Assembly: GCA_964016885.1 (NCBI GenBank)
Contig: OZ024743.1
Location: 91,140,001 to 91,204,000, forward strand
Direction of reading: 5' to 3'
Source: Eledone cirrhosa
Taxonomy: Eukaryota
Length of the DNA stretch: 64,000 bases
Part shown: in pieces, positions 1 to 64,000 of the stretch
Position numbering within the stretch: the stretch's first letter is position 1
Layout of the letters: every line of letters begins with the position of its first letter
Program-made: the position numbers and the translations under genes
Notes under the pieces: model-generated
The model's input: the letters and a program-made list of their open reading frames with translations, nothing else
Told to the model about the DNA's origin: nothing
The model's database searches: none

Positions 1-120
1 CCTTCTTATCAGCGTCAGTGGTGGCAAGTACACCATCATCATTTAGGACACACTTCTCCCCGACAATATCACTGTTTTCCTTGACACATTGCCTAGCAAT
101 CCTGAACACCTCACGTTTTT
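1..120 (-). mobile_element. Inverted upstream fragment of an RTE LINE ORF
   Basis: Reverse strand translates KREVFRIARQCVKENSDIVGEKCVLNDDGVLATTDADKK, resembling the RTE linker upstream of the RT. Confidence 0.7.
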
Positions 121-126
121 GTATGT

Positions 127-156
<30 letters not shown>

Positions 157-161
<5 letters not shown>

Positions 162-1823
162 GATTAGGGAAAGGAAAAATGGTAAGGCTGCCAGACTATC
201 GGAAATAGTTGCTGAGATGCTGAAGGCATCAGGGGACGTAGGCACTAAACTGGTTGCATGCATCATCAATCAGGCTATATATGGTGGTGTCATACCCAAA
301 GACTGGTGCAGCAGTATTCTCATAAATTGCTATAAAGGTAAAGGGGATGCTCTGGAGAGGAGCAATTATAGGGGTATAAAACTGATAGATCAGGTTATGA
401 AAGTGGCAGAAAGGATTTTAGCACAACTAATTAGAGAAAGGGGCATACTAGATGAGATGCAGTTTGGTTTTGTGCCTGGGAAGAGTACAACAGATGCTCT
501 CTTCTTGGTGAGACAATTGCAAGAGAGGTTCTTAGAGAAGAATAAGCCACTATACTTAGCCTTTGTTGACCTAGAGAAGGCCTTTGATAGGGTACCCCGA
601 TCTGTCATCTGGTGGTCCCTAAGGAAGCTAGGTGTTGAGGAATGGCTTGTGAGTACAGTGCAAACTTTGTACAGAGGTACTCTCAGTAAAGTCAGGGTAG
701 GAATGGAGTTTAGTGAGGAATTCCAGATACAAGTAGGAGTACATCAGGGTTCGGTCCTCAGCTCGCTCTTGTTCATTATAGTCCTCCAAGCCATAACAGA
801 GGAATTTAAGACTGGCTGTCCATGGGAACTTCTCTATGCTGACGATCTGGTTCTTATAGCAGAATCAGTAGAGGAGCTAGAGAATAAATTCTGGCTATGG
901 AAACAGCAGTTGGAAGCAAGAGGACTGAGAGTGAATCTAGCTAAGACAAAAGTGTTGATGAGTAGAGAAGAGGACAAAACCCTGATTCCGTCAGGGAAAT
1001 GGCCATGTTCGATATGCAGAAAAGGAACTGGCATAAATTCTATAAAATGCACACAATGCAGATCCTGGGTACACAAGAGATGTAGCGGGATAGCAGGCAA
1101 ACTAACAGGTAGGGAGAAATATGTATGCAGTAGATGTACAGGGAAATTAGACAGTAGAAGTCGCATTGATAGACACATTTTTCAGATGCAGGAGGGTGCT
1201 ATAGAAGTGGTGGATAGCTTCCGGTACCTAGATCAGATTAGCATGGGAGGAGGGTGTTCCGAGGCCATAGTATCTAGAATAAGGATGGGTTGGAAGAAGT
1301 TTAGGGAGCTGCTTCCTCTGTTGATGAAGAAGGGTTTCTTCCTGCGTACGAAAGGCCGGTTGTATGATGCCTGTGTGAGGAGTGCGATGCTGCATGGTAG
1401 TGAGACATGGGCAGCAACTGCAGAGGATATGCGACGGCTGGAGAGAAATGAGGCAAGCATGCTCCGTTGGATGTGCAGTGTAAATGTGCGTGAACGACCC
1501 AGCATAAATGTGTTGAGAGAGAAACTGTGTCTGAGAGGGATAGAATGTAGTGTACGATAGAGGAGACTGAGGTGGTATGGACATGTGATGCGCATGGAGG
1601 ATGACCGATGGGTGAAGAAGTGCCAGAAAATGCCAGTTGAAGGAAGACGTGGTAGAGGTAGACCACGAAAAACATGGGCGGAGGTGGTCAGTACAGACCT
1701 CAGATCATTGAAGCTCACGGTGGAGATGACGAAGGACCGTGACGAGTGGAGACATGCTGTGCTGAATAAGACCCGTCCCACCCTTGCAAGCAGGGAAAAG
1801 TGGATGTAAAATGATGATGATGA
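157..1823 (+). mobile_element. RTE-clade LINE (family 1), 5'-truncated; RT plus PHD-like finger
   Basis: [43 protein letters not shown] and HGSETW motifs; one in-frame stop at 1558-1560; (TGA)n tail. Confidence 0.95.
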
Positions 1824-1911
1824 TACATATGAGTATATATATATATATATATACATACATATGAGTATATATATATACATACATATGAGTATATATATAT
1901 ATATATACATA

Positions 1912-3567
1912 CATCATCATCATCATCATCAACGTTTAACGTCCGTGTTCCACGCTTGCATGGGTTTGGACGGGGGTATTCCCACTTGAGGCAAGAGTGA
2001 TTGTCTTGCTCGCATAGGACTGTCTGGCAGGTTTTCTACAGTTGGATGCCCTTCCTAACACCAACCACATTTACAGTGTGGGTCTGGGAGGTTTTTACCG
2101 TGTTGCCTACACGGCCACATTACAGCGTGGACTGTGTGTTTTTTGTCGTGACACCTACACGATCTCATTTGTTTCGGCCTGGATGGTGTGGCACCAACAT
2201 AACTTTACATAGAAGGGGGGGGGGTGTATTTTGTTAGAGATGCCTACTGGCTGTAGTAGGTTTTACTATGTATTTAAGTAAGGCGGGTCTTCTCTATTAC
2301 TGAGTACCGCCAAAGGTCTCGGTCCAGTGACATTGTCTTGGAGAGGTGTAAGTGTGTGAGGTCGGAGTTTATCAGCTCGTCCCAGGTTTTTCTAGGTCTG
2401 CCTATTCCGTGACTACCGTCTATCTTTATTGCCCTGCACTTTGTTATACAGCTATCGACTTTCATGTGCATCACGTGTCCATACCAACGTAGCCTTCTCT
2501 CGAGTAAACAACATCTGATCCCTCTTATTTCTAATTTTTTCCTTAGTTCGTTTATGCTTTGCCGTTCACGTATATTACTATTACACATCCAGCGGAGCAT
2601 GCAAGCTTCGTTTCTCTCTAGTCTGCGTATATCCTCTGCACATAATGCCCAGGTCTCACTGCCATGCAACATTGCTGTTCGTATGCAGGCATCATACAAC
2701 CTGCCTTTCATTTTTAGGGAGAACCCTTTAGCGGCTAATAGTGGTATAAGCTCTCTGAACTTTTTCCATCCTTTTCTGACTCTAGCTACTGTACTTTCAG
2801 AACACCCTCCCCCACTGCTGATTTTGTCACCCAGGTAACGGAAGCTGTCCACTATTTCTATAGAGCCCTCTGCGCAGTTGTAAGAGCTAGTATTTTGTGG
2901 GCACTTGCTGCTACTTATTGCATCAGAGCACCGGCCACATGTAAAATCTATGTTCTTAGTTAGCTTACCTGTGATCCCACTACATCTTTTATGCACCCAT
3001 ACTTTGCATTTGGGACATAAAATGGAGTTTCTACCTACGCCTTTCCTACACACTGAGCATGGCCATTTCCCAGAAGGGACCGCCGCCTTATTTTCTTTCC
3101 TACAAACTAGAACTTTAGTCTTAGCCAGGTTAATTTTAAGTCCTTTTGATTCTAGGCCGTGCTTCCATGTTTGGAATTTCTTCTCTAGCTCGGCCATTGA
3201 TTCAGCTATGAGTGTCAGGTCGTCTGTGTATAGGAGTTCCCATGGGCAGCCGGTCTTGAACTCCTTTGTTATAGCCTGAAGGGCAATAATAAATAGTAGG
3301 GGGCTGAGAACAGAGCCCTGATGGACGCCAACTTTTACGCTAAACTCTTCACTATATTCGTTGTTAATTCTAACCTTGCTGACTGTTTCTTTATACATGG
3401 CTTGTATAGTTCTCACAAGCCATTCGTCGACACCTAGTTTTCTAAGGGCCCACCAGATAATGGAACGGGGGACTCTGTCGAAGGCTTTCTCCAAGTCGAC
3501 AAAAGCTAAGTAGAGGGGTTTACCTTTAGCTAGGTACTTCTCCTGTAGTTGTCGTACAATGAAAAGA
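1912..3567 (-). mobile_element. RTE-clade LINE (family 2), 5'-truncated, young
   Basis: ORF 2274-3596 with RT motifs (YTDD here), about 360-nt 3' UTR, (GAT)n tail; nearly identical to the copies at 22.4, 30.0 and 52.6 kb. Confidence 0.95.
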
Positions 3568-3739
3568 CATATGAGTATATATATATAGATACGCACTCAC
3601 TGTAAATGAGGTTGGTGTTAGGAAGGGCATCCAGCTGTAGAAATCAAGCCAGAATCAGTTCCCGTCCCACCCTTTCAAGCAGGGAAAAAGCGGACGTAAA
3701 ATGAAATGATGATGATGATGACATATGTTATTATTTCTA

Positions 3740-4325
3740 TCATTCTCAAAAAGGAGAAATTATTGTGTACAGTGCTCATGTGCACTACAGCTCATCAAAG
3801 GTGCATGTATAGTAAATAGAATAATATACAAATGTCAGGGAAGTGAATAGTGTATGAGTCATGACGCACATGTGTGCGTGTGTATGGAGGGGGAATATTA
3901 GGTATAGTGTTGGAAAATCTCAGGAAGCATGGAGGTGTTAAAGGATGCAGTGTCTCGACAGCTAACAATTGATGCAGGTAGTTTGTTCCATGCTTCAGCA
4001 ACTCTGAGCATGAAAAAATGTTTCCGAAAGTCTGTGCTGTTTTCTGACTTTGTTGGCATTCCCACGTGTGTTAGACACATGGAAATCAAAAAGGTATTCA
4101 GGGTTGTTGTTGGCAAGATGGTTAATAATAATTTTGTGGGTGTTTACCAAGTCAGTTGCCAGATGTCGGAGCTTCAATGTATCCATGCCCAGGGAAGTAA
4201 GGAGTTCAGAGTATGGTAAGTGCCTGATGGAGGGTATTCGCTTGGTTGCACGTCTCTGAACAGTTTCCAGGTGGTCAATGTTCTGAGCAAGATAGGGTTT
4301 CCAGACTGGTGATGCAAATCTAAGT
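3740..4325 (-). mobile_element. CR1-clade LINE 3' fragment, degraded
   Basis: FASPVWKPY..IDHLETVQRRATK..LPYSE, TRG, and RKHFF..RV..AWNKLP motifs with frameshifts. Confidence 0.85.
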
Positions 4326-4988
4326 GTGGCTGCACCATTTACCTGAACACAAATACTCTGGCATTCGTATAGAGACATCAAGGCAGCAAGAATCTGACCA
4401 TTGATGCCATATATCTTCCTATATAATTTGATGTAAAACACTTAAGTTATGATACCACTACCATCTTTAATAATGACATATTAGTGAATCTTTCTAAATT
4501 CTTCATTAATTAATTCAAATACAGTATATTTCATTAGAAATAGGGTCATGAAACAGTAACTTATTAACATCCTACTATGATTTAGCAGAATGTTGTTTAA
4601 AAGAAGAAAAAAAAACAGGTTTGTTAATTATAATCTTTACTAGTGGACAGAAACTTATTGCAAAAAAGTACATTAATTTTTAATATGAAGCAGTTATAGT
4701 ACTGTTTTATACTTTACAAGAATGTTTTGCTAATGCTGTTTCATATGGTACAGGATGTTAATAAAGTCAGTAAATAGTTTATATGTGAAAACCATTTGAT
4801 TGCTTTTTGTCAATCTTAACTGCCTTTTCATTTATGTGTTATAAAACAGGATTGGCAAACAATCTGTTAGTTAAATAGCTCCAAAAGATAACCTAATTTC
4901 TTATACGTTTCATTATCTCAGTGGTATATAAGTCAGTTGTGGTTCAACAAGATTGTGAAATTGGTAGAAGCCACTTCATCCCTTAACC

Positions 4989-5281
4989 CAGGCATGGGCA
5001 ACCTTTTTTTGAGAAGCAGGCTGCATGAGATATGGCTCATCATCAGGCGGGTCGCAAGCGCTAATTTATATTCGTGCCCACGTTAAATAAAAAGGCGGGA
5101 GCACAGGTTGTTTTGATTTGTTTCTTCAGAACACGTACACATTGTTTTCCTCGATTGTAAAAATGATAGAAAGATGAATTACGACTGAAAAGTTGGGGTT
5201 AAAAAAATCAGAAAGATTTCATTTAGGTGACTTAGGCGAGCCATTCAGAAAGCTTTGTGGGTCGCAGGTTGCCCATGACTG
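4989..5281. mobile_element. hAT-type MITE
   Basis: TIRs CAGGCATGGGCAACC / GGTTGCCCATGACTG; perfect 8-bp TSD CCTTAACC (4981-4988, 5282-5289). Confidence 0.85.
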
Positions 5282-5287
5282 CCTTAA

Positions 5288-5495
5288 CCTTTTAGTATTT
5301 AAACCGGCCAGAACTCTCTCACCTCTTTCTGTTCAAACCAGCTGTAACCAGCTGCTCAACTGATGTTAAGGTATTATTCTCAAAATAAATGATATCAAAA
5401 TCTCATAGATTTGATATTGTGAGATAATTATATAAGATAAAGCCTTTACTGCAAATATACAATAGTAAATATAGAGTAATGTGAATGCTAAAGGG
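5288..5495. mobile_element. TTAA-flanked (piggyBac-type) ~200-bp MITE
   Basis: TIR CCCTTTAGCATTT family; further copies or fragments near 5.5, 11.8, 12.5, 17.5, 19.0, 32.0, 34.1, 36.2, 36.6, 39.2, 42.5, 49.0, 50.9, 55.4, 56.5 and 58.7 kb. Confidence 0.75.
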
Positions 5496-5645
5496 TTAAA
5501 CTGGCCATATCTGCCAGAATTCTTTCGCCTCTTTTTGTTCAAATCTGCCATCACCAGCCACTCATACTGATGTTAAGGTATTGTTCTCAAAATAGATATC
5601 AAAATCTCATAGATTTTACCATGAAAATACAATAGTAAATATAGA

Positions 5646-5824
5646 ATAATTGTTTCTACTTTAGGCACAAGGCCAGCAATTACCCAGTGCATTACTGGTA
5701 CTTTATTTTATCGACCCCGTAAGGATGAAAGGCAAAGTTAACTTCGGCGGGATTTGAACTCAGATCGTAAAGGGACGTAACTATGCTGGAAAGCATAGCG
5801 TCCGACCCTCTACCGACACTGCCA
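5646..5824 (-). mobile_element. tRNA-derived SINE family 2, nested in a MITE
   Basis: Reverse strand reads GGCAGTGTCGGTAGAG...GAGTTCAAATCCCGCCG (A/B boxes) then GCCTTTCATCCTTACGGGGTCGATAAAATAAAGTACCAG. Confidence 0.85.
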
Positions 5825-6395
5825 AAAATATAGAATAATGTAAATGCTAAAGGGTTAAGGGTTTTACTGTGAAAATACAATACTAAATATAGAGTAATGT
5901 AAATGCTAATGAGTTAACTCTACAGTGGAAAAACCTAAATATGTGCTACTTTGTAGATCAACACATATTTGTAAATTTTAAGTGAAGGTATGTAACCTTC
6001 ATTTAAATATTAACAAATACAGCTAGATCCTGTCAACAAAATCTCAATACGGTTTAAATAGAAAGCAAGTCTCCGATTTCTGAATGACTAAATGTCAGCA
6101 GGACACCCAGGAGCCATGACCTGGATGTGACCCGGCCCACTTAGTGTAAGCAGTTAAGGGCCGAAACACTTGCTTGAGGTGGGGGTGGAGGGGTTCTTCT
6201 CTGAGGACCTGCTGTCCTGCTCTCCTGAGAGTTTCTTACTACCTTGTAGTTAGAGTGTTGGACTTATGATTGCGAGGTTGCAGGTTTGAGTCCCAAACTG
6301 GGTTACACGTTATGTCCTTGCTCCATTTCATTCAGATGAAAATGAGCTCTAGCAGCAACTGTACCTTAACTCTTCAGTCAACATTCGCTCTAAGC

Positions 6396-6519
6396 CAGCG
6401 GTCGTCCAACTGATGGTCCGTAGAAAAATTTTAATGTTTTTATCTTCAGATTAGTGGTCCACATGATTTAAAATTATGAATTTAGTAGTCCATGAGGTCC
6501 AAAAGGTTGGCGACCACTG
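6396..6519. mobile_element. hAT-type MITE (124 bp)
   Basis: TIRs CAGCGGTCGTCCAAC / GTTGGCGACCACTG; 8-bp TSD CTCTAAGC on both sides. Confidence 0.8.
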
Positions 6520-6829
6520 CTCTAAGCTACACAATGACTGTTGCCCATTCAGTAGCTTTGAAATGCTGGCAGTTGCAGTATAGAAGCTATGAAACACTGC
6601 CGTGCAATAGCGTTGAATTTACAATATTTTTGCTCAAATATCAAACATTCTGTTTAGTGGTTAGGAAAAATTAAAGAGAACATTGTTCCTGGTTGCTTAA
6701 AAACCTATAAACCCAACTAGGGTCCGAGCTTCGTCTAACCCATGTTAACTTGGAAAAATGGACATAAAATGACAACTTTAACTCATTTGTAATAAGTTAT
6801 GTTTTTTTATTTGTTGTTAGCTTCAACAT

Positions 6830-7270
6830 TTGGTAATCAGAAGAAGGGAGTGGGGTGTAAAAACCTAACTCGCTATCTTCAGTTTGGTATTTGTGCCACT
6901 TCTTACCTATGGTCATGAATCATGGATAATGACAAAAGAATACAATTACAAATACGAGCAGCTGAAATGGGGTACCTCTGAAATGTCTTTGGAGTAACGT
7001 TACGTGATAGTGTGTATCTTGAGGATCAGAATCAGAGCTCCAATACTATAGGCATGTGGTTAGAAAGTCTCAGGTAAGAATTGCTGGACAGATTTTTTTA
7101 GCAAAACCAACCAGCAGGCCGTCTAGGGGTAGACCCCAAGCAAGATGGTTGGATAACATCCATAAGCTTGGCTGGTCTTGCTTGGGGATCCAGCCGGACC
7201 AACTGGAAGGAGTGTTTGAGGACTCTTCCCCCATGACACTCTCAGGAATAAGTGGGTGAAGAAGATGATA
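6830..7270 (+). mobile_element. Old RTE LINE 3' remnant (distinct family)
   Basis: LTYGHESWIMT, AAEMG and RPSRGRPQARWLDNI motifs, (GAA)n end; related remnants at 49230-49560 (-) and 59920-60110 and 60545-60720 (+). Confidence 0.7.
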
Positions 7271-7584
7271 ATATTTCTTTTATATAATTTATAAGCAATG
7301 TAAAGTTAAACATTCAATATTGTAATAGCTTAGAGTAAAAGAAAACCGGCGATAATATTTTACGTACTTTATAAATGGTAGTAAAGGATGTAGGATGTAT
7401 TCAGGAGTAATAATTTATTGACTTTTCCATTAGCAAATTTGTATTGAAATTTTAAATTTGAAAAAATCAAGAATTTGGAGATATATGGTTAATATTCCTT
7501 TTTCATGATCAACTATATAGTGGAGGCACATGGCCTAGTTGGTAAGAGTGTTGGACTTATGATCATAATGTTGAGGGTTCGATT

Positions 7585-8190
7585 TGTAGCGGAGTTGTTT
7601 TCATGGCGTGTAACAATTCATGCATGATTTGGTCACTGGTTGATCAATCGTCAGTCGTGCATGACTATCAACTTCTGCCCAAAGATTTTTTGCGCTTTTG
7701 TTTTCACTAAAAACCAGTTATGCTTTGACATCAAAAGGTAAACATCTATTTTTCCTTGCCGTTCAACCACTAGCTAATATGTAACGGTAAAACACAACTT
7801 CGGCCTGGCCAGCGACATGTCAGCTTGCGACCGGGCATTTTTTCCATATAACATTTAATTTGTTTGTTCTTTTTATTTGGCATGCCAACACAACTTTGTA
7901 ATTCTATTTCAGTTTGTAAATAAATCCTGTAAAATATTATACAGCCTTATACTTTTACCACAACCACCACTTTGGACGTGATATGGGAAAAATCCTTTTC
8001 CCAAGGTCTTATCACTACAACAACAAAGTCTCTTCTTGCTTGGCGACAACTTCTACGTTACGTTCACTTTCGGCTAACATTGCCTCACACATAACAAAAC
8101 AATTACATTTCTTGATACTACAATTTAATAACATATTCCTCTTATTCCTTTTATACTACCACAACATATATTAAACTTCTTATTGCTAAA
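7585..8190. mobile_element. Candidate solo LTR inserted in a SINE
   Basis: Termini TGTAGC...GCTAAA (one change from GCTACA); 4-bp TSD GATT; splits a tRNA-headed SINE (7520-7584 and 8191-8290). Confidence 0.55.
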
Positions 8191-9068
8191 GATTCGAGGA
8201 CTGTATTGTGTGTTGTGTTATTGAGTAAAACACTTCATTTCACTTTGTCCTCATTTACTCAGCTGAAAATGAATACCAGTAATAGCTGGGGATTAAGCCT
8301 ACAATGGACTGACATCTGTCCTGGGTTGGTCTTGTACTCTGTCACTTCACACCACAGAAATTGGGATAAGCACTGACCTGGGCTCGAGACATACTTTATG
8401 ATCAAGTGACTGCTGGTGCCACAATAAAATGCACGCAGCCTACACTGTAAAGTGCTAGTATTGGTGCTAAAATAAGAAGCACCCCGTACACTCTGTCAGG
8501 TGGTATTGGTGGTGCCATGAGAAAACATGCAGCACACGCCATAGAAAATATGCTTGAATTGAATGTATGAGGATCAGTTGGAGACAGTTCCTTCTGACAG
8601 GATCCACTGGAAGCAGTGTTTTAGGACTTTCCCCCACAATCCTTTCAGGAATAAGTGGGAGAAGAAGAAAATGCTGTAAGTGCTGCATATCTATAAAATG
8701 ATTGCAGTAGTAAGTCATCTATGGCTATTGGTGACATGTCTCTTATAAATGCACTAAAGGGTATATCTGGAACTTCATCATAACAGGCAGAATATTTAGT
8801 CTTATTTCTTAAATTTTAGTTGGGCTCACTTTTTTCATCATCATCATCACCATCATTGTTTAACAGCTATTTTTCCATACTTGCATGGGTTTGACAGTTT
8901 GTTGCATTTTGAGATTAGACCAGACAGGTGACCACATCTTGCTCATATGTTATGTTCCATTTTTGGCATGGTTTCTATGGTTGGATGCCTTTCTTTAAGC
9001 CAACCATTTTACAGTGTGTACCTGGAACATTCATGAAATTTATGAGTTTTTTTAAATATATATTTTAG

Positions 9069-9232
9069 GTGATGAGCGGTTGAATATGTTAAAAAAATGG
9101 AAGGAAGAGAAAGATTTGCAAAGAAAGCAGACAGCTTTGGAGAAGGCAAAAAATAAACCATTTATTTTGGCCAGTGCCCGACCAACTAATAAGTCCAAAT
9201 TTGATAATAAATGGGAACAGAGACTACAGAAG
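9069..9232 (+). CDS. DLGAP5: DLGAP5-like exon A (microtubule-binding motif)
   Basis: tattttag|GT GAT GAG CGG ... CAG AAG|gtaaaa; phase 1 to 0. Confidence 0.85.
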
Positions 9233-12200
9233 GTAAAAACTATATTACAACTCACCATTGCAAAGTGTGGTTTTGTTTTGACTAAAATATTTTGTGTGGT
9301 TATTATGGTCTGGTGGATGAGCAGTGTATCGCTGGGAGTGAGAGTAAAACTAATAATGAATTTCAGAGGGTCATGTGTTGTGGAAGGATGAAAGTGATTG
9401 AGTGAGAGGAGTGATGGTAATAGAGCCAGTAATAAATGTTGTGAAGGGAAATGGAATGAGATGGTTGGGTCATGTGTTGTGAAAGGATGAAAATGATTGG
9501 GTGTGAGGAGTGATGGGAATAGAGCCAGAGCTGAATGTTGTGAAGAGGAATGGGATGGCTGGGTCATGTGTTGTGGAAGGATGAAAGTGACTGGGTGAGT
9601 GGAGTGATGGAAATGAATGTGGAAGGATTTAAAAAAGAGAAGACCAAGAAAGACATGGCTGAAGATGGAGGAAGAAATGAAAGCCAGCCTGTTGGTAAGG
9701 GAGGGATGCAAGCAATAGGGCAAAATGGAGAAGTTTGTCATGAAGCTCACAAGACTAATTCCTGCTTCAGCAGGGTTAATGGCCTTAAAACTGTTATTGT
9801 CAACAACTGGGGCAAGACATGGTATAACTGGGAAAATGGACCTATAAGTTTTTAATTGTTAGTTCATGTGTCTCATAGGTCTGCTTTACCAGAACTGATC
9901 TGGACTGACACAACAACTATGAATTGTGTAATAAACTAATTTCACTCATGCTAGCTAGCACAGATGAAATGGATGTAAAACATCAGTATGGTTTATCACC
10001 ATCACCATAAGTCTATTTTCCATGGTTAGATGGGCTGTCACATACCGAGGTTAGATTGGTGAGGTGGCCATGTTTTGGCTGTATGCTCCGTTTTTGGCTG
10101 GGTTTTTAAGGCTGAATGTTCTTTCTAATGCTAATCACTTTACTGGGAGCTGTTGTGGCACCAGCACTCCCACCTTGCAGGGTGGACTGAGTTCATTTTA
10201 TTGTGGCACCAGCACTCCCACCTTACTGGGTAGACTGTGCTTTTTATTGTGGCACCAGCACTCCCACCTTACTGGGTAGACTGTGCTTTTTATTGTGGCA
10301 CCAGCACTCCCACCTTACTGGGTGTGGACTGAGTTCATTTTATTATGGCACCAGCACTCCCACCTTACTGGGTGGACAGTTCATTTTATCGTGGCACTTC
10401 ATTGTAAACTGTTTTATAACAGTTCTTCCTGTGACTTGCAAATCACTTTACCATGTCGACTGGGAGCTTTTTTTTTCATGACACCTTAATGACCAGCTTA
10501 CAGGTGGACTACAGTATGTGATCAAGAATTTGGAAGAAATTAGTAAAATAACCTTTTCATTAAGCTACTGTTTGGTACATCGGTCGCTCTCTGACAGGTT
10601 TGTGGTTGAGGCCATAGCAGTGGAGACTGCTGGTGTCCTTAGCTATAAGACCACCGTCCTACTCACCACCATTGGCACGGAGTTGGCTACCCGTTAGCTA
10701 TCAAAGCTAACAAAGAAAGAGGCCCTGTTCTGACTCCTTCCTTTCACAGGTCATTTGTTCCTCTTACTTCCAGCACACCACAAAGAGGCTCGTCTTGCGT
10801 CTCCTATTACTTCAAGTACACCCCAAAGAAAGGGGCCCTGTCCTATCTTCTGCTCACCTAATGTCACTCGTGTTACTTCTCCTGTGCCACCCATTGCCCC
10901 ACACTACTAAAAGGCTTGGCTAAACATGTTTTTTTAATGTATTTTTTAATTTCTTTTTGTTTTTATAAAGCAGCAAGTAAAGGGTAGCATGCCACTAACA
11001 AAGTCCACCCAGAATATAAGGGGTGGTTCCACTACTGCTACCAGTACCACTTCCGCTACTACAAAGACCACTTCTGCTGCTGCTACAAGGTCTACCTCTG
11101 CTGCCACAAGGTCTGCCTCTGCTTCTGCTGCCGCTATCAGGACCACCTCCGCTGCTGCTACCAGGTTCACTTCTGCTGCTGCTACAAGGACCACCTCTGC
11201 TGCTACCAGGTCTACTTCCACTGCTGCTACAAAGTCCATGTCTGCTGCCGCTACCAAGTCTACCTCCGCTGCTGCTATAAATAAGAATGCTATAACTGCT
11301 GCCACTACACGGGCAACAACCAGGGCTAGAACTCGCCAAGCTGACGTTCAAAGGCCTAAACCTTCTTCAGTTGCTCCAGAGAAGAAAATACCTACAACCA
11401 GGCAGAGTACACGGTTTACATCAGCAAATGAAAGCAGGAGAGCACCATTAGCTACACAAACAACCAGAGTTACAAGACAAATCGGTAACAAGAAAGGTAC
11501 CCCCAAGACAACTACTAAGGTGTTGCCGTCAACAAAAGCCAAGACTGAAACACCTAGAGGAAAAAAACAGTCAAAACCAAAAATTGGTAAGTGTTTTTTT
11601 TTTACAGTTCAACATTTTTTTACTATGGCCTGTATTTTATGGTAAGCTCATTTAAAATTCTGAAAGTATGTTTCCTAGTGGTTAGTGTTGGACAGTGGGG
11701 GCAGGGGTTTAAGCCAAAACTGACTGATTCTTGGACCAATCAACCATTTTAAGAGATTCCTGTTTAATCTGGCTGTATCCGGCCAGAATTCTCTCACCTA
11801 CTTCTGTTCAAACCAGCCACTCACACTGATGTTAAGGTATTGTTCTCAAAATAAATATCAAAATCTCATAGATTTGATATTGTGAGATAAAGCCTTTACT
11901 GTGAAAATACAATAGTATATATAGAGTAATGTAAATGTTATGTGAGATAAAGCCTTTACTGTGAAAATATAATAGTATATATAGAGTAATGTAAATGCTA
12001 AAGATGGTGCTTTGTGTTCTTGAGCAAGATTTGTCATTTCGCATGGAGCCTCTATCATTAAAACACTTGAGAAACTGATGAGATGTACATTTGTAGGTGG
12101 CCAACTAAACCTGTAAAAGTGTAATCGGTAACATTTTATTGTATTCTTCTCTCAATTTGTTAAGTATTTAAAATTGTTAAATTTCTTCACCTAATTGTCT

Positions 12201-14029
12201 TGACAAATAGATACAGCAGAAAGAAGGGAAGATTTTTTTTTGATCTTGTTGAGTACAAGGCAACCTCTCTAGTGCCATGATTAAATGCACCTCATACACT
12301 CTGTAATGGAGGCAAATGAACAGACAATGAAATGTTGAGAGCATCTTTCCATCTTGCCTAGTACATGGTGTTGGTGACACAGTAAAATGTCCCAGGTACA
12401 CTCACAGAGTGGTGGGTGTTAGGAAGAGTGAATGAATTGGTAGCATTGTTAACTCTTTATTATTTACATTACTCTATTTTGACTATTATATTTCCATGGT
12501 AAAGGCTTTGTCTCACATGATATTGAATCTATGAGATTTTGATATTATTTATTTTGAGAACAGTACCTTAATATCAGTATGAGTGGCCAGCTATGGCTGG
12601 TTTGAACAGAAAGAGGTGTGAGAATTCTGGCTGGATACGGCTGGTTTAAAGATTAAAGACTAAAGGGTTAAAGCATTGTATTAAATGCTTTATAGTATTT
12701 GTTCCAGTTAACCATGTTCTGAGTTCAAATCTGGCTATGGTTAACATTGCCTTTCATTCTTTTTGGGATTAATAAAGTACCAATCGAGGAGTGACAGAGT
12801 GACAGAATTGTTAGTCTAACTATTGGACTACTTGCTTTGCACTGACTATTCTGGCTCCTCAGTGCAGTGTCTATTCAAATTCTCCAATGTGTCTATTCTG
12901 CACTTGACCAGCATGGACAGATAGGCTTAAAACCTGCTTCATCCAGCAGTAGATCAATGAGGGTTTGCTTTTAAAATATGCAATTTATTGGGGGGGGGGG
13001 GGGGCAGATTGGTCAAGCATGTGGTAACCTTCATGGTGCTAGTGTCACAATATAATCTACCCAGTACACTGTAAAATGTTAGTGCTAGTGTCACAATATA
13101 ATGTCCCCAGTACACTCTGTAAAGTGAGTGCTGGTGTCACAATAAAATGTATCCACACTGTAAATGTGGTTGGTGTTAGGAAGGGCATCCAGCCGTAGAA
13201 AACCTGCCAGATAGTCCTATATGAGCGAGACACGGTCACCCGACCAACCTTGCCTCAAGTGGGACAACTCCCGTCTAACCCATGCTAGCGTGGAAGATGG
13301 ACGTTAAACGAAGATGATGGTGATGATTCTGTAAAGATGAGGTGCTGATTCTACAATATAATGCACCCAGTACATGCTGTAATGTGGTAGTGCTTGTGCC
13401 ACAATAAAATACATCCAGTATATTTTGTAAAATGTTAGACAACCTGTCCAGTCTTGGACTGCGACAACTTGTCCAGTCTTGGACTGCAACAACTTGTCCA
13501 GCCCATGCTGGCATGGGCTGGGGGTCATAAAATGATGACCATCAAAATATGCTGCTGTAATGTTAAAAAAATATTAATTTCAATCTCTCTGTCTTTCTTA
13601 GGATCTCCTGTTAAAGTTAAAGCAGTAATTGAAGACAATTTGGAAACACTGCCACCAAAAGTTACATCACGGTCTGATAGAGGAGCTCCCTCTTTTATAC
13701 CCACTGATTTTGTCTTCACTGTTCCTGAAAATCTACAGTCCTATGACCTCTCATCTTCACTCAGTCCAAACAGTACTCATAGTTTCATTTTCGGCGGATT
13801 TGATGAACCTCCTACCAATATTTTCAAGAAGTATGTATTAAAATTCAGAGAGAGAATGAATATGTGTGTGTGTGTGTGTATATATATTTGTATATATATA
13901 TAAATATATATATATAAATTAAAGATCGATTGACATATATATAAAAAAACATTAGAATCATTGAGCTTTGCCTACGGAAATGGCACATGTCTGTGATTTT
14001 CTCGGACATGACTTCTATAATTTTGTTAG

Positions 14030-14062
<33 letters not shown>

Positions 14063-16514
14063 TCATTTGTTTTGTGGTTCACCAATGGATAGAACTAGTC
14101 ATTCTGTTTAGTTAACCATGATGTAATAGTAGGAAAAGCACTCTACATTACACAACGCATTTGTCATTGATTTTGAATCCTGTGGCTGGTGCATGAATGG
14201 AGTTAAATATTAATTTGGTTAAAATAGCAGGAAGCCAAATGGGTGATATTCCTTTAAAGTTTTATTGTAAAAAACACTATATATCTTTGAATGGCCTGGC
14301 GACATCATAAGGTGTGGATTGCATAATTAGTTAATCAATAAATGAATTAAGGTAAACACAAACAGAGAATAGAGAAAATATTTGATTTGGGGATGCCCTG
14401 GGAAATAGGAGTTATTGTTGCTGCCGACCATCTATATCATCATCATCATCATTTCCTTTTACGTCCGCTTTTCCCTGCTTGCAAGGGTGGGACGGGGACT
14501 GATTCTGGCTTGATTTCTACAGCTGGATGCCCTTCCTAACACCAACCTCATTTACAGTGAGTGCTGGGTGCTTTTTTGCCGTGGCACCTCCACGACCACT
14601 TTACAGTGGAATGATAGGGACCCCAGTCCCTATCATCTCATTTCTACAGCTGAGTAAACTGGAGCAATGTGAAATAAAGTGTCTTGCTCAAGGAAACAAC
14701 ACATCACCCGGTCTGAGAATTGAACTCACAACCTTTCGATTGCAAGGCCAATGCTCTAACCACTAAGCCATGTGCCTCTATATATAAGTATATATAAACA
14801 AATGGCCGTCCAAACCCATGCAAGCGTGGAATATGGACGTTAAACGATGATGATATATATATATATTTATATATATATATATATCAGGAAGCCTTTTCAT
14901 TTGCATACTATCATCCGAACAACACTTGATAGAGTAATAAATATTATTTAATTACAATATGAATATGATAGTTATTGATCTAAATTTCTATATCGTAAAA
15001 CTGTATGGCTTTTGTCCTGTTTAACCATACAGCATCATGCTTGCATTGCCCAGTAAAGTAACAAAATGCTGACAGAATACTAGCTAGATTTAAGAGAATC
15101 TTTAAATATGCTACTTAAATATTTGTCAGTGCTTTAGTTCTCGCTTTCAAATAGCAAATATATCGAGTAGTTTGCAATAAATCAGTACATACCTCACATT
15201 TTTATGAAGGCTCTGGATCATATTTGGTGAATGGAACACCAGGCATGCCGTGTCAAATTACTTTTATTTATATTGCCTCGGGAATGTCGTTTTTACATTT
15301 GATATTGTCATTAATGATTTCCATTGTCTCATCATCAATAAATATATTGGATAAAAGGCTGTATATAACAACCCATGGTAGCGTGGAAGATGGACGTTAA
15401 ACAATGATGATATATATATATATGAAGCATATAGACAATATGCCCCCACACCCTCCCACTGCAAAGTGGTCGTGGAGGTGCCACGGCAAAAAAGCACCCA
15501 GCCCACTCTGTAAAATGGACATGTAGGCGCCACGGCAAAAAAGTACCCAGCACTCACTGTAAATGAGGTTGGTCTTAGGAAGCGCATCCAGCTGTAGAAA
15601 TCAAGCCAGAATCAGTTCCTGTATGAGCAAGACAAGGTCAGCCGACCGGACACTGCCCACAACAGGACAACCCGTCTAACCCATGCTAGCGTGGAGGAAC
15701 GGACGTAAAACGGTGATGATGATGATATATATATATATATATATATATATATTGATTTAAAGTATCGTAACATATATAATACGTGTAATGAAATTGTTTC
15801 TCCATAAACATTTCTCCAGAGCATCAATAATTCAAATTTAAAAAACCATATGTATATAGACATAAATCTGTTTCTACTTTAGGCACAAGGCCAGCAATTA
15901 CCCAGTTCATTACTGGTACTTTATTTTATCGACCCCGTAAGGAATATATCATTAGTGAAACACATAGTATTTTGTACATATATATAAAAAGCAGTTGTAG
16001 GTAATTTCACTCCCGGTAATTTGACTGTCAGTCAATTTCACTCGATATTAGAAAATAATGTTGAAATTCATCAGTATTATTATTATTATTTATTATCAGT
16101 TCAAAACACAAAACCAATACAGTATTTGTAATATAAAGAAGTAAATATACCGTAACTATACGAAAAGGTAGACAAACATTACTAAAAGCCTCCTTTATTA
16201 ATCCAATACATGAATGTAATCATAGCAGTCAAAAATATAAATTAAAGTTTAATTATAATAAAGATAAAATAAAAAGTACAGTAAAACATAAAAATATTAC
16301 TAAAATCCATCTTATTTTCGGGATTATATCGCTCAATAATTATCTGCAGCTGTTTGTTTATATCTTTATACTTTTATTTGGTTTTGCAGTTCTCACCTCG
16401 ATCCGGGTCAAAATACCAGGAGTCAAATTACCGGCTACCATAAAAAGCATATTTAGTAAACATTATATTATATCCTATGATTATATGTTATGATACTTTC
16501 AATTAGTGTGTGTA

Positions 16515-16569
<55 letters not shown>

Positions 16570-19500
16570 TCATCGTCACCGTTTTACGTCGATTCTTTCA
16601 CGTTAGCATGGGTTAGACGGGCTGTCCTGTTGTGGGCAATGTTAGGTCGGGTGACTTGTCTAGCTTATATGGCAACTGATTTTGATATATATATCTATAT
16701 ATATATATATATACACACACACATATATATATATATGGATGGTCAGCAGCAACAATAACACTATTTCGCGAACCATCTCCGAATCAAATATTTTTTTTCA
16801 TTTGAATTATGCATATATAATCCATGCAAGCAAGAAAAACTGGGCATGATAACCATGGTTATTGTGGAATTGGCAGTATCAGTAGAGAGTCGGACGCCAT
16901 GCTTTCCAGCACAGTTACGTCCCTTTACGGTCTGAGTTCAAATCCCTCCAAGGTTAACTTTGCCTTTCATCCTTACGGAGTTGATAAAATAAAGTACCAG
17001 TAATGTACTGGGTAATTGCTGGCCTTGTGCCAAAAGTAGAAACAATTATTATGATGATATATGTGTGTCTGTGTATGGAATGTTTGTGAGTTTGTATATA
17101 TAGATATGTGGTTGGCATTAGGAAGAGTATCCAGCTAGAAACCATGTGAAAATCAGTTCCATATGAGCAAGACACGGTCACGGTCATCTGATCTGGCTTG
17201 TCCCACAACGGCACAGCTCATCTAACCCAGGCTAGCATGGAAAAATGGATGTTAAATGGTGATGATGATGATGATGTATGTATAGAGTGTTTGTGAATAT
17301 GTGTGTATACATATAAATATGCTTATGTATGGAGTGTTTGTGAGTATGTATGTATACATAGAAATGTGAGTGGTTGTGAATACATATGTGCGTGTGTGTA
17401 TTTAATCAATTTAACGTCTGTAGAGCTGGTAAGTTATCGACTGGGAAAGGTATCAAATAACATTTATAATTAACCCTTTAGCATTTCAACTAGCCGTATC
17501 TGGCCAGAATTCCTTCACCTTTTTCTGTTTAGACTGGCTGCTCATACTGATGTTAAGGTATTGTTCTCAAAATAAATAATATCAATATCTCATAGATTCA
17601 ATATTATGTGAGGTAAAGGCCTTTACTGTGAAAATACAATAGTATTTATAGAGTAATGTAAATGCTAAAGGGTTAATAAACAAAACCAGGAGAGACAAGG
17701 AGAGAGACATAAATGTTAGGAAGGAAAATGTTTCATCATCACCATCTTCGTTTAACGTCCATCTTCCACGCTAGCATGGGTTAATGTTTGCGTAGCTTCC
17801 ATATATTGGAAGAACTTGTTTGTAGTTACACCTCCAATCTTGGTAGTTTAAGACTGACTTTAGGATGTCCTCCCTTTCTCTGAAACTGTTATAAAGTTTC
17901 TAATCTCCAAGAACATAGACGTGATTCTGTACAAACTGTTCTTGATAAAATATAGTTTAAAGGTTCATGGCCTGTTTAAAGCCAACATAGTTTTTGTTTA
18001 TTAAGCATATTCAGTCATCATCATCATCATCATCATCATTTCATTTTACGTCCGCTTTTTCCCTGCTTGCAAGGGTGGGACGGGAATTGATTCCGGCTTG
18101 ATTTCTACAGCTGGATGCCCTTCCTAACACCAACCTCATTTACAGTGAGTGATGGGTGCTTTTTTTGCCATGGCACCTCCATGACCACTTTTGCAGTGGA
18201 GTGATATGGACCCCAGTCCCTATCATCTCATTTCTACAGCTGAGTAAACTGGAGCAATGTGAAATAAAGTGCCTTGCTCAAGGAAACAACACATCACCTG
18301 GTCTGAGAATTGAACTCACAACCTTTTGATTGCAAGGCCAATGCTCTAAGCCATGTGCCTCCATCAGTGTCTGATACATTTTAATTGTTGAAATATCTGG
18401 CTTAGATAATGGAGGATTGAAGCTTGATAGCTTATCTCTAGATTCTTCTCTTAATTTTCCCCACTTTTGACTACTTATGTTTTTGCTGAATGATTTGACT
18501 TGCGATAGATTTGGAATGTTCTCTATATCTATTATTTCTCACTGTATCCCTCTGTTGCAAATTCATCTGCTTTCCTGTTTCCTTTAACCCTTTCATAACT
18601 GCTTTTCTAATAAAATACACTCTATTTCAATTAATTAATGAAGAATTTTGAGGGATTTATTAAAATCATTAATAAGACAGTAACTCAATGTAAGGTTCTT
18701 ATGTAAAATTATGTTGGAAGATTTTAATTTAAATTGGAAACCTTTAGAATGAGCGGTTTTATTTCATAGATTGGTACCCTAATCATTGTTACTTGTTTAT
18801 TATTTTTAACAGGGCACACTTCTTCTACTTTATTGAAATAGTTCTAGGTTTGACAAGCTATCGGTCTATGGATGATATCATTCCCCCATAACTCGGCATC
18901 AAATATTATAAAATTCTAAGGCTCTTATTTGTATTATTGTTATGAAAAGACCAGGTAACTCAATTGTCTGAATGTGAGCCATTTGTTAACCCTTTAGCAT
19001 TTAATCCAGCTAGAATTCTATCACCTCTTTCTGTTCAAACTGGCAGTAACCGGTTACTCATACTTATGTTAAAGTATTGTTATCAAAATAAATATCAAAA
19101 TCTTGTAGATTCGATATCTCAAGTATTTACTGTGAAAATACAATAGTAAATATAGAGTAATGGAAATGCTATTGGAATCAATTTGAATGTGAAATGTTTT
19201 TTTTTTTTTGCTTCCTCCTTTGTTTTGTTTTTTTATTATTACTTTGAAGAATTATAATTGTTCTAGGAATGGGACAACTGAATATACAATTCCTAGATTC
19301 TTCTATCAACAATTAGAGTAAACCCTGTTTTATGGAAAATGGCTAGCCCAATTTGGTTTTCCCTATTTGAGCGTGAAAGAAATTGTAAAAACAATGTCAT
19401 TCTTACATAGAAAAAAGTGTAAAAGCTGCATTTAAAAAAATTTATTTTAGTATAAAACAAAAATTATTTTCAGAATTGGCTACGCCGGTGCTAAAACTGT

Positions 19501-20265
19501 TGGTGTAACAGAGGAGGAGAATGCATGTGAAATGGTGGAGGAGAGTGAGGCTGTCATGGAGCAGGACAACGCTGCAGTGGAAGAGAGTGAGGATGTCGTG
19601 GAGCAGGACAACGCTGCAGTGGAGGAGAGTGAGGCTGTCGTGGAGCAGGACAACGCTGCAGTGGAAGAGAGCGAGGATGTCGTGGAGCAGGACAACGCTG
19701 CAGTGGAAGAGAGCGAGGATGTCGTGGAGCAGGACAACGCTGCAGTGGAAGGGAGCGAGGATGTCGTGGAGCAGGACAACGCTGCAGTGGAGGAGAGCGA
19801 GGATGTCGTGGAGCAGGACAACGCTGCAGTAGAGGAGAGTGAGGATGTCGTGGAGCAGGACAACGCTGCAGTAGAGGAGAGCGAGGCTGCCAAGGTTAAA
19901 AAATTTGTTGGAGCTACTGATTCAACAATTACCCCTGTTAGAAATGACCATGAGCCAGCAGTATTCAAGACTCCAGTTAGCAGTAGCATTGGTTTTAAGT
20001 CGAAGAAACGGAACTCTTATTCAGACACTAAACCAAGCAGCAAAAAGAAAAGCAAGAAGTCACTGTCGTGTCATAAGATGGATTCAACTAGAGTACCACA
20101 GTCACCTGAAGAATGGTAAGTTGGAAAGAATTATTATTTCCTTGGAGGGCAGAAAAACCTATTTCGAATTTTCAATGCCCTAGGGACTGCATTAGATAGC
20201 TATAACGTCGCGCCCTTATAATATCTGTGTATGTCTGGCTGTCTGCATTACTACATTATGACACT

Positions 20266-20297
<32 letters not shown>

Positions 20298-21123
20298 GTG
20301 TGTGTATATATATATATAACTAGAGTACCACAGTCACCTGAAGAATGGTAAGTTGGAAAGAATTATTTCCTTGGAGGACAGAATCGGTAGAGAGCTGGAC
20401 AAAATGCTGGATCTCTGTTGATTGACCAATGGAACAGCTTGCTTGTATAATTAACATGCAAGTGGCTGAGCATTCTATAGATGTGCAACCCCTTAACCTG
20501 GGTCTGTGGGAGTTTCAGTGTGATACAGTATATGACCAATCTTGTCCTTTGAATTAAAGGTACAACTCAATTTTGTCAGCTAAGTGAACTTGAGCAATAA
20601 ATAATAAAGTGCCTTGCTCAAGGTTCTTATGTAAAATTATTTTAGAAGATTTTAATTTCAATTGGAAACCTTTAAAATGTGTGATTTTATTTCATAGAAC
20701 CAGAGCCGGTTTTGGCCGGGTTGGTATTTAAAGGGTTAAACTTTTTTTTTAACCACATGCACAACATAGACAAACAATAGACACCATCTTCATAATCATC
20801 ATCATTGTTATTGCTGCTAGAAAATAATGTTCAATTGTTTTTGTTTTGCCAGGGTTGAACTTCTGAAGAAATCTCCGATGATTGAAATGACACGACGTAA
20901 AATGCCCAAACATCAGCTGGATAAAAGTAATTCTTTCTTTAACTTCTCAATGTTGTCATGCACACTCATAGCAAATTACCTTCATTTTGATGTTGTATGA
21001 ATTGAAATGAAAAAGTGAAATTTCGAGCTCACACCTAGGTGGGATTTAGCTGGCCTTCTGTGGAGTTGTAGCTCATAGGTTTCCTGGGTGATTCAATGGT
21101 AGAGGCCCCACTCCTATTATGAA

Positions 21124-21162
<39 letters not shown>

Positions 21163-21232
21163 GTCTTCTGTGGAGTTGTAGCTCAGAGGTTTCCTGGGTG
21201 ATTCAATGGTAGAGGCCCCACTCCTATTATGA

Positions 21233-21287
<55 letters not shown>

Positions 21288-21360
21288 TAGGTCTTCTGTG
21301 GAGTTGTAGCTCATAGGTTTCCTGGGTGATTCAATGGTAGAGGCCCCACTCCTATTATGA

Positions 21361-21393
<33 letters not shown>

Positions 21394-21464
21394 GGTCTTC
21401 TGTGGAGTTGTAGCTCAGAGGTTTCCTGGGTGATTCAATGGTAGAGGCCCCACTCCTATTATGA

Positions 21465-21498
<34 letters not shown>

Positions 21499-21568
21499 GT
21501 CTTCTGTGGAGTTGTAGCTCATAGGTTTCCTGGGTGATTCAATGGTAGAGGCCCCACTCCTATTATGA

Positions 21569-21599
<31 letters not shown>

Positions 21600-21671
21600 G
21601 GTCTTCTGTGGAGTTGTAGCTCAGAGGTTTCCTGGGTGATTCAATGGTAGAGGCCCCACTCCTATTATGAA

Positions 21672-21707
<36 letters not shown>

Positions 21708-21778
21708 GGTCTTCTGTGGAGTTGTAGCTCATAGGTTTCCTGGGTGATTCAATGGTAGAGGCCCCACTCCTATTATGA

Positions 21779-21809
<31 letters not shown>

Positions 21810-21881
21810 GGTCTTCTGTGGAGTTGTAGCTCAGAGGTTTCCTGGGTGATTCAATGGTAGAGGCCCCACTCCTATTATGAA

Positions 21882-21939
<58 letters not shown>

Positions 21940-22109
21940 TCTTCTGTGGAGTTGTAGCTCAGAGGTTTCCTAGGTGATTCAATGGTAGAGGCCCCACTCC
22001 TATTATGAATGTGTGTGTATATATATATATATAGGTCTTCTGTGGAGTTGTAGCTCATAGGTTTCTTGGGTGATTCAATGGTAGAGGCCCCACTCCTATT
22101 ATGAATGTG

Positions 22110-22165
<56 letters not shown>

Positions 22166-22235
22166 TCTTCTGTGGAGTTGTAGCTCAGAGGTTTCCTGGG
22201 TGATTCAATGGTAGAGGCCCCACTCCTATTATGAA

Positions 22236-22269
<34 letters not shown>

Positions 22270-22341
22270 GGTCTTCTGTGGAGTTGTAGCTCAGAGGTTT
22301 CCTGGGTGATTCAATGGTAGAGGCCCCACTCCTATTATGAA

Positions 22342-22385
<44 letters not shown>

Positions 22386-25300
22386 TCTAAAGGGTTTTCC
22401 CTAAGAATGAAAGGCAGGTTGTATGATGCCTGCATACGAACAGCAATGTTGCATGGCAGTGAGACCTGGGCATTGTGTGCAGAGGATATACGCAGACTAG
22501 AGAGGAACGAAGCTTGCCTGCTCCGCTGGATGTGTAATAGTAATATACGTGAACGGCAAAGCATAAGCGAACTAAGGAAAAAATTAGAAATAAGAGGGAT
22601 CAGGTGCTGTTTACTCGAGAGAAGGCTACGTTGGTATGGTCACGTGATGCGCATGAAAGACGACAGCTGTATAACAAAGTGCAGGGCAATAAAGATAGAC
22701 GGTAGCCACGGAGTAGGCAGACCCAGAAAAACCTGGGACGAGCTGATAAATTCTGACCTCACACATTTATACCTCTCCAAGACAATGTCACTGGACCGAG
22801 ACCTTTGGCGGTACTCAGTAATAGAGAAGACCCGCCTTACCTAAATACAAAGTAAAACCTACTACAGCCAGTAGGCATCTCTAACAAAATACACCCCCGT
22901 CCCACCACCCCCACCCCATCCACACCGCCCCTTCAATGTAAAGTTATGTTGGTGCCACAACATCCAGGCCGAAACAAATGAGATCGTGTAGGTGTCACGA
23001 CAAAAAACACACAGTCCACGCTGTAATGTGGCCGTGTAGGCAACACGGTAAAAACCTCCCAGCCCCACACTGTAAATGTGGTTGGTGCTAGGAAGGGCAT
23101 CCAGCTGTAGAAAACCCGCCAGGCAGTCCTATGCGAGCAAGACAATCACTCTTGCCTCAAGTGGGAAAATCCCCGTCCAAACCCATGCAAGCGTGGAACA
23201 TGGACGTTAAACGTTGATGATGATGATGAGGTCTTCTGTGGAGTTGTAGCTCAGAGGTTTCCTGGGTCATTCAATGGTAGAGGCCCCACACCTATTATGA
23301 ATATATATATATATATATTTATTTAAGTGAGGGTGCATGGCTTAGTAGTTAAAACATTGAGCATACAATCGTGAGGTTGTGGATTCCATTCTTGGACCAG
23401 ACTTTGCCATATGTTCTTAAGCAAGACATGTTATTTCACGTTGCTCCAGTTGACTCAGCTGTAAAAATGAGTTGTGACGTCACTGATGCTAAGCTGTATT
23501 GGCTATTGTCTTTCCCTTGGACAACATTGGTGGTGTGGAGAGGAGAGGCTGGTATGTATGGGTGACTGCTGGTCTTCCACAAACAAACCTTACCCAGACT
23601 TGTGCCTTGGAGGAGAACTCTCTAGGTGCAAATCCCATGGTCATTTGTGATCAAAAGGGTCTTTATTCTTTACTCTATATATATATATTATATTTTGGGA
23701 GGATCATGCTGCTAATAAAAATGCACTCACTTGTTAGGTTTCACTTAATTTAATGTAATTTCTCAATCTGTTAGTTTAATAACCGAATGGTTGTTTAATT
23801 GTTGTCATCAAAGCTCTTTCATCACACATTCTGTAACCTCCTCAGTGACTCATCATCACCGTTTTACGTCCGTTCTTCCACGCTAGCATGGGTTAAACGG
23901 GTTGTCCTGTTGTGGGCAGTATCTGGTCGGCTAACCATGCCTTGCTCATACAGGAACTGATTCTGGCTTGATTTCTACATCTGGATGCCCTTCCTAACAC
24001 CAACCTCATTTACAGTGAGTGGTGGGTGCTTTTTCGTGGCGCCTACACGTCCACTTTACAGTGTGGGCTGGGTGCTTTTTTGCCGTGGCACCTCCACGAC
24101 CACCTTGCGGCGGGGGGTGGGTGGGGGCATATTGTCTATATGCTTCAGCTTGTACCCATGGGAGGTCGGGTACTCTGTATTACTGCGTGACACCAGAGGT
24201 CACGGTCGTGTGTCATTGCCTTTGAGAGGTGTAATTGGGTAAGGTCGGCATTTATCACCTCATCCCAGGTCATCTTGGGTCCCCCCACTCCGCGGTTTCC
24301 ATCGACTTCTAGTGCTCTGCACCTTTTTATGCAGCTGTCATCCTTCATACGCATCACATGTCCATACCAGCGCAACCGCCTCTCCTGCACACAGCATTTG
24401 ATTCCTCTTATGCTCAGTCCCTCTCTCAATTCATTTATGCTTTGTCGTTCACGTATATTACTGTTACACATCCATCGGAGCATGCAGGCTTCATTTCTCT
24501 CTAATCTACGTAAGTCTTCCACCTTCAGCGCCCAGGTCTCACTGCCATGCAACATCGCTGTTCGGATACACGCATCATACAGTCTGCCTTTCATTCTGAG
24601 GGAGAAGCCTTTTGCAGCTAGCAGTGGTAGTAGTTCCCTAAACTTCTTCCATCCCGTTCTTACTCTAGTTATTGTACTTTCTGAACACCCACCTCCGCTG
24701 CTAATTCGGTCACCTAGGTAGCAGAAGCTGTCTACTGTTTCTACAGAGCCCTCCCAGAGATTGCTGGTACTTGTTTCCTGTGGCTGTTTGCTGCTTGCTG
24801 TCCCAGCACAGCTGCTGCATGTGAGGCCTACATTCTTAATTAAGCTTCCAGAGATCCCTCTACATCTCTTGTGTACCCATTGTTTGCATTTGGGGCAGAG
24901 AATGGAGTTCCTACCTACACCTTTCCTACATACTGAGCAAGGCCATTTCCCTGAGGGGATCTGGGTTCTGTTTTCTCGTCTACTTACAAGGACCTTAGTC
25001 TTTGTCATGTTGACTTTGAGACCCTTTCTTTCTAGTCCCTGCTTCCAAGTTTGGAATTTATTCTCTAGTTCTACCAGCTATAAGTGCGAGGTCATCAGCA
25101 TACAGGAGTTCCCATGGGCATCCGGTCTTAAACTCCTCCGTTATTGCCTGCAGGACTATGACGAACAGGAGGGGACTAAGAACAGAGCCCGGGTGGACCC
25201 CAACCTGTACGCTAAATTCCTCGCTATACTCATTGCTAATCCTAACTTTGCTGACTGCTCCCCTATACATGGCTTGTACCGCTTTCACAAGCCATTCATC

Positions 25301-27739
25301 TACTCCTAGTTTTCTAAGAGCCCACTAGATTACAGCACGTGGAACTCAGTCAAAGGCTTTCTCAAGGTCGACAAATGCCAAGTAGAGTGGCTTACTTTTA
25401 GCTAGGTACTTCAACTGACTACTTTTAGCTAGGTACTTCAGCTGACTACTTTTGTTATTTTGTCTTTCCTTTGTTCTGTCTTATACCATTTTGGTTTTGC
25501 GAGCTGTGTACTTGGGCTGCACATGCGTTATATCCAGGTTTGTGTGTGTGTTTTTAATTTGTTTATATAGACTACCTGTACTAGACAGAACTCTGGTTAG
25601 AAACCATTAGTAATAAAACACAGATCCTCCATTCACATTGTGCCAAACCCATGGCCCCCAAGTACCTAATCCGCCAAAACTCAGTATGTTGACTTTCATG
25701 TTATCCAAAATGGCTAATTGCAGACTTAGAGAGTGATGAAGAATGTGTTCCGCATGTGCAATCCTAAAGAGTTAGACAGACACACACAACACTTCATCCA
25801 CCACATGCAGTTTTCTGGCTACCATCAAAGAAACAAGATGAGGGTGTACAAAGAAACTAGGACCAAAACGTTGAATATTATAGAAAATGGGACATGTCAC
25901 TTGTATTGGAGCAAATTTTACAATAGGATAGAGAGAACTAAGAAAAAGACAAATAAGATCAACTTGTGGTATGACAGCAACAAATACCAGAGTGTAATGT
26001 TTGTTTGTGCAGCCCCCAGAGGTGAACTTACAGATTTAGAAGGGCTCTAGACAAATTAAATATTAAGATAGTAGGAAAAACAGGTATTCCCTTAAAAACC
26101 GTAATTAGTAAAACATTCTCATTTCAAAGAACCCCTTTTGAGAAAACCCCTTGTACCGATAGAAAATATATAGTCTGCAGATTAAGCCCACAGATTAACT
26201 GTAAGTTATGAATGTAGTATATAGCATGAGATACACGGAATAGAAACACATCATACGTAGGGGAGAGGGCCCATAGCATAGGAGAAAGGATAAAAGAACA
26301 CTGGTGAAAACTCCAATATGAGAAAAACTCATTAGTGCCCCAGCCACATGGGGGCTCACTATAAAAAATTATATCCATGCATCCAGCCCACACTGTAAAC
26401 AACAAAAAGTACTCAGTACACACTAAATGTGGTTGGCATCAGTTCTGTATGGTAAGACACAGTCACCTAACTCGAATTGCCCCTAAATGGGACAACTCGT
26501 CTAACCCTTTCTAGCATGGATAATAGACGTTAAACGATGATGAGAACAGACATAATGCTCTGATAGATTACTGAAGCAACAAACATAAATAGAATGCACA
26601 AGTGGGACAGCAACAACCTCACAGCATAGTAACAAAGGAGAATATAAAGACACAAGAATTAAACAAATAAAATAAACCAGACACACACAGATTGTAACCA
26701 ACTAGTGACAAGTAGGAAAGAGAAAAAAAAGAAATAAGCATATAAATAAATTTAAAAAACACACATACATACACACGCACACACAAACGGAGATATAGTG
26801 CATGTGCAACCCAAGTACAGAGCTCCTAAATACCAGATAGTGCAAAACAGAACAAAAGAGAGACACAACCACAAAAGCTGTCACTGAGGGGGTCATAGAA
26901 TGTGTAACAGCTTTGATAAACAACTAAACAACCATCTGGTTATTAAATCAACCAACTGTAAAATCATAACATTAAATTGAAGTAAAACCTAACAGTTATG
27001 TGTGTGTTTTCATTGGCAGTATGACCTCCCAAAGTATAACAATATGTTTTAACACACATTTGCAGATAAAAAAATTTGCAATACAAAAACGAAGTATATA
27101 TCATCATCATCTACAACATTACCGTTTAATGTCCATTTTCCACACTATCATCAGTTAGGCAGTTTGAGGCAAGTTGTGTCAAGTGACCATGGCTTGGTTT
27201 CTACGGTTGGATGCCCTTCCTAATGCCAACCACACTTACAGTGTGGACTAAGTGCTTTTTGTTGTAACATCTATGACCACTTTATGGTTCAGGGTGGGGT
27301 GGGGAAGATGCCTGGGGAATTGGGAGGTAGGTGTAGGGGTGGGATGATTACAGCATATATATATATTTATTTTATTATACATATTTCAAGGGCAACAAGG
27401 CAAATTATGGTGCGCTTTCATCAGATAAAATAGAGATTTGTTTTATAAATAAATATTGAGATAGCCGGAAAAAAAGACAACCATAACGGTTGGAGCTTCC
27501 TGGATAGGAAGGTTGTCTTTTTTTCCGGGTATGTCAATATTTATTTATAAAACAAATCTGTATTTTATCTGATGAAAGCGCACCATAATTTTCCTTGGTT
27601 GCCCTTGAAATATGTATAATAAAATAAATATGGTTTTATAAATATAGTTTCCATTTATTAATATATTGTATATTTATTCCACTTATTTGTTGAGTGCTTT
27701 ATATCAGTTATAAAAAATGTTTAAATTAAATATAACCTC

Positions 27740-27781
<42 letters not shown>

Positions 27782-30700
27782 AGTAGATATAAATCTGTTG
27801 AGCAAATATTTATTATTAGCACATATTAAAGTCTAAGCAAAGAAATTATTTGCTTAAGGAATTACACCAGTCCAGACTCCTGTTATTTTATAATATCTAT
27901 ATATATATATATCATCATCATCATTTTACGTCCGCTTTTTCCCTGCTTGCAAGGGTGGGACGGGAACTGATTCTGGCTTGATTTCTACAGCTGGATGCCC
28001 TTCCTAACACCAACCTCATTTACAGTGAGTGCTGGGTGCTTTTTTCCGTGGCGCCTACACGTCCACTTTGCAGTGGAATGATAGAGACCCCAGTCCTATC
28101 ATCTCATTTCTACAGCTGAGTAAACTGGAGCAATGTGAAATAAAGTGTCTTGCTCAAGGAAACAACACATCACCCGGTCTGAGAATTGAACTCACAACCT
28201 TTCGATTGCAAGGCCAATGCTCTAACCACTATATATATATATACAGGGTGCGAACGATAGTTGTTCGCAAGATTACTGTCTATGAAAAAATAACACAGTA
28301 GTTTTATTTTTTAAGATTTATTTATCAAACTTGGGTCAGTTTGTCTTCATGACTTGTTCTTTCGATCTCACTCGATAAACCCACCATTGGCTTTGATGAC
28401 GGCCTCGGAACCGGCTACAGGCCTTTGACACTGTCCCCCGACTTAGGCTCCTAAAGGCACTTGTGATCCTGGCCTTCAGATCGTCTTTCGTATTGCAGCT
28501 AGATCTGTTGGTGTCTCGTTCCACTGCGCCCCACACAAAGAAGTCAGGCGAGCTGGGAGGCCAGATGTCAGGTGAAGTGTGGTCAACGAAGTTCTCTGAC
28601 AGCCAGGCTTGGGTCTTTCGGCTGGTATGGCAGGGCACTGAGTCTTGCTGCCACACGTACGGCCTACCTGCAGCTACCTTGTCGATCCAGGGCTTTACTA
28701 CCTCGCTCAGAACGCAGATGTAGCCATCGGTGTTCAGCTTGAGGCCCTCAGGGGAGAAGTGAGGTGACATGACGACACCTAAGACCAGTGTTGTCGCTGG
28801 AAACTGTCTGCATAACTCTGGGCACGTCTTTAGATAAGACAGCAAGCCACCTGTTGTTCTGGGAGTTGATCTACTGGTCTTGGCAGAAGTTTTTCTCGTT
28901 GGAGAAAAACCACAGCATGTCTGGCTCCAGTGGGTGTTTCAACTTGTTGATCAGCTTCTTTGCGTGCTTCAGTCGCTTTTCTTGCATCGCCTTTGACAGA
29001 AATTGTGCTTTCCTCATCTTGTATGAAACGTAGCGAATGTCTTCATGTACCACCAGCCTAATGAGCTTTTCATCCACACCTTTCTCCCTTGCAATGGCAC
29101 GCATCGACTTCCTAGGTTCATTGTTGATGATATCCTGAACTTCAGCGACGAACTCGGGCTTTTCTGAAGGCGTCAGATCGTCGATCATGTGTTTTCCTCT
29201 CTGATGTTGCTTCGTAGTCGAATCCTGAATCTTCCAATTCCTTTCTGACCTTTTCCACCATTCTCCTGCTGACGCTGAGAGAGTCTGAAATTTCCTTATT
29301 TGTCCGCCCGGCGCGGATTCCAAGAAGAACTCCGTGTCTCTTCCAAAAAATTTGGAGGTTCAAAATTATTCATAATCAATTATTCTGAAAATAAATAATG
29401 GAAATATAGTCACTGTTTTTATGAAGACAAGAGTGACAACGGAAGTAAAAAAAATTTGCATAAAATTATCAGTTGAAAATTGCGAACAAATATTGTCCGC
29501 ACCCTGTATATATGTGTGTGTGTGTATACATATGTATATGTGTATTTATATATTTTCTTTTCTTTTTAGTTCCTACATTTTCATTGGAAAATGGGGATGT
29601 TATTAAAACTGCTTTGAAGGAACATTCAACAACCTCAGGTGAGGTAGCATCCTGACTGTTAACCCATTTGATACCATGATATAAAACTCATCATCATATT
29701 TATGTCTGTTTTGTTCCATGCTTACATTGGTTGGAAGTCCCTTCCAGCACACTTTTTCTTTACACATTGTGTTCCTTTTTTATCATTGTGGTGCTCAGTG
29801 CTTTAAGATTAACTCAACATTTCTGCCCAGGTTTTCCTTGGCCATCCTATACTGCAGTTTCCTTCCACTGGTACTTCTTCACCCATCAATCATCATTCCA
29901 TTACAAGTCTATACCAGCTGTCTTTTTTTCTTTTTTTAGTACACTACATTTGATTCCTCTTATAGTTTTTCTCTCAGTCCATCCATGTTCATCATCATCA
30001 TCATCATCATCAACGTTTAACGTCCGTGTTCCACGCTTGCATGGGTTTGGACGAGGGTAGTCCCACTTGAGGCAAGAGTGATTGTCTTGCTCGCATAGGA
30101 CTGTCTGGCAGGTTTTCTACAGTTGGATGCCCTTCCTAACACCAACCACATTTACAGTGTGGGTCTGGGAGGTTTTTACCGTGTTGCCTACACGGCCACA
30201 TTACAGCGTGGACTGTGTGTTTTTTTGTCGTGACACCTACACGATCTCATTTGTTTCGGCCTGGATGGGGTGGGGGTGGTGGGACGGGTGTATTTTGTTA
30301 GAGATGCCTACTGGCTGTAGTAGGTTTTACTATGTATTTAGGTAAGGCGGGTCTTCTCTGTTACTGAGTACCGCCAAAGGTCTCGGTCCAGTGACATTGT
30401 CTTGGAGAGGTGTAAGTGTGTGAGGTCGGAGTTTATCAGCTCGTCCCAGGTTTTTCTAGGTCTGCCTATTCCGTGGCTACCGTCTATCTTTATTGCCCTG
30501 CACTTTGTTATACAGCTATCGACTTTCATGCGCATCACGTGTCCATACCAACGTAGCCTTCTCTCGAGTAAACAACATCTGATCCCTCTTATTTCTAATT
30601 TTTTCCTTAGTTCGTTTATGCTTTGCCATTCACGTATATTACTGTTACACATCCAGCGGAGCATGCAAGCTTCGTTCCTCTCTAGTCTGCATATATCCTC

Positions 30701-33700
30701 TGCACACAATGCCCAGGTCTCACTGCCATGCAACATTGCTGTTTGTATGCAGGCATCGTACAACCTGCCTTTCATTTTTAGGGAGAACCCTTTAGCAGCT
30801 AATAGTGGTATAAGCTCTCTGAACTTTTTCCAACCAGTTCTGACTCTAGCTACTGTACTTTCAGAGCACCCTCCCCCACTGCTGATTTTATCGCCCAGGT
30901 AACGGAAGCTGTCCACTATTTCTATAGAACCCTCTGCGCAATTGAAAGAGCTAGTATTTTGCGGGCACTTGCTGCTACTTATTGCACCAGAGCACCGGCC
31001 ACATGTAAAATCTATGTTCTTAGTTAGCTTACCTGTGATCCCACTACATCTTTTATGCACCCATACTTTGCATTTAGGACATAAAATGGAGTTTCTACCT
31101 ACGCCTTTCCTACACACTGAGCATGACCATTTCCCAGAAGGGACCGCCGCCTTATTTTCTTTCCTACAAACTAGAACTTTAGTCTTAGCCAGGTTAATTT
31201 TAAGTCCTTTTGATTCTAGGCCGTGCTTCCATGTTTGGAATTTCTTCTCTAGCTCGGCCATTGATTCAGCTATGAGTGTCAAGTCGTCTGCGTATAGGAG
31301 TTCCCATGGGCAGCCGGTCTTGAACTCCTCTGTTATAGCCTGAAGGGCAATAATAAATAGTAGGGGGCTGAGAACAGAGCCCTGATGGACGCCAACTTTT
31401 ACGCTAAACTCTTCACTATATTCGTTGTTAATTCTAACCTTGCTGACTGTTTCTTTATACATGGCTTGTATAGCTCTCACAAGCTATTCGTCAACACCTA
31501 GTTTTCTAAGAGCCCACCAGATAATGGAACGGGGGGACTCTGTCGAAGGCTTTCTCCAAGTCGACAAAAGCTAAGTAGAGGGGTTTACCTTTAGCTAGGT
31601 ACTTCTCCTGTAGTTGTCGTACAATGAAAAGAGCGTCTGTGGTACTTTTGCCTGACACAAACCCGAACTGCATTTCATCTAGGTCAATTCTCTCTCTGAT
31701 TAGTTGCGCTATTACTTTTTCCGTGACCTTCATGTTAATCTTGCATATTAACATCACACTGTTTTTCTGAAAACTTCCATCATAATTTTATGTAAGAACC
31801 TCTAAAGGTTTTCCCTAAACACCACCTTTATAAACTGATAGTTATTTTACTAAATCCCTTCAAATTTTTGATTATTTTCTGAATTATTTGAATATCATTG
31901 GCAGTGATACGCCTAAAACTGAAGGTGAAAAATTGGTCAGAATATGAACCTTGCGACGAACTCCATCGATTTTCGGGGTGTTTAGGGCCTGGGCAAAATT
32001 CAAACGTGCCCAGTAAGGCCATCTGGATGTAAAATATTGTCTTAACCCTTTAGCATTTAAACCGGCCATATCCGGCCAGAATTCTCTCACCTATTTCTGT
32101 TCAAACCGGCCACTCATATCGATGTTAGGGTAATGTTCTCAAAATAAATAACAAAATCTTGTAGATTCGATATTATGTGAGGCAAAGCCTTTACTGGGAA
32201 AATACAATAGTAAATATAGCGTAATGTAAATGCTAAAGGGTTGAAACAATCCATCCAATCCATGCAAGCCTGGAAAAGTTTGTCAAAATAATGTTGATGG
32301 TAATTGCTAACCATGTTTTGATTGATCTATTGATTCTTTTGTTTACAATGTTATTGATGAAAGTTTGAAATAATTTTATTTCATTTATTTTTTAAACAGC
32401 TGATGAAAAGTCATCAGAGACAGTAGAGGAAGCTGATGAGGTGGAGACTGTTACCCAAGGAAAAGTAGTTGCTGTGTCACAGGAGGTAACAGGAATAATC
32501 AGCCAAGAGACAACTATGGCAGTTGAACAGGAGTCATCTAATGAATCTTCTCAATTAAATTCTGAGACAGAAAAGGTTGACATAACAGAATACAATGTGG
32601 CTTACTTCAGGAACATTGTGGTTTCTCAGACTGAAGTATTGAACAATCTCTCTGATGTTTGGGAGACAATTGTACCCAGCCTCACTGAGGAAGGTAAGGA
32701 TATATTAAGATAAGAGATACTGCAATGTACTTCTATATAGTTGGTTATATTTTCTTTTCATCATCATCTTCATCACTGTTTAATGTTCGTTTTTCCATGT
32801 TAGCATAGGTTAGACAAGTTGTCCAAATGTGAGCCAAGCCAGATCAGATGACTGTCTTGCTCACACCGGATCGATGTTGGTTTGGTTTCTACTGCTGGAT
32901 GCCCTTCCTAATGCCAGCCACATTTATCAAACTTTTAATGCTACTACTAACACTTTATTTTGTTCTCGTAAACTCCCTAAGATTGGTGATCTGCACTATA
33001 AACCCAGTACACGCTGTAAAGTGGTTGGTGATAGGAAGGGCATCCAGCTGTAGAAAGCTTGCCAGACAAAGGGTTGGGAGGACCCATCAATCGTGTCAAG
33101 GACATGGCAGCCTGCCTAATGCTGGTAATCTACTTGATAAAATCACCAGTCATCATCATCATCATCATACGTTGAAAATTGGTTGGTGATAGGAAGGGCA
33201 TCCAGCTGTAGAAAGCTTGCCAAACAAGGGGTTGGGAGGACAACCTCTTCAGTGATGGTGCCATGATAACATACTCTCGGTAGAACATGGAACTATATGT
33301 AAGCGAGCTGTGATCCATCAGCCTCTCTGAGAGTTCAGTAGGCCCATTTCAGTACTGACTCGGTTTATGAAAATCTGCCCAACCCTTGCTAGCAGGGAAG
33401 GTGGACATTAAATGATGATATATAACTAAAACCATATATGCCTTAACTAGTATGTAAACAAATCTAAACCAAACCTATGCTATCCATGAACTCATCAAGA
33501 GTAAATCATAATTCTACAACCAACCCTACCCACCATACCATATTGCATCAGTAAAAATTAAATTTAAACATGTCCTTCGGAACCTTACCCTAGCCATCTC
33601 TGTCAAACAACAACCAACCTATTCAATATATAATCTCGTGTTAATAATGTGACCTTTCCTGAAACGCTAAACTTTTAACATCCTTTAATGATTTAACGGA

Positions 33701-36700
33701 AAATATCTAAAACTGAGTGTGTTAATTCAAATGTTTATAGTATCTTTACTGGTGGACAGATCATTGTAGAAATTTGAAGTATTAAAATAATTACTTTAAT
33801 TTTTAATGTGATGCAGTCACAGTGCTTTTGTATACTTTTCAATAATGCCTTGCTTATGCAGTTTCATGTGGTACAGGACGTTAAGAGTTAAATAAAAAGA
33901 GGATGAAGGAGTTATTCTCTTGTATAATATGACCCCATGCTACAAGACTGCTAGACTTGTTTGGTTGAGTTTGTTTGTGGCAAATTTGTATGGTTATTTT
34001 CTTTAAATAATTACCAATGCTTTAAGGTGATTGGAACTCATCTTCAGAATGTCTAGCTGTATGATTAGATTGTTGTTTTAACTTTAGGTCAACTCTGATT
34101 AGATGCATGATAAGAGACATCTATGACTTTCATGCCTTAACCTTTTAGCATTTAAACTAGCCATAACCAGCTGCTCATACTTATATTTAAAATTAATATC
34201 AAAATCTCGAAGATTCGATATTATGTGAGATAAAGTGTTTACTGTGAAAATACAATAGTAAATATAGAGTAATGTAAATGATAAAGGGTTAATCCTTTCA
34301 TTGTTATGTTTCTAATGGAAGACACTGCTTATGATTTTTAAATCATTTTGAAAATCAAGAATTCAGAGGGATTTGGTAATGTAACTAACTTAAAATGTCT
34401 TTTATATAATTATGATGGAAGGTTTTTAGATAAATATAAACACTATAAAACAAACAGTTTTGTATCATAGAACCACAGACAGTTTGCTATCTATCAAAAG
34501 TGTTAAGTTTACCGTGGGCTATATTATCTAATGTGTCAACCTAATTTTAAGTTTATATGTAGTTTAACTCTTGAACATCATGTATGATATTAGCAAAACA
34601 TTTTTGGAAAGTACAAAACAGCTCTAAGAATGCAACTTATTAAAAATTAACATCTTTACTATAATACCATAAAGACATTTTCACAAGAATCTGTCCAATA
34701 AAAATGCTATAAGCATTTGAATTAAAAAAACATTTTCAGATATTTTCTGCTAAATATTAAGAATCGACCACACAAGTACCTTTGAAATCAATTTAGATTT
34801 TGAATATGTCTTGTCATTGCCAATAATGACTTTTATATAATTTCAGTTCAAGGAGAAGTTCGGTCAGTTATCGGTCAAGCTAAACTATTGATTTCACAAC
34901 GTTTTGATCAGTTTATTGGTCTGGTTGACAACTGTGAGTTTAATACTGGTGAGAAGGAGACAACATGTGGAGATCTACAAGGTTTTTGGGATATGGTAGA
35001 TTTTCAGGTAAGTTTTTGTTGAATATTTAAACCTGTTGGATATCATTTGCCAGTATGTATGTGAAAGCATGTGGCTTAGTGGTTAGGGTGTCAGACATAT
35101 AATCCTAAGTTGTTTGATTTCTTGTTCAGGTGACATTTTGTGTTCTTAGCATGACACTTCATTTCACATTACTTTTCTTGCTAAACCTGCATAGATGTGA
35201 GTTGTAACAAACAGACAGTGTGGGAGTGCATTTCAGTTCCATTTTTCTTCTCTTCCTCAGTATTGTAATTTGGTAAGAAATTGATAGAAATGTTAGTGCT
35301 GGGTGAAATGTCTTGTATTTTTCCAGCTCTTTCTGATCTGTGTTATTTTTGCCTTTCATCATTCTGGGTTAGATAAAACACCAGTTTAGGGTGGTGGTTT
35401 GGCAGAATTAAGTGCTGTGTGTTATATGATCCGGCTCTATTTGTTCTTCCAAATCCCTCTGGGGATTACTTCTGTGCTCATAGCAAGTATCAACTCTGCT
35501 GCAAGCATTTGAACCAGATTACTGGTTTGAGAATATAACTCTGCCTCCTTCTCACCAGAGCCCCCCACCCCCTCTCTCTCTCCCTCCATCCCTTTCTCTC
35601 CCACTCACCCACCCCTCTCTCTCCCCTTTCTCTTACTTTCACTGTTTAATCTTGATTCAGTTTATTCCTTTACTTCTTATTGCAAATTTTTATTTCTTGT
35701 ATTTGTGTAGTTAAAAGTATGTTTATCTTTGTTAGGTGTCAGATGTGAAGAAAAAGTTTGCTGATTTACAGAAACTGAAAGACAACAATTGGCAGGCAGA
35801 AGTTGTAGCCAGCAGCAAACCTGTCAAGAAAATAAGGAAAGTAAAGTCTGAGTCATCCAAAGTTTCCAAAATGGAAGGGAAATCCAAATTTTCCAAGTTT
35901 CTGGCACAGAAGAAGAAAGCTGCAAATAATTCACCTGCAGTAGATCCTGAAAGGGAAACAGACAGTAAAGAACAAGTTAAAGTATTTGATGGCCATTTCT
36001 TCAAAGTGGAGAGTCCAGTTAAATCACCAAAGCCACATTGTTCTGGTAAGATTTGCCTGTTGTTGTTGTTGTTGTTCAGTAAAACTAAGTTGGTAGAGCA
36101 TCCAACTAAATGTTTGATAATATTTAGTTTGTTTTCAAATTTTTGAATTAAACTGGCTGTATCTGGCCAGAATTCTCTAACGTCTTTCTATTCAGACTGG
36201 CTGTAACCAGCTGCTTGTACTTATGTTAAGGTATTGTTCTCAAAATAAATAATATCAAAATCTCATAGATTTGGTATTATGTGAGTTAAAGCCTTTACCA
36301 TGAAAATACAATTGTAAATATAGTAATGCAAAGGTTAAATCCTACCAGGATGGATAAAACAACAACCATACATGTACTAGCATTGATTTAAGGATTGTAT
36401 AATTTATTTGGAGGATTGGCAGGATTAAGGTTGATCTAATACCTAGTATACAGCAGCAGTTTGTTCTCTCTCTTCTGCTGTTTTGGTCTAATCTCTTCTG
36501 TTTTTTGCATCCCTCATTGATTCATTAGGTTCCATGGTACAGAATGTTTCTTGAGTTTTACATTCATCCCCATCATCATTATTTAACCCTTTACCATTTA
36601 CATTACTCTATATTTACTATTATATTTTCATGGTTAACACTTGATCTCACATAATATCGAATCTACGAGATTTTGATATTGCAGCTGGTTATGGCCAGCT

Positions 36701-39700
36701 TGAATAGAAAGAGGTGAGAGAATTCTGGCCGGATACGGCTGGTTTAAATGCTAAAGGGTTAATGTCTGTTTTCCTTGTTAGCAATTGTTGTTTAAATAAA
36801 TTTGTTTGAATTTTTCTTGAATTTTAGATTCATCATCACCATTATCATTTATTGTCCATTTTCCTTGCTAGCAAGAATTGTTTCTTTAAACTTGTTTGAA
36901 TTGTCATATTTTCAGACTCTGCCCCTAGTCCAGTTGTTAAACCAGTTTCCACTGACACAACCAAGGAGCAATCAGATGCTGTTGTTATTGCTGATTGTCA
37001 TGAGAAAGACAAGCTAGTTGATAAAACATCTGAAACAGAGTTAAAAGATTTGAATGATGAAGAAGCAGTCGAGCCAGTTGGTGCTGAGAGGTCTAGTGAT
37101 TCCCCAATGGTAACACCGTTTATTACAAGACCTAGCTATGTTCCTGCCATTCCCAGTCCTCTCCTTCAGGATGTAACACCTAGAAGGAGGAGAGTATCCA
37201 CCAAACGCCATTCGGTTCTCTTCAGTGAAATGACAAAAACACCAGACAGTTCTCAGCCAGTACCATCTACACCTGTTGAAGATGTTGGAGATGTTTCGAC
37301 ATCTGTTCCCAAGTCAGCACGAAGGTTTGTGTTTGACAGTTTATTTATTTGTTTATTTTTGGATTATGTTTGTTGTGTCGGAAATAACAAGGAGAGCAAT
37401 GTCGCATGAGTGGAAGGACAAAACACGGGGGCTCTCTTTCCTTGTGGGGCTAGATAGCGTGTGTGTGTGGGGGGAGGGGGGTGTCAATGAGCTTGTGTGA
37501 AACCTGGGATTTCTGGCCAGAGTGTGGAATATCCAGGACAGTGGGACAGTTATTCAAGACCTGAGAGTAAGACATTTATTGCCTACTTTTTCTGTTCCAG
37601 AAGTAGCAGACGTTTTCAAAGAACCAGCAGGAGGATTTCTGCAGTTCAACCTGTTGCCAAGACTCCCAGGAAAGGTATGTACTATTTTATTAATTGATCT
37701 TAAATTATATTTAACTGCTAACATCCTGTAATTATTTAACAAAACATTTCTATAAAAGAAGAAACAGGTTTGTTAATTTAAATGTTTATAGTATCTTTAC
37801 TGGTGGACAGATTGTTGTGAAAATTTACAGTTTTAAAGACTTTAATTTTTAAGTAGCCATGCAGTTAAATGCTGTTTTGTGCTTTTCAAGAATATCTTGC
37901 TTATGTGGCTTCATTGGGTACAGGACATTAAGAGTTAATGATTTGCTTAACATATTTATTTATTATATTAGTATTATTTAGTTTAGTGAATGTGTGTGGC
38001 TTAGTGGTTAGGGTGTTTTGGCTTATGATTGTAAGGTTGTTATTTTGATGCTGAGATCAGCTGGTGCTGACACCTCAATAAGTTGCACCCAGTACACTCT
38101 GTAAAGTGGTAGTGCTGGTGTCTTAATACATATACTTTGTACGCTCTGCAAAGGGGTGGTGCTTATGCCACAATAAAATGTACCTGGTATACACTGCAAA
38201 GAGGTAATGGCAGTGGAACGGTAAAATAAACCTAGTATATGCTGTAAAGTGGTTGGCATATGGCAGGGCAACCAACTCTAGAAATCATGCCAAAATAAAA
38301 CATATGCAAGAGATGTTATCTGATCCTGTTTAGTTTCAAACTTTGACAACCTGTTCAATCTATAAAAACGGTTGTCAAATGATGACTATGATGATGAGGG
38401 GTTAAAATTATTTTAACCCCTCCCTGCCCAACTTGTTTTGATTGATCTATTGATTCTTTTGTTTACAATGTTATTGATGAAAGTTTGAAATAATTTTATT
38501 TCATTTATTTTTTAAACAGCTGATGAAAAGTCATCAGAGACAGTAGAGGAAGCTGATGAGGAGACAGAGGTGGAGACTGTTACCCAAGAAGAAGTAGTTG
38601 CTGTGCCACAGGAGGTAACAGGAATAATCAGCCAAGAGACAACTATGGCAGTTGAACAGGAGTCATCTAATGAATCTTCTCAATTAAATTCTGAGACAGA
38701 AAAGGTTGACATAACAGAATACAATGTGGCTTACTTCAGGAACATTGTGGTTTCTCAGACTGAAGTATTGAACAATCTCTCTGATGTTTGGGAGACAATT
38801 GTACCCAGCCTCACTGAGGAAGGTAAGGATATATTAAGAGGTATTGTAATATTCTTTTAAGTTTTTGTTTATAAAGAAACTATTTTCCGAATCACTGAGC
38901 AGATTTAAGTTTTGAAAATATTTTAGTTTATTTTGTAACTTGTTTGTGTTTTGATTCCACCATGTCTTGTCATTACCAATAATGACTTTTATATAATTTC
39001 AGTTCAAGGAGAAGTTCGGTCAGTTATCGGTCAAGCTAAACTATTGATTTCACAACGCTTTGATCAGTTTATTCGTCTGGTTGACAACTGTGAGTTTAAT
39101 ACTGGTGAGAAGGAGACAACATGTGGAGATCTACAAGGCTTTTGGGATATGGTAGATTTCCAGGTAAGTCTTTGTTGAATATTTATCATCTCCAAATGGT
39201 TTTCTGCAGTTTAACCCTTTAGCATTTACATTACTCTATATTTATATTTTCATGGTAAAGGCTTTACCTCATATAATATCGAACCTATGAGATTTTGATA
39301 TTTATTTTGAAGGCAATATCTTAACATTAGTATGAGTGGCCGGTTACAGCCAGTTTGAATAGAAAGAGGTGAGGGAATTCTGTCCAGATACAACCGGTTT
39401 AAATGTTAAAGGGTTAAGGTGGTCGACTGACAGAATTGTTATAATGTCTGACATTATAACTATGTGCCTTGTAGCATATGATCATGTACTTTTTGTTCTG
39501 CTTCCAAATCCCTCTATGGTCTACTTGGGTGCTCCTATCAGCATCTGCTTTGTTGCAAGTATTTGGGACAGGACTCTGGTTTGAAAATGCCTGCTTCTTT
39601 CCCACCATTTTATCTTGGAATACAAAGTTAAAATGGTTTATATTTAGCATTCTTGTTTTATTTCTTGTATTTGTGTAGTTAAAAGTATGTTTATCTTTGT

Positions 39701-42700
39701 TAGGTGTCAGATGTGAAGAAAAAGTTTGCTGATTTACAGAAACTGAAAGACAACAATTGGCAGGCAGAAGTTGTAGCCAGCAGCAAACCTGTCAAGAAAA
39801 TAAGGAAAGTAAAGCCTGGGGCATCCAAAGTTTCCAAAATGGAAGGGAAATCTAAATTTTCCCAGTTTCTGACACAGAAGAAGAAAGCTGCAAATAATTC
39901 ACCTGCAGTAGATCCTGAAAAGGAAACAGACAGTGAAGAACAAGTTAAAGTATTTGATGGCCATTTCTTCAAAGTGGAGAGTCCAGTTAGATCACCAAAG
40001 CCACATTGTTCTGGTAAGATTTGCCTGTTGTTGTTGTTGTTCAGTAAGACTAAGCGGGTAGAGCATCCAACTAAATGTTTGATAATATTTAGCTTGATCT
40101 CTCAAATTTCTGAGTTTAAATCCCACCAGGATGGATAAAACAACAATCATATATGTACTAGCATTGCACTGTCATTTGACCTGGCTTGTCTCACAACTGT
40201 ACAGCTCATCTAACCCATGCTAGTGTGGAAAATGGATGTTAAACGGTGATGATAATGATTTTAACTCCTTTCTTATGAACAAAGAATCAAAATCTTAATG
40301 GCAAGAAAACTATTTATTTTGTTGCTGGAGCACAGACGTTTTAGTGGTCAAAATATCTCATCAGAACTTAACCCTTTTGTTGTCATATTTTTGATGAAAG
40401 ACACTATGGTTTTCAAATAATTTTGAAAATAATCAAGACAGTTTAGTAATAAAACTTTCTCATTAAGCTGCTGTAGATTGGCAGTTTCGGTAGTGCGTCA
40501 AATACCATGCTTTGCAGTATAGTTATGGCCCTTTACGTTCTGGGTTCAAATTCCGCCAAGATTAACTTTGCCTTTTATCCTTACGGGGTCAATAAAATAA
40601 AGCACGAGTAATGCACTGGGGTAATTGCTGGCCTTGTTCCAAAAGTAGAAATAATTATTAAGCTGGTGTTTGGAACATAACTTGAGTTTTTACATAAAAT
40701 TATGATAGGTTTTTAGATAAATATAAGCATTTTATAATAAACGGTTTTATATTGTAAACCCAGGGGCGTTATCAAAAGAGTTAAGGACTTAAAGAGAAAA
40801 GTATTAATATCCAAGGAAGTTACTGACAGTTTGTGTTTTATCTTTTAGTTAAATTTGAATTGTCTGTTTTTCTTTCTCAATAAGAGTTATTTATTTAAAT
40901 TTGTTTGAATTGTCATATTTTCAGACTCTGCCCCTAGTCCAGTTGTTAAACCAGTTTCCACTGACACAACCAAGGAGCAATCAGATGCTGTTGTTATTGC
41001 TGATTGTCATGAGAAAGACAAGCTAGATGATAAAACATCTGAAACAGAGTTAAAAGATTTGAATGATGAAGAAGCAGTCGAGCCAGTTGGTGCTGAGAGG
41101 TCTAGTGATTCCCCAATGGTAACACCGTTTATTACAAGACATAGCTATGTTCCTGCCATTCCCAGTCCTCTCCTTCAGGATGTAACACCTAGAAGGAGGA
41201 GAGTATCCACCAAACGCTATTCGGTTCTCTTCAGTGAAATGACAAAAACACCAGACAGTTCTCAGCCAGTACCATCTACACCTGTTGAAGATGTTGGAGA
41301 TGTTTCGACATCTGTTCCCAAGTCAGCACCAAGGTTTGTGTTTGACAGTTTATTTATTTATTTATTTTTGGATTATGTTTGTTGTGTCGGAAATAACAAG
41401 GAGAGCAATGTCGCATGAGTGGAAGGACAAAACACGGGGGCTCTCTTTCCTTGTGGGGCTAGATAGCGTGTGTGTGTGTGTGGGGAGGGGGGTGTCAATG
41501 AGCTTGTGTGAAACCTGGGATTTCTGGCCAGAGTGTGGAATATCCAGGACAGTGGGACAGTTATTCAAGACCTGAGAGTAAGACATTTATTGCCTACTTT
41601 TTCTGTTCCAGAAGTAGCAGACGTTCTCAAAGAACCAGCAGGAGGATTTCTGCAGTTCAACCTGTTGCCAAGACTCCCAGGAAAGGTATGTACTATTTTA
41701 TTAATTGATCTTAAATTATATTTAACTGCTAACATCCTGTAATTATTTAACAAAACATTTCTATAAAAGAAGAAACAGGTTTGTTAATTTAAATGTTTAT
41801 AGTATCTTTACTGGTGGACAGATTGTTGTGAAAATTTACAGTTTTAAAGACTTTAATTTTTAAGTAGCCATGCAGTTAAATGCTGTTTTGTGCTTTTCAA
41901 GAATATCTTGCTTATGTGGCTTCATTGGGTACAGGACATTAAGAGTTAATAATTTGCTTAACATATTTATTTATTATATTAGTATTATTTAGTTTAGTGA
42001 ATGTGTGTGGCTTAGTGGTTAGGGTGTTTTGGCTTATGATTGTAAGGTTGTTATTTTGATGCTGAGATCAGCTGGTGCTGACACCTCAATAAGTTGCACC
42101 CAGTACACTCTGTAAAGTGGTAGTGCTGGTGTCTTAATACATACACTTTGTACGCTCTGCAAAGGGGTGGTGCTTATGCCACAATAAAATGTACCTGGTA
42201 TACACTGCAAAGAGGTAATGCCAGTGGAACGGTAAAATAAACCTAGTATATGCTGTAAAGTGGTTGGCATATGGCAGGGCAACCAACTCTAGAAATCATG
42301 CCAAAATAAAACATATGCAAGAGATGTTATCTGATCCTGTTTAGTTTCAAACTTTGACAACCTGTTCAATCTATACAAACATGAAAAAACGGTTGTCAAA
42401 TGATGACTATGATGATGATTGATTTCAATAAAATTATTTTAACCCCTCCCTGCCCAATTTGTTTTGATTGATCTATTGATTCTTTTGTTTACAATGTTAT
42501 TGATGAAAGTTGAAATAATTTATTCTACGAGATTTTGATATTGCAGCTGGTTATGGCCAGCTTGAATAGAAAGAGGTGAGAGAATTCTGGCCGGATACGG
42601 CTGGTTTAAATGCTAAAGGGTTAATGTCTGTTTTCCTTGTTAGCAATTGTTGCTTAAATAAATTTGTTTGAATTTTTCTTGAATTTTAGATTCATCATCA

Positions 42701-45700
42701 CCATTATCATTTATTGTCCATTTTCCTTGCTAGCAAGAATTGTTTCTTTAAACTTGTTTGAATTGTCATATTTTCAGACTCTGCCCCTAGTCCAGTTGTT
42801 AAACCAGTTTCCACTGACACAACCAAGGAGCAATCAGATGCTGTTGTTATTGCTGATTGTCATGAGAAAGACAAGCTAGATGATAAAACATCTGAAACAG
42901 AGTTAAAAGATTTGAATGATGAAGAAGCAGTCGAGCCAGTTGGTGCTGAGAGGTCTAGTGATTCCCCAATGGTAACACCGTTTATTACAAGACCTAGCTA
43001 TGTTCCTGCCATTCCCAGTCCTCTCCTTCAGGATGTAACACCTAGAAGGAGGAGAGTATCCACCAAACGCCATTCAGTTCTCTTCAGTGAAATGACAAAA
43101 ACACCAGACAGTTCTCGGCCAGTACCATCTACACCTGTTGAAGATGTTGGAGATGTTTCGACATCTGTTCCCAAGTCAGCACCAAGGTTTGTGTTTGACA
43201 GTTTATTTATTTGTTTGTGGCTAGACTCACTTGTATTGAGTCATACTCAGTCCTTATACATTTCCTTGAACCATGGAATCAGCAGATTTCAAAGAAACAA
43301 ACAAGAAAATATTTTAACCATTCCATAACTATATTTCAAATGAAGGTCACTGATCATAAATTTCAAATTATTTTGAAAATGATCAAGAATTTGGAGCAGT
43401 TTAGTAATAAAAATAACTTATTATTAAGCTGGTGTTTGGGACATCAAGTTTTTACATAAAATTAGATATATATAAACAATTTAAAACCTTTTCAATTATA
43501 TTTTAATGAAAGTCATTGCCTATAATTTTCAAATATTTTTTTAAATCATCATCATCATCATCTTCGTTTAACATCCATTTTCCACGCTAGCATGGGTTAG
43601 ACGGGAGTTGTCCCACTTGGGGCAAGGCTGGTCGGGTGACCGTGTCTCGCTCATGTAGGACTATCTGGCAGGTTTTCTACGGCTGGATGCCCTTCCTAAC
43701 ACCAATGCCCTAAATAATCAATAATTTTCTCATTATTCAGCTCATGTTTTGAACCAAACTTAGCCAAAGTTCTCAGATAAAATTATGATGAAAGGTTTCT
43801 AGATAGATGTAAATATTTTAGCATAAGGTGATATGTATATTAGAACCAGGGTTGGTTTCAGGAAGTTTGGTATCAAAGGAGTTAAAAAAAAATGGTGCTA
43901 GATTTAATTGCCTATTTTTTCTGTTTCTCCAGCAGCAGAAGACGATCTCAACGAATCAGCCGGAGGGTTTCTGCAGTTGAACCAGTTGTCAAGACTCTCA
44001 GGAAAGGTATGTACTATTCTAGTAATCAAAGTTCACTTTGCAATTAACTGGTTTCGGTTTTGATTCCATTAGTATATAGCTACTAGGCATAATGTCTTCT
44101 ATATATAAATTTGAGCGACTTCCATCTGACCTTCCGTCACACACTAGAGATGACTGAGGAAGAAAGGGGTGATGAGAAACTACAGAAAACAGCACCTAAC
44201 ATTCACTGATGCAGGCTGCTACCATTGTTACTATGACTACCTCATACTACTCTTCTCTCTTTATGTCTGATGCAGGCTGCTACCACACATACACATACGT
44301 GTCAGCGTGTTGAAAAAAATCCTAGTTTGAAAATAGCTTGAAATATTGAGGGCAATTATGATTGAGTCAACCCTTGGTTTCTGTGCTCCTGTCTGATAAT
44401 AGTCCATCCAATAAAAGGACTACAAGAATGTGTGTACTATAAAATTAGTGAGGGGATAGGCTGGTTTATATGTATGGAAGATCTTAGGTTTAACTCATAT
44501 TTCTCATGAAAGACACTGCCTATGATTTTCATTTTGAAAATAAAGAAATTGAAGAGATTTGATATTATAACAAAGTTTTTTGTAACCTTCCATCATAATT
44601 TTATGTAAGAACTTTTGTTAAGTTATATTCAAAACATGATCTTAATAATGGTTTCTGATTTAGACACAAGGCCAATAATTTTTAGGTAGGGGAAATCAAT
44701 TAAATTGACTTTGTCAGGATGAAAGGAAAAGCTAACCTTCAGCGGGATTTGAACTCAGACCGTATAGGGTCATAACTCTATGCCACAAAGCATGTTGTCC
44801 GACACTCTACCGATACTGCCAATCCACTGCCCTAAACCTGATCTTATTAATGAGAATGTTATATTACTAAATTCCTCAAAATTATAGGTAGTGTCTTTCA
44901 TTAAAAATATAATCATGAAATGGATAAATTTATATTTATCTAAAAATCTTCCATCATAATTTATCTAAGACATTTTGTTAATGTATGTTCAAAACAGGTT
45001 TATGAGAAAGTTCTATTACTAAATCCCCCCTAATTCTTGACTATTTTCGAAATTATGTGAACATTCTAGATTTTCATTAAAAATCTAGTCATCAAAGGGT
45101 AATGGGTACTGTGTGTTAAATTTTATTTAGATTCTACAAATACAACTGATGTAGCAGTAGAACAACTGATTGATTTGTCTGAGAATAGTATCCTTAAGGT
45201 TGAAGACTCTTCTGAGAAAAAGACCCCATCAAACAAAAGAAGATCCAGGGCTAAGTGTAAGTAAAATTAATTTTCTCTGTCTAAAGTCTGTCTTAAGCCA
45301 GAAGACTTGTTAGGTTGGTGCTTATCCTGGTTTCATGGCTTGAAGCAACTGAGACACCCCACTGAACAGGATGCCAGTCCATCGAAGGGTTAAACCCCCA
45401 GCTATTGCTGGTACTCATTTTCAGCTGAGTATATTGAAGCAAGCCCAGGAATGGAACCCAATTTTCTCTATGGAATGATTAATTCATTCGATATAGTTAT
45501 TGTCTAATCCTTATTTAACTGGTGCTTATTTTATCAACCATGAAAGTATGAAAGGAAAAATTGCCCAACCCCTGCTAGCAGTGAAAACAGCCGTTAAAAT
45601 GATAATGATGATGAATGTAAAGATATTTTTGCTAAATACTGCAGGGTATTTGGCCTGGCATTGTACCATCACAGCCACATTCATCATTTTACATCTGCTT

Positions 45701-48700
45701 TTCCATTCTGGCATGGATTAGACAGTTTGTTACAGAACAAGACGGTTCTTAACTCTTAATGTACCAAATGAAACCACATTTGAATGACATCTTTGGAAAG
45801 TCCAAAACATTACCATGGCTTCTTCAGATTAACTGCAAATGTTCATAACAATCTGTCCACTAGTAAAGATATTGTAAACATTTGAATTAACTAACCCATT
45901 TTAATATATTATAGGATATTAAGAGTTAAATGAAGTTAGTCCTCCTTAAAAGGCCAGAGGCCAGATTTCATGCACATTCCAGTTTTGACATGGTTTTTAC
46001 AACTTGATGCCATTCCTAACGCCAGCTTCTTTACAGAGTGTAATTGATGCAAGTTTATCATGGCTTAGTGGTTAGAGTATTGGGTTCACAATCATGTCAT
46101 GTTCAATTCCTGAACCAGAAGTCATTTTCTGTTCTTGAACAAGACACTTCATTTCACATTGCTTTTCACAGAAGACTTGCTTCCAATGTGCACAGGTTGA
46201 AGCATACATATACTATGCTGCCCGCCAAGTGCCAGTCCACACTAGGAGCGGTTGTTTTGGTGTCATGACAAAAAGCACCCAGTACACTGTAAATAGAGTT
46301 GGCATTTGGAAGGGCATCCAACCGTAGAAACCAAGCCCAAATCAGTTCTATATGAGCAAGACATGGTCTACTGGCCTGGCTTGTATCTCAACGGGACAAC
46401 TCGTCTAACCCATGCTAGCGTGGAAAATGGTCGGGCTTTAAATGGTGCTGCTAATGATGATAGAACTGGGACCCATATCATTAAGAGGAACCTGCGAGAT
46501 GCTATCTTGTTGGGGGCTAGATAAACCAGATTCAAGTTCAACTGCTTTACACAATAATTTCCTTTTTTGTCTTTTGAAATAGTTATGCCAGAAGTTGGAA
46601 GTGAGAAACGCCGTTCAGTGCGGCTTGCCAGATTATCTGTGTTCCATATTGACAGATCTCATGCTGAACTTGGCAACCATCCAGATATGAACCTCATAGA
46701 CTTTCAAACTCCCATTCCTTCTGAGAGGTAAGCTAATTTTATGAATTTGTGTGTTTCTCCCTTTTTCTCTTTTCCTCAGTTTATCTCTATTAATATATAT
46801 GTGTAATACACCATTCTTCTATGTGTGTGTGTGTGTATTATCATCATCATCATCATTTTACGTCTCTGCTTTTGTTTAAATAACAGACACTGCTCGGTTT
46901 GCTTTCCCCTATTCTCCCTTCTTACCTTTTCTACGTCTCAGTGTCCTTCTTTGTCCACATTTTCGACAACAGTCCTTATTCTCTTGTTTTATTATTTCTC
47001 TCCTTTGGCTAAGCATGTGCACACTCTATATTTGTGAGAGAGAGGGATGTAAAATCCTGACTACGGCGCCAAGTGGTTTTGGCTTGTGTGTTCAGCAAGC
47101 CTTTTCACGGCTGTAGTAATATTACTACACCTTTAAAAACCCTTGCTAAGCACCCAAGCTGAAACCGCTTGGTGCCGCAGTCAGGATTTTACATATTGCT
47201 CTACCCACTCTGCATCTCCCCATGCATTGAGTAGTCCCATGATTAGTGGTCTCCTTGGTCTCAGCACTGCAGACTCTCTCTTTATATATATAAATAAAGT
47301 CACAGGAAGAATCCATAGAAGTGGTTGATAGCTTTGTTATCTAGGCAATTTAATTAGCAGTTGAGGCAAGAATTCTGAGAGCATAATAGATAGAATAAGG
47401 ATAAGATGGAAGAAGTTTAGAGAACTACTCCCACTGTTTACTACAACAGGCTGACTGTGTGTGCAGTGTGATGCTGCATGGTAGTGAAACATGGGCAGTG
47501 ACAGCAGAAGACATGCAGAGAAGTGAAGCAGCCATGCTTCATTGGATGTGCAATGTAAATGTGAGAGACGCCACAGTAGAGGTAGACCAGTAAAAAAGAC
47601 GCCACAGTAGAGGTAGTCCAAGAAAGACCTGGTGAGAGCTGACCTCAAATTGCTGCGACTCACAAAGGAGATGAAAAAGGAACACAGCATGTGGAGAGAT
47701 GTGCTGAGAAGGATCCGTCCAACCCATTGCAATCGTGGAAAAACAGACGTAAAAACGATGATGATGATAATGATATATCAACCCTATGTCTAAGGCCGTA
47801 TGTCCTCAGAACTAGTCTAAATACTAAAATTCCAACTCATTATTGACACAGTCTGTTTGGGCTGACAACAGCTAGCCACATGTTTCATGGATCAGTGGAA
47901 AGGAACCATGTGGCAATGAACATTTCTTCTATATTTGTCAGCCTGCACCTCTGACAAATGGTATTGCTCCAACTTTGTGGATGAGTGGTAGTGGTGGTGG
48001 TGGTAAGAATTGAGGCAGGTCCAACTATTCATTTTCAAATAAACTTTGGGTGCTGGTACCGCAGTCGTGTCTGGTGTGACAAGCAAAAAAAACCTCCAGT
48101 CCACCCTGTAAGGTTGTTGCACATGTGCCATAAGAAAGCACTCATTGCTCTCTGTAAGGTGGTGTCACGACAAAAAATAAGCATGTAATTCTCCCTGTAT
48201 AGTGGTTGTCATCATCACCATCATCTTCGTTTAACATCCGGTGTCATTACTTGTCTATACACACACACACTGACAGGTTGGGGGTTTGCATCTCATTTAC
48301 ATTAGGTTTCACATTCTACTAAGTGCCATTTTATCATGGCACCAGCACTAGAGAGGTTCTCATATATATAAATAATTGTTATATCTGTTTTTTTCCATGC
48401 TGGCATGAGTTGGCCATAACCTTTTGACCGTGTTCTATAGCTGATGTCAATCTATATCTATTTTTAAGTATGATATATAATGTTGATCTTCATCAAACTG
48501 CTAAATTGCAGGAAGTGAGGGAGGGAGGGGGGGGGGGTTATTCGTGTCCAAAGAGTACTTGTGATCCTTTAGATGCTATTGTCTGAAGTGTCTACCTCAC
48601 AAGTCCATATAGAAGAGGGGAAACTTTGAATAACAATGAATTATCAACATTGTTTAATGTCCATTTTTTCTGTTAGGAAGGGTTAGACTTGTTATCATCA

Positions 48701-48805
48701 AATTCTGTTTTTTCCTGCTTGAAACTTTAAGACTCTTCTCAATCTCTGTCATTAAACTAAAATCCTATTATTGTACTGTTTTTGTTGTTGTTGACATTTC
48801 TTCAC

Positions 48806-48843
<38 letters not shown>

Positions 48844-51800
48844 ATGTATGTACATACACACACAGGATGTACTCTACCAACTTGTTGAAGACACTTAAGT
48901 CCAAGTGGCTGTTAAGTTTCACATTCTTCCCATTAGTTATTAAGAAACAATGCTGTTGTTCTTCTTGTCAATACTTTAACCTGACCTCTATTATTGTTTT
49001 TGTTGTTTTAAGTATTTTCTATTTCCTAGAATAGACTGGTTATTAACCCTTTATCATTCACATTATTTTATATATACTATTATATTTTAATGGTAAAGGC
49101 TTTACCTCATGTAATTATCTCACATAATATCGAATCTATGAGATTTTGAAAGTATTCATTTTGAAAACAATACCTTAACATCAGATTAAGCGACCAGTTA
49201 CAGCCGGTTTGAACACTAGAGATCTTATAATCTTCTTATTTGTCTACTTATTCCTGAGAGGGTCGTTGGAACAGAGCCCTCAAACACTCCTTCCAGCGGG
49301 TCCTGTCAGATGCAACCATCTCCAACTGATCTGACTGGGCTTGCAGCCAGTTAGTTTTGCCTGTAAAATCTGTCCAGTGATTCTTTCCTGAGACATTCTA
49401 ACCACATGCCTGTTGTACCGGAGCTGTGATCTCTCAATTCGAGGAAGTAGCAGCTCTACCTGGAGTGACTCTGTTAACTCCGAGCTACGCAGTTTATCAA
49501 GTAACGTTACTCCAAAGACTCTATTTCAGCTGCTTGTATTCGCAATCATATTCTTTATTTAAAGATTTTATAATGTCTTTTCTATTTCCAAGAATAGACT
49601 GGTTGTTAATCATTACAGTTTTTTCTAATTCCTACAACAGGCAGGTTAACCCATAGATCTTGTTTGCACTTCCAAAAGGTTGGTAATTAGTGGCCAAGAG
49701 CTCTGTGGCATGATGGTTAAATGTTTTCATCTGACATATGAGAGCTGCATGGTTCAATTCCCTGTAGTCATCTCTCCAATTTTTCTATGTCCAAGGCTAT
49801 ATTTTACCCACGTTATTCAACTATTATTTATAGTTATTAATTGTTATAGTTATCTACATTGTGGCAACTATATCTCCAAATTTAGTATTCCCCAATTCTT
49901 CCTTAGTTCATCAACTCTTGTTTACACACAGATACACACACAGAGGGAGCGAGATTTGTTTTTTAGAATAGGTACACAGTATGTCTGTGTGTCATACAAA
50001 GTTAGTGACAGGAAGGGTATTGGGCCATAAAACACTCAAAACGAGCCATCCGGCCCATGCCAACATGGTTATAATAATGAAAAACTAATTATATACTGTA
50101 TAAGCACATCCATACAAAAACAAACGGGGGGGCGGGGGGTTAAAAATACACCACTATCAGCTGCCTCTATACAGGCTATTAACATATATGTGATGTGGTG
50201 AATTGTAAGATACTCTTGGGTCCCAAATAATAGGTGAGACAGGGAGGGGGAAGTCGGTAATTTTTTTAGGCTTTCTCCATTGAATTTTTTAAATCCCAGA
50301 ATTAGTCATTTAGTTTACATATTGAGACCCCAAACCATCCTATTTCATAACGTATATTTCTAGTAATGTACTTTTTATGTCATGTATAATTTTTTTAATG
50401 TATAAATAAAATGAATTGTCATAGGAATGCTACCACTTAAAATAAAATTTTGCTGCAGATTATTCGAGACCCGAGAGTAATCTGAAGTGAAATGACCCCA
50501 GATACAGGGATAGATGTTAAATTTCATACTTGTCAAACTCATATTAGAGAACAAAAAAAATATGAACATCAATTAGATATTTTACCATCTTGCAATGATT
50601 TAGCAGAAAATGTCCTCCAACTCCCCCCCCCCCCCCAAAAAAAAAAAATTAACCATTATGCCACAGACCTCTTGGCCACTAATTACCAGCCATTTGGAAG
50701 TGCAAACAAGATCAACAGGTTAATAATCAGTGTATTCTAGGAAATAGAAAAGACAAAATTTAAGGGTTAATATCCAGTTTATTGTTGAATTCGCAGTATT
50801 ATAATATATAATAAAGTCTTTAATTTTTGTGATGCAATCATAGTGTTTTGTACTTTTAAGAATGTCTTACTAATGTTGTTTCATGTAATACAGATTGTTA
50901 AGTTAACCCTTTAGCATTTACATTACTTTATATTTACTATTATATTTTCATGGTAAAGGCTTTATCTCACATAATATTGAATCTATGAGATTTTGATATC
51001 TATTTTGAGAACAATACCTTAACATAAGTATGCGTGTCCGGTTACATCCAGTTTGAATAGAAAGAGGTGAGAATTCTGGCTGGATGTGGCTGGTTTAAAT
51101 GCTAAAGGGTTAATAGTAACTTTATTAGTAGACAGGTTGTGAAAAATTGCAGTATTATAATAAAGTCTTTAATGTGATGCAATTATAGTGCTGTTTTGTA
51201 GTTTTGAAGAATGTCTTGCTAATGTTGTTTCATGTGATACAGATAAAGTTAATCTTTCTGTTAATTACCTGCTCTTGTGTTTTTTTATAGGAAAAAGGGG
51301 AAAAGATCAAAGTCTGTTGTTTTTGAAGATTCCCTGAAAGAGGAGGAAAGCAACTTGAGTGAGTGTAAGTTTTATTGTTATTGTTGTTACAGGAAGGGTG
51401 CTGGATTTGTAGTTTCAGGGGAGTGATGAGTAGAATATTTCAGTATTTTCTTAAGACTTTCTGAGTTCAAATCCTGTAAAATGAAGTTTGCCTTTCATCC
51501 TCCTGAGGTTGATATAATTGACGTTCCCCAAATTGCTGGTCTTGTGCTAATGTTAGAAATAATAGTAATTATTATTATTGCTGGGAGTGGAGGGAGGTGC
51601 ACCTTTGCTTCTCTCCCTTCTGGAGGTTCCTAAAAATAAATATGTCAAGTACTAGGGTTAATTTAATCAGCTGTGTGCTCCTTCCTAAAATTGTTGTGGC
51701 AGTATCGGTAGAGGGTCGGACGCCATGCTTTCCAGCATAGTTACGTCCCTTTACGATCTGAGTTCAAATCCCGCCGAGGTTGACTTTGCCTTTCATCCTT

Positions 51801-54800
51801 ACGGGGTCGATAAAATAAAGTACCAGTAATGCACTGGGTAATTGCTGGCCTTGTGCCCAAAGTAGAAACAATTATCATCATGGTGGTGTATTGGCAGAAT
51901 CAGCATCAGATAAATATTTCTGTAGTATTTATTATGGCTATTTACATTCTGAGCTCAAATCCTACTGATATTAACTTTACCTTTCCTCATTTCAGGGTCA
52001 ATAAAATAAAGTACCAGTTAAATCTTGGGGTCGATATTATCGACTTTCCCCTTCCCTTGGCCTTGTGTCAATGCTAGAGTTATTATTATAGGGTGCTGGA
52101 TTGATAGGTAGAGCATCGGACAAAATACTTTACAGTATTTAGTTAGGACTTCCTATCTTCTCAGTTCAAATCCCACTGAGGTCAACTTTGCCTTTCATCC
52201 TTCCGTGTTGTCATTTCTATTGTGTAGGCAGCAAATTGGCAGAGTTAGGGTTAGAATTTGGATAGAATGCTTTGCAGTATTCATTTCAGCTCTCTGCTCT
52301 TTGAGTTCAAATCCCGTCAAGGTCAACTTTGCCTTTCATCCATTTAAGGTCAATAAAAAAATAATACCATTCTCTCACTCTCTCTACCATTCTCTGGAAG
52401 AAATCTGCTGTATTAAGACCTGGAGGGAGGGGCACCGCCAGGTTTTAAAATGCCCAAGAAACGCTGTATACAGCGCCCCTACAACTTTCTCGGGAGTTAC
52501 GGGATCATGCATGTTTAGCAGATGAATATAATAGAAATATCAACACAAATAATTATAATGATGTGTATTTGTTGTAACAGGAAAGGTGTGGTTTTATTAA
52601 ACATGAGATTAGTGAATGTTTGTGGAATTAGTCGTAAAGTCTTCATCATCATCATCATCATCAACGTTTAACGTCCGTGTTCCACGCTTGCATGGGTTTG
52701 GACGGGGGTATTCCCACTTGAGGCAAGAGTGATTGTCTTGCTCGCATAGGACTGTCTGGCAGGTTTTCTACGGTTGGATGCCCTTCCTAACACCAACCAC
52801 ATTTACAGTGTGGGTCTGGGAGGTTTTTACCGTGTTGCCTACACGGCCACATTACAGCGTGGACTGTGTGTTTTTTTGTCGTGACACCTACACGATCTCA
52901 TTTGTTTCGGCCTGGATGGCGCGGCACCAACATAACTTTACATAGAACAGGGTGGTGTGGATGGGGGGGGGGTATTTTGTTAGAGATGCCTACTGGCTGT
53001 AGTAGGTTTTACTATGTATTTAGGTAAGGCGGGTCTTCTCTGTTACTGAGTACCGCCAAAGGTCTCGGTCCAGTGACATTGTCTTGGAGAGGTGTAAGTG
53101 TGTGAGGTCGGAGTTTATCAGCTCGTCCCAGGTTTTTCTAGGTCTGCCTATTCCGTGGCTACCGTCTATCTTTATTGCCCTGCACTTTGTTATACAGCTA
53201 TCGACTTTCATGCGCATCACGTGTCCATACCAACGTAGCCTTCTCTCGAGTAAACAACATCTGATCCCTCTTATTTCTAATTTTTTCCTCAGTTCGTTTA
53301 TGCTTTGCCGTTCACGTATATTACTGTTACACATCCAGCGGAGCATGCAAGCTTCGTTCCTCTCTAGTCTGCGTATATCCTCTGCACACAATGCCCAGGT
53401 CTCACTGCCATGCAACATTGCTGTTCGTATGCAGGCATCATACAACCTGCCTTTCATTTTTAGGGAGAACCCTTTAGCAGCTAATAGTGGTATAAGCTCT
53501 CTGAACTTTTTCCAACCAGTTCTGACTCTAGCTACTGTACTTTCAGAGCACCCTCCCCCACTGCTGATTTTATCGCCCAGGTAACGGAAGCTGTCCACTA
53601 TTTCTATAGAACCCTCTGCGCAATTGAAAGAGCTAGTATTTTGTGGGCACTAGTTAACATTTTTTACATCTTTTATTCACAACTAATTACAAAGAGTTAA
53701 GTTGAGTGACATGTCAAAGTAAACAACAAACATTATTAAGAGTTGATAAAATAAAGTACCAGTAATGCACTGGCTAATTGCTGGCCTTGTGCCAAAACGT
53801 AGAAACAATTATTAAGAGTTAAGTGAATGTGGCATTGTGCCAGGCCACAGGCGGCCAAAGTGAAAGTCTCACCGTTACATGATTGTGTGTTGACCTTTCA
53901 GAGTCCAAGCAGCAAGAGAGAAATTTATGAATCGCCGCGGGAATTTTTCCCTCTGGGGCGGAAGTCAAGATACATTCTCCTACGCTGGCGGTGATTGGCT
54001 GAACTGAGCCAAACAATGTACGGAGAATGTATCCATGAGCCCTCGGAATGTAGGTCTATTGTATTGAGAGTACTCTTTATAATATGTGTGCAGTGCCTAG
54101 TAGAGCTATTTTCTGTATGCTGTATATATTTGTACGTCATGGGGTTTGTGTGTGTTTTTTTTTTTATCATTTCCAGAGTACTATATTATTATAAGGATGG
54201 TTTCTGTTTTCATCATCCACATTTGGGTTATTTCTATCTTCAGATCTTTATATTCGGTTAATTTCTCCATTTCCCTGATAGATATATTGTTGTGGGGATA
54301 GCTACATTAATTAGGAGACATTTTGTTTCCTTGAGGTCTTTGACTGTAATATTTGGTCAGTTAGCTTTGATCTCTTTGTCTGAATCTTGACATATCCCAG
54401 AATATAGTTGCTTTGCCATTCTCTGGTGTATGTTTGTACCAGCATTTTCTGTTGGTATTCTGTGGCCCCTTTTACATTAAATCATCATTTTACATCTGCT
54501 TTTCCCTGCTTGCAAGGGTGGGACGCGCCCTCTTCAGCACAGCATCTCTCCATTCGTCACAGTCCCTTGTCATCTTCTCTGTGAGCTTCAGCGATCTGAG
54601 GTCAGCTCTCACTACCTCTGCCCATGTTTTTCGTGGTCTTCCTTCCACCAGGATTTCTTGGGACTTCACCCAGCGGTCATCTTCCATGTGCATCACATGG
54701 CCATACCAACGCAGTCTTCTCTCCCGCTCACTACAGTTTCACTCTCAACTCGTCTATGCTGGGTCGTTCACGCACGTTGACATTGCACATCCATCGGAGC

Positions 54801-57706
54801 ATGCTTGTTTCATTTCTCTCCAGACTTCGCATATCCTCCGCAGTTGCTGCCCATGTCTCACTACCATGCAGCATTGCGCATCTCACATACGCATCATATA
54901 ACCGACCTTTCGTTCGTAGGGAGAAACACTTCATTGTCAACAGAGGAAGCAGCTCCCTAAACTTCTTCCAACCTGTCCTTATTTTAGATACTATGGCCTT
55001 GGAGCATCCTCCTCTTTTGCTAATCCTATCACCTAGGATACAAATCTCTCTGGAGTTAACTTTTCTCATTTCATCTTTCCAGACAAAAGTGCTTATAAAC
55101 TAAGTCAAGTACTGGGTTTGGTTTAAAGGATTCTTTCCTACTCAAATTGGAACCTTTTGTGTCAATGATAGAAGATATTGTTATTGTTAGTAATAAAGAG
55201 TACTTAACATTAACCTTTTTGGTATCAACCCACCCAAATCCGCTTCTGTTTCTATGAAACAAAACCACTAATTTTAAAGGGTTCCTACTTAAATTAAAAC
55301 TTTCCAGCTTAATTTTATATGAGACCATTTTGTTATGTGGCAAATACCATCTTAACCCTTTAGCATTTAAACTGGCTGTATCCGGTCAGAATTCTTTCAC
55401 CTCTTTCTGTTCAAATCGGCCACTCATACTGATGTTAAGGTATTGGTCTCAAAATAAATAACATCAAAATCTCATAGATTTGATATTATGTGAGATAAAG
55501 CCTTTACCATGAAAATACAATAGTAAATATAGAGTAATGTAAATGGTAATGGATTAATGAAATTATAATTTTAGTAAATCCTTCTCAAATTCCTCATTAA
55601 TTGATTAAAATACAAAGTATTTCACTAGAAATACTGTAATGAAAAGGTTAATAAAATAAAATGTTGTGTCCCCCAAATTTCAATATCAAAATCCACAGAA
55701 ATTCAGTGCTGATATTTCTTACAAAGTTAACATTCAGCCATTTCGTTTGTGAAGGTGAATGGCCTGCTGGTTAGGGTGTTGGACACACAACTATAAGGTT
55801 CTGGGTATTATTCTTGGACTGCACGACAGATCATATTCTTGAACAAGAGACATTTCATATTTTCTGGCTTTTTATGATAGGATGGGGTGGGGTGGGGCTT
55901 ATGTTAAAACATTCAAGAAATCTATGAGATACAACCTTGTAAGAGGCCAGTTAAACCTGCATAGTTGTAAACTAACAGCATAATACAACTGGGGCTTCTC
56001 TCATGTAACCACATCATAAGACTGGTATCAACACTAGGTGGCCATTAATATTTCTTTATACATAATTATATACAGTCAGTAAGCACCTCTTAACCAAATA
56101 TACACCCCATCCCACTACCCCTACTCCACCCTCCCACTCCCACCACCTTTCTCTGTAAAGTTATGTTGGTACCACAACATCCAGTCCAAAATAAATGGTC
56201 GTGTAGGTGTCACGACAAAAAAAAAAAAACACTCCACGCTGTAATGTGGCTGTGTAGGTAACACGGTAAAAACCTCCCAGTCCACACTGTAAATGTGGTT
56301 GGTATTAGGAAGGGCATCCAGCCATAGAAAACCTGCCAGGCAGTCCTATATGAGCGAGACATGGTCACCCGACCAATCTTGCCTCAAGTGGGACAATTCC
56401 CATCTCAACCCATGCTAGCGTGGAAGATAGATGTGAAACGATGATGATGATATATAGGAAGGCTTTAATTTAACCCTTTTAGCATTTACATTACTCTATA
56501 TTTACTATTGTATTTTCACGGTAAATACTTTATCTCACAAAATATCTGATTTACGAGATTTTGATATTATTTATTTTGAGAACAATACCTTAATATAAGT
56601 ATGAGCAGCCAGTTATGGCCAGATTAAATAGGAATCTCTTAAAATGGGTGATTGTTTCATAGAATCAGTTGGTTTTGGCTGGGTTTGTATCAAATCTCTA
56701 AAGGGAGATTTGGCTGTTGCTTCTAGAATAACTTTTCTACATAGGACTTTTGTATTATGTCAACATTTGTTCTGTCTCAGTTATTGTTTTATCAAATGAA
56801 TTGATGTAAAGTTAATGGAGTTGCACATCTGATTCATATATTTTCTTTTCTCAGGTGCTTTGACCACAGTATTATATCCAGTGAGTTTAAATGTTGAAAA
56901 AGATAATGCATCAACTACCAACTTTGGAAAGTTGAAAGTTGGTTACACACCAGTCCGTTCTGTAAGTTCAATGTTTATATTTCTTATTTGTCTAATGAGC
57001 TACTAGTCATCACTTCCCCTCTATTCAAGGACACACACTCTCTCACCTATAAGCAACATGTAATAGCCATTGCTACTTATTCCACAGTACCACCTTAGCT
57101 ATACTCCTACCCCCTCCTATCAATGCCTGGGTGAGGACCCAACAATTGCCCTAATGCTGGTGCCACAATAAAATGAACCTAGCCCATTTTGTAACATCGT
57201 AGTGTTGCTGTGACTATAAAATGCACATAGCTCGTTCTGTAAGGTGGTAGTGCTACTGTCACAATAAAATGCACCCAGTACATTCTGGAAAGGGGTTGGC
57301 ATTAGGAAGGGCTTAAGGCCATAGAAACCATACCAAAATGGAATGTATCAGCAAAGCATGGTCATCTGTGCTGTCTAAACTCAATATGACAACCTGTCCA
57401 ACCTACGCCAGCATCGAAAATGGTTGTAAAACAATGATGTTAGGCACTGTGATTAGGTTGCAGTTTCCTGGCCCAGCTAAGAAGTCAGTAACTACACTTG
57501 AGTTTCTGACTCGGTCTGTTGGTGGCCAGTCCAACCCTTGCTAGTAAGGAAAGTGGACGTTAAATGATGATAAAGTTGGGGTGGGGTCAGATTTACTTAT
57601 CTCATTCCTATTTGTACTTTTGTAAGAAAATTATATTTCCATCTTTTATTTGTTTTGACAGCGGCAAAGTCGGTCAAGCTCTCTAAGTCTGGATGAAAAA
57701 AACTGA
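9069..57706 (+). CDS. DLGAP5: DLGAP5/HURP (Mars)-like spliced gene, 5'-partial, 23 exons, with internally duplicated GKAP domain
   Basis: Exon 9069-9232 encodes [32 protein letters not shown], resembling the HURP N-terminal microtubule-binding motif. Exons 34847-36045 encode [71 protein letters not shown], the GKAP-domain core. All 23 exons have AG/GT boundaries with matching phases; the summed 5279 nt stay in one frame to TGA at 57704-57706. Confidence 0.88.
9250..9800 (+). mobile_element. Degraded RTE LINE 3' remnant with internal tandem repeats
   Basis: [21 protein letters not shown] motif; GGGTCATGTGTTGTGGAAGGATGAAAGTGA occurs three times. Confidence 0.6.
10150..10395. repeat. ~42-bp minisatellite, about 6 copies
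   Basis: Unit TTTATTGTGGCACCAGCACTCCCACCTTACTGGGTAGACTGTGC, related to the internal repeat of the SINE/LINE 3' module. Confidence 0.85.
10971..11586 (+). CDS. DLGAP5: DLGAP5-like exon B (Thr/Ser/Ala/Arg-rich repeat)
   Basis: Pyrimidine tract, ttttataaag|CAG CAA (NAGNAG alternative at 10974) ... ATT G|gtaagt; open frame matches ORF 10989-11645; phase 0 to 1. Confidence 0.8.
11030..11310 (+). repeat. Coding 21-24-bp tandem repeat (TSAAATR)
   Basis: About 11 degenerate ACCTCTGCTGCTGCTACAAGG units inside exon B. Confidence 0.85.
13602..13830 (+). CDS. DLGAP5: DLGAP5-like exon C ([12 protein letters not shown]; [10 protein letters not shown])
   Basis: tttcttag|GA TCT CCT ... AAG AA|gtatgt; phase 1 to 2. 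Confidence 0.8.
14436..14779 (-). mobile_element. tRNA-derived CORE-like SINE family 1 with RTE family-1 tail
   Basis: GGCTTAGTGGTTAGAGC / GAGTTCAATTC head; CCTTGAGCAAGACACTT...CTCAGCTGTAGAAATG core; tail CCGTCCCACCCTTGCAAGCAGGGAAAAG followed by (TGA)n. Confidence 0.85.
16870..17050 (+). mobile_element. tRNA-derived SINE family 2
   Basis: Same head and CTTTCATCCTTACGG..GATAAAATAAAGTACCAG domain as 5646-5824; other copies at 40478-40660 (+) and 44650-44830 (-). Confidence 0.82.
17474..17672. mobile_element. TTAA-flanked piggyBac-type MITE, intact copy
   Basis: TTAA|CCCTTTAGCATTT ... AAATGCTAAAGGG|TTAA. Confidence 0.85.
18015..18362 (-). mobile_element. SINE family 1, full-length
   Basis: Highly similar to 14436-14779. 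Confidence 0.85.
19474..20115 (+). CDS. DLGAP5: DLGAP5-like exon D (acidic 14-aa repeat)
   Basis: ttttcag|A ATT GGC ... GAA TG|gtaagt; phase 2 to 2; open throughout. Confidence 0.8.
19535..19890 (+). repeat. Coding 42-bp tandem repeat, 8.5 copies ([14 protein letters not shown])
   Basis: GTGGAAGAGAGCGAGGATGTCGTGGAGCAGGACAACGCTGCA units with exact 42-nt period inside exon D. Confidence 0.95.
20853..20926 (+). CDS. DLGAP5: DLGAP5-like exon E ([17 protein letters not shown])
   Basis: ttttgccag|G GTT GAA ... AAA A|gtaatt; phase 2 to 1. Confidence 0.75.
21052..23320. repeat. Composite minisatellite: 13 copies of a ~72-bp constant unit, each followed by variable (TG)m(TA)n; last unit split by a LINE
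   Basis: Unit GGTCTTCTGTGGAGTTGTAGCTCAKAGGTTTCCTGGGTGATTCAATGGTAGAGGCCCCACTCCTATTATGAA starts at about 21052, 21162, 21290, 21394, 21498, 21600, 21708, 21810, 21938, 22034, 22164, 22270 and 22384/23230. Confidence 0.95.
22389..23228 (+). mobile_element. RTE LINE family 2, 5'-truncated, inserted in the minisatellite
   Basis: [15 protein letters not shown]...IEKTRLT*, 3' UTR and (GAT)n tail; TSD AGGTCT at 22383-22388 and 23229-23234. Confidence 0.93.
23327..23670 (+). mobile_element. Old tRNA-derived CORE-like SINE
   Basis: GCATGGCTTAGTAGTTAAA head; CTTAAGCAAGACA...CTCCAGTTGACTCAGCTGTAAAAATGAG core. Confidence 0.65.
23851..25412 (-). mobile_element. RTE LINE (family 3), 5'-truncated, frameshifted
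   Basis: ORFs 24145-25008 and 25058-25288 (YADDL, PHD-like finger, HGSETW); (GAT)n tail; ~27-bp duplication at the 5' junction (25392-25453). Confidence 0.92.
25450..26940 (+). mobile_element. Decayed Penelope-like retroelement with inverted partial terminal repeat
   Basis: Broken frames RLPVLD / [21 protein letters not shown] / [39 protein letters not shown] / IKIVGKTG resemble the post-RT region of Penelope-like elements as I recall it; 25450-25568 is an inverted, diverged copy of 26743-26878. Confidence 0.6.
27368..27432 (-). ncRNA. Minimal type I hammerhead ribozyme motif (inverted copy)
   Basis: Reverse strand TATTTTAT CTGATGA AAGCGCACC...TTGTTGCCCTT GAAA TATGTA TA ATAAAATA. Confidence 0.6.
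27561..27626 (+). ncRNA. Minimal type I hammerhead ribozyme motif
   Basis: Stem I TATTTTAT/ATAAAATA; CTGATGA; stem II AAGCGCACC/GGTTGCCCTT; GAAA; quasi-palindromic stem III A-TATGTA-T; cleavage triplet ATA (cut after 27618). Confidence 0.65.
27911..28230 (-). mobile_element. SINE family 1
   Basis: Highly similar to 14436-14779; head ends at the TA tract where the mariner inserted. Confidence 0.85.
28244..29506 (-). mobile_element. Tc1/mariner DD37D (maT-type) transposon, full-length but inactive
   Basis: TA|CAGGGTGCGAACGATA...TATTGTCCGCACCCTG|TA; transposase pieces [19 protein letters not shown] and WPPSSPD; stop codon, frameshifts and loss of the NPLD motif. Confidence 0.9.
29570..29638 (+). 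CDS. DLGAP5: DLGAP5-like small symmetric exon E2 ([22 protein letters not shown])
   Basis: ttttcttttctttttag|TT CCT ... TCA G|gtgagg; 69 nt, phase 1 to 1, so it is not required for frame. Confidence 0.6.
29990..31733 (-). mobile_element. RTE LINE family 2, 5'-truncated, young
   Basis: ORFs 30338-31480 and 31506-31757 (frameshift in a G-run), YADD, (GAT)n tail. Confidence 0.95.
32400..32693 (+). CDS. DLGAP5: DLGAP5-like exon F1 (start of GKAP domain, [13 protein letters not shown])
   Basis: tttaaacag|CT GAT ... GAA G|gtaagg; phase 1 to 1. Confidence 0.85.
34847..35007 (+). CDS. DLGAP5: DLGAP5-like exon G1 (GKAP core, DLQGFWDMV)
   Basis: tttcag|TT CAA GGA ... TTT CAG|gtaagt; phase 1 to 0. 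Confidence 0.9.
35736..36045 (+). CDS. DLGAP5: DLGAP5-like exon H1 (end of [18 protein letters not shown])
   Basis: ctttgttag|GTG TCA ... TCT G|gtaaga; phase 0 to 1. Confidence 0.88.
36916..37324 (+). CDS. DLGAP5: DLGAP5-like exon I1
   Basis: ttttcag|AC TCT ... CGA AG|gtttgt; 409 nt, phase 1 to 2. Confidence 0.8.
37601..37674 (+). CDS. DLGAP5: DLGAP5-like exon J1
   Basis: tctgttccag|A AGT AGC ... AAA G|gtatgt; 74 nt, phase 2 to 1. Confidence 0.78.
38520..38822 (+). CDS. DLGAP5: DLGAP5-like exon F2 (duplicate of F1, 9 nt longer)
   Basis: Same splice sites as F1; open frame; phase 1 to 1. Confidence 0.8.
39003..39163 (+). CDS. DLGAP5: DLGAP5-like exon G2 (second GKAP core)
   Basis: 161 nt like G1, about 4 substitutions, intact AG/GT. 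Confidence 0.85.
39215..39413. mobile_element. TTAA-flanked piggyBac-type MITE (G2-H2 intron only)
   Basis: TTAA|CCCTTTAGCATTT ... AAATGTTAAAGGG|TTAA. Confidence 0.8.
39704..40013 (+). CDS. DLGAP5: DLGAP5-like exon H2
   Basis: 310 nt like H1, about 9 substitutions, intact AG/GT. Confidence 0.82.
40925..41333 (+). CDS. DLGAP5: DLGAP5-like exon I2
   Basis: 409 nt like I1, intact splice sites and frame. Confidence 0.78.
41612..41685 (+). CDS. DLGAP5: DLGAP5-like exon J2
   Basis: 74 nt like J1, intact splice sites. Confidence 0.75.
42778..43186 (+). CDS. DLGAP5: DLGAP5-like exon I3 (third copy)
   Basis: 409 nt, intact; its phase-1 acceptor is compatible with J2, H1 or H2. Confidence 0.78.
43933..44006 (+). 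CDS. DLGAP5: DLGAP5-like exon J3 (diverged paralog of J1/J2)
   Basis: tttctccag|C AGC AGA AGA CGA TCT CAA ... AAA G|gtatgt; [24 protein letters not shown]; 74 nt. Confidence 0.78.
45131..45256 (+). CDS. DLGAP5: DLGAP5-like exon K
   Basis: ttttatttag|AT TCT ACA ... AAG T|gtaagt; phase 1 to 1. Confidence 0.72.
46583..46727 (+). CDS. DLGAP5: DLGAP5-like exon L ([10 protein letters not shown]; NLIDFQTP)
   Basis: ttttgaaatag|TT ATG CCA ... GAG AG|gtaagc; phase 1 to 2. Confidence 0.75.
47300..47775 (+). mobile_element. Degraded RTE LINE family-1-like 3' fragment
   Basis: [22 protein letters not shown] and MLHGSETWA remnants; (GAT)n tail. Confidence 0.8.
50213..50477. mobile_element. TA-flanked Tc1/mariner-type MITE
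   Basis: TA|CTCTTGGGTCCCAAATAA ... TTATTCGAGACCCGAGAG|TA. Confidence 0.6.
50907..51109. mobile_element. TTAA-flanked piggyBac-type MITE
   Basis: Intact CCCTTTAGCATTTA / TAAATGCTAAAGGG TIRs with TTAA on both sides. Confidence 0.82.
51291..51364 (+). CDS. DLGAP5: DLGAP5-like exon M ([13 protein letters not shown])
   Basis: ttttttatag|G AAA AAG ... GAG T|gtaagt; phase 2 to 1. Confidence 0.72.
51430..52355 (+). mobile_element. Tandem cluster of about 5 SINE family-2 copies (young copy 51696-51876)
   Basis: Repeated GAGTTCAAATCC...ACTTTGCCTTTCATCC motif at about 51463, 51760, 51951, 52163 and 52303. Confidence 0.75.
52643..53650 (-). mobile_element. RTE LINE family 2, 5'-truncated, young
   Basis: ORF 53020-53598 nearly identical to the 30-kb copy; 3' UTR and (GAT)n tail. 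Confidence 0.95.
54481..55040 (-). mobile_element. RTE LINE family-1-like 3' fragment, degraded
   Basis: ORFs 54490-54696 and 54731-55069 homologous to the 3' part of 157-1823. Confidence 0.88.
56100..56452 (+). mobile_element. Isolated RTE family-2-like 3' UTR/tail
   Basis: Matches 22900-23228 (GTAAAGTTATGTTGGT...GGAAGGGCATCCAG...GATGATGA). Confidence 0.75.
56855..56961 (+). CDS. DLGAP5: DLGAP5-like exon N
   Basis: ttttctcag|GT GCT TTG ... CGT TCT|gtaagt; phase 1 to 0. Confidence 0.7.
57662..57706 (+). CDS. DLGAP5: DLGAP5-like terminal coding exon O ([14 protein letters not shown])
   Basis: tttgttttgacag|CGG ... AAC TGA; followed by non-repetitive UTR-like sequence and ATTAAA signals. Confidence 0.68.
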   Translation, partial: RQSRSSSLSLDEKN

Positions 57707-57988
57707 GACTGAAGTTCCTGAAACACTTCTATTTACCATACAAGATCTTTTATAGCTGTGAATAGATTCCTAACAAAATCTGGAGCAGCCCTATATACAT
57801 TTATCACAACAGTGTGAAATTAGTGTGAATGTGACATTGGATGTGACTGAATACTGGCTGAAGTTCATTATTGCTAAACCTGAGAGAGATATATCAAAGG
57901 TTGTTTTTAATCCAAAATCATAAAACAAACTACGTATATTTTTTTAAAGAATAATCACAAAATAACATATTCTCTTCAATGTACATAT

Positions 57989-58013
57989 TTTATTAAATTA
58001 AAGACTCATTAAA
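57989..58013. promoter_or_regulatory. Overlapping polyadenylation signals for the two convergent genes
   Basis: TTTATT at 57989-57994 is AATAAA on the - strand; ATTAAA occurs on + at 57992, 57997 and 58008. Confidence 0.55.
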
Positions 58014-58052
58014 AAGTATTGGTTGGGCAGGGAAACTATTCTGTATGGAAAT

Positions 58053-58102
58053 CTATCGTGTTGGCCTCCATGCATGCAAAACATCTTTGTAAAGCAGCTT
58101 GG
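58053..58102 (-). CDS. NDUFC2: NDUFC2 exon 3
   Basis: ttttctttttag|CC AAG CTG ... CGA TAG. Confidence 0.85.
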
Positions 58103-61100
58103 CTAAAAAGAAAAAAAAGACATTTAAATATATTGTAATTGGTTGACTTAAGAAGCAATGGGAAAATTTGAAATGTAGTTGTCCTAACATAAATGACTAT
58201 AATATTAGTTGAAGAAAGTGGATGCAGGCATCTCTGTCCACTATTTTCTGTCTCCAGGGGTACGGGGAATTAGACATGATTTTCCTAACTATTATTTATA
58301 GTGATGCACAACATTTCAAATATTACATTTAGATTTATTTTTGAAAAAAAAGTTTTACTATTTTACATTTACACAGAAAGTTTCTAAACTTAGCAAGCTG
58401 TTAGTAGAAACTGAGTTAGTAGACTTTAAATGTCTTAGTAATATTCCTTTACATTTTGCTATTCAAGAATTTTGCTGAAGTAAACATTCGGGACAGGTCT
58501 CCAGTGTGAAGATTCCTTCCCTCCTATCAGTCTCAAGAGGGTCTGAGAAAGGTCATTGACATAGCCTTTCCTGCCTTTATTCAACTATGAAAGAAAAGTG
58601 AATTGACAAATTGTCAGGCCTGATGAAAATATTTTGTCTGTTGTCCTTCTTTCAATAAACAGTAAAAAGAAAACATTTTAAATAAAAGCAAACAAAGAGA
58701 AAAAAATGTAATGTTTTTTTTTTTTTTTCACTCTTAACCCTTTAGCATTTACTATCATATTTTCATGGTAAAGAGTTTACCTCACATAATATCAAATCTA
58801 TGAGATTTTCATATTACTTATTTTGAGAACAATACCTTAACATCAGTATGAGCAGAAAGACGTTAGAGTAGTCTGGCCGGATATGGTCGGTTTAGATGCT
58901 AAAGGGTTAATGACCGTATCACATTAGCGAAATATTCTATGAAGGCATTACATAAAACATATTACAGGATGTTTCAGCTAGACCTACCTAGGTGAGTGGT
59001 AACAAAATACATTTCATCAACACCATTTAATGTCCATTTTCCCACGTTAGCATGGGTTACACGAGTTGTCTTGTTCCTGCAGAACAGCTGGATGCCCTTC
59101 CTCATCATCCTCATTTCCCTGCTTGCAAGGGTGGGACGGGAACTGATTCTGGCTTGATTTCTACAGCTGGATGCCCTTCCTAACACCAACCTCTGGGTGC
59201 TTTTTTGCTGTGGCACCTCCACGACCACTTTGCAGTGGAATGATAGGGACCCCAGTCCCTATCATCTCATTTCTGGAGCAATGTGAAATAAAGTGTCTTG
59301 CTCAAGGAAACAACACATCACCCAGTCTGAGAATTGAACTCTCAACCTTTCGATTGCAAGGCCAATGCTCTAATCACTAAGCCATGTGCCTTCCTAATGT
59401 AAAAAAAATCATAATTGGCCAGTATGGGCCTTGAACCCACAACATTCGCATTATTAGCACAATGTTCTAACCAATGAACTAACTGTCCATTCATACTGGG
59501 GCACTTATCATTAAAACAGAAGAAACCTTTGAAATACAACTTTGCATGGGGCCAGCTAAACCTACATATTACACTGTTGAGTACTTATCAATACCACTGC
59601 ATGATCTGAACCAACCAATGGAGGACCTTAACAGCATGACCCCAAACTACATTCTGTATCATGTTTCACAATCATAGGTCTGATAAACAAGCTATTCTGC
59701 TAAATTATTACAGTTAAGATGGATACTTACGAGCTTCCGGAAACCTTTCTGGGTGTTTTGCAATGTAATCTTCTATATAAACCCACTTTTTACGATTGTA
59801 ATCAAGGCGATAATTCTTAATCAAGTTTCCAGCATACAGTCCAATGAGACCAAAGGCAATGTGACGCTGAACACCTGGAAAAGAGAACTTAATCAAATCA
59901 CACACTACAAAGATGTTCTTTTAGATGGTCATGAACCTTGGGTAATGAGTGAAAGAATACAAGTGGCCGAAATGGGATTCCTCCAAAGGGTCTTTGGAGT
60001 AACGTTACTCAATAGAATGTGTAGCTCGGAGATCAAAAGAGTTATTCCAGGTAGAGCCTCTACTTCTCTGAATTGAGAGATCACAGCTCCGATATTATAG
60101 GCATCTATCTATCTAGGGCAGGTAAAATCCCTTGAGATCCATGGACAAGTTCTCTCCAGTAGTCTGTCCTTCATCCTCACCGCCATGTCCTGCATCTCCC
60201 AGAGATCAGTGTCTGTCCTTAGGGCATCAATATGTCAACCTTTGTGTCCATGTAGGGGCTCCCACAGGAGCACAGTGTAGTGTCAACTCTGAATGTCAGT
60301 GAGCATGTCCAGCTAACCTAAGTCTGTTATTTTCGAGAGTCTATACTGATTAATGTTCAGAGCCATCCTCAGCATTCTCGTGTAGCACCCATCCACCATC
60401 TGAGTGAGTTTCTTGGTCAGTGCCCAAGTCTCAGACACATACTGTAGCAATGAAGAGACAGATCTTCAGGTCTTTATGAAGGTCTGACTTCCACACTGAT
60501 CTCAAACTGTGGCATGCCACTCAGGCTTTGCTCTTCCTCTCAACCACTATAGGCATGTGGTTAAAATATCTCAGGAAAGAATCGTTGAACAGATTTGATG
60601 GGCAAAACCAACTGGCAGGAGACGGGGTTGACCCCGAGCAAGATGGTTGCTTCTGACAGGATCGTTTGGAGACTTCCACAACGACCCTCTCAGTAATAAA
60701 TAGGTGAAGAAGCAGACACGTTCATATGTACCAAAAGAGTACAGGAGCAGTAAAGTACTGAAAGTTTGAGGCTTAGGAATTGGGGTGATTGACTCATGAT
60801 CATAGGTTCAATTCCTGGAGTAGGTGGTGTGCTGTGAAGATGGTTGGATAGCATCCATAAGCTTGGCTGGTCCCGCTAGGGGATCCAGCCAGATCAGTTG
60901 GAGACGGCTGCGGACTCTACCCCAACGACCCACTCAGGAATACGTGAGCGAAGAAGATAGTAACTTAACATCTGGTTCTTACATAAATTTAGATAGGAAC
61001 CCATATAAAATGAGTGGTTTTGTTTGCTTGAACCGCAGTCAGTTTTGAAATGAAAGCTGGTATTCTATCATAATAGCTATATTCAGTGGCATCAATATTA

Positions 61101-63552
61101 TAGTCGATTGTTTTCCTGACTAGTGGTGCTAAATTCAAAATGAGATGGGTGGAAGGGAGATAAATACATAAATAAATGAAACTAAAAATTTAACTATTGA
61201 TACCAACACATCTGAAATTGCCCTGGTTGTATGATACACAACTGCTCATTAAGTCGACTTTTCCATGCTAGCATGGGTTAGAAGTTTCTGAGGCAATGTT
61301 TTACAGCCCCTACAGTACTGTTAATAAATGCAATAAAATCTTATACGTGACTCATGAAGTCCTTCAAAAACTACAACAAAAACCTTTTGTTGCTCTACGG
61401 CGAAATTTACCAATCTTGTATGGAACACAGGGTCAGTGCTACCATTAAGGTCAACTATGACGGAGATCAGAACACATTACTGAACCTTAAAGGATTAGTT
61501 TTATACAAATTATATATATATATAATAATTTTCAGCAATTAATAAATAAATCACTTAACATATTTGCAATATTGCGGAAATATATATAAGACATGGGTGA
61601 ATGTGGATTGTAAGTGGAAAATGCAAGCTTAATTTTCTTAGTGTGGTCATAGCAAGAAATGTCAGATTAGGTTCGTCAGCTTACCAAACTGTCAGTTGAA
61701 ATGACGAAATCTGGGAAAATGGGACGCACATTGTACAGCTAACCTAGGGTGTTAAACACCAAGGTGCCGGCTTTGATTGGCCTTATATACAACGAAAAAC
61801 AACGGGAACAATAAAAACATAGGCCTTCAGACGAACACATCACATACCTAGATATAAACACATTAGTGACAATGAAACATCTACATCGTTGAATATGAGG
61901 AGACGTTCTACTGGATCCACTGTAGACTATGAAAGGTAGTGGGAAGAAGCTGACGCATAAGAGTAAAAATATAAACTCAATTGTATGTTTAACCCCTTCA
62001 TGGCCTTATTTCTCATGTAATACATTGAATGTGATTCAATTAATTTTGAAAATAATCAAATATTTGAAGAGTTTTAGTCGTCATCATCATCATTTATCGT
62101 CTGTTTTCCCTGCTAGTAAGGGTTGGACGGGTCGTCACAGATTAAGTCAGTACTCGAGTGGAGCCTGCATCTCGCTTACATACGTTCCCGCATTCTGCCG
62201 GATGGTTAGACGGAGCGGGGGCCCGCATCTCATTTTCACACAACCCTACGTTCTACAAATCATTTCATCGTAGCACCAGCACTATGGAGGATGTGATGTC
62301 TTTGGCACAACTGAAGAGTTCTCTTGGTTCTTTGGTTAGCGAAAACAACTTTTTCATTAAGTTGGACAGTTTTATTACAGAACCAGAAGCAGTTTCGTGT
62401 GTGAAAAGGGTTAATTGTGGACACAAAAGCTTACAATCAAATGCTGACTAAAGCCAATGAAGGTATGTTACTGAAAGGGCTGGGGACGCATAGAATATAA
62501 CTAAGTACGACCCTCTCACACACAGATAGATGTTTATGTTGGAACCACCATCGATTCTGACGATGAGTGTTCCAGTTATTCAAACAACGGAACAGCCTGG
62601 TGGTGAAATTAACGTTCCAGTGGCTGAGCATTACACAAATACATGTATCCTTAAGGTAGTTCCCAAGGAGACTCGGCGTGACAACGCTAGAACTTTGAAT
62701 TACAAATGCAACTCCTGTTTACCAACTATATGGGATGGAGCAAAGTGAAATAAAGCGTCTTGCTCAAGGACACAACACGCCGCCACGAATTGAGCTCACG
62801 ACTATGAACTCAACACCTTGACCACAAAGCCAAGCGATTTCACTTAAAATAGAGCCAAACAAACGGCGCACACAAATAGTTAACATACTCCTATAAGGCA
62901 TCCAAGATATAAATGGAATTAAAATAGGATAAAAAAAAGGACGCATTGAATAATATAATTCAAGGTACATTGCTTGAAATAAAGACGAGATGGTTACAAC
63001 TAGAAAGCTTTTGATCACAAGCTGGTTCTGTCAGCACACACCTGTTATTAATATCATGGCGGAGTTTTAGATGCGTTATTATTATTTAGCTCTCTTGTTT
63101 AGGTTTGATCTAAAAAAACTGAATTACAACAAACTTACAATGGGGTAGTGAATTAGCGAACTAAATGCCTAAGATACATTTTAAAAAAGTATCAGTCATG
63201 AACTAAAGTAGATATTATCGACTTAACACCTACGATACAAAAATTGACCTTCTAATTAGTATAAAACACACACATATATATTTATCCTCCAGCATGTGTG
63301 ACCTTTGGTTCTTTTGGCCTTAGAAAAATGAACTTAGAAATGGAGACAGTGATGTTCACATCTTTTCTAAGGGCAATAGCAGAAAAGCAAGTGAATTTAT
63401 ATAGTCAAAATTGGGTCTAGGGTTCAGACCATTGCCCTGTACTTACCTGCATAAATTGGTCGGTTCTTAAATATATTATGTGCAACAGCCGTCAGAACGC
63501 CAGCAGCCGCCATTCCAGCCTCTTCTACACCTAAATCCAAGATACCCTTCAT
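58053..63552 (-). CDS. NDUFC2: NADH:ubiquinone oxidoreductase subunit C2 (B14.5b), 3 exons, 99 aa
   Basis: Exons 63552-63447, 59874-59731 and 58102-58053 splice GT-AG (phase 1/1) to MKGILDLGVEEAGMAAAGVLTAVAHNIFKNRPIYAGVQRHIAFGLIGLYAGNLIKNYRLDYNRKKWVYIEDYIAKHPERFPEAPKLLYKDVLHAWRPTR*. This matches the NDUFC2 motifs N..RP..AG..R, Y...HPE.FP and a C-terminal (W/F).P.R. Confidence 0.88.
58738..58906. mobile_element. TTAA-flanked piggyBac-type MITE
   Basis: CCCTTTAGCATTT / GATGCTAAAGGG termini with TTAA flanks. Confidence 0.75.
59102..59393 (-). mobile_element. SINE family 1 with internal deletions
   Basis: Similar to 14436-14779. Confidence 0.8.
59416..59488 (-). tRNA. tRNA-Ile(AAT), degenerate, probable pseudogene
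   Basis: GGACAGTTAGTTCATTGGTTAGAACATTGTGCTAATAATGCGAATGTTGTGGGTTCAAGGCCCATACTGGCCA is collinear with metazoan tRNA-Ile-AAT; it has an acceptor-stem mismatch and several G-U pairs; a T8 tract lies 7 nt downstream. Confidence 0.75.
59731..59874 (-). CDS. NDUFC2: NDUFC2 exon 2
   Basis: ctcttttccag|GT GTT CAG CGT CAC ... GCT C|gtaagt. Confidence 0.9.
60110..60540 (-). mobile_element. Degraded RTE/RTE-X-like LINE fragment nested in another RTE remnant
   Basis: Reverse strand YVSETWALTKKLTQMVDGCYTRMLRMALN, RLRLAGH, LLWEPLHG. Confidence 0.7.
63447..63552 (-). CDS. NDUFC2: NDUFC2 exon 1
   Basis: aaaaacATG start with an upstream in-frame stop; ends GCA G|gtaagt. Confidence 0.85.
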
Positions 63553-64000
63553 GTTTTTAGTAAGGGAGACCGAAGGGTGTGAATAAAACAAAACGGGAGC
63601 CCCACTAAAAGTCTGCCGTCCTCCAAAAAAGTTGATGCGCGACCTCCACCGAGACAGAGGAAATACAAATATTTACTTCAGTACAGCAGGACCACAGATA
63701 CACAGCGGATGTGATGTGGATGTTATTATGGTCGTTATTTAGTCTTTTCTAATTATTAATAAAAGTAAAATAGTCAATGTGGGAGCTAATATTTATAAAT
63801 TTGTAATATATATATATATACATAATAAAGTAGATATTTTATTTGTGTAACTTAATCATTAAGTATTTCAACTGTCTATTCTACTGACGTTGTCTGTTAG
63901 CTTTTGTTTACTTTTATATAAAAATCTTTTTTTTAACCTAACAATTAGAATATTGTTATTTATTGTTGATATAACTATAAATTGGTTAAACATACAGAAA

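Follow-up and report, generated by a model that had tools for sequence, protein, structure and literature searches.

Exon anatomy of the HURP locus

The window analysed here, a stretch of 64,000 nucleotides of Eledone cirrhosa DNA read on the forward strand, carries a plus-strand DLGAP5/HURP gene that gives colinear tblastn matches to the O. vulgaris orthologue (P0005) along its length. Its first coding exon (256 nt, phase 1; L003:3066-3321) lies ~7 kb upstream of the window and is 71% identical to O. vulgaris residues 1-86. The second coding exon, exon A (9069-9232), was located by tblastn with P0005 and belongs to the single-copy N-terminal part; the counterpart of this region in human HURP is microtubule-binding. 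It is followed by exon B (10974-11586), a linker rich in Thr and Ala, exon C (13602-13830), exon D (19474-20115), which contains a 10-aa acidic tandem repeat, exon E1 (20853-20926; 22 of 24 aa match P0005) and exon E2 (29570-29638), a single-copy exon with a phase-1 donor that directly precedes the duplication.

Exons F to J then occur in repeated form. Unit 1 consists of F1 (32400-32693), encoding an acidic linker and helix 1 of the first bundle, G1 (34847-35007), a GKAP core (Pfam GKAP, 38.6 bits) to which residue mapping assigned all five tubulin-contact positions, H1 (35736-36045), with the bundle end and a basic linker, the Ser/Thr/Pro-rich I1 (36916-37324), and J1 (37601-37674), a diverged copy of J. 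At the junction of the units, an 86-nt intron end (38434-38519) identical at 86/86 positions to that preceding F1 leads into F2 (38520-38822), which has a 9-nt in-frame insertion relative to F1. Unit 2 continues with G2 (39003-39163), a second GKAP core (39.4 bits) with Arg at the human Gly487 position, H2 (39704-40013), I2 (40925-41333) and J2 (41612-41685; 73/74 identical to J1). A younger I-J duplication has its breakpoint, to which no strand applies, at 42521-42524 (~2 nt of microhomology), where the copy of the J1-F2 intron ends ~23 nt before the F acceptor and passes into sequence matching 36662 onward. Exon I3 (42778-43186) and exon J3 (43933-44006) follow; J3 has a tandem CAG-CAG acceptor and is the closest of the J copies to the orthologues, and we infer that it is the original J exon. 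The single-copy 3' exons, also on the plus strand, span 45131-57706 (K, 45131-45256; L, 46583-46727; M, 51291-51364; N, 56855-56961; O, from 57662 to the stop).

The first-pass annotation had given the order F1-G1-H1-I1-J1-F2-G2-H2-I2-J2-I3-J3, and all copies were found as described (12/12), each with AG before it, GT after it and a stop-free continuing frame. Phase calculation (F 1-1, G 1-0, H 0-1, I 1-2, J 2-1) bore out its statement that the modules F, G+H and I+J start and end in phase 1, and the phases of the duplicated units appear to be inherited. We rejected phase symmetry as a sign of design, as 37.5% of the possible exon blocks in the gene are phase-symmetric anyway. Most of the duplicated splice sites sit in flanks near-identical to those of copy 1, and all are canonical. 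Introns of the locus measure at least 180 nt. A search of the assembly returned two copies each of G and H and three of I, every one at the HURP locus.

The encoded GKAP cores and their homologues

Splicing all exons from A to the stop gave a stop-free model of 1757 aa, extended by the upstream first exon to a DLGAP5/HURP of 1843 aa. The DNA therefore provides for the proposed HURP of >1750 aa, in which two GKAP domains are combined with three blocks rich in Ser, Pro and Arg; the SP/TP sites ascribed to those blocks are present in the I copies (7 each), J1 and J2 (1 each), and missing from J3 (0). A GKAP-core HMM built from 110 homologues found two full cores in the model (244 and 240 bits) at a spacing of 419 aa, and G1 and G2 each passed the cut-off in the Pfam GKAP scan that had been suggested as a check. 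In human HURP, this core forms the three-helix bundle that binds tubulin (PDB 8X9P): exon G2 matched 8X9P chain C at E=1.6e-15, match scores were 59 bits for 8X9P versus 29 bits for DLGAP1 (4R0Y), and the named top homologues are DLGAP5 or DLGAP5 models. Orthology to DLGAP5/HURP, a protein characterised as binding microtubules and tubulin and found on kinetochore fibres, is indicated by a GKAP domain (PF03359) nearest to DLGAP5, by the N-terminal region, by the colinear exons and by the residues at the tubulin-contact positions.

Human HURP residues 428-534 bind soluble tubulin 1:1, as was shown in 2024, and the N-terminus binds the lattice, with rescue raised and catastrophe lowered; the tubulin-binding core helps to set rescue frequency and spindle size (PMC11471760). 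In human HURP (846 aa), as in the octopod model, an N-terminal region is followed by the GKAP bundle and then by a tail rich in Ser and Pro; the human protein has one bundle, in contrast to the two bundles and three I-J blocks of the 1843-aa model. We also considered whether the duplicated segment was the Kif18A 'decelerating motif' (human residues 285-400; PMC11549086) and dismissed this, the bundle corresponding to residues 428-534. At the tubulin-contact positions R468, E480, Q484, M512 and Q516 both copies read R, Q, Q, M and Q, so four of the five contacts (R468, Q484, M512, Q516) are identical to human in both bundles; Gln occupies the E480 position in 54 of 191 homologous segments. The two 108-aa bundles differ by a single residue, the Gly487 equivalent, which is Arg in copy 2. 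This position is Gly in 184/191 segments and Arg in 0/191, and the Arg of copy 2 may represent damage.

We compared the locus with DLGAP5 of five other cephalopods (Octopus bimaculoides, O. sinensis, O. vulgaris, Argonauta hians and Sepia pharaonis), as the first-pass annotation had advised. The segment order is the same (exon G 79-89% identical; exon H 63-72% in the four octopods), with a single GKAP stretch in each species; in Octopus and Argonauta the linkers are lengthened by short peptide repeats and only one GKAP stretch is present. One GKAP domain as the norm thus holds for these species and for most homologues, but not for models from Lingula and a prawn, which carry two to four. In Lingula anatina (LOC106169658; XP_013404677.1, isoforms X1 and X3), a predicted RefSeq gene model has the GKAP bundle and Ser/Pro/Arg unit likewise doubled, with units 87-88% alike (87% over 350 aa) that both keep the contact residues; it differs in having two units only, 360 aa apart, with Gly487 in both. 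This repeat was missed by blastp self-comparison and detected by split alignment. A second, partial Lingula record on another scaffold reaches the start of unit 2. Because the molluscs lying between brachiopod and octopod are single-core, we infer that the two doublings were probably independent. Two Macrobrachium nipponense proteins (XP_064108094.1 and XP_064083104.1) have tandem GKAP domains, with four and three Pfam stretches respectively, in compact repeats of ~220 aa, and neither a HURP N-terminus nor a Ser/Pro block is evident in them; XP_064108094.1 has Leu at the R468 position in all four repeats. Of four multi-stretch proteins among the best 150 of 693 representatives, two were set aside: P0147 shows an incomplete additional piece and P0145 repeats a short internal segment, and each had one Pfam stretch. 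By these comparisons the multi-GKAP architecture is rare, not unique.

In protein searches for transcripts or read-derived fragments of E. cirrhosa, exon G1 compared with longer proteins gave 313 matches, with a best identity of 89% among the 120 listed and none of those from E. cirrhosa itself; exon H1 gave 5 matches (63-72%), again none from E. cirrhosa, and a search with the H2 read-through frame gave 0/14 candidates. Literature searches by title and start of abstract, in a collection with most subscription journals outside its coverage, found no paper on multi-GKAP or cephalopod HURP.

Divergence between the copies and a proposed history

Exons F to I are nearly identical between copies (F1/F2, 291 matches and 3 mismatches apart from the insertion; G, 157/161; H, 301/310; each I pair, 405/409), and J1/J3 agree at 61/74 positions versus the near-identity of J1/J2. 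Synonymous divergence was 4/258 sites (1.5%) for F-I versus 5/18 (28%) for J1/J3 (Fisher p=7e-5). Colinear intron remnants of unit 1 and unit 2 are 71%, 83%, 87% and 93% alike, with identical runs of 86/86 and 48/48 bases beside them, and identity ends 17-103 nt beyond exons F-H. Unit 2 has introns of its own, with other repeat insertions than those of unit 1; its F-G intron, the shortest of the locus, measures 180 nt versus 2153 nt in unit 1. All repeat insertions detected in unit 2 are intronic. Near-identical and deeply diverged patches thus alternate along the units, the pattern of concerted evolution. The younger I-J-intron block, by comparison, repeats with 14 substitutions and 4 indels in 1.58 kb (about 1%).

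Both the 71-93% likeness of the intron remnants and the 28% synonymous divergence between J1 and J3 make the F-J duplication appear old and genuine; the low F-I synonymous divergence amid this older divergence points to exon-centred gene conversion between the copies. Half of the 71% remnant is a dispersed repeat, and the remnant by itself gives moderate evidence of age. We rejected a purely recent duplication in view of the J1/J3 synonymous divergence and the 71% remnant, and an RNA-templated one in view of the copied intron flanks and the intron sequence that unit 2 has of its own. The homologue searches returned no related species sharing the F-J duplication.

On the proposed history, F-J would have been duplicated in tandem long ago, after which the introns would have drifted apart and acquired different repeat insertions. 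Gene conversion would have kept F-I and their short flanks near-identical, with the 74-nt J escaping. At a far later time, 1.85 kb of unit 1 may have been copied to the site of exon I in unit 2, which would have produced the order I2-J2-I3. Intragenic repeat units of Argiope MaSp2 silk genes are likewise kept alike by homogenisation and conversion (PMC9779670); there the introns are homogenised too and the product is a structural protein, whereas the octopod HURP unit is a folded binding domain.

Candidate uses of the duplicated exons

We consider it somewhat probable (roughly 0.55) that all F-J copies are spliced together into an 1843-aa two-bundle HURP, predicted to bind two tubulin dimers. 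Such a protein would double tubulin valency per molecule on one microtubule-binding N-terminus and carry ~2x the CDK-type sites, and the Gly-to-Arg change could weaken tubulin binding by copy 2.

A distinctly less probable alternative is that the copies serve as alternatives, phase-1 modules being skipped to yield a mix of one- and two-bundle proteins. There are 182 phase-matched paths from E2 to K, each donor has identical competing acceptors downstream, and at least 31 O. sinensis isoforms of DLGAP5 are annotated; intronic inverted repeat pairs could also loop out blocks without breaking the frame, for instance F1-G1-H1 (76% over 209 nt) or G1-H1 (93% over 98 nt). However, a single F-J set already has 8 phase-matched paths with the same modules, and F-J is constant in 23/23 cephalopod orthologue entries (annotations that include 15 of the 31 O. 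sinensis cluster members), the variation among isoforms being confined to parts upstream of the bundle. Introns of at least 180 nt give no reason to expect steric mutual exclusion, and the repeated parts are five-exon blocks whose joint use stays in frame, unlike mutually exclusive exons, which are neighbouring duplicates of single exons kept from joint use by the frame or by too short an intron. Little would be gained by switching between copies of near-identical protein. We favour the two-bundle splice; the combinatorial cassette system put forward at first pass is not supported.

It is unlikely, and somewhat more so, that the repeat is real but largely idle, with one F-J set used and the other copies skipped or neutral and preserved by conversion from the working one. 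Since homogenisation, F-I overall has accumulated 16 amino-acid-changing and 4 silent differences, the neutral ratio (dN equals dS), and copy 2 has Arg at a near-invariant Gly. HURP loss has a mild effect in worms (PMC11364988) and in mice (PMC11471760), so constraint may be loose. Frame integrity is weak evidence here because 23 random substitutions yield no stop in 36% of cases, and a silent copy can also stay intact through conversion from a working one. On the other hand, amino-acid changes are depleted inside the 108-aa bundle (1 changing and 3 silent differences, versus 16 changing and 1 silent beyond it; Fisher p=0.012; for the bundle itself, p=0.03 when compared with neutrality), a test that has only 4 differences within a boundary set after inspecting the data. 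Where F, G and H differ between the copies, copy 2 retains the residue of the orthologues six times and copy 1 three times, and this split of derived changes indicates that neither copy is decaying alone. The repeat insertions detected in unit 2 spare its exons, and skipping five consecutive exons with intact sites would require a mechanism, of which there is no sign.

Least probable of all is an assembly artefact, whether false haplotype duplication or a collapsed longer 4-kb array: the I-J-intron block repeats at an allele-like level and the 4.0-kb unit is present ~1.4 times, as in a collapsed tandem array, but the introns of unit 2 are its own with remnants unlike alleles, new junctions have formed where J adjoins F and at the 42521/42524 breakpoint, and the window is without N on a 379-Mb contig, with no further copy in the assembly. 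The mis-joined haplotype raised at first pass is thus unlikely for F-J, the introns of the two units being largely different. Likeness at the level of alleles is absent for F-H and present for the I-J-intron block, and the young I-J set might be polymorphic and belong to one haplotype.

Internal exon duplications are common among animals, and the octopod HURP locus is not a new kind of splicing system. The first-pass annotation overlooked two points: the doubled core is the tubulin-binding domain already known, and gene conversion seems to have left its marks on the copies. TOG arrays (XMAP215, CLASP) also join several tubulin-binding domains to a lattice-binding region; the analogy is functional only, as they use a HEAT solenoid fold and another tubulin surface, and no exon scanned gave a TOG family match. 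HURP has been proposed to act like CLASP (PMC11471760). A speculative extension, which we hold as possible but improbable, is that HURP, at first a carrier of one tubulin, became a carrier of several on more than one occasion. Octopod and brachiopod would independently have doubled the same bundle-plus-phosphosite unit, TOG-array-like from a different fold, and the octopod copies, with Gly versus Arg beside the tubulin patch, would be diverging into a strong and a weak site, between which tubulin could be captured and passed on in sequence. The locus offers a readable case of exon-centred homogenisation within one gene, in which the unconverted small exon serves as an internal clock. A natural two-bundle HURP, if true, would together with its probably independent parallel in Lingula offer a ready means of asking whether the activity of HURP depends on tubulin valency, as that of TOG arrays does.

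Exon anatomy and the predicted HURP

Twelve exon copies were found at 32400-44006 in the order F1-G1-H1-I1-J1-F2-G2-H2-I2-J2-I3-J3 read there by the first-pass annotation, each with AG/GT sites and an open frame, and the phases (F 1-1, G 1-0, H 0-1, I 1-2, J 2-1) bear out its description of F, G+H and I+J as phase-1 modules. Together with eleven single-copy exons, these copies give a window model of 1757 aa without a stop, in agreement with the proposed two-GKAP HURP of more than 1750 aa; since the first coding exon lies upstream of the window (L003:3066-3321, in the adjoining stretch; 71% identity with O. vulgaris residues 1-86), the full predicted model reaches 1843 aa. Exon G shares 89% identity with three Octopus species, 87% with Argonauta and 79% with Sepia, which points to an octopod host.

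The GKAP domain is the part common to HURP, Drosophila Mars and worm DLGR-1 (PMC11364988). According to PMC11471760, residues 428-534 of human HURP bind beta-tubulin 1:1 as a three-helix bundle, with R468, E480, Q484, M512 and Q516 required, and tubulin binding by the full-length protein raises rescue and lowers catastrophe. A Pfam GKAP scan, one of the checks suggested at first pass, placed both G1 and G2 above the cut-off. Using a GKAP-core HMM built from 110 homologous cores, we found two complete cores in the full model (244 and 240 bits), beginning at residues 747 and 1166, and one in the single-unit model; the core of this gene matches PDB 8X9P. Contact positions R468, Q484, M512 and Q516 are unchanged in both copies and position 480 is Gln in both, a residue found there in 54/191 distinct homologous segments taken from 285 proteins. 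A single residue separates the two 108-aa bundles, Gly487 to Arg in copy 2; this position, Gly in 184/191 segments and Arg in 0/191, would lie on the tubulin-facing side, judging from helix spacing.

Each I-J block carries 7-8 SP/TP sites, and an Aurora A-type motif is matched twice in it. The doubled model has 40 SP/TP sites and 10 full CDK sites, vs 21 and 5 in the single-unit model. In human HURP the C-terminal region contains four potential Aurora A sites (PMC10361663).

Exon D holds an acidic 10-aa tandem repeat of ~11 copies (19530-19890), absent from O. vulgaris; in Octopus and Argonauta other linker segments are expanded by unrelated short repeats, so that linkers of cephalopod HURP undergo repeated expansion. 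The final 30 nt of exon D and the donor occur again at 20318-20375, ~230 nt 3' of the original and beyond an AT/GT microsatellite. This copy is probably inert; a 24-nt micro-exon via its internal AG would create a stop and lacks a pyrimidine tract. In the E1-E2 intron lies a minisatellite (21050-22390; ~100-130-nt units with variable (AT)n tracts between). The LINE fragment that interrupts it (22387-23229) is one of four 5'-truncated copies of a young, presumably LINE-like family (the others at 1912-3567, 29993-31632 and 52644-53651) that are 93-96% alike with reverse-transcriptase-like frames. Broken minus-strand frames in the same intron (28339-29369) resemble what we assume to be a Tc1/mariner-type transposase. 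Outside the duplicated part, exon M (51291-51364) encodes KSVVF, which we take to fit the PP1-docking RVxF consensus, with KSVAF at the equivalent place in Octopus and Sepia. Just 3' of the gene, 59376-59500 on the minus strand resembles, by eye, a tRNA-Ile gene or tRNA-derived repeat.

Phase symmetry and module choice

The suggestion that these exons form a combinatorial cassette system found no support: 182 phase-matched paths run through the duplicated gene, but 8 already exist with a single F-J set. Phase-symmetric blocks make up 45/120 of those possible in this gene (37.5%). F-J was kept in 23/23 cephalopod entries examined, among them 15 of the 31 in an O. sinensis cluster, and the O. 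sinensis entries vary in length solely upstream of the bundle, one residue excepted. Using all copies together keeps the frame, and the shortest intron is 180 nt. Some module skipping is possible because inverted repeat pairs flank in-frame blocks on both sides; we consider it unlikely that the F-J modules are used alternatively. We prefer to read phase symmetry as the condition under which the duplications could survive.

History of the duplication

Synonymous differences between the units amount to 4/258 sites in F, G, H and I vs 5/18 in J1/J3 (Fisher p=7e-5). Near-identity extends 86, 41 and 48 nt 5' of F, G and H and 17-103 nt 3', then breaks down; the probability of an 86-nt identical run at 13% divergence is <1e-5. 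Colinear intron remnants of the two units are 71%, 83%, 87% and 93% alike; a dispersed repeat makes up half of the 71% remnant, yet the longest genomic match of this remnant is the paralogous intron. The F-G intron spans 2153 nt in unit 1 vs 180 nt in unit 2. Because between-unit identity is such a patchwork, we infer an old tandem duplication, after which gene conversion homogenised the exons. Spider silk genes are one known case of homogenised repeat units inside one gene (PMC9779670). Among the J copies J3 is nearest to orthologues (15/24 residues vs 13 for J1, against O. bimaculoides), and its tandem acceptor agrees with a one-residue variation at the same junction in Octopus isoforms.

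By its sequence the third I-J set is young, since 14 substitutions and 4 indels separate 36916-38496 from 40925-42521, and identity between 36662-37354 and 42524-43216 is 99%. At the breakpoint (42521/42524) there is ~2 nt of microhomology and the F acceptor is lost; a 1.85-kb piece of unit 1 may have been copied into exon I of unit 2, one step that would account for this set.

Use of both copies and comparison with other GKAP proteins

Between the copies, 1 amino-acid-changing and 3 silent differences fall inside the bundle vs 16 and 1 outside (Fisher p=0.012), and the 4 inside give p=0.03 against neutrality. This deficit, the derived changes spread over copy 1 and copy 2, and the intact splice sites argue that both copies are used. 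Counted against this are the tiny numbers, the neutral ratio over F-I (16 amino-acid-changing to 4 silent) and the 36% chance that 23 random substitutions would leave the frame free of stops; gene conversion can also keep an idle copy intact, and the Gly-to-Arg change of copy 2 may be damage. We think it rather improbable that the copies are idle and maintained by conversion. G and H were matched twice, and I three times, solely at this locus in a search of the 3.0-Gb assembly, and repeat insertions differ between unit 1 and unit 2; that the arrangement is in part an artefact seems quite improbable.

The premise that such proteins normally carry one GKAP domain stood for O. bimaculoides, O. 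sinensis, O. vulgaris, Argonauta and Sepia (one stretch each), while models of Lingula and Macrobrachium carry more. No protein of the source species was among the matches of the homologue searches. A core was found in 140/143 proteins and two cores in 3, all isoforms of Lingula LOC106169658, whose doubled unit is likewise a bundle plus a Ser/Pro/Arg block, with 87-88% likeness between the units across 350 aa; this is an apparent independent parallel. More than one GKAP stretch occurred in 4 of the best 150 of 693 representatives, below which weaker multi-domain proteins could rank, and Pfam assigned these 4 four and three domains in two Macrobrachium proteins and one each in the other two. 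Macrobrachium nipponense proteins P0144 and P0146, and apparently P0284, carry three or four tandem GKAP domains and no evident HURP N-terminus. At title and abstract level, none of the papers found described a HURP with several GKAP domains or one from a cephalopod, and genome-paper supplements could list the gene. Reading from sequence, and at a probability of about 0.55, we favor the view that DLGAP5 has undergone a real internal duplication restricted to this lineage and likely yields a HURP carrying two predicted tubulin-binding bundles.

What the first reader, a model, noticed from the sequence alone, without database searches (positions are those of the whole stretch)
32313..40165. Duplicated exons are ~97-99% identical while their introns are old and dissimilar: exon-centred homogenisation
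Seen: F1/F2, G1/G2 and H1/H2 are near-identical, including most synonymous sites and about 20-100 nt of flanking intron, and identity then collapses. The F-G intron is 2153 vs 180 bp. The G-H introns share only a roughly 70% identical relic (35420-35555 vs 39470-39607). Different MITEs and SINEs sit in each copy (36150-36337 in copy 1 only, 39215-39413 in copy 2 only). Inference: an old duplication whose exons are repeatedly homogenised by short gene-conversion tracts (concerted evolution within one gene). This pattern also argues against an assembly artefact for F-G-H.
Basis: partly seen in the sequence, partly recalled or inferred. Interest (0 to 1): 0.72.

Follow-up and report, generated by a model that had tools for sequence, protein, structure and literature searches.

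The report
Patchily homogenised tandem exon blocks
An octopod's DLGAP5/HURP-like spindle-protein gene holds two and a half tandem copies of a five-exon block whose exons are 97-99% identical while most intron sequence between them shares nothing, a mosaic that likely comes from an old duplication later patched by gene conversion and unequal crossing-over, which is a known kind of concerted evolution.

Summary
Exons F, G and H occur twice at 99.0, 97.5 and 97.1% identity. They carry 17-155 nt of similar intron flank, and beyond that similarity vanishes.

The repeat unit is five exons, F-G-H-I-J, of a DLGAP5/HURP-like gene. It is in frame, and a third, partial unit holds I3 and J3. Units 1 and 2 also share about 1.5 kb at 99%, of which about 1.0 kb is non-coding, so homogenisation is not strictly exon-centred.

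Exon J3 is only 82-84% identical to J1/J2 (dS about 0.34), against dS 0.016 for exons F-I. The odd copy out switches from unit 2 to unit 3 across exon I (permutation 0/20000).

The intron interiors are not measurably homologous, rather than merely diverged. The 73% "relic" is derived from a transposable element.

Spliced contigs show F2-G2-H2 and an I3-type exon. A related species carries unit-2-type introns.

Best reading (0.6): an old tandem duplication, then non-allelic gene conversion and unequal crossing-over. Main rival (0.2): a young duplication with indel and TE turnover. This is a new member of a known kind and of moderate interest.

The parts
32314..38433 (+). Unit 1 (U1) of the tandem repeat: f, F1, G1, H1, I1, J1 and the downstream block d
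   Evidence: Self-BLAST. The unit start at 32314 matches 38434 and 42460.
32400..32693 (+). Exon F1 (294 nt, phase 1 to 1)
   Evidence: AG/GT borders read. tblastn to the octopus DLGAP5-like protein. 291/294 identical to F2.
34847..35007 (+). Exon G1 (161 nt), core of the GKAP domain
   Evidence: Pfam GKAP 40 bits against a cut-off of 27. 157/161 identical to G2.
35736..36045 (+). Exon H1 (310 nt)
   Evidence: 301/310 identical to H2.
36916..37324 (+). Exon I1 (409 nt)
   Evidence: AG/GT borders. 405/409 identical to I2 and to I3.
37601..37674 (+). Exon J1 (74 nt)
   Evidence: AG/GT borders. 73/74 identical to J2 but 61/74 to J3.
38434..42459 (+). Unit 2 (U2): f, F2 38520-38822, G2 39003-39163, H2 39704-40013, I2 40925-41333, J2 41612-41685 and d
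   Evidence: One spliced F2-G2-H2 contig lies on it without a mismatch (record 10). Organism B's contigs match its unit-specific introns.
42460..44026 (+). Partial unit 3 (U3): 64-nt f' (42460-42523) joined directly to a MITE part (42524-42627), then I3 42778-43186 and J3 43933-44006
   Evidence: 36662-36915 matches 42524-42777 at 253/254. The DNA contig of X1 across 42459|42460 carries the d2 states.
35406..35557 (+). G-H intron 'relic' of U1; its partner in U2 is 39458-39607. It is TE-derived.
   Evidence: 108/147 identical, z = 32. Other genomic copies exist.
36148..36331 (+). MITE present in U1 only, sitting inside the H 3' flank block
   Evidence: At least 39 other genomic copies at 86-91%.
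39210..39420 (-). MITE present in U2 only. Organism B's contig runs 35 nt into it.
   Evidence: record 16 ends at 39244.
40167..40754 (.). TE block in the U2 H-I intron. Organism B's contig has 108 nt in its place.
   Evidence: (record 19).
36851..36915 (+). Flank upstream of exon I. U2 (40859-40924) is 15.4% diverged here, while U1 and U3 are identical over these 65 nt.

Best explanation
A five-exon block (F-G-H-I-J, 1248/1257 coding nt, in frame) of a DLGAP5/HURP-like gene stands in two full tandem copies plus a partial third, and this array likely stems from an old tandem duplication whose units were later homogenised in patches by non-allelic gene conversion and unequal crossing-over.

Shown directly:
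- The three-unit anatomy, intact splice sites and open frames.
- A mosaic of segments at 0-3% divergence next to segments at 15-27% or without detectable homology.
- The switch of the odd copy out across exon I.
- A spliced F2-G2-H2 contig and a contig of I3-type exon I.

Inferred:
1. The first duplication is old, at neutral divergence of roughly 0.3 substitutions per site.
2. Separate short tracts of 224 to about 510 nt re-copied F, G and H with their splice-site flanks between U1 and U2.
3. An exchange in or next to exon I gave U2 the right half of U1 (I-J intron, J and d, about 0.9% diverged).
4. A still younger exchange gave U3 the U1-type left flank of exon I (0.4% diverged).
5. A 4.3-kb deletion removed F-G-H from U3.
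6. Exon J (74 nt) would be too short to keep pairing with J3 and so escaped.
7. Intron interiors lost homology through TE insertions and deletions, which would confine later tracts to the exons. This is the self-reinforcing 'escape' expected when conversion needs similarity.
For: Two divergence levels:
- dS for F-I between U1 and U2 is 0.0155 (4 synonymous differences over 261 sites).
- dS for J1 versus J3 is 0.347, and for J2 versus J3 0.339 (5 synonymous differences over 18 sites each). Fisher p = 4e-5.

Neighbouring segments differ sharply:
- I 5' flank 10/65 mismatches against exon I 4/409, p = 8e-7.
- Exon J 13/74 against exon I 4/409 for U1-U3, p = 1.4e-8.
- Relic 39/147 against exons F-I 20/1174, p = 2e-25.

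Site patterns among U1/U2/U3:
- Upstream of I, U2 is the odd one out (0/10/0).
- Within exon I, 2/3/2.
- At J, U3 is the odd one out (1/0/16).
- Chi-square 32.2, and 0 of 20000 permutations reach it.

Identity is not kept by selection: dN/dS = 1.14 (16 nonsynonymous and 4 synonymous differences).

No other donor exists in the assembly. Exon F has 2 places, G has 2 and I has 3, all at this locus.

Cross-species hint:
- Organism B's contigs are about 8.7% different from U2 (139 mismatches in 1595 laid bases of the seven listed pieces of six records).
- They cover U2-specific intron interiors (38840-38961, 39186-39244, 40755-40858).
- At 3 of the 4 G1/G2 differences B has the G1 state.
- So the G exons (2.5% apart) are closer to each other than either is to B, while the U2 introns group with B's.

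Block sizes fit the tract lengths reported for non-allelic conversion, a mean of 250 bp with interval 63-1000 (10.1101/135152, abstract and passages). A modelled case gives the same mosaic (HMA4, 10.1101/2025.10.29.685298, passages).
Against: - For U1 versus U2 the 'old' level rests on only 65 nt of flank and on a TE-derived relic.
- The relic's 3' half in U1 is 82-90% like the six other TE copies examined but only about 70% like U2's. This fits independent insertions better than equal-rate orthologues.
- The other intron interiors show no homology at all. Replacement by indels explains that as well as great age does.
- About 1.0 kb of non-coding DNA is as similar between U1 and U2 as the exons are (99.1-99.3%).
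- Organism B shows one contig per site over G and H. If the duplication were four times older than the split from B, B should carry it too.
- TE nearest-neighbour identity gave no usable clock.
- The exact order of exchanges that yields the present array was not resolved.
Confidence: 0.6

Rival explanations
1. The duplication is young (about 1-3% divergence, after the split from organism B). U2 keeps the ancestral introns. The intron interiors of U1 were replaced by TE insertions and deletions, and only exons with their splice-site flanks survived. No gene conversion is needed for F-G-H.
For: - Intron interiors are non-homologous rather than diverged.
- The U1 F-G interior is a patchwork of TE copies.
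- The non-coding d block is 99% identical.
- Organism B shows U2-type introns and one contig per site over G and H.
- The relic's asymmetric TE distances fit independent insertions.
- dN/dS is about 1.
Against: - It needs three introns of U1 each to lose all ancestral interior sequence while the 1.0 kb of d took only two small indels.
- It cannot explain J1/J2 versus J3 at dS 0.34 next to exon I at 1%.
- It cannot explain the 15.4% flank upstream of I2, which exceeds the 6.4% (18/280) between U2 and organism B over 40755-41034.
- It cannot explain the switch of the odd copy out.
- No contiguous source for the 2.1-kb U1 interior exists elsewhere in the assembly. The best non-self matches are TE pieces of 450 nt or less.
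Confidence: 0.2
2. Assembly artefact: two haplotypes, or mis-joined reads, of a single-copy block were laid in tandem.
For: - The copies are 97-99% alike and differ by TE-sized indels, as divergent haplotypes of a heterozygous marine invertebrate might.
- The DNA runs that hold the stretch may come from the very sample that was assembled.
Against: - The window has no N.
- DNA contigs of X1 lie without a mismatch on U2-only introns (records 4, 5 and 7). One 406-nt contig carries every d2 state and crosses 42459|42460 by 51 nt.
- A spliced contig is exactly F2-G2-H2, and another carries all four I3-specific states.
- J3 differs from J1/J2 by 12-13 of 74 nt and the introns share nothing, which is far beyond allelic divergence.
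- Contig word depths of 3.8-7.1 (U2-only), 12.6 (junction) and 19.2 (exon I) lean towards 1:2:3 copies. This is weak evidence.
Confidence: 0.04
3. The duplication is old and exon identity is kept by purifying selection alone, without sequence exchange.
For: The exons are coding, and exon G lies in the conserved GKAP domain.
Against: - Synonymous sites are as conserved as the rest (dS 0.0155), and the differences are mostly nonsynonymous (16 against 4, dN/dS 1.14).
- Intron flanks are 100% identical over 86, 17 and 48 nt.
- Exon J, also coding, diverged to 82-84%.
Confidence: 0.02

Closest known systems
Mosaic divergence by interlocus gene conversion in the three tandem HMA4 genes of Arabidopsis halleri (bioRxiv 10.1101/2025.10.29.685298; passages read)
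   Same: There are three head-to-tail copies. Coding exons and short introns are kept nearly identical while long, TE-bearing introns diverge. Conversion falls off with divergence, and the duplication age is underestimated from converted parts.
   Different: HMA4 involves whole genes under selection for dosage. Here the copies are exon blocks inside one transcription unit. The unconverted introns have lost homology altogether, whereas HMA4 long introns differ by 5-6%. One unit here is truncated. No population data exist here.
Non-allelic gene conversion between human gene duplicates (bioRxiv 10.1101/135152; abstract and passages read)
   Same: Tracts are a few hundred bp long (mean 250 bp). 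The rate drops as paralogues diverge, until they 'escape'. Here the blocks are 224 to about 510 nt, and the 74-nt exon J has escaped.
   Different: That estimate comes from introns of young duplicates in primates. No rate, direction or GC bias could be estimated here.
CYP21A2 / CYP21A1P-type exchange between a working gene and a tandem non-working copy (PMC3843699; search listing and start of abstract only; the rest recalled)
   Same: If U1, I2 and J2 are not spliced into the main mRNA, they would be silent copies that trade sequence with the used exons.
   Different: The copies here have open frames and intact splice sites and lie within introns of the same gene. No disabling mutation is seen.
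Tandemly duplicated, mutually exclusive exons such as Dscam (PMC3236188; search listing only)
   Same: Tandem exon copies share length and phase inside one gene.
   Different: Dscam exon copies are diverged and each is used. Here the copies are 97-99% identical and come as five-exon blocks, and only one path was seen in spliced contigs.

Membership tests
Concerted evolution by non-allelic gene conversion / unequal crossing-over | Paralogues show a mosaic of very low and high divergence beyond chance | tested here: met
   Segment table. Fisher tests give p from 4e-5 to 2e-25.
Concerted evolution by non-allelic gene conversion / unequal crossing-over | Relationships among three or more copies change along the sequence | tested here: met
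   Odd-copy-out counts (U1/U2/U3) are 0/10/0, 2/3/2 and 1/0/16. 0 of 20000 permutations reach the statistic.
Concerted evolution by non-allelic gene conversion / unequal crossing-over | Converted parts group by species, unconverted parts by copy | tested here: inconclusive
   G1 and G2 are 2.5% apart, against about 8.7% to organism B. B carries U2-type introns.
Concerted evolution by non-allelic gene conversion / unequal crossing-over | Tract lengths of tens to about a thousand bp | tested here: met
   Blocks of 397, 224 and about 510 nt, and one of about 1.5 kb that fits a crossover better. Reference value.
Concerted evolution by non-allelic gene conversion / unequal crossing-over | Polymorphisms shared between copies in a population; GC-biased changes | not tested
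   No population sample covers the unique parts; RAD run X6 has depth 0 there. Only 6 differences lie in the G block, 4 of them T in U1 against C in U2. That is too few to judge.
GKAP / DLGAP5 (HURP) gene | GKAP domain above Pfam's cut-off and collinear match to annotated orthologues | tested here: met
   Exon G scores 40 bits against a cut-off of 27. Octopus and Argonauta proteins named 'large-associated 5' or carrying PF03359 are 63-72% identical in exon H. tblastn of the Octopus vulgaris protein gives collinear matches from 9071 to 56961, with F, G and H matched twice and I three times.
Mutually exclusive exon cassettes | Each alternative is used, one per transcript | tested here: inconclusive
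   Units are in frame and interchangeable. Only F2-G2-H2 and an I3-type exon I were seen in contigs, and contigs drop rare variants.
False duplication (assembly artefact) | Gap or contig end at the junction; copy-specific sequence absent from reads | tested here: not met
   The window has no N. Copy-specific introns and the d2|f' junction are found in X1 contigs. X1 may be the assembled sample itself.

The most novel reading that the evidence does not exclude
The extra units are silent, intact exon cassettes lodged in introns of a working gene. The main mRNA hops from F2-G2-H2 over the intact I2-J2 to I3-J3. The unused copies F1-G1-H1-I1-J1 and I2-J2 are kept open and splice-competent purely by being overwritten from the used exons. 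They would form a standing reservoir that can feed variants back, such as the Gly-to-Arg change at a conserved GKAP position in G2, or be switched in as 416-codon alternative cassettes.
Probability: 0.15. Interest if true: 0.55.

Novelty: new member of a known kind. Interest (0 to 1): 0.36.

Why it matters
- It is a clean, small worked example of how sequence exchange can make an old duplication look young in its exons. Exon identity gives dS 0.016 where unconverted parts give about 0.34, so dating or orthology calls from coding sequence alone would be off about twenty-fold.
- It warns annotators of cephalopod genomes that near-identical exon sets inside one gene need not be assembly errors, and that gene models may have to skip intact exons.
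- Biologically it bears on how the GKAP region of the spindle protein HURP is encoded in this octopod.
- It is not a new mechanism.

Tried and rejected
U1 was therefore never laid, and organism B could not be asked for U1-type introns.
- The look-up of sequencing runs: no RNA holder listed. Run X4, of unrecorded kind, nevertheless held spliced contigs.
- RAD-seq run X6: depth 0 on all unique parts, so it gives no independent individuals.
- Dating unit-specific TEs by their nearest genomic relatives was rejected. The TE block that organism B lacks (40167-40754) has best matches of 76-88%. That is the same range as the U1-only TEs at 72-86% and close to the U1-only MITE at 86-91%. In addition, only 40 candidates are scored per search.
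- Weak collinear similarity in the F-G, G-H (outside the relic) and H-I intron interiors: none of the 9 comparisons exceeds shuffles.
- A contiguous source locus for the U1 intron interiors: none was found.
- cDNA-mediated homogenisation was rejected, because intron flanks are co-homogenised.
- X1 record 6 as proof of the U1 MITE junction was rejected. It has 6 mismatches to H2 where H1 would give 13 plus a 3-nt gap, so it is probably a graph chimera.
- The search of earlier findings returned nothing for this place.
- PMC9220161: the passages read held only general remarks.
- A single sequence of crossovers that yields the present order of units was not found.
Full report
WHAT THE LOCUS IS

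The window has no gaps. It lies on contig C4 of a 3.0-Gb genome.

The + strand carries a DLGAP5/HURP-like gene. Exon G matches Pfam GKAP at 40 bits against a cut-off of 27. The translation of exon H finds 5 proteins, from Octopus bimaculoides, O. sinensis, O. vulgaris ('large-associated 5') and Argonauta hians, at 63-72% identity. tblastn of the O. vulgaris protein gives collinear exon matches from 9071 to 56961.

In those orthologues the stretch encoded by F-G-H-I-J occurs once. In the window F, G and H match twice and I three times.

ANATOMY

Self-comparison, alignments and a splice-site scan give three tandem units.

- **U1, 32314-38433:** F1 32400-32693, G1 34847-35007, H1 35736-36045, I1 36916-37324, J1 37601-37674, then a 759-nt non-coding tail 'd'.
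- **U2, 38434-42459:** the same five exons (F2 38520-38822, G2 39003-39163, H2 39704-40013, I2 40925-41333, J2 41612-41685) and d.
- **U3, from 42460:**
  - It starts with the first 64 nt of a unit.
  - It then jumps straight into the middle of the MITE that lies upstream of I1 in U1 (42524 corresponds to 36662).
  - I3 follows at 42778-43186 and J3 at 43933-44006.
  - U3 therefore looks like a unit that lost F-G-H through a 4.3-kb deletion.

All exons have AG/GT borders and open frames. The intron phases make the unit (1248 nt in U1, 1257 nt in U2) a multiple of three, so J can splice in frame to F or to I.

Elsewhere in the assembly there are no further copies: exon F has 2 places, G has 2 and I has 3, all at this locus.

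CHECK OF THE OBSERVATION

U1 against U2, ungapped columns:

| Segment | Identical / aligned |
|---|---|
| f (intron upstream of F) | 86/86 |
| Exon F | 291/294, plus a 9-nt in-frame indel |
| F 3' flank | 17/17 |
| G 5' flank | 40/41 |
| Exon G | 157/161 |
| G 3' flank | 21/22 |
| H 5' flank | 48/48 |
| Exon H | 301/310 |
| H 3' flank | 90/97 and 50/54, split in U1 by a MITE |

Beyond these flanks similarity ends. In 9 comparisons of intron interiors the best local score never exceeded dinucleotide shuffles (z from -0.5 to 1.4).

The one exception is the G-H 'relic', at 108/147 = 73.5% with z = 32.

**1. Homogenisation is not limited to exons.** From exon I to the unit end, U1 and U2 are about 99% identical:

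| Segment | Identical / aligned |
|---|---|
| Exon I | 405/409 |
| I-J intron | 274/276 |
| Exon J | 73/74 |
| d | 752/759 |

About 1.0 kb of this is non-coding and holds shared TE copies.

**2. The 65 nt upstream of exon I split the other way.** They are identical between U1 and U3 over these 65 nt (253/254 over the wider 36662-36915 / 42524-42777), but only 55/65 between U2 and either of them.

**3. Exon J escaped.** J3 matches J1 at 61/74 and J2 at 62/74, while exon I, 250-750 nt away, is 405/409 in every pair. Beyond 30 nt downstream of I3, U3 shares nothing with U1 or U2 except exon J and some 20-26 nt on each side of it.

TWO LEVELS OF DIVERGENCE

By Nei-Gojobori counts, exons F-I of U1 and U2 differ at 4 synonymous and 16 nonsynonymous positions. 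This gives dS 0.0155, dN 0.0177 and dN/dS 1.14.

Exon J3 against J1 has 5 synonymous differences over 18 sites. Its dS is 0.347 and its dN 0.142.

The relic is 26.5% diverged, which by my own Jukes-Cantor arithmetic is about 0.33. So there is a 'young' level of 0-3% and an 'old' level of roughly 0.3, about twenty-fold apart.

The contrasts between neighbouring segments are far beyond chance:

| Contrast | Fisher p |
|---|---|
| I 5' flank vs exon I | 8e-7 |
| Exon J vs exon I | 1.4e-8 |
| Relic vs exons F-I | 2e-25 |
| Synonymous sites of J vs those of F-I | 4e-5 |

Purifying selection cannot be what keeps the exons alike. Synonymous sites and intron flanks are the most alike of all, and the differences that do exist are mostly amino-acid changes.

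EXCHANGE BETWEEN UNITS

With three copies every variable site singles out one copy. The copy singled out changes along the sequence:

| Segment | U1 / U2 / U3 singled out |
|---|---|
| Upstream of exon I | 0 / 10 / 0 |
| Exon I plus 30 nt | 2 / 3 / 2 |
| Exon J with flanks | 1 / 0 / 16 |

The chi-square is 32.2, and 0 of 20000 permutations reach it. No series of duplications without exchange gives this.

- U2 has a left part of its own kind and a right part of U1's kind.
- U3 has a left flank of U1's kind and a right part of its own, old kind.

I infer at least one exchange in or beside exon I for each of U2 and U3, the deletion in U3, and separate short tracts over F, G and H. I could not find a single simple order of crossovers that gives the present order of units.

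READS

I therefore had one remaining lay, and used it on 37372-41330.

**Run X4** has no recorded kind.
- It holds one 805-nt contig that lies on F2, G2 and H2 in three pieces with the introns skipped and no mismatch.
- It has depth 0 in the F-G intron interior, so it carries spliced RNA sequence.
- Its contig over exon I differs from I2 at four places (41141, 41218, 41223, 41264), and each is the I3 state.
- No F1, G1, H1, I1 or I2 variant was laid. Contigs drop rarer variants, so this shows what is used, not what is unused.

**Run X1** is DNA and may come from the assembled sample.
- It gives exact contigs on U2-only intron sequence (records 4, 5 and 7).
- It gives a 406-nt contig whose six substitutions and 15 inserted letters are exactly the d2 states. 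This contig crosses the U2|U3 junction by 51 nt.

**Run X5** is a different organism label.
- It differs from U2 at 139 of 1595 laid bases in the seven listed pieces of six records (8.7%).
- It covers U2-specific intron interiors and the first 35 nt of the U2-only MITE.
- Its H-I intron has 108 nt where U2 has a 588-nt TE block.
- At the four G1/G2 exon differences it reads the G1 state three times and a third base once.

So the two G exons are closer to each other than to the relative, while the U2 introns go with the relative's. That is what conversion after speciation predicts. A duplication after speciation predicts the same, so the test is not decisive without U1.

WEAK POINTS

- **The relic is TE-derived.**
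  - Its 3' half recurs elsewhere in the genome.
  - Its 5' half is significantly like at least one of the same copies.
  - The U1 3' half is 82-90% like the six outside copies examined but about 70% like U2's. Equal-rate orthologues would not show this.
- **TE nearest-neighbour identity is no clock here.** The TE block that the relative lacks is still only 76-88% like its best matches, as are the U1-only TEs.
- **The old age of the U1/U2 split rests on little.** It rests on 65 nt of flank, the relic and the loss of all other intron homology. The old age of U3's right half is firm.
- **The relative shows one contig per site over G and H.** If the relative truly has one block, the duplication is young.

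VERDICT

The best reading is an old tandem duplication homogenised in patches by non-allelic gene conversion and unequal crossing-over (0.6). Tract sizes are 224 to about 510 nt, and one block is about 1.5 kb. These fit published values, a mean of 250 bp (10.1101/135152, abstract and passages).

The pattern of exons kept alike while TE-bearing introns escape has been described and modelled for the tandem HMA4 genes (10.1101/2025.10.29.685298, passages).

The rivals are a young duplication with indel turnover (0.2), an assembly artefact (0.04) and selection alone (0.02).

I searched the paper library twice. I found no report on this gene in cephalopods, but the searches were not aimed at that, so I make no claim that none exists.

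The finding is a new member of a known kind.

Noticed in passing
window 39074 (G2) vs 34918 (G1): G2, the copy seen in the spliced contig, has Arg where G1, organism B, Octopus and Argonauta have Gly in the conserved GKAP motif QF(I/L)GLVDNCEF. The expressed copy therefore carries the derived, radical change.
   Followed up: partly
window 32041-32247, 34132-34292, 36148-36331, 36578-36765, 39210-39420, 42543-42627: Six copies of one MITE family of about 185-210 nt lie within 11 kb, in both orientations. The family is extremely abundant: summed contig word depth is about 739,000 in one bin against about 8 for unique sequence, and at least 39 other full-length copies at 86-91% were scored.
   Followed up: partly
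window 32970-33419 (inside the U1 F-G intron): This element matches many loci at 72-79%. At some of them (for example G000 C10:23659286-23660687, C12:37021634-37022441 and C23:18397313-18398001) the matches repeat at about 143-nt steps. It is a TE with an internal satellite-like array, or a satellite seeded by it.
   Followed up: no
window 19559-20113 and 10968-11630: Upstream exons of the same gene encode low-complexity repeats: acidic '[14 protein letters not shown]' units and Thr/Ala/Ser-rich runs. At the corresponding position the Octopus orthologues have different repeats (VTQVAPAE units), so the repeat regions turn over between species.
   Followed up: no
window 35556-35640: A long C/T-rich low-complexity run lies directly after the TE-like relic in the U1 G-H intron and is absent from U2. 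The other copies of that TE family also end in C/T-rich tails.
   Followed up: no
window 36769-36812 vs 36859-36902: A 44-nt direct repeat (82%) lies just upstream of exon I1. It is a local duplication of the polypyrimidine/branch region, is shared with U3 and is absent from U2.
   Followed up: no
window 38558-38566: The only length difference between the duplicated exons is a 9-nt in-frame insertion in F2, inside a GAGG-rich stretch. It looks like replication slippage. All three F substitutions lie within 50 nt of it, and the remaining 216 nt of the exon are identical.
   Followed up: partly
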